DNA of 64,000 bases from Alphaproteobacteria bacterium UBA3768 (GTDB lineage Bacteria > Pseudomonadota > Alphaproteobacteria > CAAHEQ01 > UBA3637): assembly GCA_002372315.1 (NCBI GenBank), contig DFFU01000008.1, positions 12,014 to 76,013 on the forward strand, written 5' to 3'. The position numbers were made by a program, and so were the translations under genes. The notes under the pieces were generated by a model. The model ran no database searches and was not told the origin of the DNA. It was given only the letters and a program-made list of their open reading frames with translations. This document shows, one piece after another, positions 1 to 64,000 of this stretch. Within the stretch, counting starts at the first letter, position 1, and every line of letters begins with the position of its first letter.

Positions 1-3000
1 GAGGATGCCCTTAAGAAAATGGTATTGGATGGTGTGAACATTAATGCACCCAATGCGTTTGGTGAAACAGCACTGTGTACCGTTTTGCGCCGACAAGATG
101 CACAAGGTTATAAAATGCTGTATGCGCAAGGTGCGACAGTTCACACGCCTTGTATTCGCCAGATTCCGCCTCCAACATTATCGTCATTTTATTTGTCTCA
201 CCCAGAGTTTGGTCGTTATGTCAATGGCCAAATATTGGTTCCTGACATGGCAATTCAAAGCCAAAGATCTTCATCTGGTTTTATAGGAGGAATTCCTTGG
301 CCTCATGTAGGGGAATTTGTTTTGGCTGGGGCAGCTGTTGGTATTGTGGCTTTGATTGGCTCTGGAGGAGGGGGTGGTGGTTCGACCCCAGTTCCTGGAT
401 ATGATTCTTCTTTATTTAAGCCCGTTGATACTGGTTTGAATTTGGATGATTTCCCATTCTTGGGTAGGTATTGGTTGGATACAACTGAAACATTTTCATC
501 AGCCAGTGCTTTTAATGAATACGCCCGAAAGTATTATGATGATTTGTCAAAGAATAATCCCGATTGGGATACCACAGATACTGCACGTGAATATAATAGT
601 TGGTATAATTGGAGCTCGTATCAAGTAGATTATGATTTATCTGATGCTTCAACATCTATAACATACCATTTGAAAAATCCGATTGCAATTTTGCCGATGG
701 TAAATGCGGCTTCAGCATGGGTGCGAGGTTATACTGGCTATGTTGTGGATCGTTCAGATGTCAACAATCCCAAAATTACCAATGATAAGGTTAAGGTTGC
801 TGTAATGGATACGGGGCTTGAGTGGGGGGCCTATGCGCACAACCAATTAAAGGCAAACATCAGTTCTACTCGATTAAATTTCGCATATGGTCCCTGTTCA
901 GTGAATAATAGTGAAAAATGTTGGGCATTTAATGAAACAACAGGTAAAGCCTATCTTACCTCAGGAACCGATCAGATTATAACAACAACTCCATCTTCTA
1001 CGTCTGTGGACATGGCCGAATTGGATGAAACAGGAGAGAAAAGTGCGCGTCAGTTATGGAATGAATATGCTGGACAGTATGCACCACAATGCAGTCCAAC
1101 TGTGACCACAAATTGTTTGCGGGTTGATACTACGACTTCGGAAACCGTTTATACAGCCACTTACTATCCCCAAGGCACTTATACAACGTCAACTACATCC
1201 GATGGTACGATTACGTATTCAATACGCGCTGAATTGTGGACAGAGTATAAAGCAAAGTATGGTGAAAAAGGGTATAAATATGATGAAAACGATTCAACCC
1301 CTGGACTTTTGGTGGATGATGATCTTTATTCCAGTGAAAATCATGGGACACATGTGGCGGGAGTTTTGGGGGCTGTTCAAGATGGATATGCTGTTTCAGG
1401 TGTTGCACCAAATGTTGAAATAATTCCTGTGCGTGCAGATTTTCAAATGAATCAGGTTATGAATCATTTAAAGGATGTCGTCGAAACGACAGATGCCCAA
1501 GTTATCAATTTATCTTTGGGATCAGAGATTCATTTGGGGCAAGAAGCATATGATTATTATAAAGAGATTACAGGTAAAACAATCTCAAGCAATAAAGATA
1601 TATGGGATGGATTTTTCTCATCAGATGTAAAGGCTGGATATCAGGCTGCCGCGGATAAAGGAACTGTTTTGGTATTTGCAGCAGGAAATGAATCTAGTAC
1701 CCAACCTTCAATTCACGTGGTTGCTCCTTTAGTGGGTGAAAGTGATGACAATAAAACAAACTATGCAAAAAGTATTTATAAAAATTTGTTGATTTCGGTT
1801 GTTGCATTGGACGAAAATAAAAAAATAGCAGAGTATTCCAATCGTTGTGGTCAAAGTTCCATGTACTGCTTGGCTGCGCCTGGTGGTTCCAAAGAAATGA
1901 TGGTGGCATCCACATCATTGGGCCAAGAGTATGCTTTAATGTCGGGAACCAGTCAAGCAACCCCTGTTATTACAGGTTCTGTGGCTTTGTTGATGGGGGC
2001 TTTCCCATTTTTAAAACCGCAAGAAGTGGTACAAATCTTATTTGAAACAGCCGATTATATTAAACCTGTTCAAGATGCAACATCTGAAATAGATGAAATT
2101 GCAGATTATAATAAGATGGCTTGGTTGGAAGCTGGACACGAAACAACAGATGATATGCCAGATACTTTTAATCCATATGCAGATAACACAGAGGAAGGTA
2201 AATACAATGCTATTTATGGGCATGGTTTGGTCAATTTGGATAAGGCGACAGACCCAATTGGTGTTCCTAAAATCAGCTTTGATACAGTGGCTTCTTCGCC
2301 TTTGGCAATGGATGCGTCTTTGACGTCTGTGAATGTGCCGATATCTCTTTCACGATTAAAATCAGCTTTACCACAAAATATAGTGGTGTTGGATAAATAT
2401 TCACGTCCCTATGCAATGCCCACAACGCGTTTTGTCAATTCTGAAAAACGTTCGGATGCCTTAAAGCGTTCTTTCCATTCCTTTATGGCGATGGATGAAA
2501 AAGTAGTACAAGCCAATGATCATTTGTCATTTGGTTTTACATCGGCACCTTCTGATTCAACAGGCTTACCAGCAGGGGCGATGACGATGCAAATGAAGCC
2601 ATCTAAAGATATGCAAATTCGTATGGGATATACCCAAGATACTCAGTCATTTGGAGGAAATTATTCCGAACGTATTGTTCAAAATCCATTTATGAATATG
2701 CGCCAAGCATGGGGAAGTGATGTGGCCTATCGTGTGGCGGGTAATTGGTCTTTGACAGGGGGACTCCAATACGGTCAAAATGGCTTTATTGATTCAGAGG
2801 TATTGGATAAAATGTCTGATAAACCGATGGTGAGTGTTGTAAAAACAGGTGTGCGCTATGCACCTAAGAAATCCTTTGTTTTTGATATGTCTTTTGGACA
2901 AATGAATGAAGAAGAATCTTTGTTGGGATTGCGTGGTGCTGGTGCCTTTGAAACAGATGGAAATAAGACAAAGTTCATTTCTTTTGGTGCAACAATTTTA

Positions 3001-3426
3001 CCTTTTGATAAGTGGCAACTATCTGCTTCCTATACTTATGGAATGACACAAGCCAATGCCGCGCAAACGCTGATGAAGTTTTCTCGGTTGACATCTGATG
3101 CATTTGCTTTTGCCGCCCTATATCGTCCCGATGAAACGAAAACATATGGATTTAAAGTGGTTTCGCCATTGCGCGTACGTTCTGGTACTGTTACATTTAA
3201 TTTACCAACTGCGCGTGATATGTATGCGGATCGGTTATATCGTACACAATTTACTGCTGATATGAAACCAGATGCGCGTGAATACGATTTATCTTTGTTC
3301 TTTATGAATCAGTTGAAATCTGACCTGTATGTGGCGGGCGAAGCAGGTGTGCGCTTGCATCCCGAACATCAAAAAGAAGCCAAGCCAGATTGGCGTGGAT
3401 TATTTAACCTAAAATATAACTATTAG
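1..3426 (+). CDS. Subtilisin-like (peptidase S8) serine protease with C-terminal autotransporter beta-domain; 5' end lies upstream of the window; N-terminal ankyrin-like repeat
   Basis: Open frame runs from nt 1 with no stop. Catalytic triad motifs VAVMDTG (Asp), HGTHVAG (His) and GTSQATPVITG (Ser) are in subtilase order. The last ~300 aa are beta-strand rich with alternating aromatic residues and end in ...LFNLKYNY, typical of an autotransporter barrel. The N-terminal segment GETALCTVL..GATVHT resembles an ANK repeat. A hydrophobic plus Gly-rich stretch (FVLAGAAVGIVALIGSGGGGGG) follows. Confidence 0.7.
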   Translation, partial: EDALKKMVLDGVNINAPNAFGETALCTVLRRQDAQGYKMLYAQGATVHTPCIRQIPPPTLSSFYLSHPEFGRYVNGQILVPDMAIQSQRSSSGFIGGIPWPHVGEFVLAGAAVGIVALIGSGGGGGGSTPVPGYDSSLFKPVDTGLNLDDFPFLGRYWLDTTETFSSASAFNEYARKYYDDLSKNNPDWDTTDTAREYNSWYNWSSYQVDYDLSDASTSITYHLKNPIAILPMVNAASAWVRGYTGYVVDRSDVNNPKITNDKVKVAVMDTGLEWGAYAHNQLKANISSTRLNFAYGPCSVNNSEKCWAFNETTGKAYLTSGTDQIITTTPSSTSVDMAELDETGEKSARQLWNEYAGQYAPQCSPTVTTNCLRVDTTTSETVYTATYYPQGTYTTSTTSDGTITYSIRAELWTEYKAKYGEKGYKYDENDSTPGLLVDDDLYSSENHGTHVAGVLGAVQDGYAVSGVAPNVEIIPVRADFQMNQVMNHLKDVVETTDAQVINLSLGSEIHLGQEAYDYYKEITGKTISSNKDIWDGFFSSDVKAGYQAAADKGTVLVFAAGNESSTQPSIHVVAPLVGESDDNKTNYAKSIYKNLLISVVALDENKKIAEYSNRCGQSSMYCLAAPGGSKEMMVASTSLGQEYALMSGTSQATPVITGSVALLMGAFPFLKPQEVVQILFETADYIKPVQDATSEIDEIADYNKMAWLEAGHETTDDMPDTFNPYADNTEEGKYNAIYGHGLVNLDKATDPIGVPKISFDTVASSPLAMDASLTSVNVPISLSRLKSALPQNIVVLDKYSRPYAMPTTRFVNSEKRSDALKRSFHSFMAMDEKVVQANDHLSFGFTSAPSDSTGLPAGAMTMQMKPSKDMQIRMGYTQDTQSFGGNYSERIVQNPFMNMRQAWGSDVAYRVAGNWSLTGGLQYGQNGFIDSEVLDKMSDKPMVSVVKTGVRYAPKKSFVFDMSFGQMNEEESLLGLRGAGAFETDGNKTKFISFGATILPFDKWQLSASYTYGMTQANAAQTLMKFSRLTSDAFAFAALYRPDETKTYGFKVVSPLRVRSGTVTFNLPTARDMYADRLYRTQFTADMKPDAREYDLSLFFMNQLKSDLYVAGEAGVRLHPEHQKEAKPDWRGLFNLKYNY

Positions 3427-3641
3427 GGAAGGGGATCATAGCCGCCTTTTGCCAGAGGGTGACAACGACTGATTCTTTTGATTGTCAACCATGTTCCTTT
3501 GAAAAAACCATATTTTCTAAATGCTTGTCGTGCATATTCTGAACATGTCGGTTGAAAACGACAACAACCTCCAACTAAAGATGAAAATGTGAGTTGATAA
3601 AAGCGTACTAAATAATCAGCCATTTTTCTTAATGGATTCAT
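3423..3641 (-). CDS. yidD: Membrane protein insertion efficiency factor YidD
   Basis: 72 aa with the hallmark CRFQPTCSEYA...ISRCHP motif. Lies downstream of rnpA in the conserved rpmH-rnpA-yidD order. Start could alternatively be the ATG at 3623. Confidence 0.85.
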   Translation of the reverse strand: MNPLRKMADYLVRFYQLTFSSLVGGCCRFQPTCSEYARQAFRKYGFFKGTWLTIKRISRCHPLAKGGYDPLP

Positions 3642-3981
3642 TGGAAAAATCCTTAACGTGAGTTAATAAATACTCAAAATCTTGTGCCAACTGCTGATAA
3701 GTACGGTTCAGAGCCTCTTCTTTGGCAATCAAAATTAAATCATGGCTGGGATAAAGTTTTATTAATTTAGGGGATAGACGCACTATTTCCCGCATTTGTC
3801 GGCGTAGGCGATTCCGTATTACAGCATGCTTTGCAATTCTTTTAGAAACGGTAAATCCAACACGAGTTGTGTTTTTTGTATTGCAGCGGATCTGCAATAC
3901 AAAACTGTGCGTAAAGGCTTTAGTATTCGTATCCTTCATCTCAACAAAATCAAAGTGTCTTTTAATTCGTTCTAATACCAT
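3616..3981 (-). CDS. rnpA: Ribonuclease P protein component
   Basis: 121 aa basic protein with an RNase P protein-like core (VGFTVSKRIAKHAVIRNRLRR). Immediately downstream of rpmH. Confidence 0.85.
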   Translation of the reverse strand: MVLERIKRHFDFVEMKDTNTKAFTHSFVLQIRCNTKNTTRVGFTVSKRIAKHAVIRNRLRRQMREIVRLSPKLIKLYPSHDLILIAKEEALNRTYQQLAQDFEYLLTHVKDFSNESIKKNG

Positions 3982-4052
3982 CTTTTTTCCAAAATAAAAG
4001 CACCCTTAAAATTTTTAGGTGCTTTGTAAACTAAATAGCTCAACCATTTTTT

Positions 4053-4190
4053 TTAGGCGCTCAGTACTTTGCGACCTTTAGCACGACGAGCATTCAAAAC
4101 TTTTTGACCTCCACGTGTTTCCATACGGGCACGAAAGCCATGACGACGTGTGCGAACCAATTTACTGGGTTGATATGTGCGTTTAACCAT
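4053..4190 (-). CDS. rpmH: 50S ribosomal protein L34
   Basis: Not in the ORF track because it is shorter than 60 aa. The reverse-strand translation [45 protein letters not shown] is a canonical L34 sequence. Confidence 0.9.
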
Positions 4191-4335
4191 TTTTAACTCC
4201 TTTTAAGAAAATAATGGCGCAATTATAACGTATTTTTTGACTTCTGTCAAGAAAAAAATCTTGCTTTTTTAATGAATTTTTGGCATAATAAAACCCTATT
4301 TGTTTATTTAATAGAAACAACAGAAAGGTAAGAAA

Positions 4336-7300
4336 ATGACTGATAAACAAAAATACTATCCTGATTTGAATCCTAAAATGAACTTTTCCAAGATGGAAGA
4401 AGATATTTTACGTATTTGGGATGACAATAAAATTTTTGAATCAGTCAAAGATAAACGCAAAAATGGGGATGAATTCGTGTTTTACGATGGCCCTCCATTT
4501 GCAAACGGTCAACCTCACTACGGTCACATTTTTATTTCTTTTGTGAAAGATACAGTAGCGCGTTTTCAAACCATGTTGGGCAAAAAAGTAGAACGTCCCT
4601 TTGGATGGGATTGCCACGGATTGCCAGCCGAAATGAATGCGGAAAAGGCGTTGGGTATTTCGGGGCATAAAGCCATTCATGAATATGGTGTGGATAGGTT
4701 TAATAACTTTTGTAAAGAATCCGTTTTAAAGTATTCGGGTGATTTTGTGAATTTGTTTCATCGTTTGGGGCGTTGGATTGATCCTGCTTTGGAATATCGG
4801 ACCATGGATTTGCCCTTTATGGAATCGGTGATTCATAATTTTAAAGAATTGTATGATAAAGGCCTTATTTATCAAGATTATCGTGTGCAACCTTATTCTT
4901 GGGCAGCACAAACGGTTCTTTCCAACTTTGAAGTCAATCAACCGGGATGTTATCGTGATAAAGTGGATACGGCGATTACAGTGATGTTTAAATTGGAAAA
5001 TGGCATGCATTTATTGGTGTGGACAACAACCCCATGGACATTGTTTTCCAACCAAATGATCGCGGTTGGTGCCGATATTGATTATGCCGTGATGGAAGAA
5101 AATGGGCAAAAATATGTATTGGCTGTGTCACTTTTGGGGCGTTATAAAAAACAATTGGAAAATGCCACTCAAGTCGCAACGATAAAGGGCTCAGAATTGG
5201 TGGGTATGTCTTATGAGCCTATGTTTCCACACTTTGCTTCATTAAAAGAAAAAGGCTGTTTTAAAATATTGTCGGGCGATTTTGTATCTACCGAAGATGG
5301 TACAGGTATGGTGCATATTGCGCCGGGCTTTGGTGCAGATGACTTTGAAGTGTGCCGTCAATATGATGCGCATTTCCCCATTGTATGTCCGGTGGATGAA
5401 GCGGGTTGCTTTACGGCTGAAGTCCCAGAGGTTCAAGGAAAACAAGTTTTTGATGCTAATGAATATGTGCTCAATTACCTAAAAGAAAATCATTTACTGG
5501 TTAAAAAAGAACAAATCACGCATACCTATCCTTATTGTTGGCGTACAGATACCCCGTTGATTTATAAAGCCATGTCAGGTTGGTTTGTGGATGTGCCTAA
5601 ATTCCGTGATGAATTGTGTCAACTGAATCAAACGATTACTTGGACACCTGAACATATTAAAGATGGACGTTTTGGTAAGTGGTTAGAGGGGGCTCGCGAA
5701 TGGTCCATTTCCAGAACTAGGTTTTGGGGTGCACCCATTCCTGTGTGGCAATCGGATAATCCGAAATATTCACGTACAGACGTGTTTGGATCAGTGGCTG
5801 AAATTGAAGAAAAAACAGGTTGTAAAGTAACGGATTTACATCGTCCCTACATTGATGAAGTGGTTTATCCTAACCCCGATGATCCAACAGGAAAGTCTAT
5901 GATGCGTCGTGTGCCGGACGTCTTTGATTGTTGGTTTGAATCGGGTTCTATGCCAGAGGGTCAAATTCATTATCCATTTGAGAAAAAAGATTGGTTTAAA
6001 AATCATTTTCCAGCTGATTTCATTATGGAAGCAGTGGATCAAACACGTGGCTGGTTCTATTCATTACATGTGTTGGGAACAGCCTTGCATCATAAACCTG
6101 CCTTTAAATATTGTATGGTGTCGGGGCATGTGATGGCCGAAGGTGGTGTTAAGATGTCCAAAAAATTGGGCAACTATCCTGATCCGTATATTATTTTGAA
6201 CAATTCAGGTTCAGATGCCATGCGCTGGTTTTTGGAATCTTCATCCATTATGCATGGTGGTAATGTGTGCATGGATTATGAAGGGAAAGAGGTTGCTAAA
6301 GCGATGCGTCAGTCATTGATGCCACTTTGGAATGCTTATTATTTCTTCTGTTTGTATGCCAATGCGGAAGGCATTAAGGCCAAAGAAATTACCAATTCAG
6401 AGGATGTGTTGGATAAATATATTTTGGCTAAACTTAAAGATTTGGTTCAATCCGTGCATAAAAATATGCTGAACTATGATATCCCTGAGGCAACAACAGC
6501 CTTTACTGACTTTTTGGATATTTTGAACAATTGGTATATTCGTCGTTCACGTGAACGTTTTTGGGATGGGACAGATACCTCAGCTTTTGATACACTTTAT
6601 ACCGTTTTGGTTACCTTGTCCAAGGCGATGGCACCTTTGGCACCATTTATGACGGATTACGTGTATCGTGGTTTGACGGGGGAAGAATCTGTGCATTTGG
6701 CGGGTTGGCCAAACGTGGAAAATTTACCTGATGAAAAAGAATTGATTGGACAAATGGATTTGGTACGGATGGTGGCTTCCACAGCCAAAGCAATTCGTGA
6801 AGAAAATCATTTGCGCAATCGTTTGCCGTTATCCAGCATGACCATTGCGGGCGAAAAGGCCGAAACTTTGGCAAACTTTAAAGAAATGCTCAAAGATGAA
6901 ATCAATGTGAAAGACGTTGTTTTAAATACAGATGTATCAACTGTGGCGGATAAGTTCTTGTACCTAAAAACTCCTCTTATTGGTAAACGTTTAGGGAAGT
7001 TTATGGGTGCAATTATGGCAGCCAATAAGCAAAATCAGTGGTCTTTGAATACAGATGGTACTTTAGCTATTGGTGGGCAAACTTTGAATGCGGATGAATT
7101 TGAATTGCGCTTGTCTATGAAGGAAGGATTTAAAGGTCAGCCTTTGCCTGATAATACTGCGGTAGTTCAATTGGATTTAACAATTCATCCAGAATTGGCG
7201 CGTGAAGGTATTGCACGCGATTTTGTGCGTATGGTTCAGCAAATGCGTAAAGATAAAGACTTGGATGTGTCTGATCGGATTACTTTGGTGTGGATGAGTG

Positions 7301-7449
7301 AATCGGAAGAAGTAAAACAAGCCTTGGCGGAACATAAAACCTATATCGCTGAACAGGTTTTGGCAACCAGTTTTACTGAATCCACGAATTCTGGTAAAAC
7401 CGAAGAGTTGGGCGATAGCACAATTACTTTTGATATTCAAAAAGCCTAA
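4336..7449 (+). CDS. ileS: Isoleucine--tRNA ligase (no C-terminal zinc-finger, so type-2-like)
   Basis: 1037 aa. HIGH-region PPFANGQPHYGH, the IleRS-specific GWDCHGLP and WTTTPWTL motifs, and KMSKKLGN (KMSKS). RBS AAAGG lies upstream of the ATG. Confidence 0.9.
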   Translation: MTDKQKYYPDLNPKMNFSKMEEDILRIWDDNKIFESVKDKRKNGDEFVFYDGPPFANGQPHYGHIFISFVKDTVARFQTMLGKKVERPFGWDCHGLPAEMNAEKALGISGHKAIHEYGVDRFNNFCKESVLKYSGDFVNLFHRLGRWIDPALEYRTMDLPFMESVIHNFKELYDKGLIYQDYRVQPYSWAAQTVLSNFEVNQPGCYRDKVDTAITVMFKLENGMHLLVWTTTPWTLFSNQMIAVGADIDYAVMEENGQKYVLAVSLLGRYKKQLENATQVATIKGSELVGMSYEPMFPHFASLKEKGCFKILSGDFVSTEDGTGMVHIAPGFGADDFEVCRQYDAHFPIVCPVDEAGCFTAEVPEVQGKQVFDANEYVLNYLKENHLLVKKEQITHTYPYCWRTDTPLIYKAMSGWFVDVPKFRDELCQLNQTITWTPEHIKDGRFGKWLEGAREWSISRTRFWGAPIPVWQSDNPKYSRTDVFGSVAEIEEKTGCKVTDLHRPYIDEVVYPNPDDPTGKSMMRRVPDVFDCWFESGSMPEGQIHYPFEKKDWFKNHFPADFIMEAVDQTRGWFYSLHVLGTALHHKPAFKYCMVSGHVMAEGGVKMSKKLGNYPDPYIILNNSGSDAMRWFLESSSIMHGGNVCMDYEGKEVAKAMRQSLMPLWNAYYFFCLYANAEGIKAKEITNSEDVLDKYILAKLKDLVQSVHKNMLNYDIPEATTAFTDFLDILNNWYIRRSRERFWDGTDTSAFDTLYTVLVTLSKAMAPLAPFMTDYVYRGLTGEESVHLAGWPNVENLPDEKELIGQMDLVRMVASTAKAIREENHLRNRLPLSSMTIAGEKAETLANFKEMLKDEINVKDVVLNTDVSTVADKFLYLKTPLIGKRLGKFMGAIMAANKQNQWSLNTDGTLAIGGQTLNADEFELRLSMKEGFKGQPLPDNTAVVQLDLTIHPELAREGIARDFVRMVQQMRKDKDLDVSDRITLVWMSESEEVKQALAEHKTYIAEQVLATSFTESTNSGKTEELGDSTITFDIQKA

Positions 7450-7506
7450 TTGTCTATTGACATTTTTTGAATTTGCCTTATCTTTTTTTTAAAAAAGGAG
7501 GAGACC

Positions 7507-8049
7507 ATGGCAAACATTTTAATTATCAATGGACATCAAAAGACACCCTTTGCTTCGGGACGCTTAAATCGTACTTTGGCATCAGAGATGAAAAAGTTTT
7601 TATCCCAAAATCATTATGTCAAAATGACCACGGTTGAAAAAGGATATGATCCCCAAAAAGAACAAAAAAAATTTATGTGGGCGGATACCATTATTTTTCA
7701 ATTTCCTGTTTATTGGTTTGGGGCGCCCGCTATTTTAAAGCAATATATGCAGGATGTTTATGCCTATGGTATTTTTTATCAAACATCCAATGGTGGTTAT
7801 GGCCAAGGCGGATTATTAAAAGGTAAAACCTATATGCTTTCCACCACATGGAATGCGCCCAAAGAGGCTTTTGGCAAATTTTTACCTACGATAGATGAAG
7901 CGCTTGTCGCCATGCATCAAGCTCAAAGTTTTGTGGGTATGACAGCTTTGCCCAGTTTTTCATGTCATAATGTCATCAAAAATCCTCAGGTGGACAGATA
8001 TTTATCTGATTTAAAAAAACATTTAAAACATACGTTTAAATCCCAGTAA
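7507..8049 (+). CDS. mdaB: NADPH:quinone oxidoreductase MdaB (flavodoxin-like fold)
   Basis: 180 aa. Near-collinear similarity to MdaB (MANILIINGH..., FQFPVYWFGAPAILKQYMQDV, GGLLKGKTYMLSTTWNAP). Strong RBS AAAGGAGGAG. Confidence 0.75.
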   Translation: MANILIINGHQKTPFASGRLNRTLASEMKKFLSQNHYVKMTTVEKGYDPQKEQKKFMWADTIIFQFPVYWFGAPAILKQYMQDVYAYGIFYQTSNGGYGQGGLLKGKTYMLSTTWNAPKEAFGKFLPTIDEALVAMHQAQSFVGMTALPSFSCHNVIKNPQVDRYLSDLKKHLKHTFKSQ

Positions 8050-8318
8050 AGGTTACTATAAATTGACAGTTTCATCTTTATGGTGTGTAATCCTAAACGC
8101 AAGTAACTGGCTACAAAATTTAAAATAGCCAGAACAGAAAGAGATCAATTTGAAAATCATTTTTCTATGAGAGTTTTTATAAACGAAAAACGAGCACAAA
8201 TAGAAGCGAGCATAAGGAAAAAATAGCCTCTCATTTACGTTAGCTGGAATATGTTTATTTTCTTTTGCATTTTCTTTGATTTTTGGCTATAATACTTCTG
8301 AAATTAAAGGAGAAAAAT

Positions 8319-9233
8319 ATGACATATCTTTTATTGGCCTTAGGGTTATTTTTATTGTTTATTGGTGGTGATTGGTTAGTGGCGGGGTCTGTCGCAGTTG
8401 CGCGCCGGTTAAAAGTTTCCCCTTTGTTGATTGGCCTTACCTTAGTGGGTTTTGGCACTTCCACCCCCGAATTGGTGACCAGCCTGTTGGCAACCTATAA
8501 AGGCTCAGAGGGTATTGCTGTCGGGAATGTTGTGGGTTCCAATATTGCCAATATCTTATTGGTCTTGGGCGTGGCGGCGCTTTTGAATCCTGTTCAAGTA
8601 AAGGGAAAATCCTTCAAGCGTGATGCCGCTTTTTTGGCTTTTTCTACACTTGTGTTGGTGGGGGCTTCCGCCTTTGGTACCATTGGTCATTTACTGGGCG
8701 TGGTGATGGTTGGCGCACTTATTTTCTACGTGATTTATTCCTATAAGACTGAAAAGGAAATTTCAGAGGATAAAGAAAAACCAGCTCCACTTGTCAGTTC
8801 TTTGATACGTACAATTGTGGGGATTTTATTGACGCTTTTGGGGGCAAAATTATTGGTGGATAATTCGGTTGAATTGGCACGTGCTTGGGGTATTTCTGAA
8901 TCTGTCATAGGTTTGACTATCGTGGCAGTGGGAACCAGTTTGCCAGAACTGGCAACCTCCATTATGTCTGCCATTAAAAAGCACAATGATGTTGCCTTTG
9001 GGAACGTGGTTGGCTCAAACATTTATAACGCTTTATTCATTTTGGGGGCGACCGCTTTGTTTATGCCTGTTCAAATCCCCTTAGGGATGGGGTTTGATTT
9101 AGGGATCATGACTGCGGTTACTGCCTTGATGATAGGGATAGCCTTTGGTTTAAAAAGATATTCACGCGCTACGGGGGCTTGTTTTTTAATTCTATATGCA
9201 ATTTATATTGCCCATTTAGGGGGTGTTTTATGA
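8319..9233 (+). CDS. Ca2+/Na+ antiporter, CaCA (YrbG) family
   Basis: Multi-pass membrane protein with the two alpha-repeat signatures GNVVGSNIANILLVLG and GNVVGSNIYNALFILG. The track ORF begins at an in-frame TTG (8283); the ATG at 8319 has an AAGGAG RBS 8 nt upstream. Confidence 0.8.
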   Translation: MTYLLLALGLFLLFIGGDWLVAGSVAVARRLKVSPLLIGLTLVGFGTSTPELVTSLLATYKGSEGIAVGNVVGSNIANILLVLGVAALLNPVQVKGKSFKRDAAFLAFSTLVLVGASAFGTIGHLLGVVMVGALIFYVIYSYKTEKEISEDKEKPAPLVSSLIRTIVGILLTLLGAKLLVDNSVELARAWGISESVIGLTIVAVGTSLPELATSIMSAIKKHNDVAFGNVVGSNIYNALFILGATALFMPVQIPLGMGFDLGIMTAVTALMIGIAFGLKRYSRATGACFLILYAIYIAHLGGVL

Positions 9234-10282
9234 AAATAGCGGTTGGCTTATCAGGTGGTGTTGATTCCACTTTAACGGCACTTCTGTTAAAGGAGCAGGG
9301 GCACGAAGTCGTCGGTATTTCCATGCTGATTTATAACAAAGACTTGCCTGCACCACAACATATGATGAAGGATGCCTGCTATGGTCCTGCTGAAAAACAA
9401 GATATACGGGATATTCATGCTTGGTGTGAAGAAAATGGGATTCAGCATTATTCTTTTGATTTGTCCGAAGAATTTAAAAAAACGGTTTTGGCGTATTTTA
9501 AGAAAACTTATTTATCGGGGCAAACGCCGAACCCTTGTGTGCATTGTAATACCGAAATGAAGTTTGGCCTGTTGGGCAAGATGGCCGAAAAATCAGGCCT
9601 TTCCTTTGATGCTTTTGCGACGGGTCATTATGCGCGAATTGCCGAAAAAGGGGGCACTTTTTACCTGCAACGTGGGGTAGATCCCAAAAAAGATCAGAGC
9701 TACTTTTTGTATCGTTTGACCCCAGAGCAACTCTCTCACACAATGTTTCCTTTGGGGAATTTTACTAAGGCTGAAGTGCGTGAAATGGCGCGCGCTCGGG
9801 GACTGGTGCAGGCTGAAAAAAATGATTCGCAGGATTTTTATGCAGGCGATTATACGGACCTTTTGAATCGTGCACCAGAGCAAGGTAAAATCATTCTGAC
9901 AAATGGCCAAGTTTTGGGTAAGCACATGGGCTTTTGGAACTATACAATTGGCCAAAGAAAAGGCCTCGGGATTGCTTATCCGAAACCCTTATATGTCGTG
10001 GCGCTGGATGCGGACCAAAACGCTGTCATTGTTGGCACTGAGGAAAGTTTATTGTCGGATTCTTGTCATTTGAATGAGTGTATTTGGCACCAAGGATTTC
10101 CAAAAGGTGAAGTAATGGTTAAGTATCGTTCCACTGGCCAATTGGTTCCTGCTTCATTGCAACAAACATCTGATGGCGCTACGATTAAATTCAATGAATC
10201 ACAACGCGCTTTAACCCCGGGTCAATCCGCTGTTGTTTATAAGGATGATCTTGTTTTGGGTGGTGGAATCATTCAAAAATAG
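9230..10282 (+). CDS. mnmA: tRNA-specific 2-thiouridylase MnmA
   Basis: PP-loop motif IAVGLSGGVDS at the N-terminus and MnmA-like architecture. Start ATG at 9230 overlaps the antiporter stop. Confidence 0.9.
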   Translation: MKIAVGLSGGVDSTLTALLLKEQGHEVVGISMLIYNKDLPAPQHMMKDACYGPAEKQDIRDIHAWCEENGIQHYSFDLSEEFKKTVLAYFKKTYLSGQTPNPCVHCNTEMKFGLLGKMAEKSGLSFDAFATGHYARIAEKGGTFYLQRGVDPKKDQSYFLYRLTPEQLSHTMFPLGNFTKAEVREMARARGLVQAEKNDSQDFYAGDYTDLLNRAPEQGKIILTNGQVLGKHMGFWNYTIGQRKGLGIAYPKPLYVVALDADQNAVIVGTEESLLSDSCHLNECIWHQGFPKGEVMVKYRSTGQLVPASLQQTSDGATIKFNESQRALTPGQSAVVYKDDLVLGGGIIQK

Positions 10283-11248
10283 TTATATTTTTTGAATTAC
10301 TTTTTGCATCAATTTGGAAAAAGGATAATCTTTAAAATTTTTGGGATGTACCCATATACCATCAAATTTTGGATGTTCTTCGTGTACAATTTGTAATGTC
10401 AGCTTGATATGCGTAAAAATGTGCGTGACAGTGGTGAATTTTCCTGACAATTTTTCCCCCTCAGTCCACGGAAATTCCCAAAGCCCGTGCAATAACCCTT
10501 TTTCAGTGCGTTGGCGAATTAAATATTCTCCTTGATTATTTTGAATTAAATAGACTTGTCCATACATTTCTTTTTTGTTAATTTTCTTGATTTGGGGAAT
10601 TTGTTCTTGAATGCCTTTTTGTTTTGCAATACAACTTTTTGCCCAAGGACATAAAGCACATTTCGGATGAATGGGGGTACAAACAGTTGCTCCTAAATCC
10701 ATAATCGCACTGGCATAATCAGCTCCATGCTGTTGGCTTGTTAGTTCTTGTGCTAAAGGATATATATCGTTGGCTACTATTTCTTTTGTGATACCATAAA
10801 GGCGCGCAATGACCCGCATCACATTTCCATCCACCACAGTTTCGGGCATATTGTAGGCAAAACAACAAATACTACTGGCCGAATACGGTCCAATCCCTGG
10901 TAGTTTTAATAATTCATCTCTTGTATGGGGTAGTTGTCCATTGTATTTTTGCATTAAAACTTTGGCACATTCATGGATTTTACGGGCACGCGTATAGTAT
11001 CCCATTCCTTGCCACGTTAATAACACCTCATTTAAATCAGCCTTTGCCAAAGATTCAATGCTGGGAAATTTTGTCATCCAACGATTAAAATAATCCATGA
11101 CGGTTGCCACAGTTGTTTGCTGCAGCATAATTTCACTGATCCATACAGCATAAGCATTTGAATGCGCTCCACCTTTGACGCGCCAAGGTAAATCACGTCC
11201 GTTTTTTTGATACCATTTTAATAATTGTTCAGTCAGGTTATGGGGCAT
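10283..11248 (-). CDS. mutY: A/G-specific adenine DNA glycosylase MutY
   Basis: HhH-GPD glycosylase with MutY-like N-terminus (LLKWYQKNGRDLPWR, WISEIMLQQTTV) and a C-terminal NUDIX-like domain. Start chosen at MPHNL, overlapping the end of the clpA-like gene; upstream in-frame ATGs exist. Confidence 0.8.
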   Translation of the reverse strand: MPHNLTEQLLKWYQKNGRDLPWRVKGGAHSNAYAVWISEIMLQQTTVATVMDYFNRWMTKFPSIESLAKADLNEVLLTWQGMGYYTRARKIHECAKVLMQKYNGQLPHTRDELLKLPGIGPYSASSICCFAYNMPETVVDGNVMRVIARLYGITKEIVANDIYPLAQELTSQQHGADYASAIMDLGATVCTPIHPKCALCPWAKSCIAKQKGIQEQIPQIKKINKKEMYGQVYLIQNNQGEYLIRQRTEKGLLHGLWEFPWTEGEKLSGKFTTVTHIFTHIKLTLQIVHEEHPKFDGIWVHPKNFKDYPFSKLMQKVIQKI

Positions 11249-13148
11249 TATTTTGTGAGGTGGGTTCTTCATCTTCAATAATTTCCCGATCTTCTTCGGG
11301 AGGACGAATATCTGGAACAGGGTCCTCGGCTTGTTCTTCGGTTGGGGCGACATCCTCTTCTGGTTCCAACTTTGGTTGCTCAGGAATAGCTTCTTCCATT
11401 TTATTGGATGATTTTGCAAAGACACGCAATTTGCGCCCACTGGGGTCTACTCCTAAGAAAACCTCTTGTCCTGGGTGAATACGTTCTTGCATAATCAACA
11501 TAGAAAGGGGTGTTTCTACTTGTTCTTGAATCAAACGCTTTAAAGCACGTACACCGAACTTTGAGGTAAAAACTTCATCCACGAACCAATCTTTTGCCTT
11601 TTCATCCACTGTCACATTATAATTGATAGCCTTGGCACGCTTTAAAAGTTTTCCCAAATGGATTTCCACAATTTTGCGCAAATGTTCGGGTTTTAATTGA
11701 TGGAAGGACACAATATCATCCAAACGGTTTAAAAATTCAGGACGGAAATATTCGGTGAGTTTTGCCACACGTTGATAGCTGGGTAGGCTTGCCCCAACAT
11801 TGGATGTTAAAATAATAATCGTATTTCTAAAATCCACAGTTACACCCTTACTATCCGTTAAACGTCCTTCATCTAACAATTGCAACATCAAATTTAAAAT
11901 ATCCAAATGGGCTTTTTCAATTTCATCAAACAATACCACTTGGAAAGGCTTTAATCGAATGGCCTCGGTCAATAATCCACCATGTTCAAATCCAGGTGAT
12001 CCTGGTGGAGGACCAATCAAACGTGTGACAGATGAACGTTCCATATATTCGGACATATCAATACGCAATAATGCTGTTTCATCATTAAACATAAAGTCCG
12101 CCAAAGATTTTGCCAATTCTGTTTTACCGACACCAGTTGTACCGACAAATAAGAAAGATCCGATAGGACGATTGGGATCTTGCAAACCGGATCTGGCACG
12201 ACGCAAAGCATTGGCCACCACAATCACAGCATTATCTTGCCCGACCACACGTTCACGCAATAAATCTTCCGCCCGAGCCAAGCGTGCTTTATCGTCCGCA
12301 TCCACTTTTTCAACAGGAATCCCCGTCCAATCTGTAATTGTTCTGAAACAAAAATCTTGGGTCAAAGAATTGGCACTTTCATCCACTTCGCCGCGCGCAA
12401 TATCCATCATCAAAAGGCTGGCAGAATCATCCAATAAATCCAAAGCTTTTTCTGGAAAAGCTCTTTGCTTGACATATCGTCCTGTCAATTGACAAGCGAC
12501 CTTTACCGTTTCATCTGGAATTTGAATGTTATAGTGTTCTTCTAAGGCCCCCTTGCGCGCTGTGCAAATTTGAATACTTTCATCCAGAGTTGGTTCTTCC
12601 AATAACAAGGGTTGTAAATGCGCCATGACGGCGTTATCCTTTTCCAAGTGTCCCACATAACTTAATGTGTCTGTTTCAATCAGACAGTTGACTTGATCTG
12701 AGGTTAAACAAAGCTTTAAAAATTTGGCAGGTTCACGATTTTCTGGATTTGTATCCATGGGAACCAAAAAGCTGATATCTTGTAGATATAAAATCTTTTG
12801 TCCTTGACTGGCAACAACAGTTTGTAAAACATTTTTGACTAATTCTGCATACTCTGTATCGTTTTTGGCTGCCAGCATAATTTTGGCGACATCTAATCCA
12901 ACCACCTCACGCGATTGCATGTATTCTGGTGCATTTTCGGATGCCATAAAAGTAATCAAGCCTTTTAAAAGTGCGCTTTTCCCAATGCCACTGGGCCCTA
13001 CCACAACGGGATTATTTTTGGTATTTCTGAGCAATACATGAATTAAGCGTTCTAATTCTTTTTCACGTCCAACCAGTTCAGGAAATTTACCCGCTTTTGC
13101 ATCAAGCGTATAATTGATCAAATATTGCATATAATCTTGTTCTGCCAT
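11238..13148 (-). CDS. clpA: ClpA/ClpB-family AAA+ chaperone, N-domain-less, with degenerate D1 and an acidic C-terminal tail
   Basis: 636 aa with two AAA+ modules. D1 has VGREKELERLIHVL and GPSGIGKSAL. D2 has GSFLFVGTTGVGKTE, IDMSEYMERS and VVLFDEIEKAH. There is no N-terminal Clp_N domain and no ClpB middle domain. The gene starts directly after the upstream stop. GAGGA RBS. Confidence 0.75.
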   Translation of the reverse strand: MAEQDYMQYLINYTLDAKAGKFPELVGREKELERLIHVLLRNTKNNPVVVGPSGIGKSALLKGLITFMASENAPEYMQSREVVGLDVAKIMLAAKNDTEYAELVKNVLQTVVASQGQKILYLQDISFLVPMDTNPENREPAKFLKLCLTSDQVNCLIETDTLSYVGHLEKDNAVMAHLQPLLLEEPTLDESIQICTARKGALEEHYNIQIPDETVKVACQLTGRYVKQRAFPEKALDLLDDSASLLMMDIARGEVDESANSLTQDFCFRTITDWTGIPVEKVDADDKARLARAEDLLRERVVGQDNAVIVVANALRRARSGLQDPNRPIGSFLFVGTTGVGKTELAKSLADFMFNDETALLRIDMSEYMERSSVTRLIGPPPGSPGFEHGGLLTEAIRLKPFQVVLFDEIEKAHLDILNLMLQLLDEGRLTDSKGVTVDFRNTIIILTSNVGASLPSYQRVAKLTEYFRPEFLNRLDDIVSFHQLKPEHLRKIVEIHLGKLLKRAKAINYNVTVDEKAKDWFVDEVFTSKFGVRALKRLIQEQVETPLSMLIMQERIHPGQEVFLGVDPSGRKLRVFAKSSNKMEEAIPEQPKLEPEEDVAPTEEQAEDPVPDIRPPEEDREIIEDEEPTSQNNAP

Positions 13149-13150
13149 GT

Positions 13151-14200
13151 CTAATCCTCAAATCCAAAATGTTCAAAGGGCTTTGCCTCTTCATACCATT
13201 CTTTTGCTTCCAATAAATCATCATTTTCCAATTCAGCATCCACCAAGGTAATAAAGGCATCATAGTTGCTTCCATACATACCAGCTTTCATATAGGCATC
13301 ATTTTCCTGTCCCCAAATGTAATTTTTGGGATCATCAGGGGTATTATATTTATTAAATAATGCTTTTAAAAATGCCTCTTGTCGATCTCGTTTCCTTTGT
13401 AAATTGACCGCCATAAAGTTCAAAGAATTATCCCCTTTATTCAGATAATTTATTCTCCAAAGACGATTATTAGTGGCGGGTGATGTAAAACTAAACTCAA
13501 TAAAATCACGTGTTTTAGGACGTGCTATTTTTAAATTAGATAAATAGGATGTATCATTTGATCGGCTGATTTTTGAAATACATGCTCTTATTTTTTCGGG
13601 TACATGAATACCTCTGCTTTTACAAAAAGTTTCATATTGAGCCGTTCTAAATTTTGAAATGGTATCTTTGGAAGAAATAATTTTATAATTATTTTCTTGT
13701 GCCAGAGCCAGTACTTCTTCTGGTGTCATGCCCAAATAAAAACCTTCTAATTCAAATCCTCGGACATCTGAAAATCTGCTGGATGAGTAAAGATTTTCGT
13801 TGACAGATACATTCCATAAAGGGGACCCTTGAATGTCAATTGCCTGTGTGCGCATATTAACGGGAACCTTGTGTTGGATGGGTTGTTGTTGTTTTGATGC
13901 TAAATCAATTGTTAATGACGGTAATGGTGGTGGTACCATTTCTAATTGAGTAATGGGTTCGGCATTAGATCCTATGTTTGGTTTTTCTCTATTTTTATTG
14001 CCCAATTTGATGGGTTTGGATGCAGATGTATTTGTTGAGGGTGTTGAAACTTTTTTTAAAACAGGTTTAGGCTGTGATACCTCTTCTGTTGCATCATCTT
14101 CATCTCCAAACAAAGGTATATCAACAACTTGTGCGTGAACAAGGTAAGCATGCATGCATGCTATCAAAAAACACAAAGCAAACCGAATGAAAATTAACAT
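13151..14200 (-). CDS. Hypothetical secreted protein (signal peptide, Pro-rich linker)
   Basis: N-terminal signal-like MLIFIRFALCFLIACMHAYLVHA, then a low-complexity, Pro-rich region and a globular C-terminal half. No recognisable family. Confidence 0.5.
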   Translation of the reverse strand: MLIFIRFALCFLIACMHAYLVHAQVVDIPLFGDEDDATEEVSQPKPVLKKVSTPSTNTSASKPIKLGNKNREKPNIGSNAEPITQLEMVPPPLPSLTIDLASKQQQPIQHKVPVNMRTQAIDIQGSPLWNVSVNENLYSSSRFSDVRGFELEGFYLGMTPEEVLALAQENNYKIISSKDTISKFRTAQYETFCKSRGIHVPEKIRACISKISRSNDTSYLSNLKIARPKTRDFIEFSFTSPATNNRLWRINYLNKGDNSLNFMAVNLQRKRDRQEAFLKALFNKYNTPDDPKNYIWGQENDAYMKAGMYGSNYDAFITLVDAELENDDLLEAKEWYEEAKPFEHFGFED

Positions 14201-14286
14201 TTTTTACTTGACCTTTTTTTTTGTTTTTGATACCCTATCCCTATGTGTACAGTGTGGCCTAAATTTAAAGGAAAATCAAGTAAAAA

Positions 14287-15060
14287 ATGTTAAAAACATA
14301 TACAATGTTTAAAATTGTTTTACTTTCCGCATTATTGATGGGATGCGCCAGTTCTTCAAATGGCCATTTAAATGAAAATCAAGAAAATGATTCATTAGAG
14401 CCGATGAATCGTGTTGTTTTTTCATTCAATGACACATTGGATACTTATCTTTTGCGCCCTGTGGCGAAGGGGTATCGTGCAATTACACCTGAATTTTTTC
14501 GTCAATCTGTGGAAAATTTTTTTGATACATTGAATCAGCCCACTTATCTGATGAATGCCTTGTTACAAGGACAAATGAAAGATGCTGGTTCTATTTTGGG
14601 GCGTACGGGTGTCAATTTGACTTTTGGATTTTTTGGCCTTTTTGATGTGGCGAGTGATGCAGGGATTTCAAACCCGAAAAATGATTTTGGTCAGACTTTG
14701 GCAAAATGGGGATGGCGTGAAGGTGGACCATTTCTAATGCTGCCCTTTTTTGGGCCATCTAATGTGCGTGATACGATTGGTTTTGGTGTGGATGTTGCGG
14801 CAGATCCTGTTTATTGGCGCTTACGTCATAGCAAAGAGTGGGGCTTGATATATGGTGGTTATGCACTTAACAATTTACAAAAACGTGAAAGTATCTTGGA
14901 TTTGACGGATAATTTGAAGAATTCATCCACGGATTATTATGCGGCTATGCGTACTATGTATCGTCAAAATAGACAAAAGAAAATCAATCAAGTTTTACCA
15001 AAGTCAGAGGATGAAGCAAATGCTTATGAATTTGATTTTGAAATAGAGGATGAAGAATAA
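14287..15060 (+). CDS. mlaA: Phospholipid-binding lipoprotein MlaA (VacJ family)
   Basis: Lipobox LLMGC|ASS after a signal peptide. MlaA-like core (RPVAKGYRAITP..., GWREGGPFLMLPFFGPSNVRDT). Confidence 0.75.
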   Translation: MLKTYTMFKIVLLSALLMGCASSSNGHLNENQENDSLEPMNRVVFSFNDTLDTYLLRPVAKGYRAITPEFFRQSVENFFDTLNQPTYLMNALLQGQMKDAGSILGRTGVNLTFGFFGLFDVASDAGISNPKNDFGQTLAKWGWREGGPFLMLPFFGPSNVRDTIGFGVDVAADPVYWRLRHSKEWGLIYGGYALNNLQKRESILDLTDNLKNSSTDYYAAMRTMYRQNRQKKINQVLPKSEDEANAYEFDFEIEDEE

Positions 15061-15073
15061 AAAGGAGGATAAT

Positions 15074-15673
15074 ATGCGTTCTATATTATGTGCTTTAATG
15101 TTGTTTTGCGCAACGCCATCTTTTGCAGCGGCAAATCCGGCTATCGATTTTATGAATGATTTAGCTCAAGAGGTTATTGAACAGGGTATTCAAGGAACAA
15201 CCAGTAATGAACAAAGGGAAGATTTTATTCGCGAAAAGTTTACAAAAGTTTTGGATTTAAAATCTATTGGTCAATTTGTTTTGGGGACTTATTGGAAAAA
15301 AGCGGATGAAGTACAACGAAGGGCCTTTTTGGATGCCTTTACCGAATTGATGACAAAAACATGGTCTGATCGTTTTGGTCTATATACGGGACAACAAGTG
15401 GTGTTTTCGGGAACACGTAACGCACAGCAAAAAAATCAACTGTACGTGGATAGTTCTATTGCTGGAAATCCACCAGTGGAAATCATTTGGCGTATTCGGC
15501 CCAAAGATAAGGGGTATGTCATTATTGATATTGTGATTGAGGATGTTTCAATGGCCATGAGCTATCGCAGTGAATACACCACATTCCTGCAACAACATCA
15601 GGGAAATTTGCAAGTTTTGATTGATGAGTTAAAAAACAAGGCTGAAAACTTTAAGTACTCTGAGAAAAAATAA
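15074..15673 (+). CDS. mlaC: Periplasmic phospholipid-binding protein, MlaC (Ttg2D) family
   Basis: Signal peptide followed by an MlaC-like ~180 aa domain. Directly downstream of mlaA. RBS AAAGGAGGAT before the ATG at 15074. Confidence 0.6.
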   Translation: MRSILCALMLFCATPSFAAANPAIDFMNDLAQEVIEQGIQGTTSNEQREDFIREKFTKVLDLKSIGQFVLGTYWKKADEVQRRAFLDAFTELMTKTWSDRFGLYTGQQVVFSGTRNAQQKNQLYVDSSIAGNPPVEIIWRIRPKDKGYVIIDIVIEDVSMAMSYRSEYTTFLQQHQGNLQVLIDELKNKAENFKYSEKK

Positions 15674-15712
15674 AAAAATCCCCGTCTTATTTTGGCGGGG
15701 ATTAAATTTATT
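15672..15712. terminator. Bidirectional Rho-independent terminator between mlaC and alaS
   Basis: 7-bp stem ATCCCCG/CGGGGAT with an 11-nt loop, flanked by an A-run upstream and a T-rich tract downstream. Confidence 0.6.
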
Positions 15713-17486
15713 TTTCCAAAACGGCTTTAATACGGCGTACCCCAGCAGAAGAGGATTCTTCCTTTTTAATTTTAAAATGCCCTAAATCTCCTGTATTGTT
15801 TGCATGTGGTCCCCCGCATACTTCTTTGGAAAAATCACCCATCGTATAGACTTTTACTAATTCAGCATCATAGCGATCCTTAAACAGGGCAGTAGCGCCA
15901 GATTCAATAGCCTTATCCAACGGCATTTCTTCGCAGGTAATCGGCATTTTTTTATTGATCGCCTCGTTCACCAAATCTTCCACTTGCTTGATTTCTTCGG
16001 GTGTCATCTTGCGCCCAAAGGAAAAGTCAAAACGTAAGCGTTCTGGTGTGATGTTGCTACCCTTTTGGGCGACTTCATCACCCAACACTTTGCGCAAAGC
16101 AGCGTGCAAAAGATGTGTTGCTGAATGCAAATTTGTGGTTTCCACCGAATGATCACTCAATCCGCATTTAAATTTTTGCTCAGAGCCAGCACGGGATAAA
16201 GCCTGATGCGCTTCAAAGCATTTATTAAAGCCCTCTACATCTACACTCAGGCCATTTTCTATGGCAATTTCTTGGGTAAATTCCAATGGAAAACCATAGG
16301 TATCATACAAATGGAAAGCCGTTTGCCCATCAATGGTTTTGTCCTTTAAATTTGATATCACTTTATCCATTTCTTTCAGGCCCGTTGTCAAAGTACGACT
16401 AAACAATTTTTCTTCTTTAGTCAGCTCATCCAAAATAAAGTTTTTATTGCGACCCAATTCAGGATAATCTGACGCATAGCGGTCAATGACGGTTTTGGCT
16501 AAATTGGGCAGTTCATTGGATTCAATGCCCAACTTTTTCATATTGCGAATGGCAATACGAATCAATCGGCGCAAAATATAACCTTGATCAGTATTGGAAG
16601 GCGTCAACCCCCGATCATCGCCCAAGATAAATACGCTGGCGCGCAAATGATCTGCAATTTTACGGAAAGCTTTTAAATCGCTTTCATATTTTCTGCCTGA
16701 TAAATTTTCCAGTTGTTGAATGGTATCAGAAAACATTTCTGTGGAATACACATCCTGAATGCCATTTAAGAAGCATAAAGTACGTTCTAAGCCCATTCCA
16801 GTATCTACATTTTTTTGTGCTAATAATTCGTATTTACCATCAGCTGTTTTATTGTATTGCATAAACACATCATTCCAAATTTCTGTATATTTACCACAAT
16901 GACAACCAGGCTTGCAATCTGGACAACACTTAGGTTGACCATTATCAATAAACATTTCGGTATCTGGTCCGCAAGGGCCAGTTTGACCCGCAGGTCCCCA
17001 CCAATTATCTTCTTTTCCACAGAAGAATATTTGATCATCGCGCAAACCTTGTTCTTTCCAATAACCAGCCGTTTCTTCGTCACGAGGAGCATTTTCATCG
17101 CCTGCAAAACACGTAACTGCTAACTGCTCTTTTTTAAAGCCCAGTTTTTGGGTTAAAAACTCAAAACTCCAAGCCACCATTTCTTTTTTAAAATAATCGC
17201 CCAAAGACCAGTTGCCCATCATCTGAAAAAAGGTCAAATGACTGGTATCTCCAACATCTGAAATATCATTGGTACGAACACATTTTTGAATATCAGTCAG
17301 GCGTGTTCCCGCGGGGTGTTTTTGTCCCATCAGATAAGGAATTAATGGTTGCATTCCTGCTGTGGTAAACAACACTGTTGGGTCATTTTCGGGTAGTACC
17401 GAGGCCGATGGAATTTCGGTGTGTCCCTTTGATTTAAAAAAGTCTAACCAAAGATTTCTTAATTCGTGATAGGTAAATGGCATTTT
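15708..17486 (-). CDS. alaS: Alanine--tRNA ligase, short form lacking the C-terminal Ala domain
   Basis: N-terminal class II core (FLDFFKSKGHTEIPSASVLPENDPTVLFTTAGM, KCVRTNDI). Editing-domain metal motifs HSATHLLH and CGGPH near the C-terminus. Start ATG at 17486 has AAAGGAG. Protein is ~592 aa against ~870 aa for canonical AlaRS. Confidence 0.85.
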   Translation of the reverse strand, partial: KMPFTYHELRNLWLDFFKSKGHTEIPSASVLPENDPTVLFTTAGMQPLIPYLMGQKHPAGTRLTDIQKCVRTNDISDVGDTSHLTFFQMMGNWSLGDYFKKEMVAWSFEFLTQKLGFKKEQLAVTCFAGDENAPRDEETAGYWKEQGLRDDQIFFCGKEDNWWGPAGQTGPCGPDTEMFIDNGQPKCCPDCKPGCHCGKYTEIWNDVFMQYNKTADGKYELLAQKNVDTGMGLERTLCFLNGIQDVYSTEMFSDTIQQLENLSGRKYESDLKAFRKIADHLRASVFILGDDRGLTPSNTDQGYILRRLIRIAIRNMKKLGIESNELPNLAKTVIDRYASDYPELGRNKNFILDELTKEEKLFSRTLTTGLKEMDKVISNLKDKTIDGQTAFHLYDTYGFPLEFTQEIAIENGLSVDVEGFNKCFEAHQALSRAGSEQKFKCGLSDHSVETTNLHSATHLLHAALRKVLGDEVAQKGSNITPERLRFDFSFGRKMTPEEIKQVEDLVNEAINKKMPITCEEMPLDKAIESGATALFKDRYDAELVKVYTMGDFSKEVCGGPHANNTGDLGHFKIKKEESSSAGVRRIKAVLEK

Positions 17487-17545
17487 TTTCTCCTTTGATA
17501 ATGGGGCGAAGTATATCAAAAATTTTCCCAAAAGTCAAGAATTTG

Positions 17546-17574
17546 AAAAAGCGCTTGACTTTTGGATAGAAAAT
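17546..17574 (+). promoter_or_regulatory. Sigma70-type promoter upstream of rpsT
   Basis: TTGACT, 17-nt spacer, TATAAT. Confidence 0.5.
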
Positions 17575-17617
17575 GCGTATAATGCTTCTTGTTATTTAAC
17601 TTTTTTGGAGTATAAAC

Positions 17618-17890
17618 ATGGCAAATTTAAAATCAGCTAAAACACGCGTAAAGCGCAATCAAAAACGTGAAGCAATCAATGCCAAAAGATTGAATGCGAC
17701 ACGTACAGCCGTTAAACAAACACGTGCTGCAATTGCGAAGGGTGATAAAGAGGCAGCTACAAAGTCTTTCCGTCAAGCGGAATCTTCTTTGGCGAAAGCA
17801 AAAAATAAGCGCACTATTAAAGCCAATACAATGGCTCGTCAGGTGTCTCGCTTAGCTCAAGCGTTAAAAGCCTTAGTTGGTAAAAAATAA
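17618..17890 (+). CDS. rpsT: 30S ribosomal protein S20
   Basis: 90 aa, MANLKSAKTRVKRNQKRE..., typical S20. Confidence 0.9.
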   Translation: MANLKSAKTRVKRNQKREAINAKRLNATRTAVKQTRAAIAKGDKEAATKSFRQAESSLAKAKNKRTIKANTMARQVSRLAQALKALVGKK

Positions 17891-17973
17891 AATTTTTTAT
17901 CTTTAAATGAGGGGCCCCTATTATGGGGGCCTTTTTCGTTGACTTTTGGATGATAAAATGGTAAAATGAAATT

Positions 17974-18450
17974 ATGAAAACAACTTTAATTACATCTGGT
18001 AATGTTGCCACCAATCGCAAAGCCCATTTCCATTATACGATTTTGGATACTTATGAGGCTGGTTTGATTTTGACAGGTGGTGAGGTGAAATCATTGCGTA
18101 TGGGGCATGCCAGCATTGGTGAAAGTTATGTCAGTCCTGATCATGGTGAATTAGTGCTCGTTAATGCTCGGATAGAGGAATATTCAGCAAGTCGTGGTTT
18201 TGTGGAAGAAAAAGCCACACGTCCGCGCAAACTTTTGCTCCACCAAAAAGAGCTTTCAAAACTCTTGCGCGAAGTGGCTCAGAAAGGTAAAACCATTGTT
18301 CCTTTGGATTTATACTTTAATGCACGGGGAATTGCTAAATTGAAAATTGCATTGGCTCAAGGTAAGACCTATGCCGATAAGCGTGAAACAATAAAACAAC
18401 GCGATTGGCAACGTGATAAACAGCGTATTATGGCGCATTATAATCAATAA
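17974..18450 (+). CDS. smpB: SsrA-binding protein
   Basis: 158 aa with SmpB signature (KTIVPLDLYFNARGIAKLKIALAQGK, basic C-tail). Confidence 0.9.
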   Translation: MKTTLITSGNVATNRKAHFHYTILDTYEAGLILTGGEVKSLRMGHASIGESYVSPDHGELVLVNARIEEYSASRGFVEEKATRPRKLLLHQKELSKLLREVAQKGKTIVPLDLYFNARGIAKLKIALAQGKTYADKRETIKQRDWQRDKQRIMAHYNQ

Positions 18451-19401
18451 TTATTTTTGTTTCTTGTGACGTGTGATTGCTTTTGATTTTTGTACTATTT
18501 TGGATTGATTTTGTTCCAACCAAACAATAACTTTGGCCGAAAAGGTAGCCTGCAAAAGGCACATGTAAACTGTCACAGCGATGATGATTAACAAGCATAA
18601 AGCAATCAGAACATGGGGATAGGAAATTTTTAAAGCTAATAAAAAGCCTTCTGCAAATGCGCCAATTGTTATAATCCAACCATAAAACGTTTGTAACAAT
18701 ACATTGACAGCATACGCAAAAACCATACATAATGCGACAGCGATAAAAAAGCGTCCTTTATATTGTTTGACATACTTGTAATTTTCATACCACTGAAAAA
18801 TGGTACGTGTTTTTAAAGATTTTAAGAAACGAAAACCTGCTACCCATGTATTAACCGCTATCCACAACAATATTGCTAAATCTATTAAAGCTGTAATAAT
18901 CCATAAAAAACCCCTAAATAGGCTAGGCAGATATGAACCAATGATGAGCATTCCTAGGGGTAAAATAATTAGCATCATAATACATAGTATGGCATAGATA
19001 AAACACCAAAAAAAATAAAAAATATTTTTTAAGGCTCCTGATAAAATTTGGCCATGATTCAAAGAAATTGATTTAAAATCAAAAATGTCCCCTTGACTTT
19101 GTATAATTGTGTATTGCCACATAAGGGTGTAGCCTGAAAATAAAAGCACAGTGAAAAATATCCCAATAATAGTGTTGAGGTGGATATTTATATTTTGTGT
19201 AATAAACCAATCATAAAGTATATTTTTTAATTGGGCATCTGATGAAATATTGCTAAAAGTGTCCACGTGTGCATAGACAAATTTAAAGAATGATGTAATG
19301 AAAGGGATGGCCAATAAAATTGGCAAGCAAAGTGCGCAGGCCAACAAGAACCGTTCCTTAAATGGTGTCTTAAAAAAAGATTCAATAACAGAACGATTCA
19401 T
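18451..19401 (-). CDS. Hypothetical polytopic inner-membrane protein
   Basis: 316 aa with about 7-8 hydrophobic helices and no recognisable motif. Confidence 0.5.
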   Translation of the reverse strand: MNRSVIESFFKTPFKERFLLACALCLPILLAIPFITSFFKFVYAHVDTFSNISSDAQLKNILYDWFITQNINIHLNTIIGIFFTVLLFSGYTLMWQYTIIQSQGDIFDFKSISLNHGQILSGALKNIFYFFWCFIYAILCIMMLIILPLGMLIIGSYLPSLFRGFLWIITALIDLAILLWIAVNTWVAGFRFLKSLKTRTIFQWYENYKYVKQYKGRFFIAVALCMVFAYAVNVLLQTFYGWIITIGAFAEGFLLALKISYPHVLIALCLLIIIAVTVYMCLLQATFSAKVIVWLEQNQSKIVQKSKAITRHKKQK

Positions 19402-19424
19402 GTTTGACCTTCTTATTTAATTTA

Positions 19425-19736
19425 TTACTTTTTTGTGGGCATGCAGTACAAAATAAGCAGTACTATGGCACCCACAAGAGGAATAAGCCCTATCAACAGT
19501 AACCATGGATTAAATCCAGCATCACGTAAGCGCCTAACTGCCACTGCCAATGAAGGTAATAAAACTGCCAAGCCATACAAAATAGATAATACATCTGTTC
19601 CGATAAGCCCCCCGATGAATCCAATCAAAATGCTGACGATGCAGTTTGCCAATACGAACCACCAAAATTCAGAACGTGTGGCACGACCAGAAAATTCAAC
19701 GTATTTTTTTAATACAGTTACATAATTTTGAAACAT
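19425..19736 (-). CDS. DUF805 (YhaH-like) inner-membrane protein
   Basis: FSGRATRSEFWWF motif followed by hydrophobic helices. Confidence 0.7.
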   Translation of the reverse strand: MFQNYVTVLKKYVEFSGRATRSEFWWFVLANCIVSILIGFIGGLIGTDVLSILYGLAVLLPSLAVAVRRLRDAGFNPWLLLIGLIPLVGAIVLLILYCMPTKK

Positions 19737-19820
19737 ATTTTCTCCTCTCGTATTTTCAGAAGGTTGATTCCTTCTTGAAATAAATCTTACTGATAAAATA
19801 TATAAAATGCAAGCAAAAAA

Positions 19821-21062
19821 TTATAATTTATTTTCTTCTGGTAATACATCTATTTGTGTTATTCGATGACCACTTTTGTGGCGAACAGTAAATAACCATC
19901 CATCAATATTAAATTGTTGTCCAACATGTGGGATTTGTTCGGCAACATACATCACATACCCTGCTAATGTTGTCGCTTTATCATCTGGTAGATTCCAATG
20001 GAAAGCGCGGTTAATATCACGGATAGTGGCATTACCATTTAAACGATAAGAACCATCAGGTAATAAATGCCAACGTAACCCGGCTTCGTTGGGTAAATCG
20101 GATTCATCGGCAATATCTCCTACGACTTCTTCTAATAAATCCTCTAATGTAACAACGCCTTGAATGTCGCCATATTCGTCCACAACAATAGCAAAATGTT
20201 CTTTGCGTTTACGAAAGGCAGCCAGTTGATCCAATAAGGAAACACTTTTCAAAACGAACCAAGGTTTTGTACAAAAATCACGAACATTTGTTTTTTTATT
20301 TTTGCGCCAAGCATCAATCAATTGAATGGCCTTCTTGATATGCAATACACCCACAATATTTTCACGTCGTCCTTCCCATAAAGGGATACGACTGTATGCT
20401 GTTGTTCGCAAAAAAGCCAAAATATCGGGTACGGGGGTTTCAATATTCAAACTGGCAATACGCCCGCGATCGGTAAGAATATCACCAATAGATACTTCGT
20501 CCAAATCCAAAACTCCTCTTAAAATACCGCGCTCAGGCAAGTTTTTATTGGATAAAGCCAATGTGCCACGCAACTCTTCTTTTAAATTATCATTATTGAT
20601 ATTTTTCTTTTTGGGTAAGATTTTTAATACCAATTTACTGATAAAGTTAAAGCAAGCCACCACAGGGCTGAGAATATTCACAATCAATTGCAACGGATAC
20701 GCCACTGCAAAAGCAAAAGGTAATGTTTGATGGATGGCATAGGTTTTGGGAAGAATTTCGGCAAATATTAAAACCACGAAACTTACCCCAAAGGTTGCTA
20801 GAGCAACACCTTGTACTGGCCCAAAAATTTCAATCAACAAGCTGGTGGATATGGCTGTTAAAGCAATGTTGACCAAATTATTTCCTAACAATAAAGTTCC
20901 CAATAATTTGTCAGGTTTGTTTTTTAATTTTAATAAAATTTTGGCTCTTTTATCTCCTTTGTCTGCACGGGCAGAAAGTAATGGAACAGAGATGGCTGTG
21001 ACCGCAGTCTCAACTCCAGAAAAGAAAAAAGACATCAACAATAAAATAATCAATTTAATCAT
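19821..21062 (-). CDS. HlyC/CorC (TlyC) family transporter: DUF21 + CBS pair + CorC_HlyC domain
   Basis: N-terminal 4-TM DUF21, tandem CBS domains and a C-terminal transporter-associated domain. 413 aa. Confidence 0.8.
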   Translation of the reverse strand: MIKLIILLLMSFFFSGVETAVTAISVPLLSARADKGDKRAKILLKLKNKPDKLLGTLLLGNNLVNIALTAISTSLLIEIFGPVQGVALATFGVSFVVLIFAEILPKTYAIHQTLPFAFAVAYPLQLIVNILSPVVACFNFISKLVLKILPKKKNINNDNLKEELRGTLALSNKNLPERGILRGVLDLDEVSIGDILTDRGRIASLNIETPVPDILAFLRTTAYSRIPLWEGRRENIVGVLHIKKAIQLIDAWRKNKKTNVRDFCTKPWFVLKSVSLLDQLAAFRKRKEHFAIVVDEYGDIQGVVTLEDLLEEVVGDIADESDLPNEAGLRWHLLPDGSYRLNGNATIRDINRAFHWNLPDDKATTLAGYVMYVAEQIPHVGQQFNIDGWLFTVRHKSGHRITQIDVLPEENKL

Positions 21063-21612
21063 GCTTTACCTTATGGGAAATAATGCCACGATTCTCTAAT
21101 TGCTCAAGGATGCGATGAATCGTATAATAGGGGGGCTCTTCAAATGATTCAACGGTGATATCTGCTTCGCTGTATAGCGGATAACATTCTTTGACCAATC
21201 TTTGGATTGTTTTTTTGTTATCAGCAGCTGGGACCAAAGGTCTGTGGGTGCGTCCTTGTGTGCGTCCTGAAATGACATCAGCCCCAGCTTTTATCCAAAT
21301 AGATACAGCTTTTTCTTTGGAAATTTTACGTGTATGTTCGGATAAAAAAGCCCCACCCCCACTGGATAGGACACAGGGTGCCCCCTTTAATAACCTTTCC
21401 ATAACTTTTTCTTCGCCTTTGCGAAATTCTGCTTCGCCATAACGTGCAAACAAATCAGAGATGGTAAATCCTGTCATACGTTCAATTTCTTTGTCTGAAT
21501 CGATGAAGGGTAAGTGCAGTTTTTTGGCCATCATGCGCCCCAAACTTGTCTTGCCAACGCCCATCATGCCGACCAAAAGTAAGATTTTTTGTTGTAATAA
21601 TTTTTGACTCAT
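21055..21612 (-). CDS. aroK: Shikimate kinase
   Basis: Walker A LLVGMMGVGKTSLG and SK-like core. Confidence 0.85.
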   Translation of the reverse strand: MSQKLLQQKILLLVGMMGVGKTSLGRMMAKKLHLPFIDSDKEIERMTGFTISDLFARYGEAEFRKGEEKVMERLLKGAPCVLSSGGGAFLSEHTRKISKEKAVSIWIKAGADVISGRTQGRTHRPLVPAADNKKTIQRLVKECYPLYSEADITVESFEEPPYYTIHRILEQLENRGIISHKVKHD

Positions 21613-21662
21613 GCTATAACTATAACACGTTTTTTTAAAATTGTCTAGTTCAGGAGGTAAAA

Positions 21663-21806
21663 AATGGCTTTACATGAAAGAAAATCTCATCATTGGGGGT
21701 GGATTTTAGCTTTTATCATAGGGGGAATAATATTTTTGTTCGCATGGTGTGATTTTATGCCTCAACCACAAATGATAGAAAAGAAAATTATCCATACAGT
21801 ACAATA
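21663..21806 (+). CDS. Small hypothetical membrane protein (47 aa), translationally coupled to xerD
   Basis: Not in the ORF track. Strong RBS AGGAGGT precedes ATG 21663. Product MALHERKSHHWGWILAFIIGGIIFLFAWCDF... has one TM helix. Its stop overlaps the xerD ATG. Confidence 0.3.
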
Positions 21807-22730
21807 ATGCGTTCAGATCAAATAGATGCTTTTTTGCAAATGATGCAGGCAGAACGGGGTGCTTCAGGTAACACTCTTTTGGCCTATGGTCGTGATATGA
21901 ATTTGTTGGATGAGTATTTTGATGCGCGTCAAAAAGATTTACTGAATGTGTCTGAAAAAGATTTGGCAGATTTTATCACTTTTTTGGCAAATAGTGGAGA
22001 CTCAGCCCGTACTCAGGCGCGTCGTTTATCCTGTATTCATGAATTTTATCGATTTGCTTATTCTGAAGATTGGATAAAGGTAAATCCTGCAAATTTTTTG
22101 CAAGGCCCGAAATTGCCCAAAGCACTGCCTAAATATTTGGCAGAACAAGAAGTTCTTCAATTGATACAAATTGCACAAGAAACCAATAAAAGATTATATG
22201 TTTTGTTGGAAGTTTTGTATGCTTCTGGTATGCGTGTCAGTGAACTGGTAGGGCTACCTGTGGGGGCTTTTAACAGGGAAGAAAAACATATTCAAATTGT
22301 GGGTAAGGGGGGACGTGAACGTATCGTTCCTTTAAATAATCACGCAATGGCTGCATTAGAGCAATGGATGATTTTACGTGAAAATGATCTTCCAGGTAAT
22401 CGCAAAACAAAATGGCTTTTTCCATCTTTTAAAAGTCATTTGGGGCATTTGACACGGGGGGCTTTTTTTAAAGAACTTAAAAAATTGGCTGTCCAAGTTG
22501 GAATTGATCCAGATAAGGTTTCTCCCCATGTTTTTCGGCATTCTTTTGCTTCGCACTTGGTGGCACATAACGCGGATTTACGTTCTGTTCAGCAAATGTT
22601 GGGACACGCACAAATTGCCACTACACAAATATATACGCATGTTTTACCAGACAGATTAAAAAAGATAGTTGAAAAATCTCATCCTTTATCGTATAATGGC
22701 CGTAAGGAAAAAAATGAAAATAACGGATAA
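21807..22730 (+). CDS. xerD: Tyrosine recombinase XerD (XerC/D family)
   Basis: SAM-like N-domain, and C-terminal catalytic residues in context (R..HxxR...Y: HVFRHSFASHL, TQIYTH). Adjacent to aroK. Confidence 0.8.
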   Translation: MRSDQIDAFLQMMQAERGASGNTLLAYGRDMNLLDEYFDARQKDLLNVSEKDLADFITFLANSGDSARTQARRLSCIHEFYRFAYSEDWIKVNPANFLQGPKLPKALPKYLAEQEVLQLIQIAQETNKRLYVLLEVLYASGMRVSELVGLPVGAFNREEKHIQIVGKGGRERIVPLNNHAMAALEQWMILRENDLPGNRKTKWLFPSFKSHLGHLTRGAFFKELKKLAVQVGIDPDKVSPHVFRHSFASHLVAHNADLRSVQQMLGHAQIATTQIYTHVLPDRLKKIVEKSHPLSYNGRKEKNENNG

Positions 22731-23808
22731 ATACATCTTAAGACAGCTGATTGTTGGCTTTTTATTGGTATTAACCTGCTTAACGATGCTGGTATGGTTG
22801 ACGCAATCTTTGCGTATGATTGATATGATTGTCAGTAAAGGTGTTGGTGTATGGATTTTTATTGAAATGACACTGTTGGTGTTGCCGAAATTTATGCAAA
22901 TTCTAATGCCGTTAGCCTTATTTGCAGTTGTTATGTTCACATTTATTCGCATGCAATCAGATAAAGAATTGATGGTGTTAAAAGCGGTGGGAATGAGTCC
23001 CAGTCAACTCATGCGACCTGTATTAAAAATGGCAACCTTTTTGATCCTTATTGGTTATATTCTTTCTTTTTTTGTCACTCCATGGGCCACGACAATGGTA
23101 CGGGAAATGCGTTGGAAAATCCAAAACAATTTATCTCATGTTTTATTACAAGAAGGGCAATTTAATACTTTTAAAAAAGGGATGATGGTTTATATTCGTG
23201 AACGCTTACCAGATGGTGCAATAAAAGGTGTTTTGGCTTATGAGATTAAAAATGGTAAAAAATCTGTTTTGATTGCGGATGAAGGCACTTTATACCAGAC
23301 ACCTGATGGTTTGGAAATTTTATTTGGTCAGGGGGTACGCCAGGAGTATGATCCTAAAAATCAAGGATTCTCTGTTTTAAAATTTGATAAGTACACGATT
23401 ACTTTAAATGACAGTCACCATTCGGGCAGTTCTCGTGTCCCGAGTGTTCAAGAATTACCATTTATGTATTTATTGACCGTTCCAAAAGATAAAGTGATTG
23501 ATCACGCCACTTGGCGTAAATATAAGGTGGAGGCATTTAAACGTATGACGCAGCCTTTATATAATCTGGTTTTTGCGCTGCTTGCATTAGTGGGTGTTTT
23601 GACGGGGCACTATAATCGCCGAGGTCAATCTGGACGCATTAACTTTGTTGTTGGGGCTGCTTTATTTATTCAAGTTTTTGCGTTGATGTTTGAAAATTTA
23701 TCTGGTAAGAATTTGTGGGCCATTATCTTGATGTGTTTGAATATTATTGTTCCTGTGTGGGTTATTTATCGTGTTTTTCAAAAAGAAGAAGGTCCACGTT
23801 TGAAAAAA
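22714..23808 (+). CDS. lptG: LPS export permease, LptF/LptG (YjgP/YjgQ) family; reads in-frame into lptD with no stop codon
   Basis: 6-TM permease with a central periplasmic domain, ~365 aa to the lptD ATG. The ATG at 22714 follows AAGGAAAAAA. No stop codon occurs before the lptD start. Confidence 0.7.
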
Positions 23809-25962
23809 ATGCCATTGAAATGCTTGATTTTATTGTTATGTTCATTGATGTCGTGCCCAGTTTGGGCTGTATCAAAAATAGATACCTCCGCTTTTAATAA
23901 AGAGCAACCTGTTGATTTTGAAGCGGACCATGTGTCTTATAATCAGCACAATCAAATTATGACTGCAAGTGGTAATGTTGTTTTAAAACAAAATGGTATT
24001 TTGTTTACCACTGATAAAATAATCTATAATCAAGAAAAGGATTTAATTCATATCCCAGGTCAGGCCAAAATGGTTTTACCTGATGGTAATTCATCTATTG
24101 TTCATGATATTCAAATGAAAGCACATGGGGATGAAGTGGCAACAGGCAAAGGAATAATGGACATGGCGGATGGAACACATTTATGGGCCAATCAGGTTAT
24201 ACGTCAAAATAAAGGGACAGAAAATATTTTAAAGGATGCCTACTATACGCCGTGTGATATGTGCGAAGGGAGTACGCCTTTATGGCAATTACATGCGACA
24301 TCTGTGGAACAAGATGATGAATCGCACATGATGCGTTTTTGGAATACTTTTTTGGAAATTAAGGATATTCCCGTTTTCTATTTTCCCTATTTTCAAACCC
24401 CTGATTATACGGTGAAACGTAAAACTGGTTTTTTAACACCGGGATTTGGCAGTGGTTCAGAACTAAAAACCCATATAGAGCTTCCTTTTTTTGTGAATAT
24501 TGCCCCCAATCAAAATTTAACCATAACACCTATGATCTCTTTTACACGTAATCCCCTTGGTATGTTGGATTATCAAGGATTATTCACCAAAGGAAAAGTC
24601 AATTTAAAGGCAAGTTTTACAGTTGATAAGGAACATCAAAATCAAGGACATATAGAGTCTGATTTTGAATATGATATAGATTCTTCTTGGCGCGTAACAG
24701 GGTCTTATAATCGTTCTTTGACTGACACATATTTTCGCCGTTACAATGTCTTGGATGTGGATCAGACACAATCTTATTTGACTTCTCATTTAGGGACTGA
24801 ATATTATGGGAACAGAGTACAAGGTGAGGCTACATTCTATAATTTCCAAAGTTTACAGGATGGGGTTTCATCCAAAACAATCCCTGTTATTTTACCTGTT
24901 TTTAATGCACACTATACAACATTACCCTTTACCGAAGATGGTGGTGTTATGTTTTCGGATATAAATGGGGCTTTTATCAATACGCGCAGACATTTTAAAT
25001 CAAATCGTATCTCTTTGACACAAGGTATTCAATTACCTTATCGGACTTCTTGGGGGCTTTCTACTGAATTATCTGGAACAGTGCGTATGGATGGATACAG
25101 TGTGGATACGGGGGAAGATGGAATTGGTTTTGGTCGAAAAAATGATTCTTATTTTACAGGGCGCATATTTCCTCAGGCCGTTTTAAAAATTGGATACCCT
25201 TTGATTCAAAAAGGAATGAAATATACCCAAGTTTTAGAGCCAATTGTCATGTTGGTTGTGGGACCCAATGGTTCAAATAGTGATAAAATTCCTAATGTGG
25301 ATAGTACTGTTTTTGATTTTGATGATGCTAATTTGTTTTCAGCCAATCGTTACGTAGGGTATGATAGGGTAGAATCTGGATCGCGAATCAATTATGGTGT
25401 TCAGTGGACATTGTATCAAACGGGAAAAAATCGATCCATTCAGGCTCTGTTAGGGCAAAGTGTACGATTGAGAAATGAAACAGAATTGGATGATGCCATG
25501 GGTTACGAACATCATTTTTCCAGTTATGTCGGTCGGTTACGCTTAAATTATGAGTATTTATCATTGGCTTATCGCTTTCGTTTTTCAGAACATAACCTAG
25601 AACCTCAAAAAAATGATATATCTTTGCAACTAGGTGGTGCTCCGTTAAGTGTTGGTATTGATTATTTATTTCAAGATTCATTTCGCATGAAAAATATATA
25701 TTCAACTGCCAAAAAAGAAATTTCAATCTTTGCTAAATCACGCTTAACCAAAAATTGGTCGGCTGAAGCGCGCCACAGATATAATTTACTTAAACCCAAT
25801 CGGGGGGCTTTAGAAACTTATGGTGTTTTGCGCTATGATAATGAATGTACAGCTGTTGAATTAGTTGGAAAGAAATCTTATACTTATGATCGTAACTATC
25901 GTGGTAGTACATCAATAAGTGTCAGGTTCTATTTAAAGACAATAGGAGGTTTTGGACAATGA
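23809..25962 (+). CDS. lptD: LPS-assembly outer-membrane protein LptD
   Basis: Signal peptide MPLKCLILLLCSLMSCPVWA, then an N-terminal OstA-like domain and a large C-terminal beta-barrel. surA follows, as in the conserved lptD-surA arrangement. Confidence 0.8.
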   Translation: MPLKCLILLLCSLMSCPVWAVSKIDTSAFNKEQPVDFEADHVSYNQHNQIMTASGNVVLKQNGILFTTDKIIYNQEKDLIHIPGQAKMVLPDGNSSIVHDIQMKAHGDEVATGKGIMDMADGTHLWANQVIRQNKGTENILKDAYYTPCDMCEGSTPLWQLHATSVEQDDESHMMRFWNTFLEIKDIPVFYFPYFQTPDYTVKRKTGFLTPGFGSGSELKTHIELPFFVNIAPNQNLTITPMISFTRNPLGMLDYQGLFTKGKVNLKASFTVDKEHQNQGHIESDFEYDIDSSWRVTGSYNRSLTDTYFRRYNVLDVDQTQSYLTSHLGTEYYGNRVQGEATFYNFQSLQDGVSSKTIPVILPVFNAHYTTLPFTEDGGVMFSDINGAFINTRRHFKSNRISLTQGIQLPYRTSWGLSTELSGTVRMDGYSVDTGEDGIGFGRKNDSYFTGRIFPQAVLKIGYPLIQKGMKYTQVLEPIVMLVVGPNGSNSDKIPNVDSTVFDFDDANLFSANRYVGYDRVESGSRINYGVQWTLYQTGKNRSIQALLGQSVRLRNETELDDAMGYEHHFSSYVGRLRLNYEYLSLAYRFRFSEHNLEPQKNDISLQLGGAPLSVGIDYLFQDSFRMKNIYSTAKKEISIFAKSRLTKNWSAEARHRYNLLKPNRGALETYGVLRYDNECTAVELVGKKSYTYDRNYRGSTSISVRFYLKTIGGFGQ

Positions 25963-27122
25963 AACATTTGATTTTTTTATGGATGATGGGAACCGCTTTT
26001 GTGGCTCATGCAGGTAACCTAAAAGCGATCGTTAATGATGTGCCCATTTTTGAAACAGAGGTTTCTGCCCGTATGGCGTTATTACAGGCTCAGCAGCCTG
26101 ATCTCTATCAAGAAATGTCCCAGCAAAAATTGGAAAAAGTGGCTTTGGATAATTTGGTGGATGAATACTTGAAAATTCAAAAAAGTCAAGCATTAAATGT
26201 CAAAGTTTCTGAGGCAGAAATTGATCAAGCAGTTGCACATTTGGAACGTCAGAATGGTTTTTCAGAAGGTGGACTGGCGCGTATGTTAAACGAACAAAAT
26301 GTTCCCATGAAAACATTGCGGCAACAAGTTTATGGGGATTTGGTTTGGTTGTCCTATGTCAAAGCAAATGCGGGGCATATTACCATTCCTGATTCAGCTG
26401 TTGATCAAAGAATGCAAAAAATCCGTAAAGAAATGGCAAATCCTACTTTTACAGTTGCCGAAATAAAGGTGCCAACTTTGGAACAGGCACAAGATATATG
26501 GAATCAACTGCAACAAGATGCGGCTTCTTTTTCTGATTTGGCTCAAAAGTACTCCCAATCAAAATCAGCAAAATCAGGGGGCTATGTTGGTGTTATTCAA
26601 TCGGATCATTATGGTTCTGATGTAACCCCTGTTTTAAAGGAAATGCCGGCGGGGCAATTATCCCGTCCGATTATGCTAAAAGATGGATATTTAATTTTAT
26701 ATATGATGGATAAAAAAGCGGCAATTACTTCTGATTCAATTGATTTGTGGGAGTTAGCTCAAGGTGGCGTTGATGACCAAACAGATACAACGGCTATCTT
26801 AAAAGCAAAAAACTGTGATGCATTTGTGGCTCAAGTGGAAAAAGATGGTGTGACAAATTCTGTTCAACGGGGATGGACGGATCCATATCAATTACCGACA
26901 GAACTTAAAGAAATGTTGGAAGATAAGGCTGTGGGTGAAATTTTGGGCCCAGTGCGTGTTCCTCAGGGGAAATTGTTCTTTATGAAGTGTCAAGTCAAAA
27001 AACAACGTGTCCTACCCACAAAAGAACAGGTAAGAGAACAATTAGAAGTAGAGCAAATGGAGCATATGGCCAAACGTTTGTTGAATGCGCAAAAGCGTGA
27101 AGCGGTAATAGAATATAAATAA
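25959..27122 (+). CDS. surA: Periplasmic chaperone / peptidyl-prolyl isomerase SurA
   Basis: Signal peptide, SurA N-domain and a parvulin PPIase domain (GGYVGVIQSDHYG...LKDGYLILYMMDKK). ATGA overlap with the lptD stop. Confidence 0.8.
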   Translation: MKHLIFLWMMGTAFVAHAGNLKAIVNDVPIFETEVSARMALLQAQQPDLYQEMSQQKLEKVALDNLVDEYLKIQKSQALNVKVSEAEIDQAVAHLERQNGFSEGGLARMLNEQNVPMKTLRQQVYGDLVWLSYVKANAGHITIPDSAVDQRMQKIRKEMANPTFTVAEIKVPTLEQAQDIWNQLQQDAASFSDLAQKYSQSKSAKSGGYVGVIQSDHYGSDVTPVLKEMPAGQLSRPIMLKDGYLILYMMDKKAAITSDSIDLWELAQGGVDDQTDTTAILKAKNCDAFVAQVEKDGVTNSVQRGWTDPYQLPTELKEMLEDKAVGEILGPVRVPQGKLFFMKCQVKKQRVLPTKEQVREQLEVEQMEHMAKRLLNAQKREAVIEYK

Positions 27123-27138
27123 AAGGATGATTCAAAAT

Positions 27139-27987
27139 ATGAAAACGATATGGATAGATGGCAAAAAAATGGCTCAGGAAACGTTGGATAATTTACGTCC
27201 TAGGATTGATCATTTGAAACGTATCCCAAGATTAGATGTTATTTGGGTCGGTGATAATGTAGCCAGCGGTATCTATGTGCGTCATAAAAAAGAAAAAGCA
27301 GAAGCATTGGGCATACAGGTAAATGTACATCATTTGTCTGAAAAAACAACATTGGATGCATTGTACCACTTAATCAATCAATTAAATCAAGATGAAATTA
27401 TTGATGGTATCATGGTACAAATGCCACTTCCCAATCATTTAAATTCAAATGAAATTTTGGATATGGTGGCTCCTGATAAGGATGTGGATGGACTGACGAC
27501 AGTGAATTTGGGGCGGTTGATCTGTGGCATGCCTTCATTAGTGGCTTGTACACCGAAAGGATGTATGCGTCTTATTGAATCAGTTGTTCCTGATTTAACA
27601 GGAAAGACGGCCATTATTATTGGACGTTCTCGCTTGGTTGGTAAGCCGATGTTTCATTTGCTTTTATCCAAACATTGTACAGTCATTCAAGCCCATTCAA
27701 AGACGGAAAAATTATCTCAACTTTGTCGCACAGCAGATATTGTGATTGTGGCGACAGGTAAGGCAGGATTGATTGGAAAGGATGATATAAAAGTGGGGGC
27801 TGTTGTCATTGATGTTGGTATTTCTCGGCAAGCACAAGGGCCTATTCAAGGAGATGTGCGTGCATCTGAAATTGATGGTGTGGCTTATGCGGCAACGCCA
27901 GTTCCTGGGGGCGTTGGCCCTATGACAATCGCAATGCTTATGGAAAATACCGTTTTGGCATCGGAAAGACATCAAGGAATTGTTTAA
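27139..27987 (+). CDS. folD: Bifunctional methylenetetrahydrofolate dehydrogenase/cyclohydrolase
   Basis: VGDNVASGIYVRHKKEKAEALGI, GIMVQMPLP and GVGPMTIAML motifs. The second ATG (27139) has a better-spaced AAAGGA RBS than the first (27127). Confidence 0.85.
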   Translation: MKTIWIDGKKMAQETLDNLRPRIDHLKRIPRLDVIWVGDNVASGIYVRHKKEKAEALGIQVNVHHLSEKTTLDALYHLINQLNQDEIIDGIMVQMPLPNHLNSNEILDMVAPDKDVDGLTTVNLGRLICGMPSLVACTPKGCMRLIESVVPDLTGKTAIIIGRSRLVGKPMFHLLLSKHCTVIQAHSKTEKLSQLCRTADIVIVATGKAGLIGKDDIKVGAVVIDVGISRQAQGPIQGDVRASEIDGVAYAATPVPGGVGPMTIAMLMENTVLASERHQGIV

Positions 27988-27998
27988 TAATAAAATGC

Positions 27999-28030
27999 TT
28001 GACAAGCTGAATATAAAAGTATAATTTAAA
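27999..28030 (+). promoter_or_regulatory. Sigma70-type promoter upstream of pilin gene 1
   Basis: TTGACA followed by a TATAAT-like hexamer at 15-17 nt spacing. Confidence 0.4.
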
Positions 28031-28070
28031 AACAGGTTGTGCGTAAATTTGGTTTTAAAAGGGGAAGGAA

Positions 28071-28499
28071 ATGAAAAAGAATGAAAACGGACGTTCAATG
28101 ATTGAAATGTTGGGCGTTTTGGCTATCATAGGTGTTTTGTCTGTGGGTGGTATTTATGGTTATACGGTTGCCATGCGTAAATATCGTGCCAATGAAATTG
28201 TACAAACGATGTCTATGTTGGCGGTGGCTGCTAAGTCCGCAGATGGTGGCACTGGTGACTGTCTTACTTTATCCAAATCTGGATTGGATACGACTGTTGC
28301 GGGGATTACTGTTGAAATGGTAGCTGATGCATCTGTTGGCGGAAATCCTGAGGTATATGTTCAAATTAAGAATTTAACACCAGATGAAACAGATGAACTC
28401 TGTCATGCAATTGAAACAATTGCTCCTAGCGACGATTCTATTGCGGGATATACCTGCGGTGACTGTAGTTCAAATGCGCCTAGTTGTGAAGAACCTTAA
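28071..28499 (+). CDS. Type IV pilin / pseudopilin-like protein (short 7-aa leader)
   Basis: Class III signal MKKNENG|RSMIEMLGVLAIIGVLSVGGI with Glu at +5 and a hydrophobic N-terminal helix. C-terminal Cys pair (CGDCSSNAPSC). RBS GGAAGGAA. Confidence 0.75.
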   Translation: MKKNENGRSMIEMLGVLAIIGVLSVGGIYGYTVAMRKYRANEIVQTMSMLAVAAKSADGGTGDCLTLSKSGLDTTVAGITVEMVADASVGGNPEVYVQIKNLTPDETDELCHAIETIAPSDDSIAGYTCGDCSSNAPSCEEP

Positions 28500-29071
28500 T
28501 TATTTTGTGGTTCTTTGGTGACAATGACCATTGCTTCACGCAATACACGATCCTCTAATTCATAACCTGTTTGCATTTCCTCAATAATTGTGCCAGCCGG
28601 TTTTGTTGGGTCCTCCACTTGTTGAATCACTTGATGCTTATCGGGGTTAAAGATTTGTCCCATATCTTGCATTTTGACGACTTTGTGTTTTTCCAAAGCG
28701 CTTAATAATTGCTTATGGGTCATTTCCACACCTTGATATAGGCTGGTCAAAAAGGGTGGTAGTGCTTCGGTGGCTTTACCCATTTCAACACGTGTGTGTT
28801 TTAGGGCGTTTTCTAAATTATCCACCACAGGTAACATATCTTTTGCAAAATCTTTGTTGGCATACTTGGCTGTATTTTGCATGTCAATCTGGCAACGTTT
28901 GCGCAAATTTTCCATTTCAGCGGCTGTCCGTAAAGCCAAATCTTTCCAGTGTAGTACTTCCTTGGCTAAAGCCTCAACCTGTTCTTGCGGAACTGGTGCA
29001 GGTGTTGCTGTTTTTTCTTCGACATTTTCTTGGGGCTTAGCCTCATTTTCTTTTGTATCTTTTTTACTCAT
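28496..29071 (-). CDS. grpE: Nucleotide exchange factor GrpE
   Basis: GrpE core (AEMENLRKR, LPVVDNLE), 191 aa. Confidence 0.85.
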   Translation of the reverse strand: MSKKDTKENEAKPQENVEEKTATPAPVPQEQVEALAKEVLHWKDLALRTAAEMENLRKRCQIDMQNTAKYANKDFAKDMLPVVDNLENALKHTRVEMGKATEALPPFLTSLYQGVEMTHKQLLSALEKHKVVKMQDMGQIFNPDKHQVIQQVEDPTKPAGTIIEEMQTGYELEDRVLREAMVIVTKEPQNN

Positions 29072-29190
29072 TTCAATTCCCTTTCATTGATTATCCTTAT
29101 ATGTAGGATGAATTGATTTAAAAATCAAGATGTATGACTTGATTTTTATGATAAAAAAGGCTATAATTCCCAAAAACAAAGGAGTTTAAA

Positions 29191-29907
29191 ATGACCAGAC
29201 CATCGGGCAGAATGAATAATCAAATGCGTGAACTTTCTATTATATCACATGTCAATAAGCATGCGGAAGGTTCTTGCCTTGTCAAATGCGGTGATACGCA
29301 TGTTTTGTGTACCGCCAGTGTAGAGATGAAAGTCCCTGCTTGGATGAAGGGCATGCACAGTGGTTGGATTACAGCCGAATATGGTATGTTACCACGGGCC
29401 AATGCACAACGCATTGATCGTGAGGCGATTAAAGGTAAGCAAGATGGTCGTACCCATGAAATTCAACGTCTAATAGGGCGCAGTTTACGTGCGGTGGTGG
29501 ATCTACACCAAATGCAAGGGATGACGATTAAGTTGGATTGTGATGTATTGCAAGCCGATGGTGGTACTCGTACCGCCTCTATCACAGGGGCGTGGGTAGC
29601 TTTGCGTCAAGCCATCAATAAATTATTGGCCGAAAAAAAATTGGAACGTGATCCTATGCTGGGGCAAGTGGCCGCTATTTCCTGTGGCGTTGTGCAAAAT
29701 AATCCTGTTTTGGATTTGGATTATGTGGAAGATTCCAATGCAGGTACAGATGCTAATTTTGTGATGAATGATAAGGGGCAATTGTTGGAAGTACAAGGTA
29801 CAGCCGAAGGTGCGCCCTTTACGGCGGATGAATTAATGACTTTGGTTAAAATGGCCTCAGATATTATGCCGATTATTATGAAAAAGCAATTGGAAGCATT
29901 AAAATAA
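29191..29907 (+). CDS. rph: Ribonuclease PH
   Basis: 238 aa with the RNase PH signature ([38 protein letters not shown]). Confidence 0.9.
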
Positions 29908-30678
29908 TTTCAATTGAATATTAGGGAACAATTTTTGGGCAACTTGATTATAGCCATCGGACATTTGGCTCACAATGAATTGGCGTGTGCCTTTGCGTGA
30001 TAATTTTGTTTCAATTTCATTGTGGCGCTTTAAATAATTGGTGAGTTTGTCCCCCATCAAATCATCTTGTGCTACAACGTGTGTATAGGGCAGGTATTTT
30101 TGAAATAAATCTTTGACGATTGGATAATGGGTGCATCCTAAAATGAGGGTTTGTAAGTGCTTTAATTTTTCTGAATATTGCTTAATTTCTTTTTCGGCTA
30201 ATTCAAAATCGCCTTTTTCAATGGCGGGTACGAGTGTTGGCGTAGCCAAAGTCAAAACATTTAAATCAGGTTTAATTTTTTTTAATTCTACCGCATAAAT
30301 ATCAGACCTTGTTGTGGCAGGTGTCGCGACTACACCAATTGCATGATGTGCATCCTCTAAGGCAACCTCTACGGTAGGGATGATAACCCCCAATATTTTA
30401 ACATTTGGGGCAAATTTGGGACAAAATCTTTTTTGTAAGTACCGAAGTGCTACGGCAGTGGCTGTATTACACGCGATAATAATTAATCCACAATCTTGTT
30501 CTATTAAAAAACGTATGGCGTCCAATGTATAGGCTAAAATGCGTCCAGACGTTTTTTCGCCATAGGGCAGGTGCATAGTGTCTCCATAATAAACGTAATC
30601 ATACTGTGGCAAGGCCTCTATTAAGGCTTTGGCAATCACTAATCCCCCTAATCCAGAATCAAAAACACCGATTTTCAT
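29899..30678 (-). CDS. murI: Glutamate racemase
   Basis: [12 protein letters not shown]-terminus, and catalytic Cys motifs ACNTA and GCTHYP. Confidence 0.85.
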
Positions 30679-30749
30679 AATTTTAGTATAGCTTAAAATG
30701 GTTCATTTGTCCACTTGATTTTTGATTGATAACATGATAGGATTGATAC

Positions 30750-32507
30750 ATGCGTAATAGTTTTAAAAAGCATTATCATTGTCGTCGGGATGATTCAAGT
30801 CTCAAAGAAGAGCCTGTTTCAATATCAGGTGTGTGGCAAAGTGGTCAATTTATCCCTGCCGATAAAAAAATTAAACGTACTTTTTATGTCAAACACGTGC
30901 CACCTTCGGTAAAACTTAAAGAAGGTGATATGATTGAAATACAATTGCCACGTTTTGTGTCTAAGGACGCGGCGGGTGAATTTCAACGTAAAATTGGTAA
31001 TATCAATGATCCCTATGCGCCGACAGAGTTGGCTATGGCCGAAGCACATTTACCGCACGTTTTTTCCGAGGAGGCCGAAAAAATTGCCCAAAAGGCGATA
31101 GTTCCACCTTTGGAAAAACCACGTAGAGATTTACGCAACTTACCTTTTTGTACAATAGATGGTGCCGATGCACGTGATTTTGATGATGCCGTGTGGGGTG
31201 AAAAGACCGTCAAGGGCTATCGTGTTATTGTGGCAATAGCGGATGTTTCATGGTACGTTTTGCCAGATTCTGAATTGGATAAAGAAGCCTATCGGCGGGG
31301 TAATTCAACTTATTTTCCCGATCGGGTAGTGCCTATGTTACCTTTTGCTCTTTCCAATGGGATGTGTTCATTGAATCCCAACGAAGATCGTGGAGCGCTG
31401 GTTTGTGATATAGAACTCAACTCGTCAGGTCAAAAAGTTAAACATCAATTTTATCGGGCATTGATTCAATCAAAAGCGCGCTTGACCTATGATGAAGTAC
31501 AAACTTTTATGGATGAAGAACAGGGGATTGCATCCACTGTTCAAGATTCATTGAAAACGCTAATCCGTGTTTATGAATTACTGCTCCAAAAACGACAAGC
31601 GCGTGGCGTATTGGAATTGGATGTACCTGAACGCAAAGTGGAATTGAATCCCAAAGGGCAGGTTTTGGCGGTCCATGAACGTGTCCAAACACCCGCCATG
31701 CAGTTGATTGAAGAATTGATGATTTTGGCGAATGTCAGTGCGGCTGAAACTTTGGAAAAGTTAAATGCACCCACTATGTATCGCGTGCATGATAAACCCA
31801 GTAGTGAAAAAATGGAACGCTTTAATGATTTTTTGAAATCTTTGGGGCAAAAATCTTTGGGGGGCGATATTCGTTCATCGGATTTCAACACCATTTTACA
31901 GAAAATAGATGGCAAAAAAATGGATTATGCTATGAATAAATTTGTTTTGCGTACGCAATCTCAGGCGGAATATTCCCCCGAAAATATTGGACACTATGGA
32001 TTGGCCTTGGCGCGCTATGCTCATTTTACTTCTCCCATTCGTCGCTATGCTGATTTGTTGGTTCATCGGGCTCTGGTAGGGGCATTAAAGTTGGGTAAAG
32101 GAGCCCTGAATGAACGACAAATTGATGATTTTAATGATTTGGCTGAACATATTTCGTATACAGAGCGACAAAGTGCCACTGCTGAACAAGGTGCTGTGGA
32201 TCGTTATATGGCGCGCTATATGGCCGATAAAATCGGTGGACTTTTTTACGGGCGCATTTCATCTGTTACAACTTTTGGTGTCTTTTTGACTATGAACGAA
32301 ACAGGAGCGGATGGTTTTGTTCCCTTACGCAGTATTCGTGGTGATTATTATAAGGTGGATGAAAAGGGGGCACGTTTAATGGGGCGTCATACCAATAAAG
32401 TATATAAAATGGGGGATGAAGTTGCGGTCATATTACGTGAATGCGATCCCATTACAGGCATGATGATGTTTTCCTTTGCTCGCCTCAAGGACTTAAAAAG
32501 TAAATAA
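30750..32507 (+). CDS. rnr: Ribonuclease R (RNB-family 3'-5' exoribonuclease) with C-terminal S1 domain
   Basis: RNB catalytic motifs (CTIDGADARDFDDAV, HFTSPIRRYADLLVHR) and a C-terminal S1-like domain. Confidence 0.8.
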   Translation: MRNSFKKHYHCRRDDSSLKEEPVSISGVWQSGQFIPADKKIKRTFYVKHVPPSVKLKEGDMIEIQLPRFVSKDAAGEFQRKIGNINDPYAPTELAMAEAHLPHVFSEEAEKIAQKAIVPPLEKPRRDLRNLPFCTIDGADARDFDDAVWGEKTVKGYRVIVAIADVSWYVLPDSELDKEAYRRGNSTYFPDRVVPMLPFALSNGMCSLNPNEDRGALVCDIELNSSGQKVKHQFYRALIQSKARLTYDEVQTFMDEEQGIASTVQDSLKTLIRVYELLLQKRQARGVLELDVPERKVELNPKGQVLAVHERVQTPAMQLIEELMILANVSAAETLEKLNAPTMYRVHDKPSSEKMERFNDFLKSLGQKSLGGDIRSSDFNTILQKIDGKKMDYAMNKFVLRTQSQAEYSPENIGHYGLALARYAHFTSPIRRYADLLVHRALVGALKLGKGALNERQIDDFNDLAEHISYTERQSATAEQGAVDRYMARYMADKIGGLFYGRISSVTTFGVFLTMNETGADGFVPLRSIRGDYYKVDEKGARLMGRHTNKVYKMGDEVAVILRECDPITGMMMFSFARLKDLKSK

Positions 32508-32633
32508 AACAAATTCCAATTAATGATATAAAATAAGTTATTGATTTAAAAGATAAAAAAATCCAAGGGGATTGGACATATCTTGACGCATTTAAAACTA
32601 ACACATTTTATCCATTTAAGCAAAAAGAAAATT

Positions 32634-32660
32634 AAGTTATTTTCCTCTTGAAAATAACTT
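32634..32660. promoter_or_regulatory. Perfect 11-bp inverted repeat (AAGTTATTTTC-N5-GAAAATAACTT) overlapping the -35 of the hydCBA promoter; candidate operator
   Basis: The palindrome was read directly from the sequence. TTGATT (-35) overlaps the right arm and TATAAA (-10) lies 17 nt downstream. The hydC ATG is at 32728. Confidence 0.35.
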
Positions 32661-32727
32661 GATTTTTATATAGGACTGTGCTATAAATTCTTTATCGTTT
32701 CTTTAAAGATAAAAAAAGGAGAAGATA

Positions 32728-33222
32728 ATGGCCGAAGATAAAACAAAAATCCAAGAAGATACCAGAAAAATTTTGGTGAAATGGAAGACAAAACGTGGGT
32801 CACTCATCATGGCTTTGCATGAAATTCAAGGGGCGTTTGGTTATGTTCCGTGGGATGCGATGGAGGTTGTGGCCGAAGAGCTTAAAATCCCAATGGCGCA
32901 AATCTATTCAGTTCTGACATTTTATAACTATTTTAAATTGACAGCTCCAGGTAAGGTCGTTATTTCTATTTGTGATGGTACTGCCTGCCATATCAAAGGC
33001 GGTCAATCCGTCATTGAAGCCTTTGAAAAAGAATTGGGTGTACCCGCCGGTACAACGACAGAGGATGGATTATTTTACATTCAAATCGTGCGTTGTTTGG
33101 GGTGTTGTGGTCTGGCGCCTGTCGTGGTTGTAAATGGTAAAACTTATGGTCGTGTGACACCGCTTGATGCACCCAAAATTGTGGCTGAATGGCGTGAAAC
33201 AATGGCTAAGGAAGGAGTATAA
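32728..33222 (+). CDS. hydC: [FeFe]-hydrogenase small subunit, NuoE-like [2Fe-2S] thioredoxin-fold protein (HydC/HndA)
   Basis: 164 aa with the NuoE cysteine pattern (ICDGTACHIKGG ... CLGCCGLAPVV). RBS AAAGGAGAAG. Confidence 0.8.
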   Translation: MAEDKTKIQEDTRKILVKWKTKRGSLIMALHEIQGAFGYVPWDAMEVVAEELKIPMAQIYSVLTFYNYFKLTAPGKVVISICDGTACHIKGGQSVIEAFEKELGVPAGTTTEDGLFYIQIVRCLGCCGLAPVVVVNGKTYGRVTPLDAPKIVAEWRETMAKEGV

Positions 33223-33223
33223 A

Positions 33224-34984
33224 ATGGTTGAATTATCTCAAGAACAAATTGAAAAATTAAAGGCTTTAGGGCGTACCCAAAAAGAAAATTTAATCAAGTT
33301 GGGTGAAGAATTCAAAGAAAAAGTGAAAAATTATAAGGCCTCTATTTATACCTGTAATGCAACCAGCTGCCATTCAGGTGGAGCCGCTAGCGTGTTGGAT
33401 GCCTTCCGTGAAAGTTTGACCGCAGCAGGATTAGAGGCAGATGTGCGTGTGGTTTGTACAGGCTGTATGGGGCTTTGTGCTTCCGGACCTTTGGCCCGTG
33501 TAGAAATTAAGGGTAAAAAAGCTGTTCTTTATCAACATGTAACCCCAGATATGGCACGTGTGATTGTGTCTGAACATGTGGTGCCAGCCCTGAAAACAGA
33601 AGGGGAAGTCAAGACGTCCGATTATTTGAAAAAACAAGAATTGTCTTTGGATTTGCCGTTCTTTACAAAACAGCGCAAGATTGTATTGCGCTTGTTGGGA
33701 CATTCTGATCCCGAAGATTTGGGCGAATATATTGCCAACGGTGGCTATCAAGGATTAATGAAAGCTCTGACCATGAAACCAGAAGAGGTCTTGGAAATTA
33801 TTAAAAAGTCAGGCCTACGTGGTCGTGGTGGTGGTGGCTTCCCTACAGGAACAAAGTGGGAAATGCTATCCAAATCCCCCTTGGTTGACGGTGAAAAATT
33901 CATGATTTGTAACGGGGACGAAGGTGATCCAGGTGCTTATATGGACTCCTGTATTTTGGGTGGTGGTTCCCATGCCGTATTGGAAGGGATGATGATTGGT
34001 GCCTATGCGACAGGGGCAACCTCAGGTTGGTTCTATATTCGCGCGGAATATCCTTTGGCCATCCAACGTATGGAACTCGCCATTAAACAAGCCAAACGTT
34101 ATGGTATTTTGGGGCGCAACATTTTTGGCACAGATTTTAACTTTATGGCGGATATTCGCTATGGGGCTGGGGCCTTTGTATGCGGAGAAGAAACAGCTTT
34201 GATGTCCTCTGTGGAAGGCAAGCGTGGGACACCGCGTCCTCGCCCGCCGTTCCCGACACAAAAGGGATTGTTTGATAAGCCAACTGCCATCAACAACGTG
34301 GAAACTTTGGCAAACGTTGGTCCGATTATGGTCAATGGTCCTGAATGGTTCAGCGAAGTGGGAACGGCCACGTCCAAGGGAACCAAAGTGTTTGCCATTA
34401 CCGGTAAAGTGAAGCATTCCGGATTGGTGGAAGTGCCAATGGGAACAACTGTTGGTGAAATGGTGAATGATATTGGTGGCGGCACCAGTTCTGGTAAGCC
34501 CTTTAAGGCGGTGCAAACAGGTGGTCCTTCGGGCGGTGTGATTCCGGCATCCGAACTCCATATGCCGCTCTGTTATGAAGAACTTAAAAAAATCGGTTCT
34601 ATGATGGGATCAGGTGGGATGATTGTCATGGATCAAGATGACAGTATGGTGGAAATCGCCAAGTTCTATTTGGGCTTTACCGTGGATGAATCTTGTGGTA
34701 AGTGTGCGCCTTGCCGAATTGGTGGCTATCAAATGTTGCAGCTGATGAAAAAGATTGCAGACGGGAAAGGTACTAAGGCAGATGTTGCCAAGATTAAAGA
34801 AATCGGGAATGCCATGAAAAAGGCTTCTTTGTGTGGCTTAGGTCAAACAGCACCGAATCCAGTGCTGTCCACCATGAAATTCTTTAAAAACGAATATGAT
34901 GCTTTGCTGATTGACGGAAATGAACCTGATGAAGAAAACACCGAAAAACAAGTCAAAGCCTGTAATATCAACACGAAAAAATAA
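33224..34984 (+). CDS. hydB: [FeFe]-hydrogenase flavoprotein subunit, NuoF-like NAD(P)H-binding (HydB/HndC)
   Basis: N-terminal Trx-like 2Fe-2S domain (CNATSCHSGG...CTGCMGLC). NuoF core with FMN/NADH motifs (GRGGGGFPTGTKWE, GDEGDPGAYMD). The 4Fe-4S motif CGKCAPCRIGG. RBS GGAGTAT. Confidence 0.85.
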   Translation: MVELSQEQIEKLKALGRTQKENLIKLGEEFKEKVKNYKASIYTCNATSCHSGGAASVLDAFRESLTAAGLEADVRVVCTGCMGLCASGPLARVEIKGKKAVLYQHVTPDMARVIVSEHVVPALKTEGEVKTSDYLKKQELSLDLPFFTKQRKIVLRLLGHSDPEDLGEYIANGGYQGLMKALTMKPEEVLEIIKKSGLRGRGGGGFPTGTKWEMLSKSPLVDGEKFMICNGDEGDPGAYMDSCILGGGSHAVLEGMMIGAYATGATSGWFYIRAEYPLAIQRMELAIKQAKRYGILGRNIFGTDFNFMADIRYGAGAFVCGEETALMSSVEGKRGTPRPRPPFPTQKGLFDKPTAINNVETLANVGPIMVNGPEWFSEVGTATSKGTKVFAITGKVKHSGLVEVPMGTTVGEMVNDIGGGTSSGKPFKAVQTGGPSGGVIPASELHMPLCYEELKKIGSMMGSGGMIVMDQDDSMVEIAKFYLGFTVDESCGKCAPCRIGGYQMLQLMKKIADGKGTKADVAKIKEIGNAMKKASLCGLGQTAPNPVLSTMKFFKNEYDALLIDGNEPDEENTEKQVKACNINTKK

Positions 34985-34994
34985 GGATCAGAAA

Positions 34995-36752
34995 ATGGTA
35001 AAATTAACAATTGATTCAAAAGTGGTTGAAGTTCCAGAAGGAACAACAATTTTAGATGCGGCCAAGTCTGCGCAAATCAAGATTCCGACACTGTGTCATC
35101 ATCCTGATTTGCCACCCACAGCCGCTTGCGGTATTTGTATCGTGAAGGTGGGCAATCGCATGGTACGTTCCTGTTGTACACCAGTGGCTGAAGGTATGGA
35201 AGTCATTACGCGTGATCCAGATATTATTGAAGCGCGTCGGACAGTGTTAAAACTGACTCTCAGTAAACATCCCAATGAATGCTTGACTTGTTTGAAAAAC
35301 GAAACATGTGAATTGCGTAAACTCTCGGCTGATTTTGGGATTCGTGATACAGAATTTGCAAACATTACACCCAGCAAAGAAGAAATGCCATTGGATGATT
35401 CCACCAAAAGTATCGTTTTGGATCCACGCAAGTGTATCTTGTGTGGGCGTTGTGTGGAAGTTTGTCAAAATGTTCAAAATGTGTGGGCATTATCTATGCT
35501 CAAACGTGGTATCAATACACACATTTCACCGGCGGCTGATAACAAGTTAGGGGATAGTCCTTGTATCAAGTGTGGTCAATGTACGGCTCACTGTCCAACA
35601 GGGGCACTCACCGAACGTGATGATACACAATATGTATGGAGTTTGTTACAAGATCCTGAAAAATATTGTGTGGTTCAAATTGCACCGGCTGTGCGTGTGG
35701 CTATCGGTGAAGCCTTTGGCTATAAGCCCGGTGAAATCACCACAGGTAAAATCTATGCAGCTTTGCGTCGCTTGGGCTTTAATGCTGTATTTGATACCAA
35801 CTTTGGTGCTGACGTGACCATTATGGAAGAAGGCAGCGAATTTATTGAACGTTTTGTGAATGGTAAAGGTGCTTTGCCACTCATTACTTCTTGCTGTCCG
35901 GCTTGGGTGGATTATATGGAAAAGTATTTCAGCGATATGATTCCACATTTTTCCAGCTGTAAGTCCCCGCATGAAATCGTGGGTGCATTGGCAAAGACAT
36001 ACTATGCCGATAAGGTCAATGTCCCAACCGAAAAAATGCGTGTGATTTCTATCATGCCCTGTACGGCGAAAAAGTTTGAAATCTTGCGCAGTGAAGAAAT
36101 GTTCTCCTCTGGTTTCCAAGATGTAGATGTTTCGCTTACGACTCGTGAATTAGCCCGTATGATAAAGCAGGCTGGTATTGATTTTGTCAATTTGCCTGAG
36201 GAAGAGGCTGATTCACCATTGGGATCTTATACGGGTGCTGGTACAGTATTCGGATTTTCTGGTGGCGTGATGGAGGCTGCCTTGCGTACTGTCCACGCTG
36301 TTGTGACAGGTAAGGAAATGCCTGAAGATGCTTTGGAAGTCAAACCCATTTTGGGCTTAGATAAAGGTATCAAAGAAATGACCATGGATCTGAATGGCAA
36401 GGAAGTCCGTATTGCTGTTGCTCATGGCATTGGGCACGTTCAAGCGCTTCTTGAAAAAGTGCGTGAGGCTGAACAAAAAGGCGAAGAGCCCCCCTATCAC
36501 TTTATTGAAGTGATGGCTTGCCAAGGCGGCTGTGTAGGTGGTGGTGGCCAACCTTTGGGGGTCACGGACGAAATCCGTAAAGCCCGTATGGAAGGTTTGA
36601 TGAAAGATGACCGCGGATCCAAGCAACGCTGTTCGCATTTGAATCCGGATGTGAAAAAACTTTATGATGAATTTTTGGGTAAGCCCTTATCTGAACGTTC
36701 TCATCACCTTTTGCACACCAGTTATCAAAAGCGTGAGCTTTACAAAAAATAA
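34995..36752 (+). CDS. hydA: [FeFe]-hydrogenase catalytic subunit HydA
   Basis: N-terminal 2Fe-2S ferredoxin domain. Two CxxCxxCxxxCP 4Fe-4S motifs (CILCGRCVEVC, CIKCGQCTAHCP). All three H-cluster signatures: TSCCPAW (L1), MPCTAKK (L2) and EVMACQGGCVGGGGQP (L3). Confidence 0.9.
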   Translation: MVKLTIDSKVVEVPEGTTILDAAKSAQIKIPTLCHHPDLPPTAACGICIVKVGNRMVRSCCTPVAEGMEVITRDPDIIEARRTVLKLTLSKHPNECLTCLKNETCELRKLSADFGIRDTEFANITPSKEEMPLDDSTKSIVLDPRKCILCGRCVEVCQNVQNVWALSMLKRGINTHISPAADNKLGDSPCIKCGQCTAHCPTGALTERDDTQYVWSLLQDPEKYCVVQIAPAVRVAIGEAFGYKPGEITTGKIYAALRRLGFNAVFDTNFGADVTIMEEGSEFIERFVNGKGALPLITSCCPAWVDYMEKYFSDMIPHFSSCKSPHEIVGALAKTYYADKVNVPTEKMRVISIMPCTAKKFEILRSEEMFSSGFQDVDVSLTTRELARMIKQAGIDFVNLPEEEADSPLGSYTGAGTVFGFSGGVMEAALRTVHAVVTGKEMPEDALEVKPILGLDKGIKEMTMDLNGKEVRIAVAHGIGHVQALLEKVREAEQKGEEPPYHFIEVMACQGGCVGGGGQPLGVTDEIRKARMEGLMKDDRGSKQRCSHLNPDVKKLYDEFLGKPLSERSHHLLHTSYQKRELYKK

Positions 36753-36756
36753 AAGA

Positions 36757-36788
36757 ACCCCCGACCAAACGGTCGGGGATTTTTTTTG
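36757..36788. terminator. Bidirectional Rho-independent terminator after hydA / RNHCP gene
   Basis: GC-rich stem CCCCGACC-AAAC-GGTCGGGG followed by a T8 run. Confidence 0.7.
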
Positions 36789-36795
36789 ATTGATT

Positions 36796-37143
36796 TTACC
36801 TAACGTGAAGTTTTTGTTTCATATAAAAATCCATCGCTTGATGCGAAAGAGCCAATAAAGCATCAAAATTGTCATTGGGACTTGTTTTGTTACGACGGAT
36901 ATGTCCACATTTGGTGCAACGATGGACAATATAGTCATGTCCATTTTTATGTTCCAACTTTTCGGCTAACATGATTCCATGACAATTGCAAGCTCTGTCA
37001 CCAGGATTCACATCCACGTGCAGTGATGACAAACATTCAGGGCAGTGGTTAGTATAACCATTACCTTTGACCTTTGTGCCACAAACGACACAGGTAAAAT
37101 CCTCTACTTTTCTGGTAAATTGAGCCGTTTTCATGTCCGACAT
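36796..37143 (-). CDS. RNHCP domain-containing zinc-ribbon protein
   Basis: Motif YTNHCPECLSSLHVD plus additional CxxC pairs. The start is probably MSDMK (37143) rather than the upstream in-frame ATG. Confidence 0.6.
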   Translation of the reverse strand: MSDMKTAQFTRKVEDFTCVVCGTKVKGNGYTNHCPECLSSLHVDVNPGDRACNCHGIMLAEKLEHKNGHDYIVHRCTKCGHIRRNKTSPNDNFDALLALSHQAMDFYMKQKLHVR

Positions 37144-37178
37144 TATAACACAAATCAAAAAAAAATGCAAGAAAACAC

Positions 37179-37207
37179 TTGACCTCATGAAAATTTTGCG
37201 CTATAAT
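37179..37207 (+). promoter_or_regulatory. Sigma70-type promoter of tRNA-Leu
   Basis: TTGACC, 17 nt, TATAAT, about 21 nt upstream of the mature tRNA 5' end. Confidence 0.5.
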
Positions 37208-37228
37208 TACTCCGCTTTCAGTTCACGT

Positions 37229-37315
37229 GCGGATATGGCGGAACTGGTAGACGCAACGGACTTAAAATCCGTTGGGGGCAACCCCGTGCCGGTTCGATTC
37301 CGGCTTTCCGCACCA
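37229..37315 (+). tRNA. tRNA-Leu (anticodon UAA), type II with long variable arm
   Basis: Manual fold: acceptor GCGGATA/TTTCCGC (one T:T mismatch at 6:67), D-arm GCGG..AACTGGTAG..ACGC, anticodon stem ACGGA/TCCGT with loop CTTAAAA, long variable arm, T-arm GCCGG-TTCGATT-CCGGC, and an encoded CCA. Confidence 0.85.
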
Positions 37316-37412
37316 ATTAAAAAAGCTTGAAATCTAAGCATTTTAAATCAAGGTCAAAGTTTATCTTTGGCCTTTTTTGTTTTTGAAAAACACTTGCGTA
37401 TCAATAGTTTAT
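37291..37412. repeat. Left direct repeat (tRNA-Leu 3' end + downstream terminator), attL-like
   Basis: About 120 nt that is about 90% identical to 43634-43756, as read from the sequence. Includes the hairpin AGGTCAAAG..CTTTGGCCT plus a T-run. Confidence 0.75.
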
Positions 37413-37447
37413 ATTGGTTTTGTTTAATTTTTATAAAAGGGCAAAGT

Positions 37448-37883
37448 ATGATGAAAAACCGTGATGCAAAATGTGATGCGCACCAAAATTTGCGACCAAT
37501 CCATTTATGGTTGCGAGAAAACATTTTTTATTGTAGAATGGAACTACCACGAATGGATGGAAAAAGACGGTATAAGCGAATTTCATTGCATACTGATAAT
37601 TACTATAAAGCGAGGGAAATGATGAAGCAAATTAACCAAAACCAACCTAATGCTTTGATGGATAAATTACATTTCCTATACAATCAGTTGATTTTTGATA
37701 CAGAAATTATCGTTGATGGTCTTGCCAGGTTCCTGTGGAATGGCGCGTCAGATCAAAACACTATCAAAGCGTAATAATCCTGAAACTCTTCGCGATTTGC
37801 TTGAAACATATTTAAAGATTGAAGCGGAAAGAAATGAACAGCTGCGTTCTGAATTTAGATTTTTGTTAGTTAATTCGGCTTAA
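37448..37883 (+). pseudogene. Remnant of a P4-type tyrosine integrase (N-terminal arm-binding domain only, broken frame)
   Basis: The segment LRENIFYCRMELPRMDGKRRYKRISLHTDNYYKAREM resembles the DUF4102/arm domain of P4-like integrases (pattern W.FRY...GK.....SLG.YP..SL..AR). The ORF stops after about 110 aa and continues in another frame (37695-37883) with no catalytic domain. It sits immediately 3' of the tRNA. Confidence 0.35.
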
Positions 37884-37975
37884 AATCAACCAAATTTTGA
37901 ACAGAAGTATATTGTAATTCAAAAAAATCAAACATAGGATTGTTTTTTTATAACTATTTGATATAATATTTTTGT

Positions 37976-46168: not shown

Positions 46169-46630
46169 TTACTTATTTGAGATGGCAATTTTTCGTGATT
46201 TGGGAGGCAAGATTTCTTTTTTGGGTAATTTCACCGTTAAGACACCTTTTTTAAATTTTGCTTCTATTTTGTCATCAACAATATTTTCGGGTAAACGTAC
46301 TGAACGGGAAAAACTACCATAGGAACACTCTTTTAGGTAATACCCCTTTTCTTTTTCTTCTGTCTCAGCCTTCTTTTCTCCACTAATTGTGAGTAACCCA
46401 TCCTCAATGGTCAATTCTATATCATTTTCATCCATACCTGGTAATTCGGCTTTGACCTCATATCTGTCTTTTAATTCTGCAACATCCAATTTGGGAACCA
46501 TGTCTTTTTCGGATGTTGTATCCAAAGGACTCATAAACGCGTCGAACAAGCGATTGATGTCCGATTGTAATCCCCAAACATCATTTGTCCGTGGTTCAAC
46601 TTCATTTCTTTTAATAATAAAATGTGACAT
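46169..46630 (-). CDS. Small heat-shock protein, Hsp20/alpha-crystallin family
   Basis: Alpha-crystallin domain (AELPGMDENDIELTIEDGLLTISGEKK...GVLTVKLPKK). RBS AAAGGAGAAAAG before ATG 46630; the track ORF starts at an upstream in-frame ATG. Confidence 0.85.
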   Translation of the reverse strand: MSHFIIKRNEVEPRTNDVWGLQSDINRLFDAFMSPLDTTSEKDMVPKLDVAELKDRYEVKAELPGMDENDIELTIEDGLLTISGEKKAETEEKEKGYYLKECSYGSFSRSVRLPENIVDDKIEAKFKKGVLTVKLPKKEILPPKSRKIAISNK

Positions 46631-46720
46631 AATCTTTTCTCCTTTCATATTCAATCAAGTTCACAGCGCTTGATGATATCCAACATATGGGATTATGAAA
46701 GCAAAAAATCAAGTGCTAAA

Positions 46721-47458
46721 TTATTTTTCTTTCCAATTAATTTGAACGAGGGCTTTTATACTTTCCCCAACAGCAATTTGATGTAAGGTTTTTTCACCCA
46801 AAATTTGCGTTTTTACATCAACCTGTTCAAAGGCTTTTGTGGGCATTTTAAAATTGATTTGAACACAGGTAGGAATCTTTGTTTCTTGCCAATGTGGTGG
46901 CAGACTCTCTGATGCCCAAGTGGGATAAATTGCATTATTGATATGGAAATTTGTGTCCATTTCGTCAAAGCGGGCCATAAAGTGTGTAGCAAAATCTGTT
47001 TTTTCGGGCGAGCTTAAACGTATTTTTGCGGTTGAAAAAGACAATTTCTCTCCATCAATTTCTTGCAAATCAATTGTTAAAAATTTTTCAATGGGCACAG
47101 GGCGCAGTGTATTTGATGAAATCAATGCCCAATGGGTTACCCCTTCAATTAAAATTGTTCCTGTTTTGTCTTTGATGCGATAGCATCGTTGAGATGTGAC
47201 GGCGTTTAAATCAGCAATCCATGTTTCAATTGAAAAAGTTTCGCCCATGTGGGGTAGTTTGTGTATGTCAACACGATAGGATGCTGCCACCCAAGCCACT
47301 TTTGCTTTCAAGCAGGCATCATATCCAATCCCAAGTATGTTGGCATGTTCTGAAGCGACTTCTTGCAGTATATTAAATAAACTCAATAATTTTAAATCTC
47401 CAAAACAATTGACTTCATATACTTTCAGGTTATGCTCTTTTATGTATCTTTTCATCAA
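46721..47458 (-). CDS. Acyl-ACP thioesterase family protein
   Basis: Double hot-dog fold pattern typical of acyl-ACP thioesterases (LLSLFNILQEVASEHANILG..., VAWVAASYRVDIHKLP, GVTHWALISSNTLRPVPI, HINNAIY). RBS GAGGAG. Confidence 0.7.
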   Translation of the reverse strand: MMKRYIKEHNLKVYEVNCFGDLKLLSLFNILQEVASEHANILGIGYDACLKAKVAWVAASYRVDIHKLPHMGETFSIETWIADLNAVTSQRCYRIKDKTGTILIEGVTHWALISSNTLRPVPIEKFLTIDLQEIDGEKLSFSTAKIRLSSPEKTDFATHFMARFDEMDTNFHINNAIYPTWASESLPPHWQETKIPTCVQINFKMPTKAFEQVDVKTQILGEKTLHQIAVGESIKALVQINWKEK

Positions 47459-47503
47459 TTCTCCTCTTAAGTGAAAATAGCAAAATTTGTCCCAAAAGTC
47501 AAA

Positions 47504-48112
47504 TCAATCACCAATTTTGTAAACGTAGTATGAATCATATTCTGTTCCTAAAGAGACCTTTCTTTGGGGTTTAAAATTTGGAATTTGAAATCTATTTATA
47601 TAGAGGAGTGTTCCCTTTGAACATTCTTTACGGCATTTGGCACTAATCTTGGGCATAATATGTGGTAATAAAAACATAAAAATAATGTGTGCTTTGGATA
47701 TATCTGATTTAAAAAAATTTTCTCTGATAAATGTGAGATTGGGGATATTCTTGGATCGAATTTTGCTGACGAAATAGGGGATATATCCATGTTCAATTCC
47801 GATAAAATGATGGTTCGGAAATTCTTTTGCTAAAGGTATTAATAAAGAGCCCCAACCACTACCCAAGTCCATAACCACTTGATTTTTGCGCTTTGAAAGG
47901 ATTTTTGATACATCATGCATCATTTCTGTTTTGACTTTTCCACAGGATGGTACAGGGGGGGCATGGCGCATCAATTTAGAATTTACCATGAAATATAAAA
48001 ACACGATACTTACCACACTAATGACAAGCATAATAAAAATTTCCAATATGGCGAGTATTAAAACTAAAATAGACATCTCTTTGTTTTTATACAAATTTGA
48101 ATAAAAAAACAA
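47504..48112 (-). CDS. Membrane-anchored class I SAM-dependent methyltransferase
   Basis: N-terminal TM helix. Motif I VVMDLGSGWGSL, followed by FIGIEHG and FIRENFF, a Rossmann MTase pattern. Confidence 0.65.
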   Translation of the reverse strand: MFFYSNLYKNKEMSILVLILAILEIFIMLVISVVSIVFLYFMVNSKLMRHAPPVPSCGKVKTEMMHDVSKILSKRKNQVVMDLGSGWGSLLIPLAKEFPNHHFIGIEHGYIPYFVSKIRSKNIPNLTFIRENFFKSDISKAHIIFMFLLPHIMPKISAKCRKECSKGTLLYINRFQIPNFKPQRKVSLGTEYDSYYVYKIGD

Positions 48113-48183
48113 TCCCTAAATTTAAAATATCCTAAAAACAATAATTTCAATTTTGTTGATTTCAAATTTGCACAAGCACTTGG

Positions 48184-48214
48184 AAACAAAAAAGCCACCT
48201 GTTTCAAGGTGGCT
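48184..48214 (-). terminator. Rho-independent terminator downstream of tRNA-Val
   Basis: 8-bp stem AGCCACCT/AGGTGGCT with a 6-nt loop, followed on the minus strand by a T-run. Confidence 0.5.
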
Positions 48215-48220
48215 TATAAT

Positions 48221-48297
48221 TGGTGGGCGATTACGGATTCGAACCGCAGACCCTATGCGTGTAAAGCATATGCTCTAACCAGCTGAGCTAATCGCCC
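48221..48297 (-). tRNA. tRNA-Val (anticodon UAC)
   Basis: Reverse complement GGGCGATTAGCTCAGCTGGTTAGAGCATATGCTTTACACGCATAGGGTCTGCGGTTCGAATCCGTAATCGCCCACCA. Acceptor GGGCGAT/ATCGCCC, anticodon loop TTTACAC, CCA encoded. Confidence 0.9.
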
Positions 48298-48338
48298 GAA
48301 CGTATCTATCATAGCACGATTTTTTTAAAAAGTCAAAG

Positions 48339-50663
48339 TTATTTTTTAATTTCTCGTGTTAAAGCGTATTTTAAAACATCTTCTGCTTTGGCCAAAGGAA
48401 TGATTTTTAATCCCTCTTTGACATTATCTGGGATTTCCTCTAGATCCTTTTCATTTTCGGAAGGGATTAAAACAGTTTTAATACCTGCACGTAAAGCCGC
48501 CAACAATTTTTCCTTTAATCCACCAATGGGTAAAATGCGACCGCGTAAAGTAATTTCACCGGTCATGGCGACATCTTTACGAACGGGAATTCCTGTTAAA
48601 GCTGAGACCAAGGAAGTCATCATGGCAATACCTGCGCTGGGACCATCTTTTGGGGTTGCCCCTTCTGGTACATGAATGTGAACGTCTTTTTTCTCAAAAA
48701 CCTCATCATTGATACCAAAATCATCCGCATGGGCACGCACAAAAGAATAGGCGGCTTCAATAGATTCCTTCATCACATCACCCAATTGTCCTGTTAAAGT
48801 ATGCTTTCCTTTGCCGGGCATGGTTAAGGCTTCAATAGATAAAATATCACCACCCACTTCTGTCCAAGCAAGACCGGTCGTAATACCTACTTGATCTGTT
48901 TTTTCTGCGATACCATAGGAATACTTTTGAACCCCAGCATAATCTTTAACATTGGTTTGAGTTAATTCCACAGACTTTGTGTCTTTGGTTAAAATTTCTT
49001 TTACGACCTTACGGGCGATATTGGCGATTTCGCGTTCCAATTGACGTACACCTGATTCGCGTGTGTAATGGCGAATGAGTTGCAAAAGTGCTGCATCTGT
49101 GAACTTTAATTCTTTTTCCTCTAAACCTGCCAATTTTAATTGTTTTGGAATAAGATGGCGTTTGGCAATTTCTTGCTTTTCTTCCTCGGTATAACCTGAT
49201 AGGTGAATGATTTCCATACGATCCAATAAAGGTCGTGGCATATTGAGTGAATTGGCAGTTGCAATGAACATCACATGCGATAAATCGTAATCAACTTCCA
49301 AATAATGATCGTTAAAAGTTTGGTTTTGTTCAGGATCCAAAACTTCCAACAAAGCCGATGCTGGATCTCCCCGATAATCGTTGCCTAATTTGTCTACTTC
49401 ATCCAGCAAGAATAAAGGATTGATATTGCCAGCTTTTTTCATAGATTGGACAATTTTACCCGGCATTGCGCCGATATAGGTGCGCCTGTGTCCACGAATC
49501 TCAGCCTCATCACGCATGCCACCCAAACTGGCACGTACAAAGGTACGTCCTGTGGCACGGGCAATGGATTGGCCTAAACTGGTCTTACCAACTCCTGGAG
49601 GGCCCACCAAGCACAAAATTGACCCTTTGACGCAATTGGTGCGTTTTTGAACCGCCAAAAATTCCAAGATACGTTCTTTAACCTTTTTTAGGCCATAATG
49701 ATCTTCATCCAAAATCTTTTTAGCGCCAGCCAAATCAAAATCTAAATCTTTTTTTTCTTTCCATGGTAGGTTAATCAGCCAGTCAATATAGTTGCGAATA
49801 ATACCGGCCTCAGCCGACATAGGTCCCATCATCTTTAAGCGTTTTAATTCTGTTTGAGCTTTTTCTGTGGCCTCTTTACTCATATTGGCTTTTTTAATTT
49901 TTGCCTCTAATTCTGTTATTTCTGATCCATCTTCACCCCCATCTGATAGCTCTTTTTGAATGGCCTTCATTTGCTCATTCAAATAGTATTCGCGCTGGGA
50001 TTTTTCCATTTGCTTTTTGACCCGACGCCGGATTTTACGTTCCACCTGCATAACGTCTAATTCTTTTTCCATGAGTGCAAATAACTCTTCCATACGCTTG
50101 GCCAAACTGGGGGATTCCAATAGTTTTTGGCGTTCTTCGGATTTGATGACAATATGTGAAGCAATAACGTTTGTCAGTTTTTCTGGCTCTTTAATGCTGG
50201 CCACAGCCAATAACATTTCAGGACCAATATGGCTGGACAATTGCCCATACATTTCAAATTGTTCGGCTACTGATCGCGTTAAAGTTTCCACTTTTGCGGG
50301 ATCCGATTCTTTATCTGGCAATGCTGTGGCGTGTGCTTCAAAAAACACATCACTTCGTGTCCAATCCAATACTTTTGCTCTGGTCGCACCTTCTGCTAAA
50401 ATTTTAATTGTTCCATCAGGAAGTTTAAGCATTTGCAAAACATTTGCCAGTGTTCCAATGGTGTATAAATCTCCTGTATAGGGCGTATCATTTTCACCAT
50501 CTGTTTGGGTTAGAACCAAAATTTGTTTATTGTTTTCCATGGCATTTTCTAGTGCGGCAATGGATTTATCGCGACTGATAAATAAGGGAATAACCACATG
50601 TGGAAACAACACCATATCGCGTAATGCCAGTACGGGATAAATACCATCTTGATTTTCTGCCAT
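48339..50663 (-). CDS. lon: ATP-dependent Lon protease
   Basis: 774 aa with Lon N-domain, AAA+ Walker A GPPGVGKTS, Walker B FLLDEVDK, and the protease catalytic motif PKDGPSAGIAM. Confidence 0.95.
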   Translation of the reverse strand: MAENQDGIYPVLALRDMVLFPHVVIPLFISRDKSIAALENAMENNKQILVLTQTDGENDTPYTGDLYTIGTLANVLQMLKLPDGTIKILAEGATRAKVLDWTRSDVFFEAHATALPDKESDPAKVETLTRSVAEQFEMYGQLSSHIGPEMLLAVASIKEPEKLTNVIASHIVIKSEERQKLLESPSLAKRMEELFALMEKELDVMQVERKIRRRVKKQMEKSQREYYLNEQMKAIQKELSDGGEDGSEITELEAKIKKANMSKEATEKAQTELKRLKMMGPMSAEAGIIRNYIDWLINLPWKEKKDLDFDLAGAKKILDEDHYGLKKVKERILEFLAVQKRTNCVKGSILCLVGPPGVGKTSLGQSIARATGRTFVRASLGGMRDEAEIRGHRRTYIGAMPGKIVQSMKKAGNINPLFLLDEVDKLGNDYRGDPASALLEVLDPEQNQTFNDHYLEVDYDLSHVMFIATANSLNMPRPLLDRMEIIHLSGYTEEEKQEIAKRHLIPKQLKLAGLEEKELKFTDAALLQLIRHYTRESGVRQLEREIANIARKVVKEILTKDTKSVELTQTNVKDYAGVQKYSYGIAEKTDQVGITTGLAWTEVGGDILSIEALTMPGKGKHTLTGQLGDVMKESIEAAYSFVRAHADDFGINDEVFEKKDVHIHVPEGATPKDGPSAGIAMMTSLVSALTGIPVRKDVAMTGEITLRGRILPIGGLKEKLLAALRAGIKTVLIPSENEKDLEEIPDNVKEGLKIIPLAKAEDVLKYALTREIKK

Positions 50664-50717
50664 AAAATCTCCTTTTTTAAATATATATGTATGCTTTTAT
50701 GTAAAAAGTCAATATCC

Positions 50718-51134
50718 TTATAAAACTTTAACATAGATTAGAGCATCTTTTTTACCATTTTGATAATACCCCTTACGCCGATTTATGGGTAAAAATCCCA
50801 TTTTTTCATAAAGTCTGATTGCGGGGATATTGTCTTCGGCTACATCCAAAAATATTTTCTGTACATTATTTTCTTTGGCGTATTGAAACATTTGTTTTAA
50901 TAGGGTTGTTCCTTCACCTAAATGACGATATTTTGGAATAACACCAAAGGTTAAAATCTCCATTTCATCAGAAATGTGAGAACATAATAACATTCCCTTT
51001 TCATTCATCCACAGGCGTGTTGTTGGTAGATTGAGTAACCCATGAAATTCACTTTCGGACCATGCGTTTTGAAAACACTGTTTGTGGATTTTATGTGCTG
51101 GCAGGGCATATTGACTCCCTTTACACAGTAACAT
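50718..51134 (-). CDS. rimI: Ribosomal-protein-alanine N-acetyltransferase (GNAT)
   Basis: GNAT fold (IRLYEKMGF). Downstream of and overlapping tsaB, which is the typical tsaB-rimI arrangement. Confidence 0.75.
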   Translation of the reverse strand: MLLCKGSQYALPAHKIHKQCFQNAWSESEFHGLLNLPTTRLWMNEKGMLLCSHISDEMEILTFGVIPKYRHLGEGTTLLKQMFQYAKENNVQKIFLDVAEDNIPAIRLYEKMGFLPINRRKGYYQNGKKDALIYVKVL

Positions 51135-51726
51135 CGGCTTGCCTTAGATATAGAGGTTGTGCTGGCAGGGGATGCTCTTTACGTTTTAAAGCAATTTGGG
51201 CAACAGCAACTGCAAGGGGGAGCGTACGTTGAATTGTTTTACATCCAATTTTATCAGCCAATTCTTGCGCTCCATCACCAATTGCTACAAAAGGCAGGCT
51301 CTTTTTTAATCCTTCGTTTGTTTCAATATGGGCTTCATCAGTTGCTTGATTGTTTTCAAAATGCTGAACAAAATAATCACCACGTTTAGAATCCAAAACA
51401 ACGGTAATGGATTGTTTGATACCGTAGGCTTCAGCCTCTAAATTTGTAACACCCCAAACGGGAATGTTTAATGCTAATCCAAAAGCTTTTGCACACGCTA
51501 ACCCAATGCGAACACCCGTGAAAGACCCCGGCCCAACCGCAACAGCAATCGCATGCAGATTTTCCACTTTTTGTTTGGCCTCAGTCAATAACGTTTGAAT
51601 CAGGGGAATAAGGGCTTCACCTTGACCACGATCCATTTGCAGTTCTTTGGAAAAAATATTTCCTTTTTCTGTCAATAATGCGACAGAAAGCGTGCGATTT
51701 GATGTATCAATTGCCAATAAGACCAT
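51121..51726 (-). CDS. tsaB: tRNA threonylcarbamoyladenosine biosynthesis protein TsaB
   Basis: MVLLAIDTSNRTLSVALL N-terminus and YeaZ/TsaB fold, 201 aa. Confidence 0.85.
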   Translation of the reverse strand: MVLLAIDTSNRTLSVALLTEKGNIFSKELQMDRGQGEALIPLIQTLLTEAKQKVENLHAIAVAVGPGSFTGVRIGLACAKAFGLALNIPVWGVTNLEAEAYGIKQSITVVLDSKRGDYFVQHFENNQATDEAHIETNEGLKKSLPFVAIGDGAQELADKIGCKTIQRTLPLAVAVAQIALKRKEHPLPAQPLYLRQADVTV

Positions 51727-51775
51727 TTTAACTCCTATAAGATATTTTATCGTTTTTTAGAAAGAAAATCAAGAT

Positions 51776-51912
51776 AAAAAAAGCCCCCCGGTTGCCCGAG
51801 GGGTGCAGATTGGATCGAATTAAAAAAAGGGGGAGGTTTCGTCCAACCCACGCAGATGTTCGCTTATAGGGAGACTAAATGACACAAACACCTGATTCCG
51901 CTTCCACGGAAC
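51776..51912 (-). ncRNA. Candidate small RNA or 5' leader of tsaB, with its own promoter and terminators (unknown family)
   Basis: On the minus strand: a perfect TTGACA-17-TATAAT promoter, then about 137 nt with no ORF. It ends in a GC-rich hairpin (CCCCUCGG..CCGGGGGG) plus U7 about 50 nt before the tsaB ATG. A second U7 run lies internally. Confidence 0.4.
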
Positions 51913-51918
51913 GAGGGC

Positions 51919-51947
51919 ATTATATCAGATATTTTTTATTTTGTCAA
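51919..51947 (-). promoter_or_regulatory. Consensus sigma70 promoter (minus strand) driving the candidate sRNA/leader
   Basis: Minus-strand TTGACA (51947-51942), 17-nt spacer, TATAAT (51924-51919). Confidence 0.5.
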
Positions 51948-52037
51948 GTATTTTTTATATTTGTTTTTAATTTTTTTTTGATTGCTTTAAAATAATTCTT
52001 GATTTTTTTATAAAATAAGGCTACAATACTTCCTATT

Positions 52038-52114
52038 CGGGGTGTAGCTCAGCCTGGTAGAGTACTAGCTTTGGGAGCTAGGTGTCGCTGGTTCAAGTCC
52101 AGTCGCCCCGACCA
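52038..52114 (+). tRNA. tRNA-Pro (anticodon UGG)
   Basis: CGGGGTG acceptor pairing with CGCCCCG (one G:U), D-arm GCTC/GAGT, anticodon stem CTAGC/GCTAG with loop TTTGGGA, T-arm GCTGG-TTCAAGT-CCAGT, CCA encoded. Confidence 0.9.
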
Positions 52115-52132
52115 TTTTTGAAAGATTTTCCC

Positions 52133-52618
52133 ATGATTTACCGAAAAGCAACATTAAAGGATTTGGATGAATTGTGCCGATTGCGTAGTCAGTTGGAAAA
52201 TGATTCAGAGGATAAGCTAACCAAAGAATATGCCCCTTATCATGCAGAACGCGATAGAGCATGGCTTCAAAAATGTTTGCACTCGCATAATAAAGTTATT
52301 TTTATTGCAGAAAAAAATGGGTGTATTTGTGGTTGTGCCATTTTAGCAATTGAAAAAATTTCCCCAAGAGTTCAAGCCTATTATACCTATCATAAAAAGG
52401 CATTATTGGTTCATTTGTACGTTGATAAAAATTGTCGCCGACAAGGTATTGGTCGCGCTTTAACGGAATGTAGTTTAAAATATTTGGCACAAAGAGGTGT
52501 TGAATTTGTGGATTTAGAATGTTATATGTATAACAAAAAGGCTGCGGCCCTATATGATAAAATTGGTTTTCAAGATGTTTTTGTCACAAAGCGTTGGCGT
52601 TTAAAGGAGAAAAAATGA
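52133..52618 (+). CDS. GNAT family N-acetyltransferase
   Basis: Acetyl-CoA binding motif RRQGIGRAL and a GNAT fold. Start ATG at 52133, downstream of the tRNA; the track ORF start overlaps tRNA-Pro. Confidence 0.7.
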   Translation: MIYRKATLKDLDELCRLRSQLENDSEDKLTKEYAPYHAERDRAWLQKCLHSHNKVIFIAEKNGCICGCAILAIEKISPRVQAYYTYHKKALLVHLYVDKNCRRQGIGRALTECSLKYLAQRGVEFVDLECYMYNKKAAALYDKIGFQDVFVTKRWRLKEKK

Positions 52619-52788
52619 TCTCAAAAGAATTGATTCAAGGCTTGGAAAATTATAAACAAAAAACAGATCTTTTCCCTCATATCAAACGGCGGGTTGAACA
52701 AACTAAAGAACGCTTTCAATTGATTCAAAAAGCCAGAAAGTGCGCTAAAAATTCAAAATTACATTTTGATCAGAAAATAAAAGAATAA
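52615..52788 (+). CDS. Small hypothetical protein (57 aa), ATGA-coupled to the GNAT gene
   Basis: ATG overlaps the GNAT TGA stop. Product MISKELIQGLENYKQKTDLFPHIKRRVEQTKERFQLIQKARK.. is basic and helical. Confidence 0.3.
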   Translation: MISKELIQGLENYKQKTDLFPHIKRRVEQTKERFQLIQKARKCAKNSKLHFDQKIKE

Positions 52789-52850
52789 TCCTTTTTCCTT
52801 GACAAATAAATAAAAAAAAGATATTTTCTCCCCTATAAAAGGAGATTAAA

Positions 52851-53567
52851 ATGACGTCAAAAATGGCATTAGTGGGTACAATATTGGCCTGTGGTATTTC
52901 TTTGGGTGGTTTTTTCCCTGGATACTATTATTATAAAACGCATTTTGATATGCGGACTGTTACGGTCAAAGGTTTGGCCGAAAAAGATGTAAAGGCAGAT
53001 TTGGCTGTGTGGAATATTCGTTTTCAATCTACAGGGAATGTTTTGGCAACGACTAAAAAGGATATAGAAGCTCAAGAGCAAACAATTAAATCTTTTTTGC
53101 AAAAGGCGGGTTTTTCTGATGACGAAATTATTGTGCAGGGGCTAACAATGCAGGATGCCTATGCCGATGCGTATCGAGACAGAAATTCTATCCCCTCTCG
53201 CTATACACTTAATCAAACATTGACGGTTCGGACGGACAAAGTGGATTTAGTTAATTCTTTTTATCCACAAATTGGGGATTTGGTTTCAAAAGGTGTGAGT
53301 TTTAATACTTATGGCAATGGGGTGTCCTATTTGTTTACAGGATTAAATAATATAAAGCCATCTATGCTGAAACAAGCCACACAAAATGCGCGTCAGGCGG
53401 CCGATGAATTTGCTCAAAATTCTCATTCAAAAGTGGGTAAAATTCGCTCGGCGAATCAGGGCGTGTTTTCCATTTTGCCTCGCGAAGAAATTCCCGATCA
53501 AGGTGAACGTGAGCAAATCAATAAAAAGGTTCGTGTCGTTTCTACCGTGGAATATTATTTGGATTAG
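52851..53567 (+). CDS. SIMPL/DUF541 (BP26/YggE-like) periplasmic protein
   Basis: N-terminal hydrophobic signal-anchor. Similarity pattern to SIMPL-domain proteins (VTVKGLAEKDVKADLAVWNIRF...). RBS AAAAGGAG. Confidence 0.75.
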   Translation: MTSKMALVGTILACGISLGGFFPGYYYYKTHFDMRTVTVKGLAEKDVKADLAVWNIRFQSTGNVLATTKKDIEAQEQTIKSFLQKAGFSDDEIIVQGLTMQDAYADAYRDRNSIPSRYTLNQTLTVRTDKVDLVNSFYPQIGDLVSKGVSFNTYGNGVSYLFTGLNNIKPSMLKQATQNARQAADEFAQNSHSKVGKIRSANQGVFSILPREEIPDQGEREQINKKVRVVSTVEYYLD

Positions 53568-53683
53568 AATAAATCAAAGTTTTTTCTTATAAAAATTTTT
53601 AATACATAATTTAAGGTCTATTTATCTTGACTTTTGAGATATTTTGGGCTAATAATATGCCCAAAAGCAAAGGAGTAAAAATG

Positions 53684-54838
53684 ACGGTTCAAAAACTGAC
53701 AGATAATATCTTTTATATCGGTGTGGATGATAAGACTTTGGATTTATTTGAAGGTCAATATGTTATCCCCAATGGCGTAAGCTATAATTCCTATGTGATT
53801 ATGGATGAAAAAGTGGCCGTGATGGATACAGTGGATATTCGTGCCACAGAGACTTGGTTTGAAAATTTGGCCACAGTTTTGAATGACAGATTGCCAGATT
53901 ATTTAATCGTATCGCATATGGAACCCGATCATGCGGGCAGCATCCAAAAATTTGTTGAAAAGTATCCTGAAACAAAAATTGTAATGACAGGGGCCGCCCA
54001 AAAAATGTTAGGGCAATTTTTCCCCGAATTAAATATTCCCGTTCAAGTAGTGGGAGAAGGAGCAACATTAGCATTGGGGCGCCACACCTTGCACTTTATT
54101 TTGGCACCTATGGTGCATTGGCCGGAAGTCATGATGACCTATGATGCAACGGATAAGGTTTTATTTTCGGCGGATGCTTTTGGTAAATTTGGGGCGCTGG
54201 ATACAAATGAAGATTGGGCCTGCGAAGCACGTCGTTATTATTTTAACATTGTGGGTAAATATGGGCCTCAGGTTCAGGCAGTTTTGAAAAAAGCCTCTGC
54301 ATTGGATATTCAAAAAATCTTTCCTTTACATGGGCCAATGCTGACAGACAATTTAGCCTATTATTTGGAAAAATATAACATTTGGAGTTCTTATCAACCC
54401 GAAGATAAAGGTGTCTTTATTGCCTATGTATCCATTTATGGCAATACCAAAAAAGCCTGTGAGTTATTAAAAACGAAATTGGAACAAAAAGGTGTTAAGG
54501 TGGCTATATCTGACTTGGCACGGGATGATATGGCCGAATGTTTGGAAGATGCTTTTCGCTATGATCGTTTGGTGTTGGCATCTCCCACCTATGATACGGG
54601 TATTTTCCCAACGATGGAAACTTTTATTGTGCACCTAAAATCCAAAAATTATCAAAACAGGATGATTGCTTTGATTGAAAATGGGTCATGGGCACCTCAG
54701 GCTGCCAAAAAGATGCGTACAGAATTGGAAGCATTAAAGAATATTGCTTTTGTGGAACCCGTGATTACGATTAAATCGGCAATGACAAAAGAAAATGAAT
54801 CCCAAATGACAGACTTGGCAGACCAATTATGCAAATAA
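53684..54838 (+). CDS. Flavodiiron protein (A-type flavoprotein; O2/NO reductase), metallo-beta-lactamase-like + flavodoxin domains
   Basis: Di-iron site motif SHMEPDHAG in the lactamase-fold domain. C-terminal flavodoxin domain (FIAYVSIYGNTKK). RBS AAAGGAG before ATG 53684. Confidence 0.8.
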   Translation, partial: TVQKLTDNIFYIGVDDKTLDLFEGQYVIPNGVSYNSYVIMDEKVAVMDTVDIRATETWFENLATVLNDRLPDYLIVSHMEPDHAGSIQKFVEKYPETKIVMTGAAQKMLGQFFPELNIPVQVVGEGATLALGRHTLHFILAPMVHWPEVMMTYDATDKVLFSADAFGKFGALDTNEDWACEARRYYFNIVGKYGPQVQAVLKKASALDIQKIFPLHGPMLTDNLAYYLEKYNIWSSYQPEDKGVFIAYVSIYGNTKKACELLKTKLEQKGVKVAISDLARDDMAECLEDAFRYDRLVLASPTYDTGIFPTMETFIVHLKSKNYQNRMIALIENGSWAPQAAKKMRTELEALKNIAFVEPVITIKSAMTKENESQMTDLADQLCK

Positions 54839-55815
54839 AATGGTGGCGACCAGATCTTTACATGAAAAATACTCCTGTGCGTCAGGTGCGTTCTCAGGTA
54901 ATAAAAACGATACGTTATTATTTTGATCATCGTGGTTTTCAAGAAGTGGACACTCCTTATTTGCAAGTGGCTCCCAGTGATGAAATTCATTTAAAATGCT
55001 TTCAAACAGGGGATTATTATTTGCATACTTCGCCAGAACTTTCTATGAAAAAATTATTGGTGGCTGGCGAAGAAAAAATTTATCAAATTTGTCATGCTTA
55101 TCGTGATGAACCAGTATCAAGTACGCATGCCCCAGAATTTACGATGTTGGAATGGTATCGTACGCATACTGATTATTCGGCCATGATGCGTGATACAGTC
55201 AACATTGTGCGTGCTTGTGCTAAAAGATGCGATGTAAAACAATTGCAACATAATAATCGCACTTGTGATCCTTTTAAACGGTGGCAAAAATTGACGGTGG
55301 CTCAAGCTTTTAAAAAGTATGCTGGTGTCAATTTATGGGCCAAGGATTTGCGCAAAGAGGCTGAACGTATTGGTATTCAATGTTCTGATAATGATACATG
55401 GGAGGATATTTTCTTTCGGATTATGCTCAATTGTGTGGAATATAAATTGGGTGATGGTGTACCGACTATTTTATGCGAGTATCCGACACAATTAGGGGCT
55501 TTGGCACGTCAAAAACCAACAGATTCGCGTGTCTGTGAACGTTTTGAGGTATATGCCTGTGGCGTGGAGCTTTGTAATGCATTTTCAGAATTGACAGATC
55601 CTGTGGAACAGCGGATGCGCTTTAAATCAAATTATGCAGAACGTAAGCGTATCTATGGTTGGGATGACCCAATGGATGAAGATTTTTTGCAGGCATTGGA
55701 ATATGGTATGCCCGAAGCCTCAGGAAATGCATTAGGTGTGGACCGGTTGATTATGTTGATTAGCGGAACTGAAAAATTAAATAATACAGTATGGGTTCCG
55801 TGTAAAAAAAGATAA
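54829..55815 (+). CDS. epmA: Elongation factor P--(R)-beta-lysine ligase (truncated class II LysRS paralog)
   Basis: Class II aaRS motifs in a ~325 aa protein with no anticodon-binding domain (FQEVDTPYLQ, YQICHAYRDE, PEFTMLEWY, GVDRLIML). Confidence 0.8.
   Translation: MQIKWWRPDLYMKNTPVRQVRSQVIKTIRYYFDHRGFQEVDTPYLQVAPSDEIHLKCFQTGDYYLHTSPELSMKKLLVAGEEKIYQICHAYRDEPVSSTHAPEFTMLEWYRTHTDYSAMMRDTVNIVRACAKRCDVKQLQHNNRTCDPFKRWQKLTVAQAFKKYAGVNLWAKDLRKEAERIGIQCSDNDTWEDIFFRIMLNCVEYKLGDGVPTILCEYPTQLGALARQKPTDSRVCERFEVYACGVELCNAFSELTDPVEQRMRFKSNYAERKRIYGWDDPMDEDFLQALEYGMPEASGNALGVDRLIMLISGTEKLNNTVWVPCKKR

Positions 55816-64000: not shown

Follow-up and report, generated by a model that had tools for sequence, protein, structure and literature searches.

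The stretch of DNA that we analysed, 64 kb in length and hereafter called the window, carries a gene in which an LptF-type permease reads in frame into LptD, placed between a xerD-type recombinase gene and surA. The locus contains the following features, all on the forward strand:

21807..22730 (+): xerD-type recombinase gene (Pfam Phage_integrase and SAM_1), its end overlapping the start of lptF by 17 nt
22714..25962 (+): fused lptF::lptD gene, 1082 codons plus stop, an ORF without interruption
22714..23784 (+): LptF moiety, residues 1-357, with six TM helices and a periplasmic beta-jellyroll between TM3 and TM4
23785..23868 (+): internal signal peptide, residues 358-385, with n-region EEGPRLKKMPLK, h-region CLILLLCSLM and c-region SCPVWA
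23803..23809 (+): A7 run, coding K364, K365 and the first base of M366
23868/23869 (+): predicted signal-peptidase I site between A385 and V386 (-3/-1 rule and h-region statistics)
23869..25959 (+): predicted mature LptD, residues 386-1082, 697 aa (Pfam LptD_N and LptD)
25959..27122 (+): surA, periplasmic chaperone gene (Pfam SurA_N and Rotamase)

Counted from a TTG codon, the reading frame extends over 22669..25962 (+) and gives the ORF of 1097 aa listed for the window and cited in the preliminary description of this DNA; as an ORF that length is correct, but as the length of the real gene it does not hold, since the ATG at 22714 gives 1082 aa and agrees with the N-termini of the homologues (MKIxDKYIL...). 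The gene call in an independent assembly (L007) is identical to the version starting at ATG 22714. On the 1097-aa ORF, Pfam places LptF_LptG at residues 21-361 and LptD_N plus LptD at 418-1030, and the continuous frame, with LptF, LptD_N and LptD matches in Pfam and NCBIfam, bears out the original observation of a permease running directly into LptD. At the junction, the protein reads ...GPRLKK-MPLK... and the DNA cgt ttg aaa aaa atg cca ttg aaa. At the other end of the gene, the ATG of surA overlaps the lptFD stop codon (ATGA), with a strong SD (TAGGAGGTT) ahead of it. In all related loci with a gene table that we examined, surA is immediately 3' of lptD or lptFD, and the position of xerD is kept in both the fused L017 and the unfused L013.

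The permease half is LptF, not LptG: it scores 234.6 bits against the LptF model TIGR04407 (cutoff 230) and 97.6 bits against the LptG model TIGR04408 (cutoff 240), and of the name lptG-lptD given earlier, the fusion stands and the lptG does not. Distant fused members score 222-231 against TIGR04407, just under or at the cutoff, and always far lower against LptG. PF03739 matches the permease with 218 bits over model positions 1-341 of 353, and PDB LptF chains (e.g., E. coli 6MHU chain F) match query residues 5-270 in phmmer. A hydropathy scan places the TM helices at approximately 12-30, 46-78, 99-121, 278-296, 309-327 and 334-352, and the AF2 model of this half consists of helices plus strands at 150-231, with pLDDT mostly 75-92. 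In the cytoplasmic loop between TM2 and TM3, D83, K84 and E85 show no variation across the fused proteins that were aligned (59/59). Going by the phmmer offset (query 5 = chain 4), E85 is probably the counterpart of E84 in the coupling helix of E. coli LptF, a strictly conserved residue (PMC5082905). A phmmer search with the LptF and LptD_N parts against the ORFs of the window and 10 related loci found no LptG, LptA or LptC paralogue beyond the fused gene. For LptG, this negative result covers all 64 kb of the window and the flanks of L001-L005 and L007-L010, and the same query recovers both lptF and lptG in the control locus L006. LptF works as a heterodimer with LptG, its obligatory partner, together with two LptB.

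The LptD half comprises a beta-jellyroll at approximately 401-512 and a C-terminal beta-barrel at approximately 524-1074. It is matched by PF03968 (LptD_N; 24.1, cutoff 20.4), by PF04453 (161 bits) and, over query residues 389-934, by PDB LptD chains (e.g., 4Q35/4RHB chain A) with E-values of 1e-21 to 1e-26; in the AF2 model, it is all-beta over 401-1074, with most of the strand pattern at pLDDT 70-93. Against the gammaproteobacterial NCBIfam equivalog models of LptD, the score stays below the cutoff (151 vs 683), as expected for a distant lineage. The mature N-terminus ...PVDFEAD is conserved across the homologues, and C514, C517 and C1045 are invariant among the aligned fused proteins. Judging by the invariant coupling-helix region, the LptD cysteines and the lack of stop codons, both halves look functional. 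They are clear homologues of the canonical LptF (of LptB2FG) and LptD (of LptDE) of E. coli, with the same Pfam/NCBIfam domain set and the same AF2 fold elements, and the genes lie beside surA as they do in other Proteobacteria. The canonical proteins are separate, however, whereas here they share one reading frame, and LptD lacks an N-terminal signal peptide of its own, the signal peptide being internal to the 1082-aa precursor and following six TM helices.

The combination of LptF and LptD (PF03739 and PF04453 in one protein) is present in at least 120 clusters of 45-100% identity, and the 120 fused clusters listed are 1065-1096 aa long, save one entry of 990 aa. Uninterrupted fused ORFs are also found in five GTDB species-representative MAGs, their junction DNA unlike that of the window, and indels at the junction of homologues are always multiples of three. 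All fused members come from uncultured MAGs or metagenome contigs. Among representatives at 50% identity, fused forms occur at 72, 43, 38, 32 and 28% identity, along with fragments, and the five that we checked all have an AxA-type junction. In an NJ tree of the LptD part, P0228 forms a long branch; the fusion in P0130 likely has an independent origin, which is not proven by a tree built without support values. Judged from these sequence comparisons, the fusion is genuine and lineage-wide in uncultured Alphaproteobacteria, not a sequencing error at A7, and it is ancient and under selection; the recent frameshift proposed earlier was wrong about the timing.

The sequence at the junction fits the pattern of a Sec signal peptide, with a basic n-region, an uncharged h-region and small residues at -3 and -1. 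In an unsupervised MAFFT alignment of 120 homologues, position -1 is A, S or G in 120/120 (A114/S5/G1) and position -3 is A, V, S or T in 120/120 (A75/V21/S15/T9), position -2 is hypervariable, and Pro is never found at +1. The ten h-region columns from -16 to -7 contain no charged residues, and K or R is present in 59-81 of the 120 homologues at columns -17 and -19 of the n-region. The h- and c-regions together have a median length of 16, which by sequence is short for a stable TM anchor. Six TM helices precede the K/R-rich loop and thus place the n-region on the cytoplasmic side. In the AF2 model, pLDDT falls below 50 over the junction (359-398) while both halves are modelled confidently. 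The cleavage site was called solely by the -3/-1 rule and h-region statistics.

We consider it likely that the conserved fusion acts as a polyprotein, with signal peptidase I separating a 7-TM LptF from a normal mature LptD after A385; among the possibilities raised in the preliminary description, a genuine fusion of an inner-membrane permease and an outer-membrane protein that needs signal-peptidase cleavage is the reading favoured by the evidence. The ribosome would make LptF first, the six TM helices leaving its C-terminus in the cytoplasm, and the former LptD signal peptide would then insert N-in/C-out as a seventh hydrophobic segment and thread the LptD moiety via SecYEG to the periplasm. 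Signal peptidase I would cut past the conserved A-x-A (A385/V386), and the freed, normal mature LptD would pass to the outer membrane with the help of SurA, the product of the next gene, and BAM; the signal peptide would remain on LptF as a short seventh segment, so that LptF, once processed in this manner, gains a C-terminal membrane segment that canonical LptF does not have. Such a scheme would be expected to make the synthesis of LptF and LptD obligatorily 1:1, to export a beta-barrel of the outer membrane during translation, in the wake of a polytopic membrane protein, and to release LptD beside the new LptB2FG complex. We infer the cut at A385/V386 from sequence, and the export route and any selective advantage of the fusion are similarly our inferences.

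The fusion could also be real but uncleaved, the hydrophobic segment acting as a seventh TM anchor and LptD staying covalently tied to LptF, and the continuous ORF and the hydrophobicity of the segment would agree with this. We find it improbable, however, as the small residues at -1 and -3, retained throughout the alignment amid an unconserved segment, are hard to explain without signal peptidase, and approximately 10 residues of h-region do not suffice for a stable anchor. Geometry is a further obstacle: from the site to the first jellyroll strand there are approximately 13 residues, some 45 Å when extended, whereas the jellyroll of LptD, in the Lpt bridge, has its N-terminal edge far from the inner membrane and needs that edge free for LptA to dock. 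Moreover, we know of no precedent for a tethered barrel being assembled by BAM. Equally improbable is that the precursor is uncleaved or not always cleaved and a single polypeptide spans from the LPS extractor to the translocon, or that the retained seventh segment serves LptB2FG, for example in place of the LptC TM helix; if this were true, the LPS bridge of the lineage would be built unlike that of all studied bacteria, and the gene would provide the first natural instance in which a polytopic inner-membrane protein carries an outer-membrane beta-barrel as its tail through co-translational export.

A second alternative, that LptD is also or mainly made from an internal start and the fusion is a tolerated read-through of little functional meaning, seems to us distinctly improbable. 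The window gene does have an in-frame ATG (M366, 23809-23811) at the start of the signal peptide, preceded at approximately 16 nt by a weak SD-like GAAGAAGG, and from sequence, initiation of LptD at GTG or TTG is conceivable. A Met near the junction is found in just 34 of the 120 homologues, however, and is absent from the region in the other 86, and most of them would therefore be unable to start LptD at an ATG; L001 has no ATG, GTG or TTG in frame within the signal-peptide segment or shortly before it, the sole such codon found being a GTG inside TM6. The SD at the internal ATG of the window (-3.8 kcal/mol) is far weaker than those of surA (-11.4) and the unfused lptD of L013 (-7.9), and the weak SD signals in the fused genes are suggestive, though not decisive, evidence against internal initiation. 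Finally, the frame has been kept through many indels over this divergence, which points to the read-through product as the one under selection. The same conservation counts against programmed transcriptional or translational slippage on the A-run, suggested earlier and envisaged as producing a regulated mix of fused and separate products. The A7 is situated exactly at the junction, and a -1 shift would lead to a stop three codons on, but such a shift leaves no LptD from that message and the run is shorter than those that support efficient slippage. A7 and T7 runs are also ordinary in a genome of 38% GC, runs of at least seven A or T numbering 81 in the 64-kb window and four within lptF::lptD. 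The A7 is not conserved at the homologous position in the relatives L001-L005, L001 having neither an A-run nor an ATG at the corresponding place; with the frame conserved and the run not, slippage is unsupported and, in our view, highly improbable, and the A7 is an ordinary run that merely codes Lys-Lys in the basic n-region.

There is next to no chance that the true sequence is A6 and that a homopolymer error conceals separate, overlapping lptF and lptD genes: in that case TGA would close the permease frame and LptD would begin in its own frame at the ATG, and overlapping stop/start pairs do exist in unfused relatives, but an error at this run is refuted by no fewer than 120 independent clusters, and five other species besides, that share the in-frame fusion while their junction DNA differs and lacks an A7 there. 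A comparison with orthologous junctions, as proposed earlier, shows L001-L005 fused in frame without an A7, the rule of three among junction indels speaks against it as well, and a contig built by a different assembler (run SRR873606) is 100% identical across 15.4 kb, A7 included. The hypothetical overlap in the A6 version, ATGCCATTGA, would also be 10 nt, not 8 nt as first described.

The overlapping stop and start pictured earlier is, on the other hand, correct for the unfused relatives and thus for the ancestral state. The closest unfused relatives share the synteny xerD-lptF-lptD-surA, and lptF and lptD overlap by 4 nt (ATGA) in L013, with a good SD before lptD, and by 8 nt (ATGACTAA) in L015. 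More broadly, the unfused pairs (L013/L014, L015/L016 and L011) resemble the fused locus in gene order, with aroK, a small ORF, xerD, lptF, lptD, surA, (rsmA) and folD, and in the type of LptF, and differ from it in retaining the stop codon, with an overlap of 4 nt or 8 nt or a gap of 40 nt. In these relatives, the unfused LptD begins with an ordinary N-terminal signal peptide, located at the homologous position. The shared synteny and overlapping genes explain the origin of the fusion by loss of a stop codon: in the ancestor, the lptF stop was located a few bases past the lptD start codon and the pair was thus translationally coupled, and once the stop was lost, the two frames were joined.

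The LPS bridge has LptF at one end and LptD at the other, and each is an antibiotic target; to our knowledge, they are separate proteins in every studied system, and a full-text literature search found no description of a natural LptF-LptD fusion. A parallel may be found in FbcH of Bradyrhizobium japonicum, a cytochrome b-c1 precursor in which, reportedly (Thony-Meyer et al. 1991), a single polypeptide comprises a polytopic membrane protein and one facing the periplasm and is split at an internal signal sequence. The common elements are a polytopic inner-membrane protein, an internal signal peptide and an exported partner of the same machine, with stoichiometric synthesis. The proteins are unrelated, however, and the second product of FbcH stays in the inner membrane, whereas LptD, an outer-membrane beta-barrel, still has the periplasm to cross and depends on BAM for folding. 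The glycoprotein precursors of flaviviruses and bunyaviruses are polyproteins processed by signal peptidase and containing internal signal sequences. As proposed here, internal signal peptides orient and separate consecutive membrane and exported proteins, although the enzyme is the eukaryotic ER signal peptidase and the systems are evolutionarily unrelated.

The prevailing view is that barrels of the outer membrane are exported post-translationally. A lineage-wide fusion would mean that such a barrel can routinely be made as the C-terminal part of a polytopic inner-membrane protein, that both bridge ends can be produced at one membrane site in a fixed 1:1 ratio, and that an extra membrane segment is tolerated by LptF. 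Being lineage-wide and with at least one probably independent recurrence, it may serve as a natural test construct for how export mode, stoichiometry and the place of synthesis relate to LptD folding and the assembly of the Lpt bridge. The fused proteins are currently annotated as either 'LptF' or 'LptD', and surveys counting one name per protein therefore score the other component as missing.

The permease and LptD sequences lie, as the preliminary description stated, in one uninterrupted frame, which numbers 1097 codons counted from TTG. ATG 22714 is the biologically sensible start, giving a product of 1082 aa; it agrees with the N-termini of all homologues, and an independent assembly has the gene annotated from the same start.

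22669-25962, forward strand: the uninterrupted frame
22714-25962, forward strand: lptFD, the fused gene
23803-23809, within lptFD: the A7 run at the junction

Pfam places LptF_LptG in the N-terminal third of the fused protein and LptD_N and LptD in the remainder. The permease, first taken for LptG, is an LptF according to NCBIfam, scoring 234.6 bits with TIGR04407 (LptF; cutoff 230) and 97.6 bits with the LptG model (cutoff 240). Each half is an ordinary member of its own family, the difference being the single-precursor architecture, and public annotations name the fused proteins either LptF or LptD. Both moieties look functional, judging from a 59-sequence alignment in which the coupling-helix region, including E85, and three LptD cysteines are invariant. 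E85 is probably the counterpart of E84 of Escherichia coli LptF, a residue described as strictly conserved (PMC5082905).

At the DNA level the junction is cgt ttg aaa aaa atg cca ttg aaa, and at the protein level ...GPRLKK MPLKCLILLLCSLMSCPVWA VSK.... In the LptF half, which has the six canonical transmembrane helices, the segments preceding it are as follows.

Residues ~12-30, 46-78 and 99-121: transmembrane helices 1 to 3
Between helices 3 and 4: beta-jellyroll
Residues ~278-296, 309-327 and 334-352: transmembrane helices 4 to 6

Helix 6 is followed by a 15-residue loop, compatible with a cytoplasmic side given its five K/R, and then by a hydrophobic stretch at 368-386. When residues were counted per column in an unsupervised MAFFT alignment of 120 homologues, the column of A385 (position -1) held 114 A, 5 S and 1 G, that of V383 (-3) 75 A, 21 V, 15 S and 9 T, and the -2 column between them was hypervariable. 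Columns -16 to -7, ten in all, hold not a single K, R, D or E and are preceded by K/R-rich columns; S/A/T/G/P are enriched from -6 to -4, none of the 120 sequences has Pro at +1, and the median length of the uncharged h+c stretch is 16 residues. Equivalent motifs are found in five distant fused representatives (ARA|N, SNA|S, AGA|K, AKA|A and LFA|Q). By its sequence, the junction follows the n-h-c layout and the -3/-1 rule typical of Sec signal peptides of the signal peptidase I type, with an h+c stretch that is too short, and an end too polar, for a stable membrane anchor. A Met is present near the junction in only 34 of the 120 sequences, and the Shine–Dalgarno signal of the window's internal ATG is weak, at -3.8 kcal/mol; surA reaches -11.4 and the lptD of L013, an unfused locus, -7.9. 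AlphaFold2, run on the 59-sequence alignment, models the LptF and LptD halves confidently (mean pLDDT 78.6), residues 359-398 falling below 50; the pTM of 0.52 indicates no fixed relation between the halves.

A polyprotein is the reading best supported by these data, in line with one option considered at the outset, a genuine fusion requiring signal-peptidase cleavage. LptF would be inserted cotranslationally, after which the internal signal peptide would insert N-in/C-out and guide LptD through SecYEG. A cut by signal peptidase I at A385|V386 (window 23868|23869) would then leave a mature LptD of 697 aa that would start ~13 residues ahead of the conserved PVDFEAD strand, as in ordinary LptD. 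SurA would pass the mature LptD to BAM; its gene comes next after lptFD, overlapping it by ATGA and preceded by a strong Shine–Dalgarno sequence. The signal peptide would be retained by LptF as a seventh segment at its C-terminus. Possible benefits are a 1:1 dosage and local release of LptD. The main rival explanation is an uncleaved tether, with LptD still attached to LptF. Against it stand the conserved small residues at -1 and -3, the short h-region and the ~13-residue spacer, which is too short to span the periplasm. For the cleaved polyprotein, the closest functional precedent known to us is FbcH of Bradyrhizobium, a cytochrome b-c1 precursor that is split at an internal signal sequence; its second product, however, remains in the inner membrane. 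No account of a natural LptF-LptD fusion emerged from full-text searches of the literature.

In a homologue search that took in 5.8 billion proteins, at least 120 clusters matched the window protein at 45-100% identity, each with LptF/G and LptD domains and, with a single exception of 990 aa, a length of 1065-1096 aa. Five more MAG species, with unbroken fused ORFs at 60-80% identity, came from a search in which each species was represented by a single genome. The comparison of orthologous junctions that had been proposed as a check shows different DNA in these species: at L001, the sequence ...ATTTTAAAGCATTTTATC... contains neither an A-run nor an ATG. Junction length among the homologues always varies by whole codons. 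A contig built from run SRR873606 by a different assembler is identical to the window across 15,405 bp, A7 included. The fused clusters, the differing junction DNA and this second contig rule out a sequencing error at A7. Slippage on the A-run is refuted by L001 and by the ordinariness of the A7 itself, the window having 81 runs of at least seven A or T, 4 of them within the fused gene. In the hypothetical A6 version, stop and start would overlap by 10 nt and not by the 8 nt first proposed.

HMMER, run exhaustively against 1.84 billion representatives clustered at 50% identity, recovered more full-length fusions, at 43, 38, 32 and 28% identity, along with fragments; ~140 unfused ordinary LptDs of 690-930 aa come next, at 28-34% identity. 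The permease is of the LptF type in every fused form checked, and the LptF-LptD fusion is ancient and conserved and probably works as a polyprotein. A query that picked up both lptF and lptG in a control locus detected no LptG in the window or at the related loci examined. Six of the unfused LptDs (P0147, P0160, P0162, P0177, P0178 and P0195; 850-930 aa) carry low-complexity, Pro/Ala/Ser-rich N-terminal extensions of 165-230 aa between signal peptide and jellyroll, another route, unlike the fusion, to a longer periplasmic end of LptD.

The closest unfused relatives share the window's gene neighbourhood, and the extended gene order of L017, a fused locus at 38% identity, equals that of the unfused L013/L014.

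L013/L014: aroK, small ORF, 549-aa gene, xerD, lptF (366 aa), lptD (702 aa), surA, rsmA ... folD

The stop/start overlap postulated as the ancestral arrangement exists in these relatives: it is ATGA in L013, with a good AAGGAG 10 nt upstream and an LptD that opens with a signal peptide of the ordinary type, MKFFGFILTAVLFLTRTAAA|LDKNGPVDFSAD, and 8 nt long in L015/L016 (ATGACTAA); in L011, a 40-nt gap separates the genes. A one-base indel within such an overlap would join the frames and make the LptD signal peptide internal. In a rough neighbour-joining tree of the LptD moiety, which carries no support values, P0001 to P0126, the main fused group, form a single clade, and the fused P0130 sits among P0175 and P0166, unfused proteins with their own N-terminal signal peptides. 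This nesting suggests that the fusion arose more than once, which we consider likely though not proven.

Several other genes of the window were noted.

19-3426, forward strand: very large S8 subtilase-family protein (1135 aa), at the left edge
14287-15673, forward strand: adjoining mlaA and mlaC homologues, ~7 kb upstream of lptFD
15708-17531, reverse strand: alanyl-tRNA synthetase homologue (591-607 aa) with catalytic tRNA-synt_2c and tRNA_SAD domains
21664-21807, forward strand: ORF of 46-47 aa with one hydrophobic segment
33164-36752, forward strand: NuoF-like flavoprotein gene beside a FeFe-hydrogenase large-subunit gene
37229-37312: tRNA gene
37976-40213: sulfatase-family protein
40204-41784, reverse strand: GT41 glycosyltransferase

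The 46-47 aa ORF, with no Pfam match on record, lies directly upstream of xerD, its final base doubling as the A of the xerD start codon; in L013 (3470-3610) and L015 (13218-13361, reverse strand), the two unfused lineages compared, an equally sized ORF of low sequence similarity adjoins xerD. The mlaA and mlaC homologues are part of a second outer-membrane lipid-homeostasis system. Bacterial alanyl-tRNA synthetases have ~870 aa, making the window's homologue much shorter than usual. The NuoF-like/FeFe-hydrogenase pair resembles a bifurcating-hydrogenase module, here in an alphaproteobacterium, and the window's genes, this module included, suggest an anaerobe; a similar module occupies 1-3148 (reverse strand) of L015/L016, where the unfused lptF-lptD pair lies ~2 kb away. 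The tRNA gene marks the left edge of a stretch (36000-48000) with a GC content of 0.34-0.35 against 0.38-0.43 elsewhere, which encodes the sulfatase-family protein and the glycosyltransferase and may be a horizontally acquired island. In L008, a fused relative at 45% identity, type IV secretion genes (two VirB8 and one CagX/VirB9-like; 10987-13341) lie beyond six genes with no Pfam match on record, ~7 kb downstream of lptFD-surA-folD.

What the first reader, a model, noticed from the sequence alone, without database searches (positions are those of the whole stretch)
32728..36752. Complete trimeric NADH-dependent (bifurcating-type) [FeFe]-hydrogenase operon hydCBA
The three genes are tightly spaced and carry every diagnostic cysteine motif: NuoE-like 2Fe-2S, NuoF-like FMN/NADH and 4Fe-4S sites, and the H-cluster L1/L2/L3 motifs TSCCPAW, MPCTAKK and ExMACxGGCxxGGGQP in HydA. 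[FeFe]-hydrogenases are rare in alphaproteobacteria and in reduced host-associated genomes. Here one sits next to core genes (rnr, tRNA-Leu), with a flavodiiron protein gene elsewhere in the window (53684-54838). This argues for a fermentative, hydrogen-evolving or hydrogen-consuming anaerobe, possibly a symbiont of an anaerobic host. The HydB here lacks the C-terminal 2x[4Fe-4S] ferredoxin domain found in characterised bifurcating HydB.
Basis: partly seen in the sequence, partly recalled or inferred. Interest (0 to 1): 0.75.

Follow-up and report, generated by a model that had tools for sequence, protein, structure and literature searches.

The report
Rumen alphaproteobacterial NADH-linked [FeFe]-hydrogenase operon
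This is a real, intact three-gene [FeFe]-hydrogenase operon (hydCBA) from an uncultured sheep-rumen alphaproteobacterium whose NADH-binding subunit has lost the ferredoxin-docking module, so it most likely exchanges electrons only between NADH and H2; it is a member of an already reported kind rather than a surprise.

Summary
hydC (32728-33222), hydB (33224-34984) and hydA (34995-36752) are intact and tightly spaced, and a bidirectional terminator follows them. Every H-cluster and Fe-S ligand is present.

The organism is an uncultured rumen/gut alphaproteobacterium. Its HydA is 99% identical to that of MAG UBA3637, and exact copies occur in sheep-rumen assemblies.

The new result concerns HydB. 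All 48 gut-alphaproteobacterial relatives lack the C-terminal 2x[4Fe-4S] ferredoxin-like domain (B3/B4). They have also replaced the five ligands of the adjacent Zn/'B2' site. The nearest non-alphaproteobacterial relatives (60-65% HydA identity) keep both. The domain-less sequences form one clade (bootstrap 100). They are under strong purifying selection (dN/dS about 0.03-0.04). They still carry the flavin-site residues considered diagnostic of bifurcating enzymes.

Structural work places ferredoxin binding on B3/B4. The best reading is therefore a ferredoxin-independent NAD(H):H2 oxidoreductase derived from a bifurcating ancestor.

HymABC-like clusters plus HydEFG in gut alphaproteobacteria were reported in 2016, and B3/B4-less HydB lineages are known elsewhere. 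No hydEFG lies in the window or within 10 kb of the operon in the alphaproteobacterial loci checked. Whether the genome has them could not be tested.

The parts
32716..32721 (+). Shine-Dalgarno-like AAGGAG, 6 nt upstream of the hydC ATG. It lies at the end of a 220-bp AT-rich intergenic region (32508-32727) that presumably holds the promoter.
   Evidence: Sequence read directly. The consensus promoter scan gave no match above background (13 found against 10.5 expected), so the promoter itself is not located.
32728..33222 (+). hydC: NuoE-like thioredoxin-fold [2Fe-2S] subunit (164 aa). It carries cluster C1 (Cys82, 87, 123, 127).
   Evidence: Pfam PF01257, E 4.9e-47. Best NCBIfam matches are HoxE/NuoE. 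Cys positions. Relatives are 80-96% identical in the window's clade.
33224..34984 (+). hydB: NuoF-like FMN/NAD(H) subunit (586 aa). Present: the N-terminal thioredoxin-like [2Fe-2S] (C44/49/81/85; 'B5'), the FMN loop GLRGRGGGGFP, the SLBB domain with GGPSG, and the [4Fe-4S] 'B1' (C491/494/497/537). Absent: the C-terminal 2x[4Fe-4S] domain (B3/B4) and the Zn/'B2' site ligands. The tail of about 25 residues ends in ...KACNINTKK.
   Evidence: Pfam and NCBIfam. PDB comparison: 7t2r_B 623 bits, 7q4v_B 615 bits, and all bifurcating chains extend 65-78 aa further. Tail survey of 80 loci. Loss of five ligand positions. dN/dS 0.034.
34995..36752 (+). hydA: M3-type group A [FeFe]-hydrogenase catalytic subunit (585 aa). 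It has an N-terminal [2Fe-2S], a His-ligated [4Fe-4S], two [4Fe-4S] clusters, and the H-domain with L1/L2/L3 motifs and a small-subunit-like C-terminus.
   Evidence: Pfam. NF040763: 801 bits against a cut-off of 765. Best solved relatives are the bifurcating T. kivui HydA1 (613 bits) and A. woodii HydA1 (576 bits); CpI scores 427-429 bits. All ligand Cys/His are invariant in 48+27 relatives. dN/dS 0.041.
36756..36781 (.). Bidirectional intrinsic terminator (CCCCGACC-AAAC-GGTCGGGG flanked by A/T runs). It is shared by hydA and the convergent RNHCP-domain gene (36796-37188, minus strand).
   Evidence: Terminator scan: 8-11 bp stem with 7 G-C pairs and T-runs on both strands. Sequence read.

Best explanation
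hydCBA encodes a functional soluble HydABC-type [FeFe]-hydrogenase of an uncultured rumen alphaproteobacterium.

Proposed electron path: NADH donates a hydride to the FMN of HydB. Electrons pass through the HydB [4Fe-4S] (B1) and the HydA F-clusters to the H-cluster, where protons are reduced to H2. The path is reversible, so H2 can also reduce NAD+.

HydB has lost the whole ferredoxin branch: the B3/B4 ferredoxin-like domain and the Zn/'B2' hinge site. The enzyme is therefore most likely ferredoxin-independent, that is non-bifurcating. It would act as an NADH redox valve when H2 is kept low by rumen methanogens, or as an H2:NAD+ oxidoreductase when H2 is higher.

The loss happened once, in the ancestor of a gut-associated alphaproteobacterial clade. 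That ancestor's enzyme was of the bifurcating (Bfu) type, which explains why the flavin-site 'bifurcating' signature residues and the N-terminal [2Fe-2S] are still present.

Shown here: gene integrity, cofactor ligands, the domain and ligand loss, its restriction to one clade, purifying selection, and the taxon and habitat. Inferred, not shown: activity, ferredoxin independence, direction of catalysis, and presence of the maturases.
For: - Anatomy and family assignment.
- Missing HydB C-terminal domain: (the query ends about 21 aa after the alignment; solved bifurcating chains extend 65-78 aa); all alphaproteobacterial HydB have tails of 19-64 aa after the LCGLGQTAPNP motif with 0-4 Cys. The Omnitrophota, Spirochaetota, Fibrobacterota and Elusimicrobia relatives whose tail was located have 86-89 aa with 10-11 Cys; six more have CT+-type lengths (579-617 aa), and one search counts 27 CT+ in all.
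- Positions 158, 474, 561, 567 and 572 are Cys/Cys/His/Cys/Cys in 27 of 27 domain-bearing relatives and are replaced in 48 of 48 domain-less ones. Four Cys plus one His is consistent with the 3 Cys + 1 His Zn site, which was modelled with five ligands as [2Fe-2S] in A. mobile (PMC9499530). The match to those ligands is my inference.
- Single origin: NJ tree of HydA plus the HydB core. The domain-less sequences form one bipartition with bootstrap 100. Among 50%-identity representatives the clade is nested in domain-bearing lineages.
- Function retained: dN/dS is 0.041 (hydA) and 0.034 (hydB) at dS about 1-2. All H-cluster and F-cluster ligands are invariant.
- Role of B3/B4 from the literature. 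PMC9499530: present in all characterised bifurcating [FeFe] hydrogenases, absent in the non-bifurcating ones. PMC10021017: ferredoxin docks on the HydB C-terminal domain. PMC12018979: ferredoxin was captured next to B3/B4, and the low-potential path is C1-B3-B4-Fd. PMC11406978 and PMC7311640: S. wolfei HydABC, which lacks B3/B4, makes H2 from NADH without ferredoxin.
- Ecology: sheep-rumen source. A rumen fungus has been shown to use a non-bifurcating NADH hydrogenase under methanogen-lowered H2 (PMC13556243).
Against: - The three residue signatures that Losey et al. 2020 call 'more diagnostic' than cluster content are of the bifurcating type here: Ala238/Met240 in DEGDPGAYMD, and GGPSG at 433. 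I could not place their third position (Phe versus Tyr at T. maritima 367) for lack of the T. maritima sequence. The GAGAF motif is of the type seen in the bifurcating relatives.
- The closest solved relatives are all bifurcating enzymes.
- The N-terminal [2Fe-2S] of HydB and cluster C1 of HydC, both implicated in bifurcation, are strictly conserved.
- PFOR, a ferredoxin reducer, lies 1.5-2.5 kb downstream of the operon in two relatives. This hints at a functional link to ferredoxin.
- No hydE/F/G was found in the 64-kb window, in the 8 kb beyond its 3' end, or within 10 kb of the operon in the alphaproteobacterial loci screened.
- No biochemistry exists for any member of the clade.
Confidence: 0.6

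Rival explanations
1. The complex still uses ferredoxin. Either it is a minimal bifurcating/confurcating enzyme in which ferredoxin exchanges electrons directly with HydC-C1 or with the HydB N-terminal [2Fe-2S]. Or it is an uncoupled dual-donor hydrogenase in which reduced ferredoxin from PFOR feeds the peripheral F-clusters of HydA, as in monomeric CpI, while NADH feeds in through HydBC.
For: Bifurcating-type flavin-site residues, GGPSG, C1 and the N-terminal [2Fe-2S] are all retained and invariant. The proposed bifurcation site is FMN+B1+C1 (PMC12018979), and all three are present. PFOR lies adjacent to hydCBA in L015 and L023 (TIGR02176, 1764 bits). HydA has the full M3 F-domain, which in CpI leads to the ferredoxin site (PMC9499530).
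Against: Every characterised bifurcating member has B3/B4, and ferredoxin was seen bound there (PMC9499530, PMC12018979). The hinge-site ligands needed for the gating movement are also lost. No small ferredoxin-type ORF lies beside the operon in any alphaproteobacterial locus. Related gut alphaproteobacteria are reported to carry a separate hydrogenase (the authors' 'type A'; PMC4967309) that could take the ferredoxin electrons instead; that it is ferredoxin-linked is my assumption.
Confidence: 0.25
2. The operon was recently acquired horizontally and is not a stable trait of the lineage. Its physiological role in this organism would then be incidental.
For: The genes flanking hydCBA are not shared with even the closest HydA relatives (86-99% identity). 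The nearest non-alphaproteobacterial relatives belong to unrelated phyla. The operon's GC (0.41-0.45) is slightly above the window mean of about 0.38.
Against: HydA identity tiers (96-99, 86-93, 72-78%) parallel those of the housekeeping Lon protease (92, 85-86, 71-75%). The domain-less clade is almost entirely alphaproteobacterial (46 of 48). The distant CAG-239-like subclade has the same LptFG-LptD / SurA / GrpE / RNase PH genes within 7 kb of hydCBA as the window does, which points to an old shared neighbourhood. dS of about 1 even to the 98%-identical UBA3637 copy excludes a recent transfer.
Confidence: 0.08
3. The operon is a non-functional relic or a non-catalytic (sensory) hydrogenase homologue, because no maturases accompany it.
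For: No hydE/F/G in the window or near the operon in the alphaproteobacterial loci checked. Some alphaproteobacteria, such as R. rubrum, were reported to have HydA without maturases (PMC4967309).
Against: dN/dS is 0.03-0.04 and all catalytic and cluster ligands are invariant over 48 species-level genomes. The operon has an intact terminator and RBSs. There is no PAS or other sensory domain, and HydA scores above the curated cut-off of the catalytic A-group model. HydE, HydF and HydG are reported at dispersed positions in related gut alphaproteobacterial genomes (PMC4967309, Table 1).
Confidence: 0.04

Closest known systems
Electron-bifurcating HydABC of Thermoanaerobacter kivui, Acetobacterium woodii and Thermotoga maritima (Bfu family; PDB 8a6t, 7q4v, 7p5h) and the A. 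mobile NiFe-HydABCSL HydB (7t2r)
   Same: Same three subunits. These are the highest sequence similarity among solved structures (HydB 517-623 bits, HydA 390-613 bits). Same M3 HydA, HydC C1, HydB FMN site with the A-x-M / GAGAF / GGPSG signatures, the B1 cluster and the N-terminal [2Fe-2S].
   Different: It lacks the HydB C-terminal ferredoxin-like domain (B3/B4) and the five Zn/'B2' ligand residues. There is no HydA C-terminal [2Fe-2S] extension as in T. maritima (585 against 645 aa). Gene order here is hydC-hydB-hydA.
[quoted passage not shown]
   Same: A multimeric HydA plus NuoF/NuoE-like module without the B3/B4 clusters. The predicted chemistry is the same: reversible NADH-to-H2 conversion without ferredoxin, feasible only at low H2.
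   Different: Those HydB subunits carry T/S and K/S/A at the NADH site, Tyr instead of Phe, and no GGPSG. They also lack the N-terminal cluster, and they form a separate HydB clade. The window's HydB has the bifurcating-type residues, keeps the N-terminal [2Fe-2S], and groups with domain-bearing sequences. This looks like an independent, convergent loss.
'Sub-type II' BfuABC of Hydrogenedentota, Acidobacteriota, Actinomycetota and Planctomycetota (PMC11406978)
   Same: A Bfu-type HydABC that is predicted non-bifurcating because BfuB lacks B3 and B4. A representative with that architecture (P0127, 54% identical) is the nearest neighbour of the alphaproteobacterial clade in the representative tree.
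   Different: Sub-type II also lacks B5, the N-terminal [2Fe-2S]. Here B5 is invariant in 47 of 47 complete sequences. The taxa and habitat differ. Whether P0127 really is a sub-type II protein was not established.
hymABC-like NuoE/NuoF/[FeFe]-hydrogenase clusters of human-gut alphaproteobacterial MAGs (Azospirillum sp. CAG:239, Acetobacter sp. CAG:977; Degli Esposti et al. 2016, PMC4967309)
   Same: The same kind of operon in the same kind of organism: uncultured gut alphaproteobacteria with small genomes. Those genomes are reported with HydE/F/G, PFOR and a short ferredoxin elsewhere in the genome. MAGs labelled 'Azospirillum sp.' fall in the 60-63% subclade of the domain-less clade.
   Different: That paper did not comment on the truncated NuoF-like subunit and treated the cluster as hymABC-like. 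The window belongs to a different, ruminant-associated subclade (UBA3637-like).
Hydrogenosomal Hyd-NuoE-NuoF of the rumen fungus Caecomyces churrovis (PMC13556243)
   Same: An experimentally shown ferredoxin-independent NADH-to-H2 complex from the same habitat. Its flavoprotein also lacks a ferredoxin path.
   Different: Its NuoE and NuoF derive from mitochondrial complex I, not from HydB/HydC. The three proteins are encoded separately in a eukaryote.

Membership tests
Group A [FeFe]-hydrogenase catalytic subunit (M3 type) | H-cluster motifs L1 (TSCCPxW), L2 (MPCxxKxxE) and L3 (ExMxCxxGCxxGxGQP) | tested here: met
   TSCCPAW at 298, MPCTAKKFE at 354, EVMACQGGCVGGGGQP at 505. The Cys are invariant in 75 relatives. 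Fe_hyd_lg_C E 4e-95.
Group A [FeFe]-hydrogenase catalytic subunit (M3 type) | N-terminal F-domain: [2Fe-2S], His-ligated [4Fe-4S] and two [4Fe-4S] clusters | tested here: met
   C34/45/48/60; H92/C96/C99/C105; C147-157; C190-200.
Group A [FeFe]-hydrogenase catalytic subunit (M3 type) | Score above the curated family cut-off | tested here: met
   NF040763: 801 bits against a cut-off of 765. TIGR02512: 508 bits against 406.
Group A [FeFe]-hydrogenase catalytic subunit (M3 type) | Maturases HydE, HydF and HydG encoded in the same genome | tested here: inconclusive
   None in the 64-kb window, in the 8 kb beyond its 3' end, or within 10 kb of the operon in the alphaproteobacterial loci screened. 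Reported for related gut MAGs (PMC4967309). Confirmed HydE/F/G lie next to the operon only in non-alphaproteobacterial relatives.
Electron-bifurcating HydABC / Bfu family (Schut 2022; Furlan 2022) | HydC/BfuC with [2Fe-2S] C1, and HydB with FMN and the [4Fe-4S] B1 | tested here: met
Electron-bifurcating HydABC / Bfu family (Schut 2022; Furlan 2022) | Bifurcating-type residues at the NAD(H)/FMN site (Ala and Met at T. maritima 232/234) and GGPSG in the SLBB domain | tested here: met
   DEGDPGAYMD (A238, M240) and GGPSG at 433. The A238-to-G433 spacing of 195 equals T. maritima 232-to-427. The Phe/Tyr position quoted as T. maritima 367 could not be placed unambiguously without that sequence.
Electron-bifurcating HydABC / Bfu family (Schut 2022; Furlan 2022) | HydB C-terminal ferredoxin-like domain with two [4Fe-4S] clusters (B3/B4), found in all characterised bifurcating members | tested here: not met
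   About 21 residues follow the end of the alignment to the solved chains (40 after the LCGLGQTAPNP motif), with one Cys. Solved bifurcating chains extend 65-78 residues; domain-bearing relatives have 86-89 residues after the same motif with 10-11 Cys. No separate ferredoxin-type ORF lies beside the operon.
Electron-bifurcating HydABC / Bfu family (Schut 2022; Furlan 2022) | Zn / 'B2' hinge site (Cys and His ligands) next to the C-terminal domain | tested here: not met
   Five positions are invariant Cys/His in 27 domain-bearing relatives and are replaced in all 48 domain-less sequences. Equating them with the published ligands is by inference, not by structure.
Electron-bifurcating HydABC / Bfu family (Schut 2022; Furlan 2022) | Tightly coupled NADH + reduced ferredoxin to H2 activity | not testable with these tools
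   Needs enzyme assays.
Non-bifurcating NADH-dependent [FeFe]-hydrogenase (S. wolfei / S. aciditrophicus type; Losey 2020) | Beta subunit without the extra Fe-S domains (no B3/B4) | tested here: met
Non-bifurcating NADH-dependent [FeFe]-hydrogenase (S. wolfei / S. aciditrophicus type; Losey 2020) | Thr/Ser and Lys/Ser/Ala at T. maritima 232/234, Tyr near FMN, and no GGPSG | tested here: not met
   Ala, Met and GGPSG are present, and the motif is GAGAF.
Non-bifurcating NADH-dependent [FeFe]-hydrogenase (S. wolfei / S. aciditrophicus type; Losey 2020) | Beta subunit branches in the separate non-bifurcating HydB clade | tested here: inconclusive
   The nearest lineages in two NJ trees carry the C-terminal domain. 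S. wolfei and S. aciditrophicus reference sequences could not be included.
Sub-type II BfuABC (PMC11406978) | BfuB lacks B3, B4 and B5 | tested here: not met
   B3 and B4 are absent, but the B5 ligands C44/49/81/85 are present and invariant.

The most novel reading that the evidence does not exclude
The gut-alphaproteobacterial HydABC may be a natural 'minimal Bfu core': FMN + B1 + C1 + N-terminal [2Fe-2S], with the bifurcating-type flavin pocket but no B3/B4 or hinge site.

One possibility is that it still couples ferredoxin and NADH through a different docking site. That would show that B3/B4 are dispensable for flavobicluster-based bifurcation.

The other possibility is that it is strictly non-bifurcating despite carrying every 'diagnostic' bifurcating residue. 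That would show that those residue signatures do not predict bifurcation, and that metagenomic counts of 'group A3 = bifurcating' hydrogenases in rumen and gut are inflated.
Probability: 0.15. Interest if true: 0.7.

Novelty: new member of a known kind. Interest (0 to 1): 0.33.

Why it matters
In a whole gut-alphaproteobacterial clade (at least 46 species-level genomes from ruminants, humans and mice) the ferredoxin module has been deleted. These enzymes should probably be counted as NADH-only hydrogenases. Their H2 production is then thermodynamically dependent on H2 scavengers such as methanogens.

The clade is also a ready-made natural deletion series for testing which parts of HydB are needed for flavin-based bifurcation. 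Its members lack B3/B4 and the hinge site but keep the flavin pocket and the N-terminal cluster.

The clade has been cited in debates on an alphaproteobacterial origin of eukaryotic hydrogenases. Nothing found here adds directly to that question.

Tried and rejected
1. Maturases. I screened the window (Pfam on about 45 ORFs) and all 80 related loci (motif screen; candidates verified as HydE/F/G by NCBIfam). They lie next to the operon only in Omnitrophota, Fibrobacterota, Chitinispirillia and one unclassified MAG, never in alphaproteobacterial loci. I ran no further search on HydG, because a non-alphaproteobacterial query would list only its own relatives.

2. Walking outwards from the window. 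The first ORF is not on record. The 3' side gave 8 kb more, with no relevant genes.

3. Promoter. The consensus scan was not above background.

4. Synteny as evidence of vertical descent. The flanks differ among close relatives. Only a distant subclade shares the Lpt/SurA/GrpE/RNase PH neighbourhood.

5. Trans-encoded replacement of the lost domain. No small 2x[4Fe-4S] ORF lies near the operon in any alphaproteobacterial locus. The only extra hits are PFOR genes.

6. Assembly artefact or frameshift as the cause of the short HydB. Rejected. The same 586-aa product occurs in three independent assemblies. The same architecture occurs in 48 species-level genomes, with co-ordinated loss of internal ligand residues.

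7. Losey's third signature position (T. maritima 367) could not be mapped confidently. My first guess, the Phe of GAGAF, has the wrong spacing.

8. Literature searches for CAG-239 + hydrogenase and for HydB + non-bifurcating + Alphaproteobacteria found nothing.

9. Structure prediction was not run. Sequence alignment to solved chains already answers the domain question.

Full report
**What is there.** The window carries three co-directional, tightly packed ORFs at exactly the coordinates given: hydC 32728-33222, hydB 33224-34984 (ATG start) and hydA 34995-36752. Each is preceded by a Shine-Dalgarno-like sequence. A G+C-rich bidirectional hairpin terminator at 36756-36781 follows, shared with a convergent RNHCP-domain gene.

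Pfam and NCBIfam assign the three products as follows:
- HydC is a NuoE-like thioredoxin-fold [2Fe-2S] protein.
- HydB is a NuoF-like flavoprotein with an extra N-terminal [2Fe-2S] domain.
- HydA is an M3-type group A [FeFe]-hydrogenase. It scores 801 bits against NF040763 'NADH-dependent [FeFe] hydrogenase, group A6' (cut-off 765).

The neighbouring RNase R gene, tRNA-Leu and flavodiiron protein are also as described.

**Whose genome it is.** The exact HydA sequence occurs in a 54-kb ENA scaffold and two Logan contigs from sheep-rumen samples. Another window protein occurs in the sheep-rumen WGS set AUXO01.

In one genome per species of GTDB, HydA is 99% identical (best segment) to 'Alphaproteobacteria bacterium UBA3637'. 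It is 86-97% identical to MAGs from roe deer, sheep, yak and other gut samples. Of the 80 best loci, 46 are labelled as alpha- or unclassified proteobacterial MAGs from ruminant, human and mouse guts.

The housekeeping Lon protease of the window gives the same picture. Its named hits are 'Alphaproteobacteria bacterium' at 85% and 74%. Its identity tiers (92, 85-86, 71-75%) parallel those of HydA (96-99, 86-93, 72-78%).

Ruminant-gut alphaproteobacteria of the order RF32 have been described as having reduced genomes of about 1.6 Mb (PMC8199421). I did not establish the order of this organism. It is a gut-lumen-associated, probably anaerobic bacterium. Nothing tested here indicates that it is an endosymbiont.

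**The informative feature: HydB has lost its ferredoxin branch.** Against solved structures, HydB is most similar to the B subunits of bifurcating enzymes: A. mobile 7t2r_B at 623 bits, A. woodii 7q4v_B at 615, T. kivui 8a6t_B at 559 and T. maritima 7p5h_B at 517. The alignment always stops about 21 residues before the end of the query, while those chains continue for 65-78 residues.

I surveyed the HydB gene next to each of the 80 related HydA genes.
- Every alphaproteobacterial HydB has a short tail after the LCGLGQTAPNP motif: 19-64 residues with 0-4 Cys.
- The Omnitrophota, Spirochaetota, Fibrobacterota, Chitinispirillia, Elusimicrobia and Brevinematales relatives whose tail was located (HydA 60-65% identical) keep 86-89 residues with 10-11 Cys. 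That is the 2x[4Fe-4S] ferredoxin-like domain (B3/B4). Six further relatives have CT+-type lengths (579-617 aa). classes 27 sequences as domain-bearing.

The loss goes beyond a truncation. Five positions (window HydB 158, 474, 561, 567, 572) are Cys, Cys, His, Cys, Cys in 27 of 27 domain-bearing relatives and are replaced in 48 of 48 domain-less ones. This four-Cys-plus-one-His pattern is consistent with the Zn site (3 Cys + 1 His) at the hinge of the C-terminal domain, which was modelled as a five-ligand [2Fe-2S] 'B2' in A. mobile (PMC9499530). Equating the positions with those ligands is my inference.

By contrast, the N-terminal [2Fe-2S] ligands C44/49/81/85 are invariant in the domain-less clade, although 11 of the 27 domain-bearing relatives have lost them. 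An assembly error is excluded. The same 586-aa product is called in three independent assemblies, and the architecture is shared by 48 species-level genomes.

**One event, then long maintenance.**
- An NJ tree of concatenated HydA and the HydB core (1105 columns, 100 bootstraps) separates all 48 domain-less sequences from the rest with support of 100. Two of the 48 carry non-proteobacterial labels ('Planctomycetota', 'Lactobacillales'). I could not tell whether that is mis-binning or transfer.
- In a search of 1.84 billion cluster representatives, the nearest representative is domain-less (P0121, 60% identical). The next is another domain-less protein that also lacks the N-terminal cysteines (P0127). 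The successive outgroups carry 10-12 Cys tails. The state is therefore derived from a domain-bearing, Bfu-type ancestor.
- Within the window's own subclade, dN/dS is 0.041 for hydA and 0.034 for hydB, at synonymous divergences near saturation (dS about 1-2). This includes dS of about 0.9 to the 98%-identical UBA3637 copy. All H-cluster and F-cluster ligands are invariant. The operon is under strong purifying selection and is not a relic.

**How it most likely works.** All three cryo-EM studies of HydABC/NfnABC place the low-potential branch on the HydB C-terminal domain.
- Ferredoxin is proposed to dock on this domain (PMC10021017).
- Ferredoxin was captured bound next to B3/B4, and the path is C1-B3-B4-Fd (PMC12018979).
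- The S. wolfei HydABC, which lacks B3/B4, makes H2 from NADH without ferredoxin at low H2 (PMC7311640, PMC11406978).

With B3, B4 and the hinge site gone, the only complete wire in this enzyme is NAD(H) - FMN - B1 - HydA F-clusters - H-cluster. I therefore favour a reversible, ferredoxin-independent NAD(H):H2 oxidoreductase (confidence about 0.6).

NADH-driven H2 formation is only feasible at roughly 1-10 Pa H2 up to a few tens of Pa (PMC13556243, PMC7311640). The enzyme would then work as an NADH valve when methanogens keep H2 low, and could run towards NADH at higher H2. The direction, the cofactor specificity (NAD or NADP) and the activity itself are inferred, not shown.

**What argues the other way.** Losey et al. 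(PMC7311640) regard residue signatures as more diagnostic than cluster content. Here they are of the bifurcating type: Ala238 and Met240 in DEGDPGAYMD, and GGPSG at 433. The spacing of 195 is the same as T. maritima 232-427. The motif is GAGAF rather than GAGAY.

The proposed bifurcating 'flavobicluster' FMN+B1+C1 (PMC12018979) is intact. In two relatives a PFOR gene (TIGR02176, 1764 bits) lies 1.5-2.5 kb downstream of hydA, so reduced ferredoxin is made in this lineage. A ferredoxin-using variant remains possible (about 0.25). It could be either a minimal bifurcating core or an uncoupled enzyme that takes ferredoxin electrons at the HydA F-domain, as CpI does. Against it:
- no replacement ferredoxin-type ORF lies beside the operon;
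- related gut alphaproteobacteria are reported to possess a separate hydrogenase (the authors' 'type A'; PMC4967309) that could handle ferredoxin, although its ferredoxin dependence is my assumption.

**The maturase question.** No hydE/F/G lies in the window, in the 8 kb beyond its 3' end, or within 10 kb of hydCBA in the alphaproteobacterial loci screened. Verified HydE/F/G do lie next to the operon in several non-alphaproteobacterial relatives.

Degli Esposti et al. list HydE, HydF and HydG at dispersed accession numbers in the related gut MAGs CAG:239, CAG:260 and CAG:977 (PMC4967309, Table 1). Together with the selection data, this makes absence unlikely but does not prove presence here.

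**History of the locus.** The flanks of hydCBA are not conserved among the closest relatives, so 'embedded among core genes' is weak evidence in itself. The distant CAG-239-like subclade (HydA about 62%) nevertheless has the LptFG-LptD fusion, SurA, GrpE and RNase PH genes within 7 kb of its hydCBA. These are the same genes that lie 6-12 kb upstream in the window. That suggests an old shared neighbourhood followed by rearrangement. A recent transfer is unlikely (about 0.08).

**Comparison with what is known, and verdict.**
- NuoE/NuoF-linked M3 hydrogenase clusters in uncultured gut alphaproteobacteria, with maturases and PFOR, were published in 2016 (PMC4967309).
- Non-bifurcating HydABC enzymes are biochemically established (PMC7311640).
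- Bfu-type HydB lineages lacking B3/B4 (and B5) have been catalogued as 'sub-type II' (PMC11406978).

The window's operon is therefore a new member of a known kind. The specific combination is B3/B4 and hinge lost, with the N-terminal cluster and the bifurcating-type flavin pocket kept, fixed across a gut alphaproteobacterial clade. I did not find it described in the searchable literature. It is a modest refinement with a practical consequence: these 'group A3/A6' genes should not be counted as bifurcating in rumen and gut H2 models. Overall interest is about 0.33.

Noticed in passing
window 22669-25962 (+): A single 1097-aa ORF fuses an LptF/LptG permease domain (residues 21-361) to an LptD outer-membrane domain (668-1030). 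A fusion that is 29-32% identical lies near hydCBA in the CAG-239-like alphaproteobacterial MAGs. An inner-membrane permease fused to an outer-membrane beta-barrel is topologically odd.
   Followed up: partly
window 37900-43500: A low-GC island (GC 0.28-0.32 against about 0.38) lies directly downstream of tRNA-Leu(TAA) at 37229-37315. It holds a 745-aa membrane sulfatase-family protein, a GT41 glycosyltransferase and a 271-aa orphan, followed by a serine resolvase (42858-43481). It is probably a horizontally acquired surface-modification island.
   Followed up: no
window 34903-34984 (HydB residues 561-586): The short HydB tail is not random. Both ends are conserved in the window's subclade (LL[IVLQ]DG[NDQ]EPD ... 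[AG]C[NT]IN[TI]K[KRN]) around a variable linker, with tail dN/dS of 0.13. The sister subclade ends in GCNVNCMKR or GCSGQCKK, often after a coiled-coil-like stretch. The CAG-239-like subclade has no Cys there. Function unknown.
   Followed up: partly
window HydB Cys450 (about 34571-34573) and HydA Cys322 (about 35958-35960): Two cysteines are invariant in all 48 domain-less sequences. In the domain-bearing relatives the first is Asp/Gly/Ser and the second is mostly Ala. These are clade-specific substitutions that arose together with the domain loss. Their meaning is unknown.
   Followed up: no
L015 13332-16958 and L023 14307-17849: A full-length pyruvate:ferredoxin oxidoreductase (TIGR02176, about 1760 bits) lies 1.5-2.5 kb downstream of hydA in two alphaproteobacterial MAGs of the 77% subclade. 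This links the operon to pyruvate fermentation in this lineage.
   Followed up: partly
L084 20284-20969; L088 and L089 20946-21701: Ankyrin-repeat proteins are encoded about 8 kb beyond the window's 3' end and near hydCBA in human-gut (Hadza) relatives. Such proteins are frequent in host-interacting bacteria.
   Followed up: no
L004-L014 and L087 (flanks of hydCBA): The genes around hydCBA differ between species whose HydA is 86-99% identical. Many flanking ORFs have no Pfam hit: 12 of the 17 flanking genes in L087. This indicates rapid rearrangement or a variable genomic region.
   Followed up: partly
P0127 (cluster representative, 656 aa): Another HydB relative (54% identical) has the bifurcating-type A-x-M / GAGAF / GGPSG signatures but no C-terminal domain and no cysteines in its N-terminal thioredoxin-like region. 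It is the NJ sister of the alphaproteobacterial clade. It may correspond to the 'sub-type II BfuB' described for Hydrogenedentota and Acidobacteriota.
   Followed up: partly
L053 1122-2882: In one Spirochaetales MAG the HydB reading frame breaks inside the C-terminal ferredoxin domain (tail of 63 aa with 4 Cys). This is a frameshift, an assembly error or an incipient loss.
   Followed up: no
window 15708-17531 (-) and 11238-13148 (-): The alanyl-tRNA synthetase ORF is only 607 aa (catalytic and SAD domains, no C-terminal part). A ClpB-like ORF is 636 aa and overlaps the MutY-like ORF (10283-11440) by about 200 nt. These are possible truncations, or start-codon ambiguities, of the kind seen in reduced genomes.
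   Followed up: no
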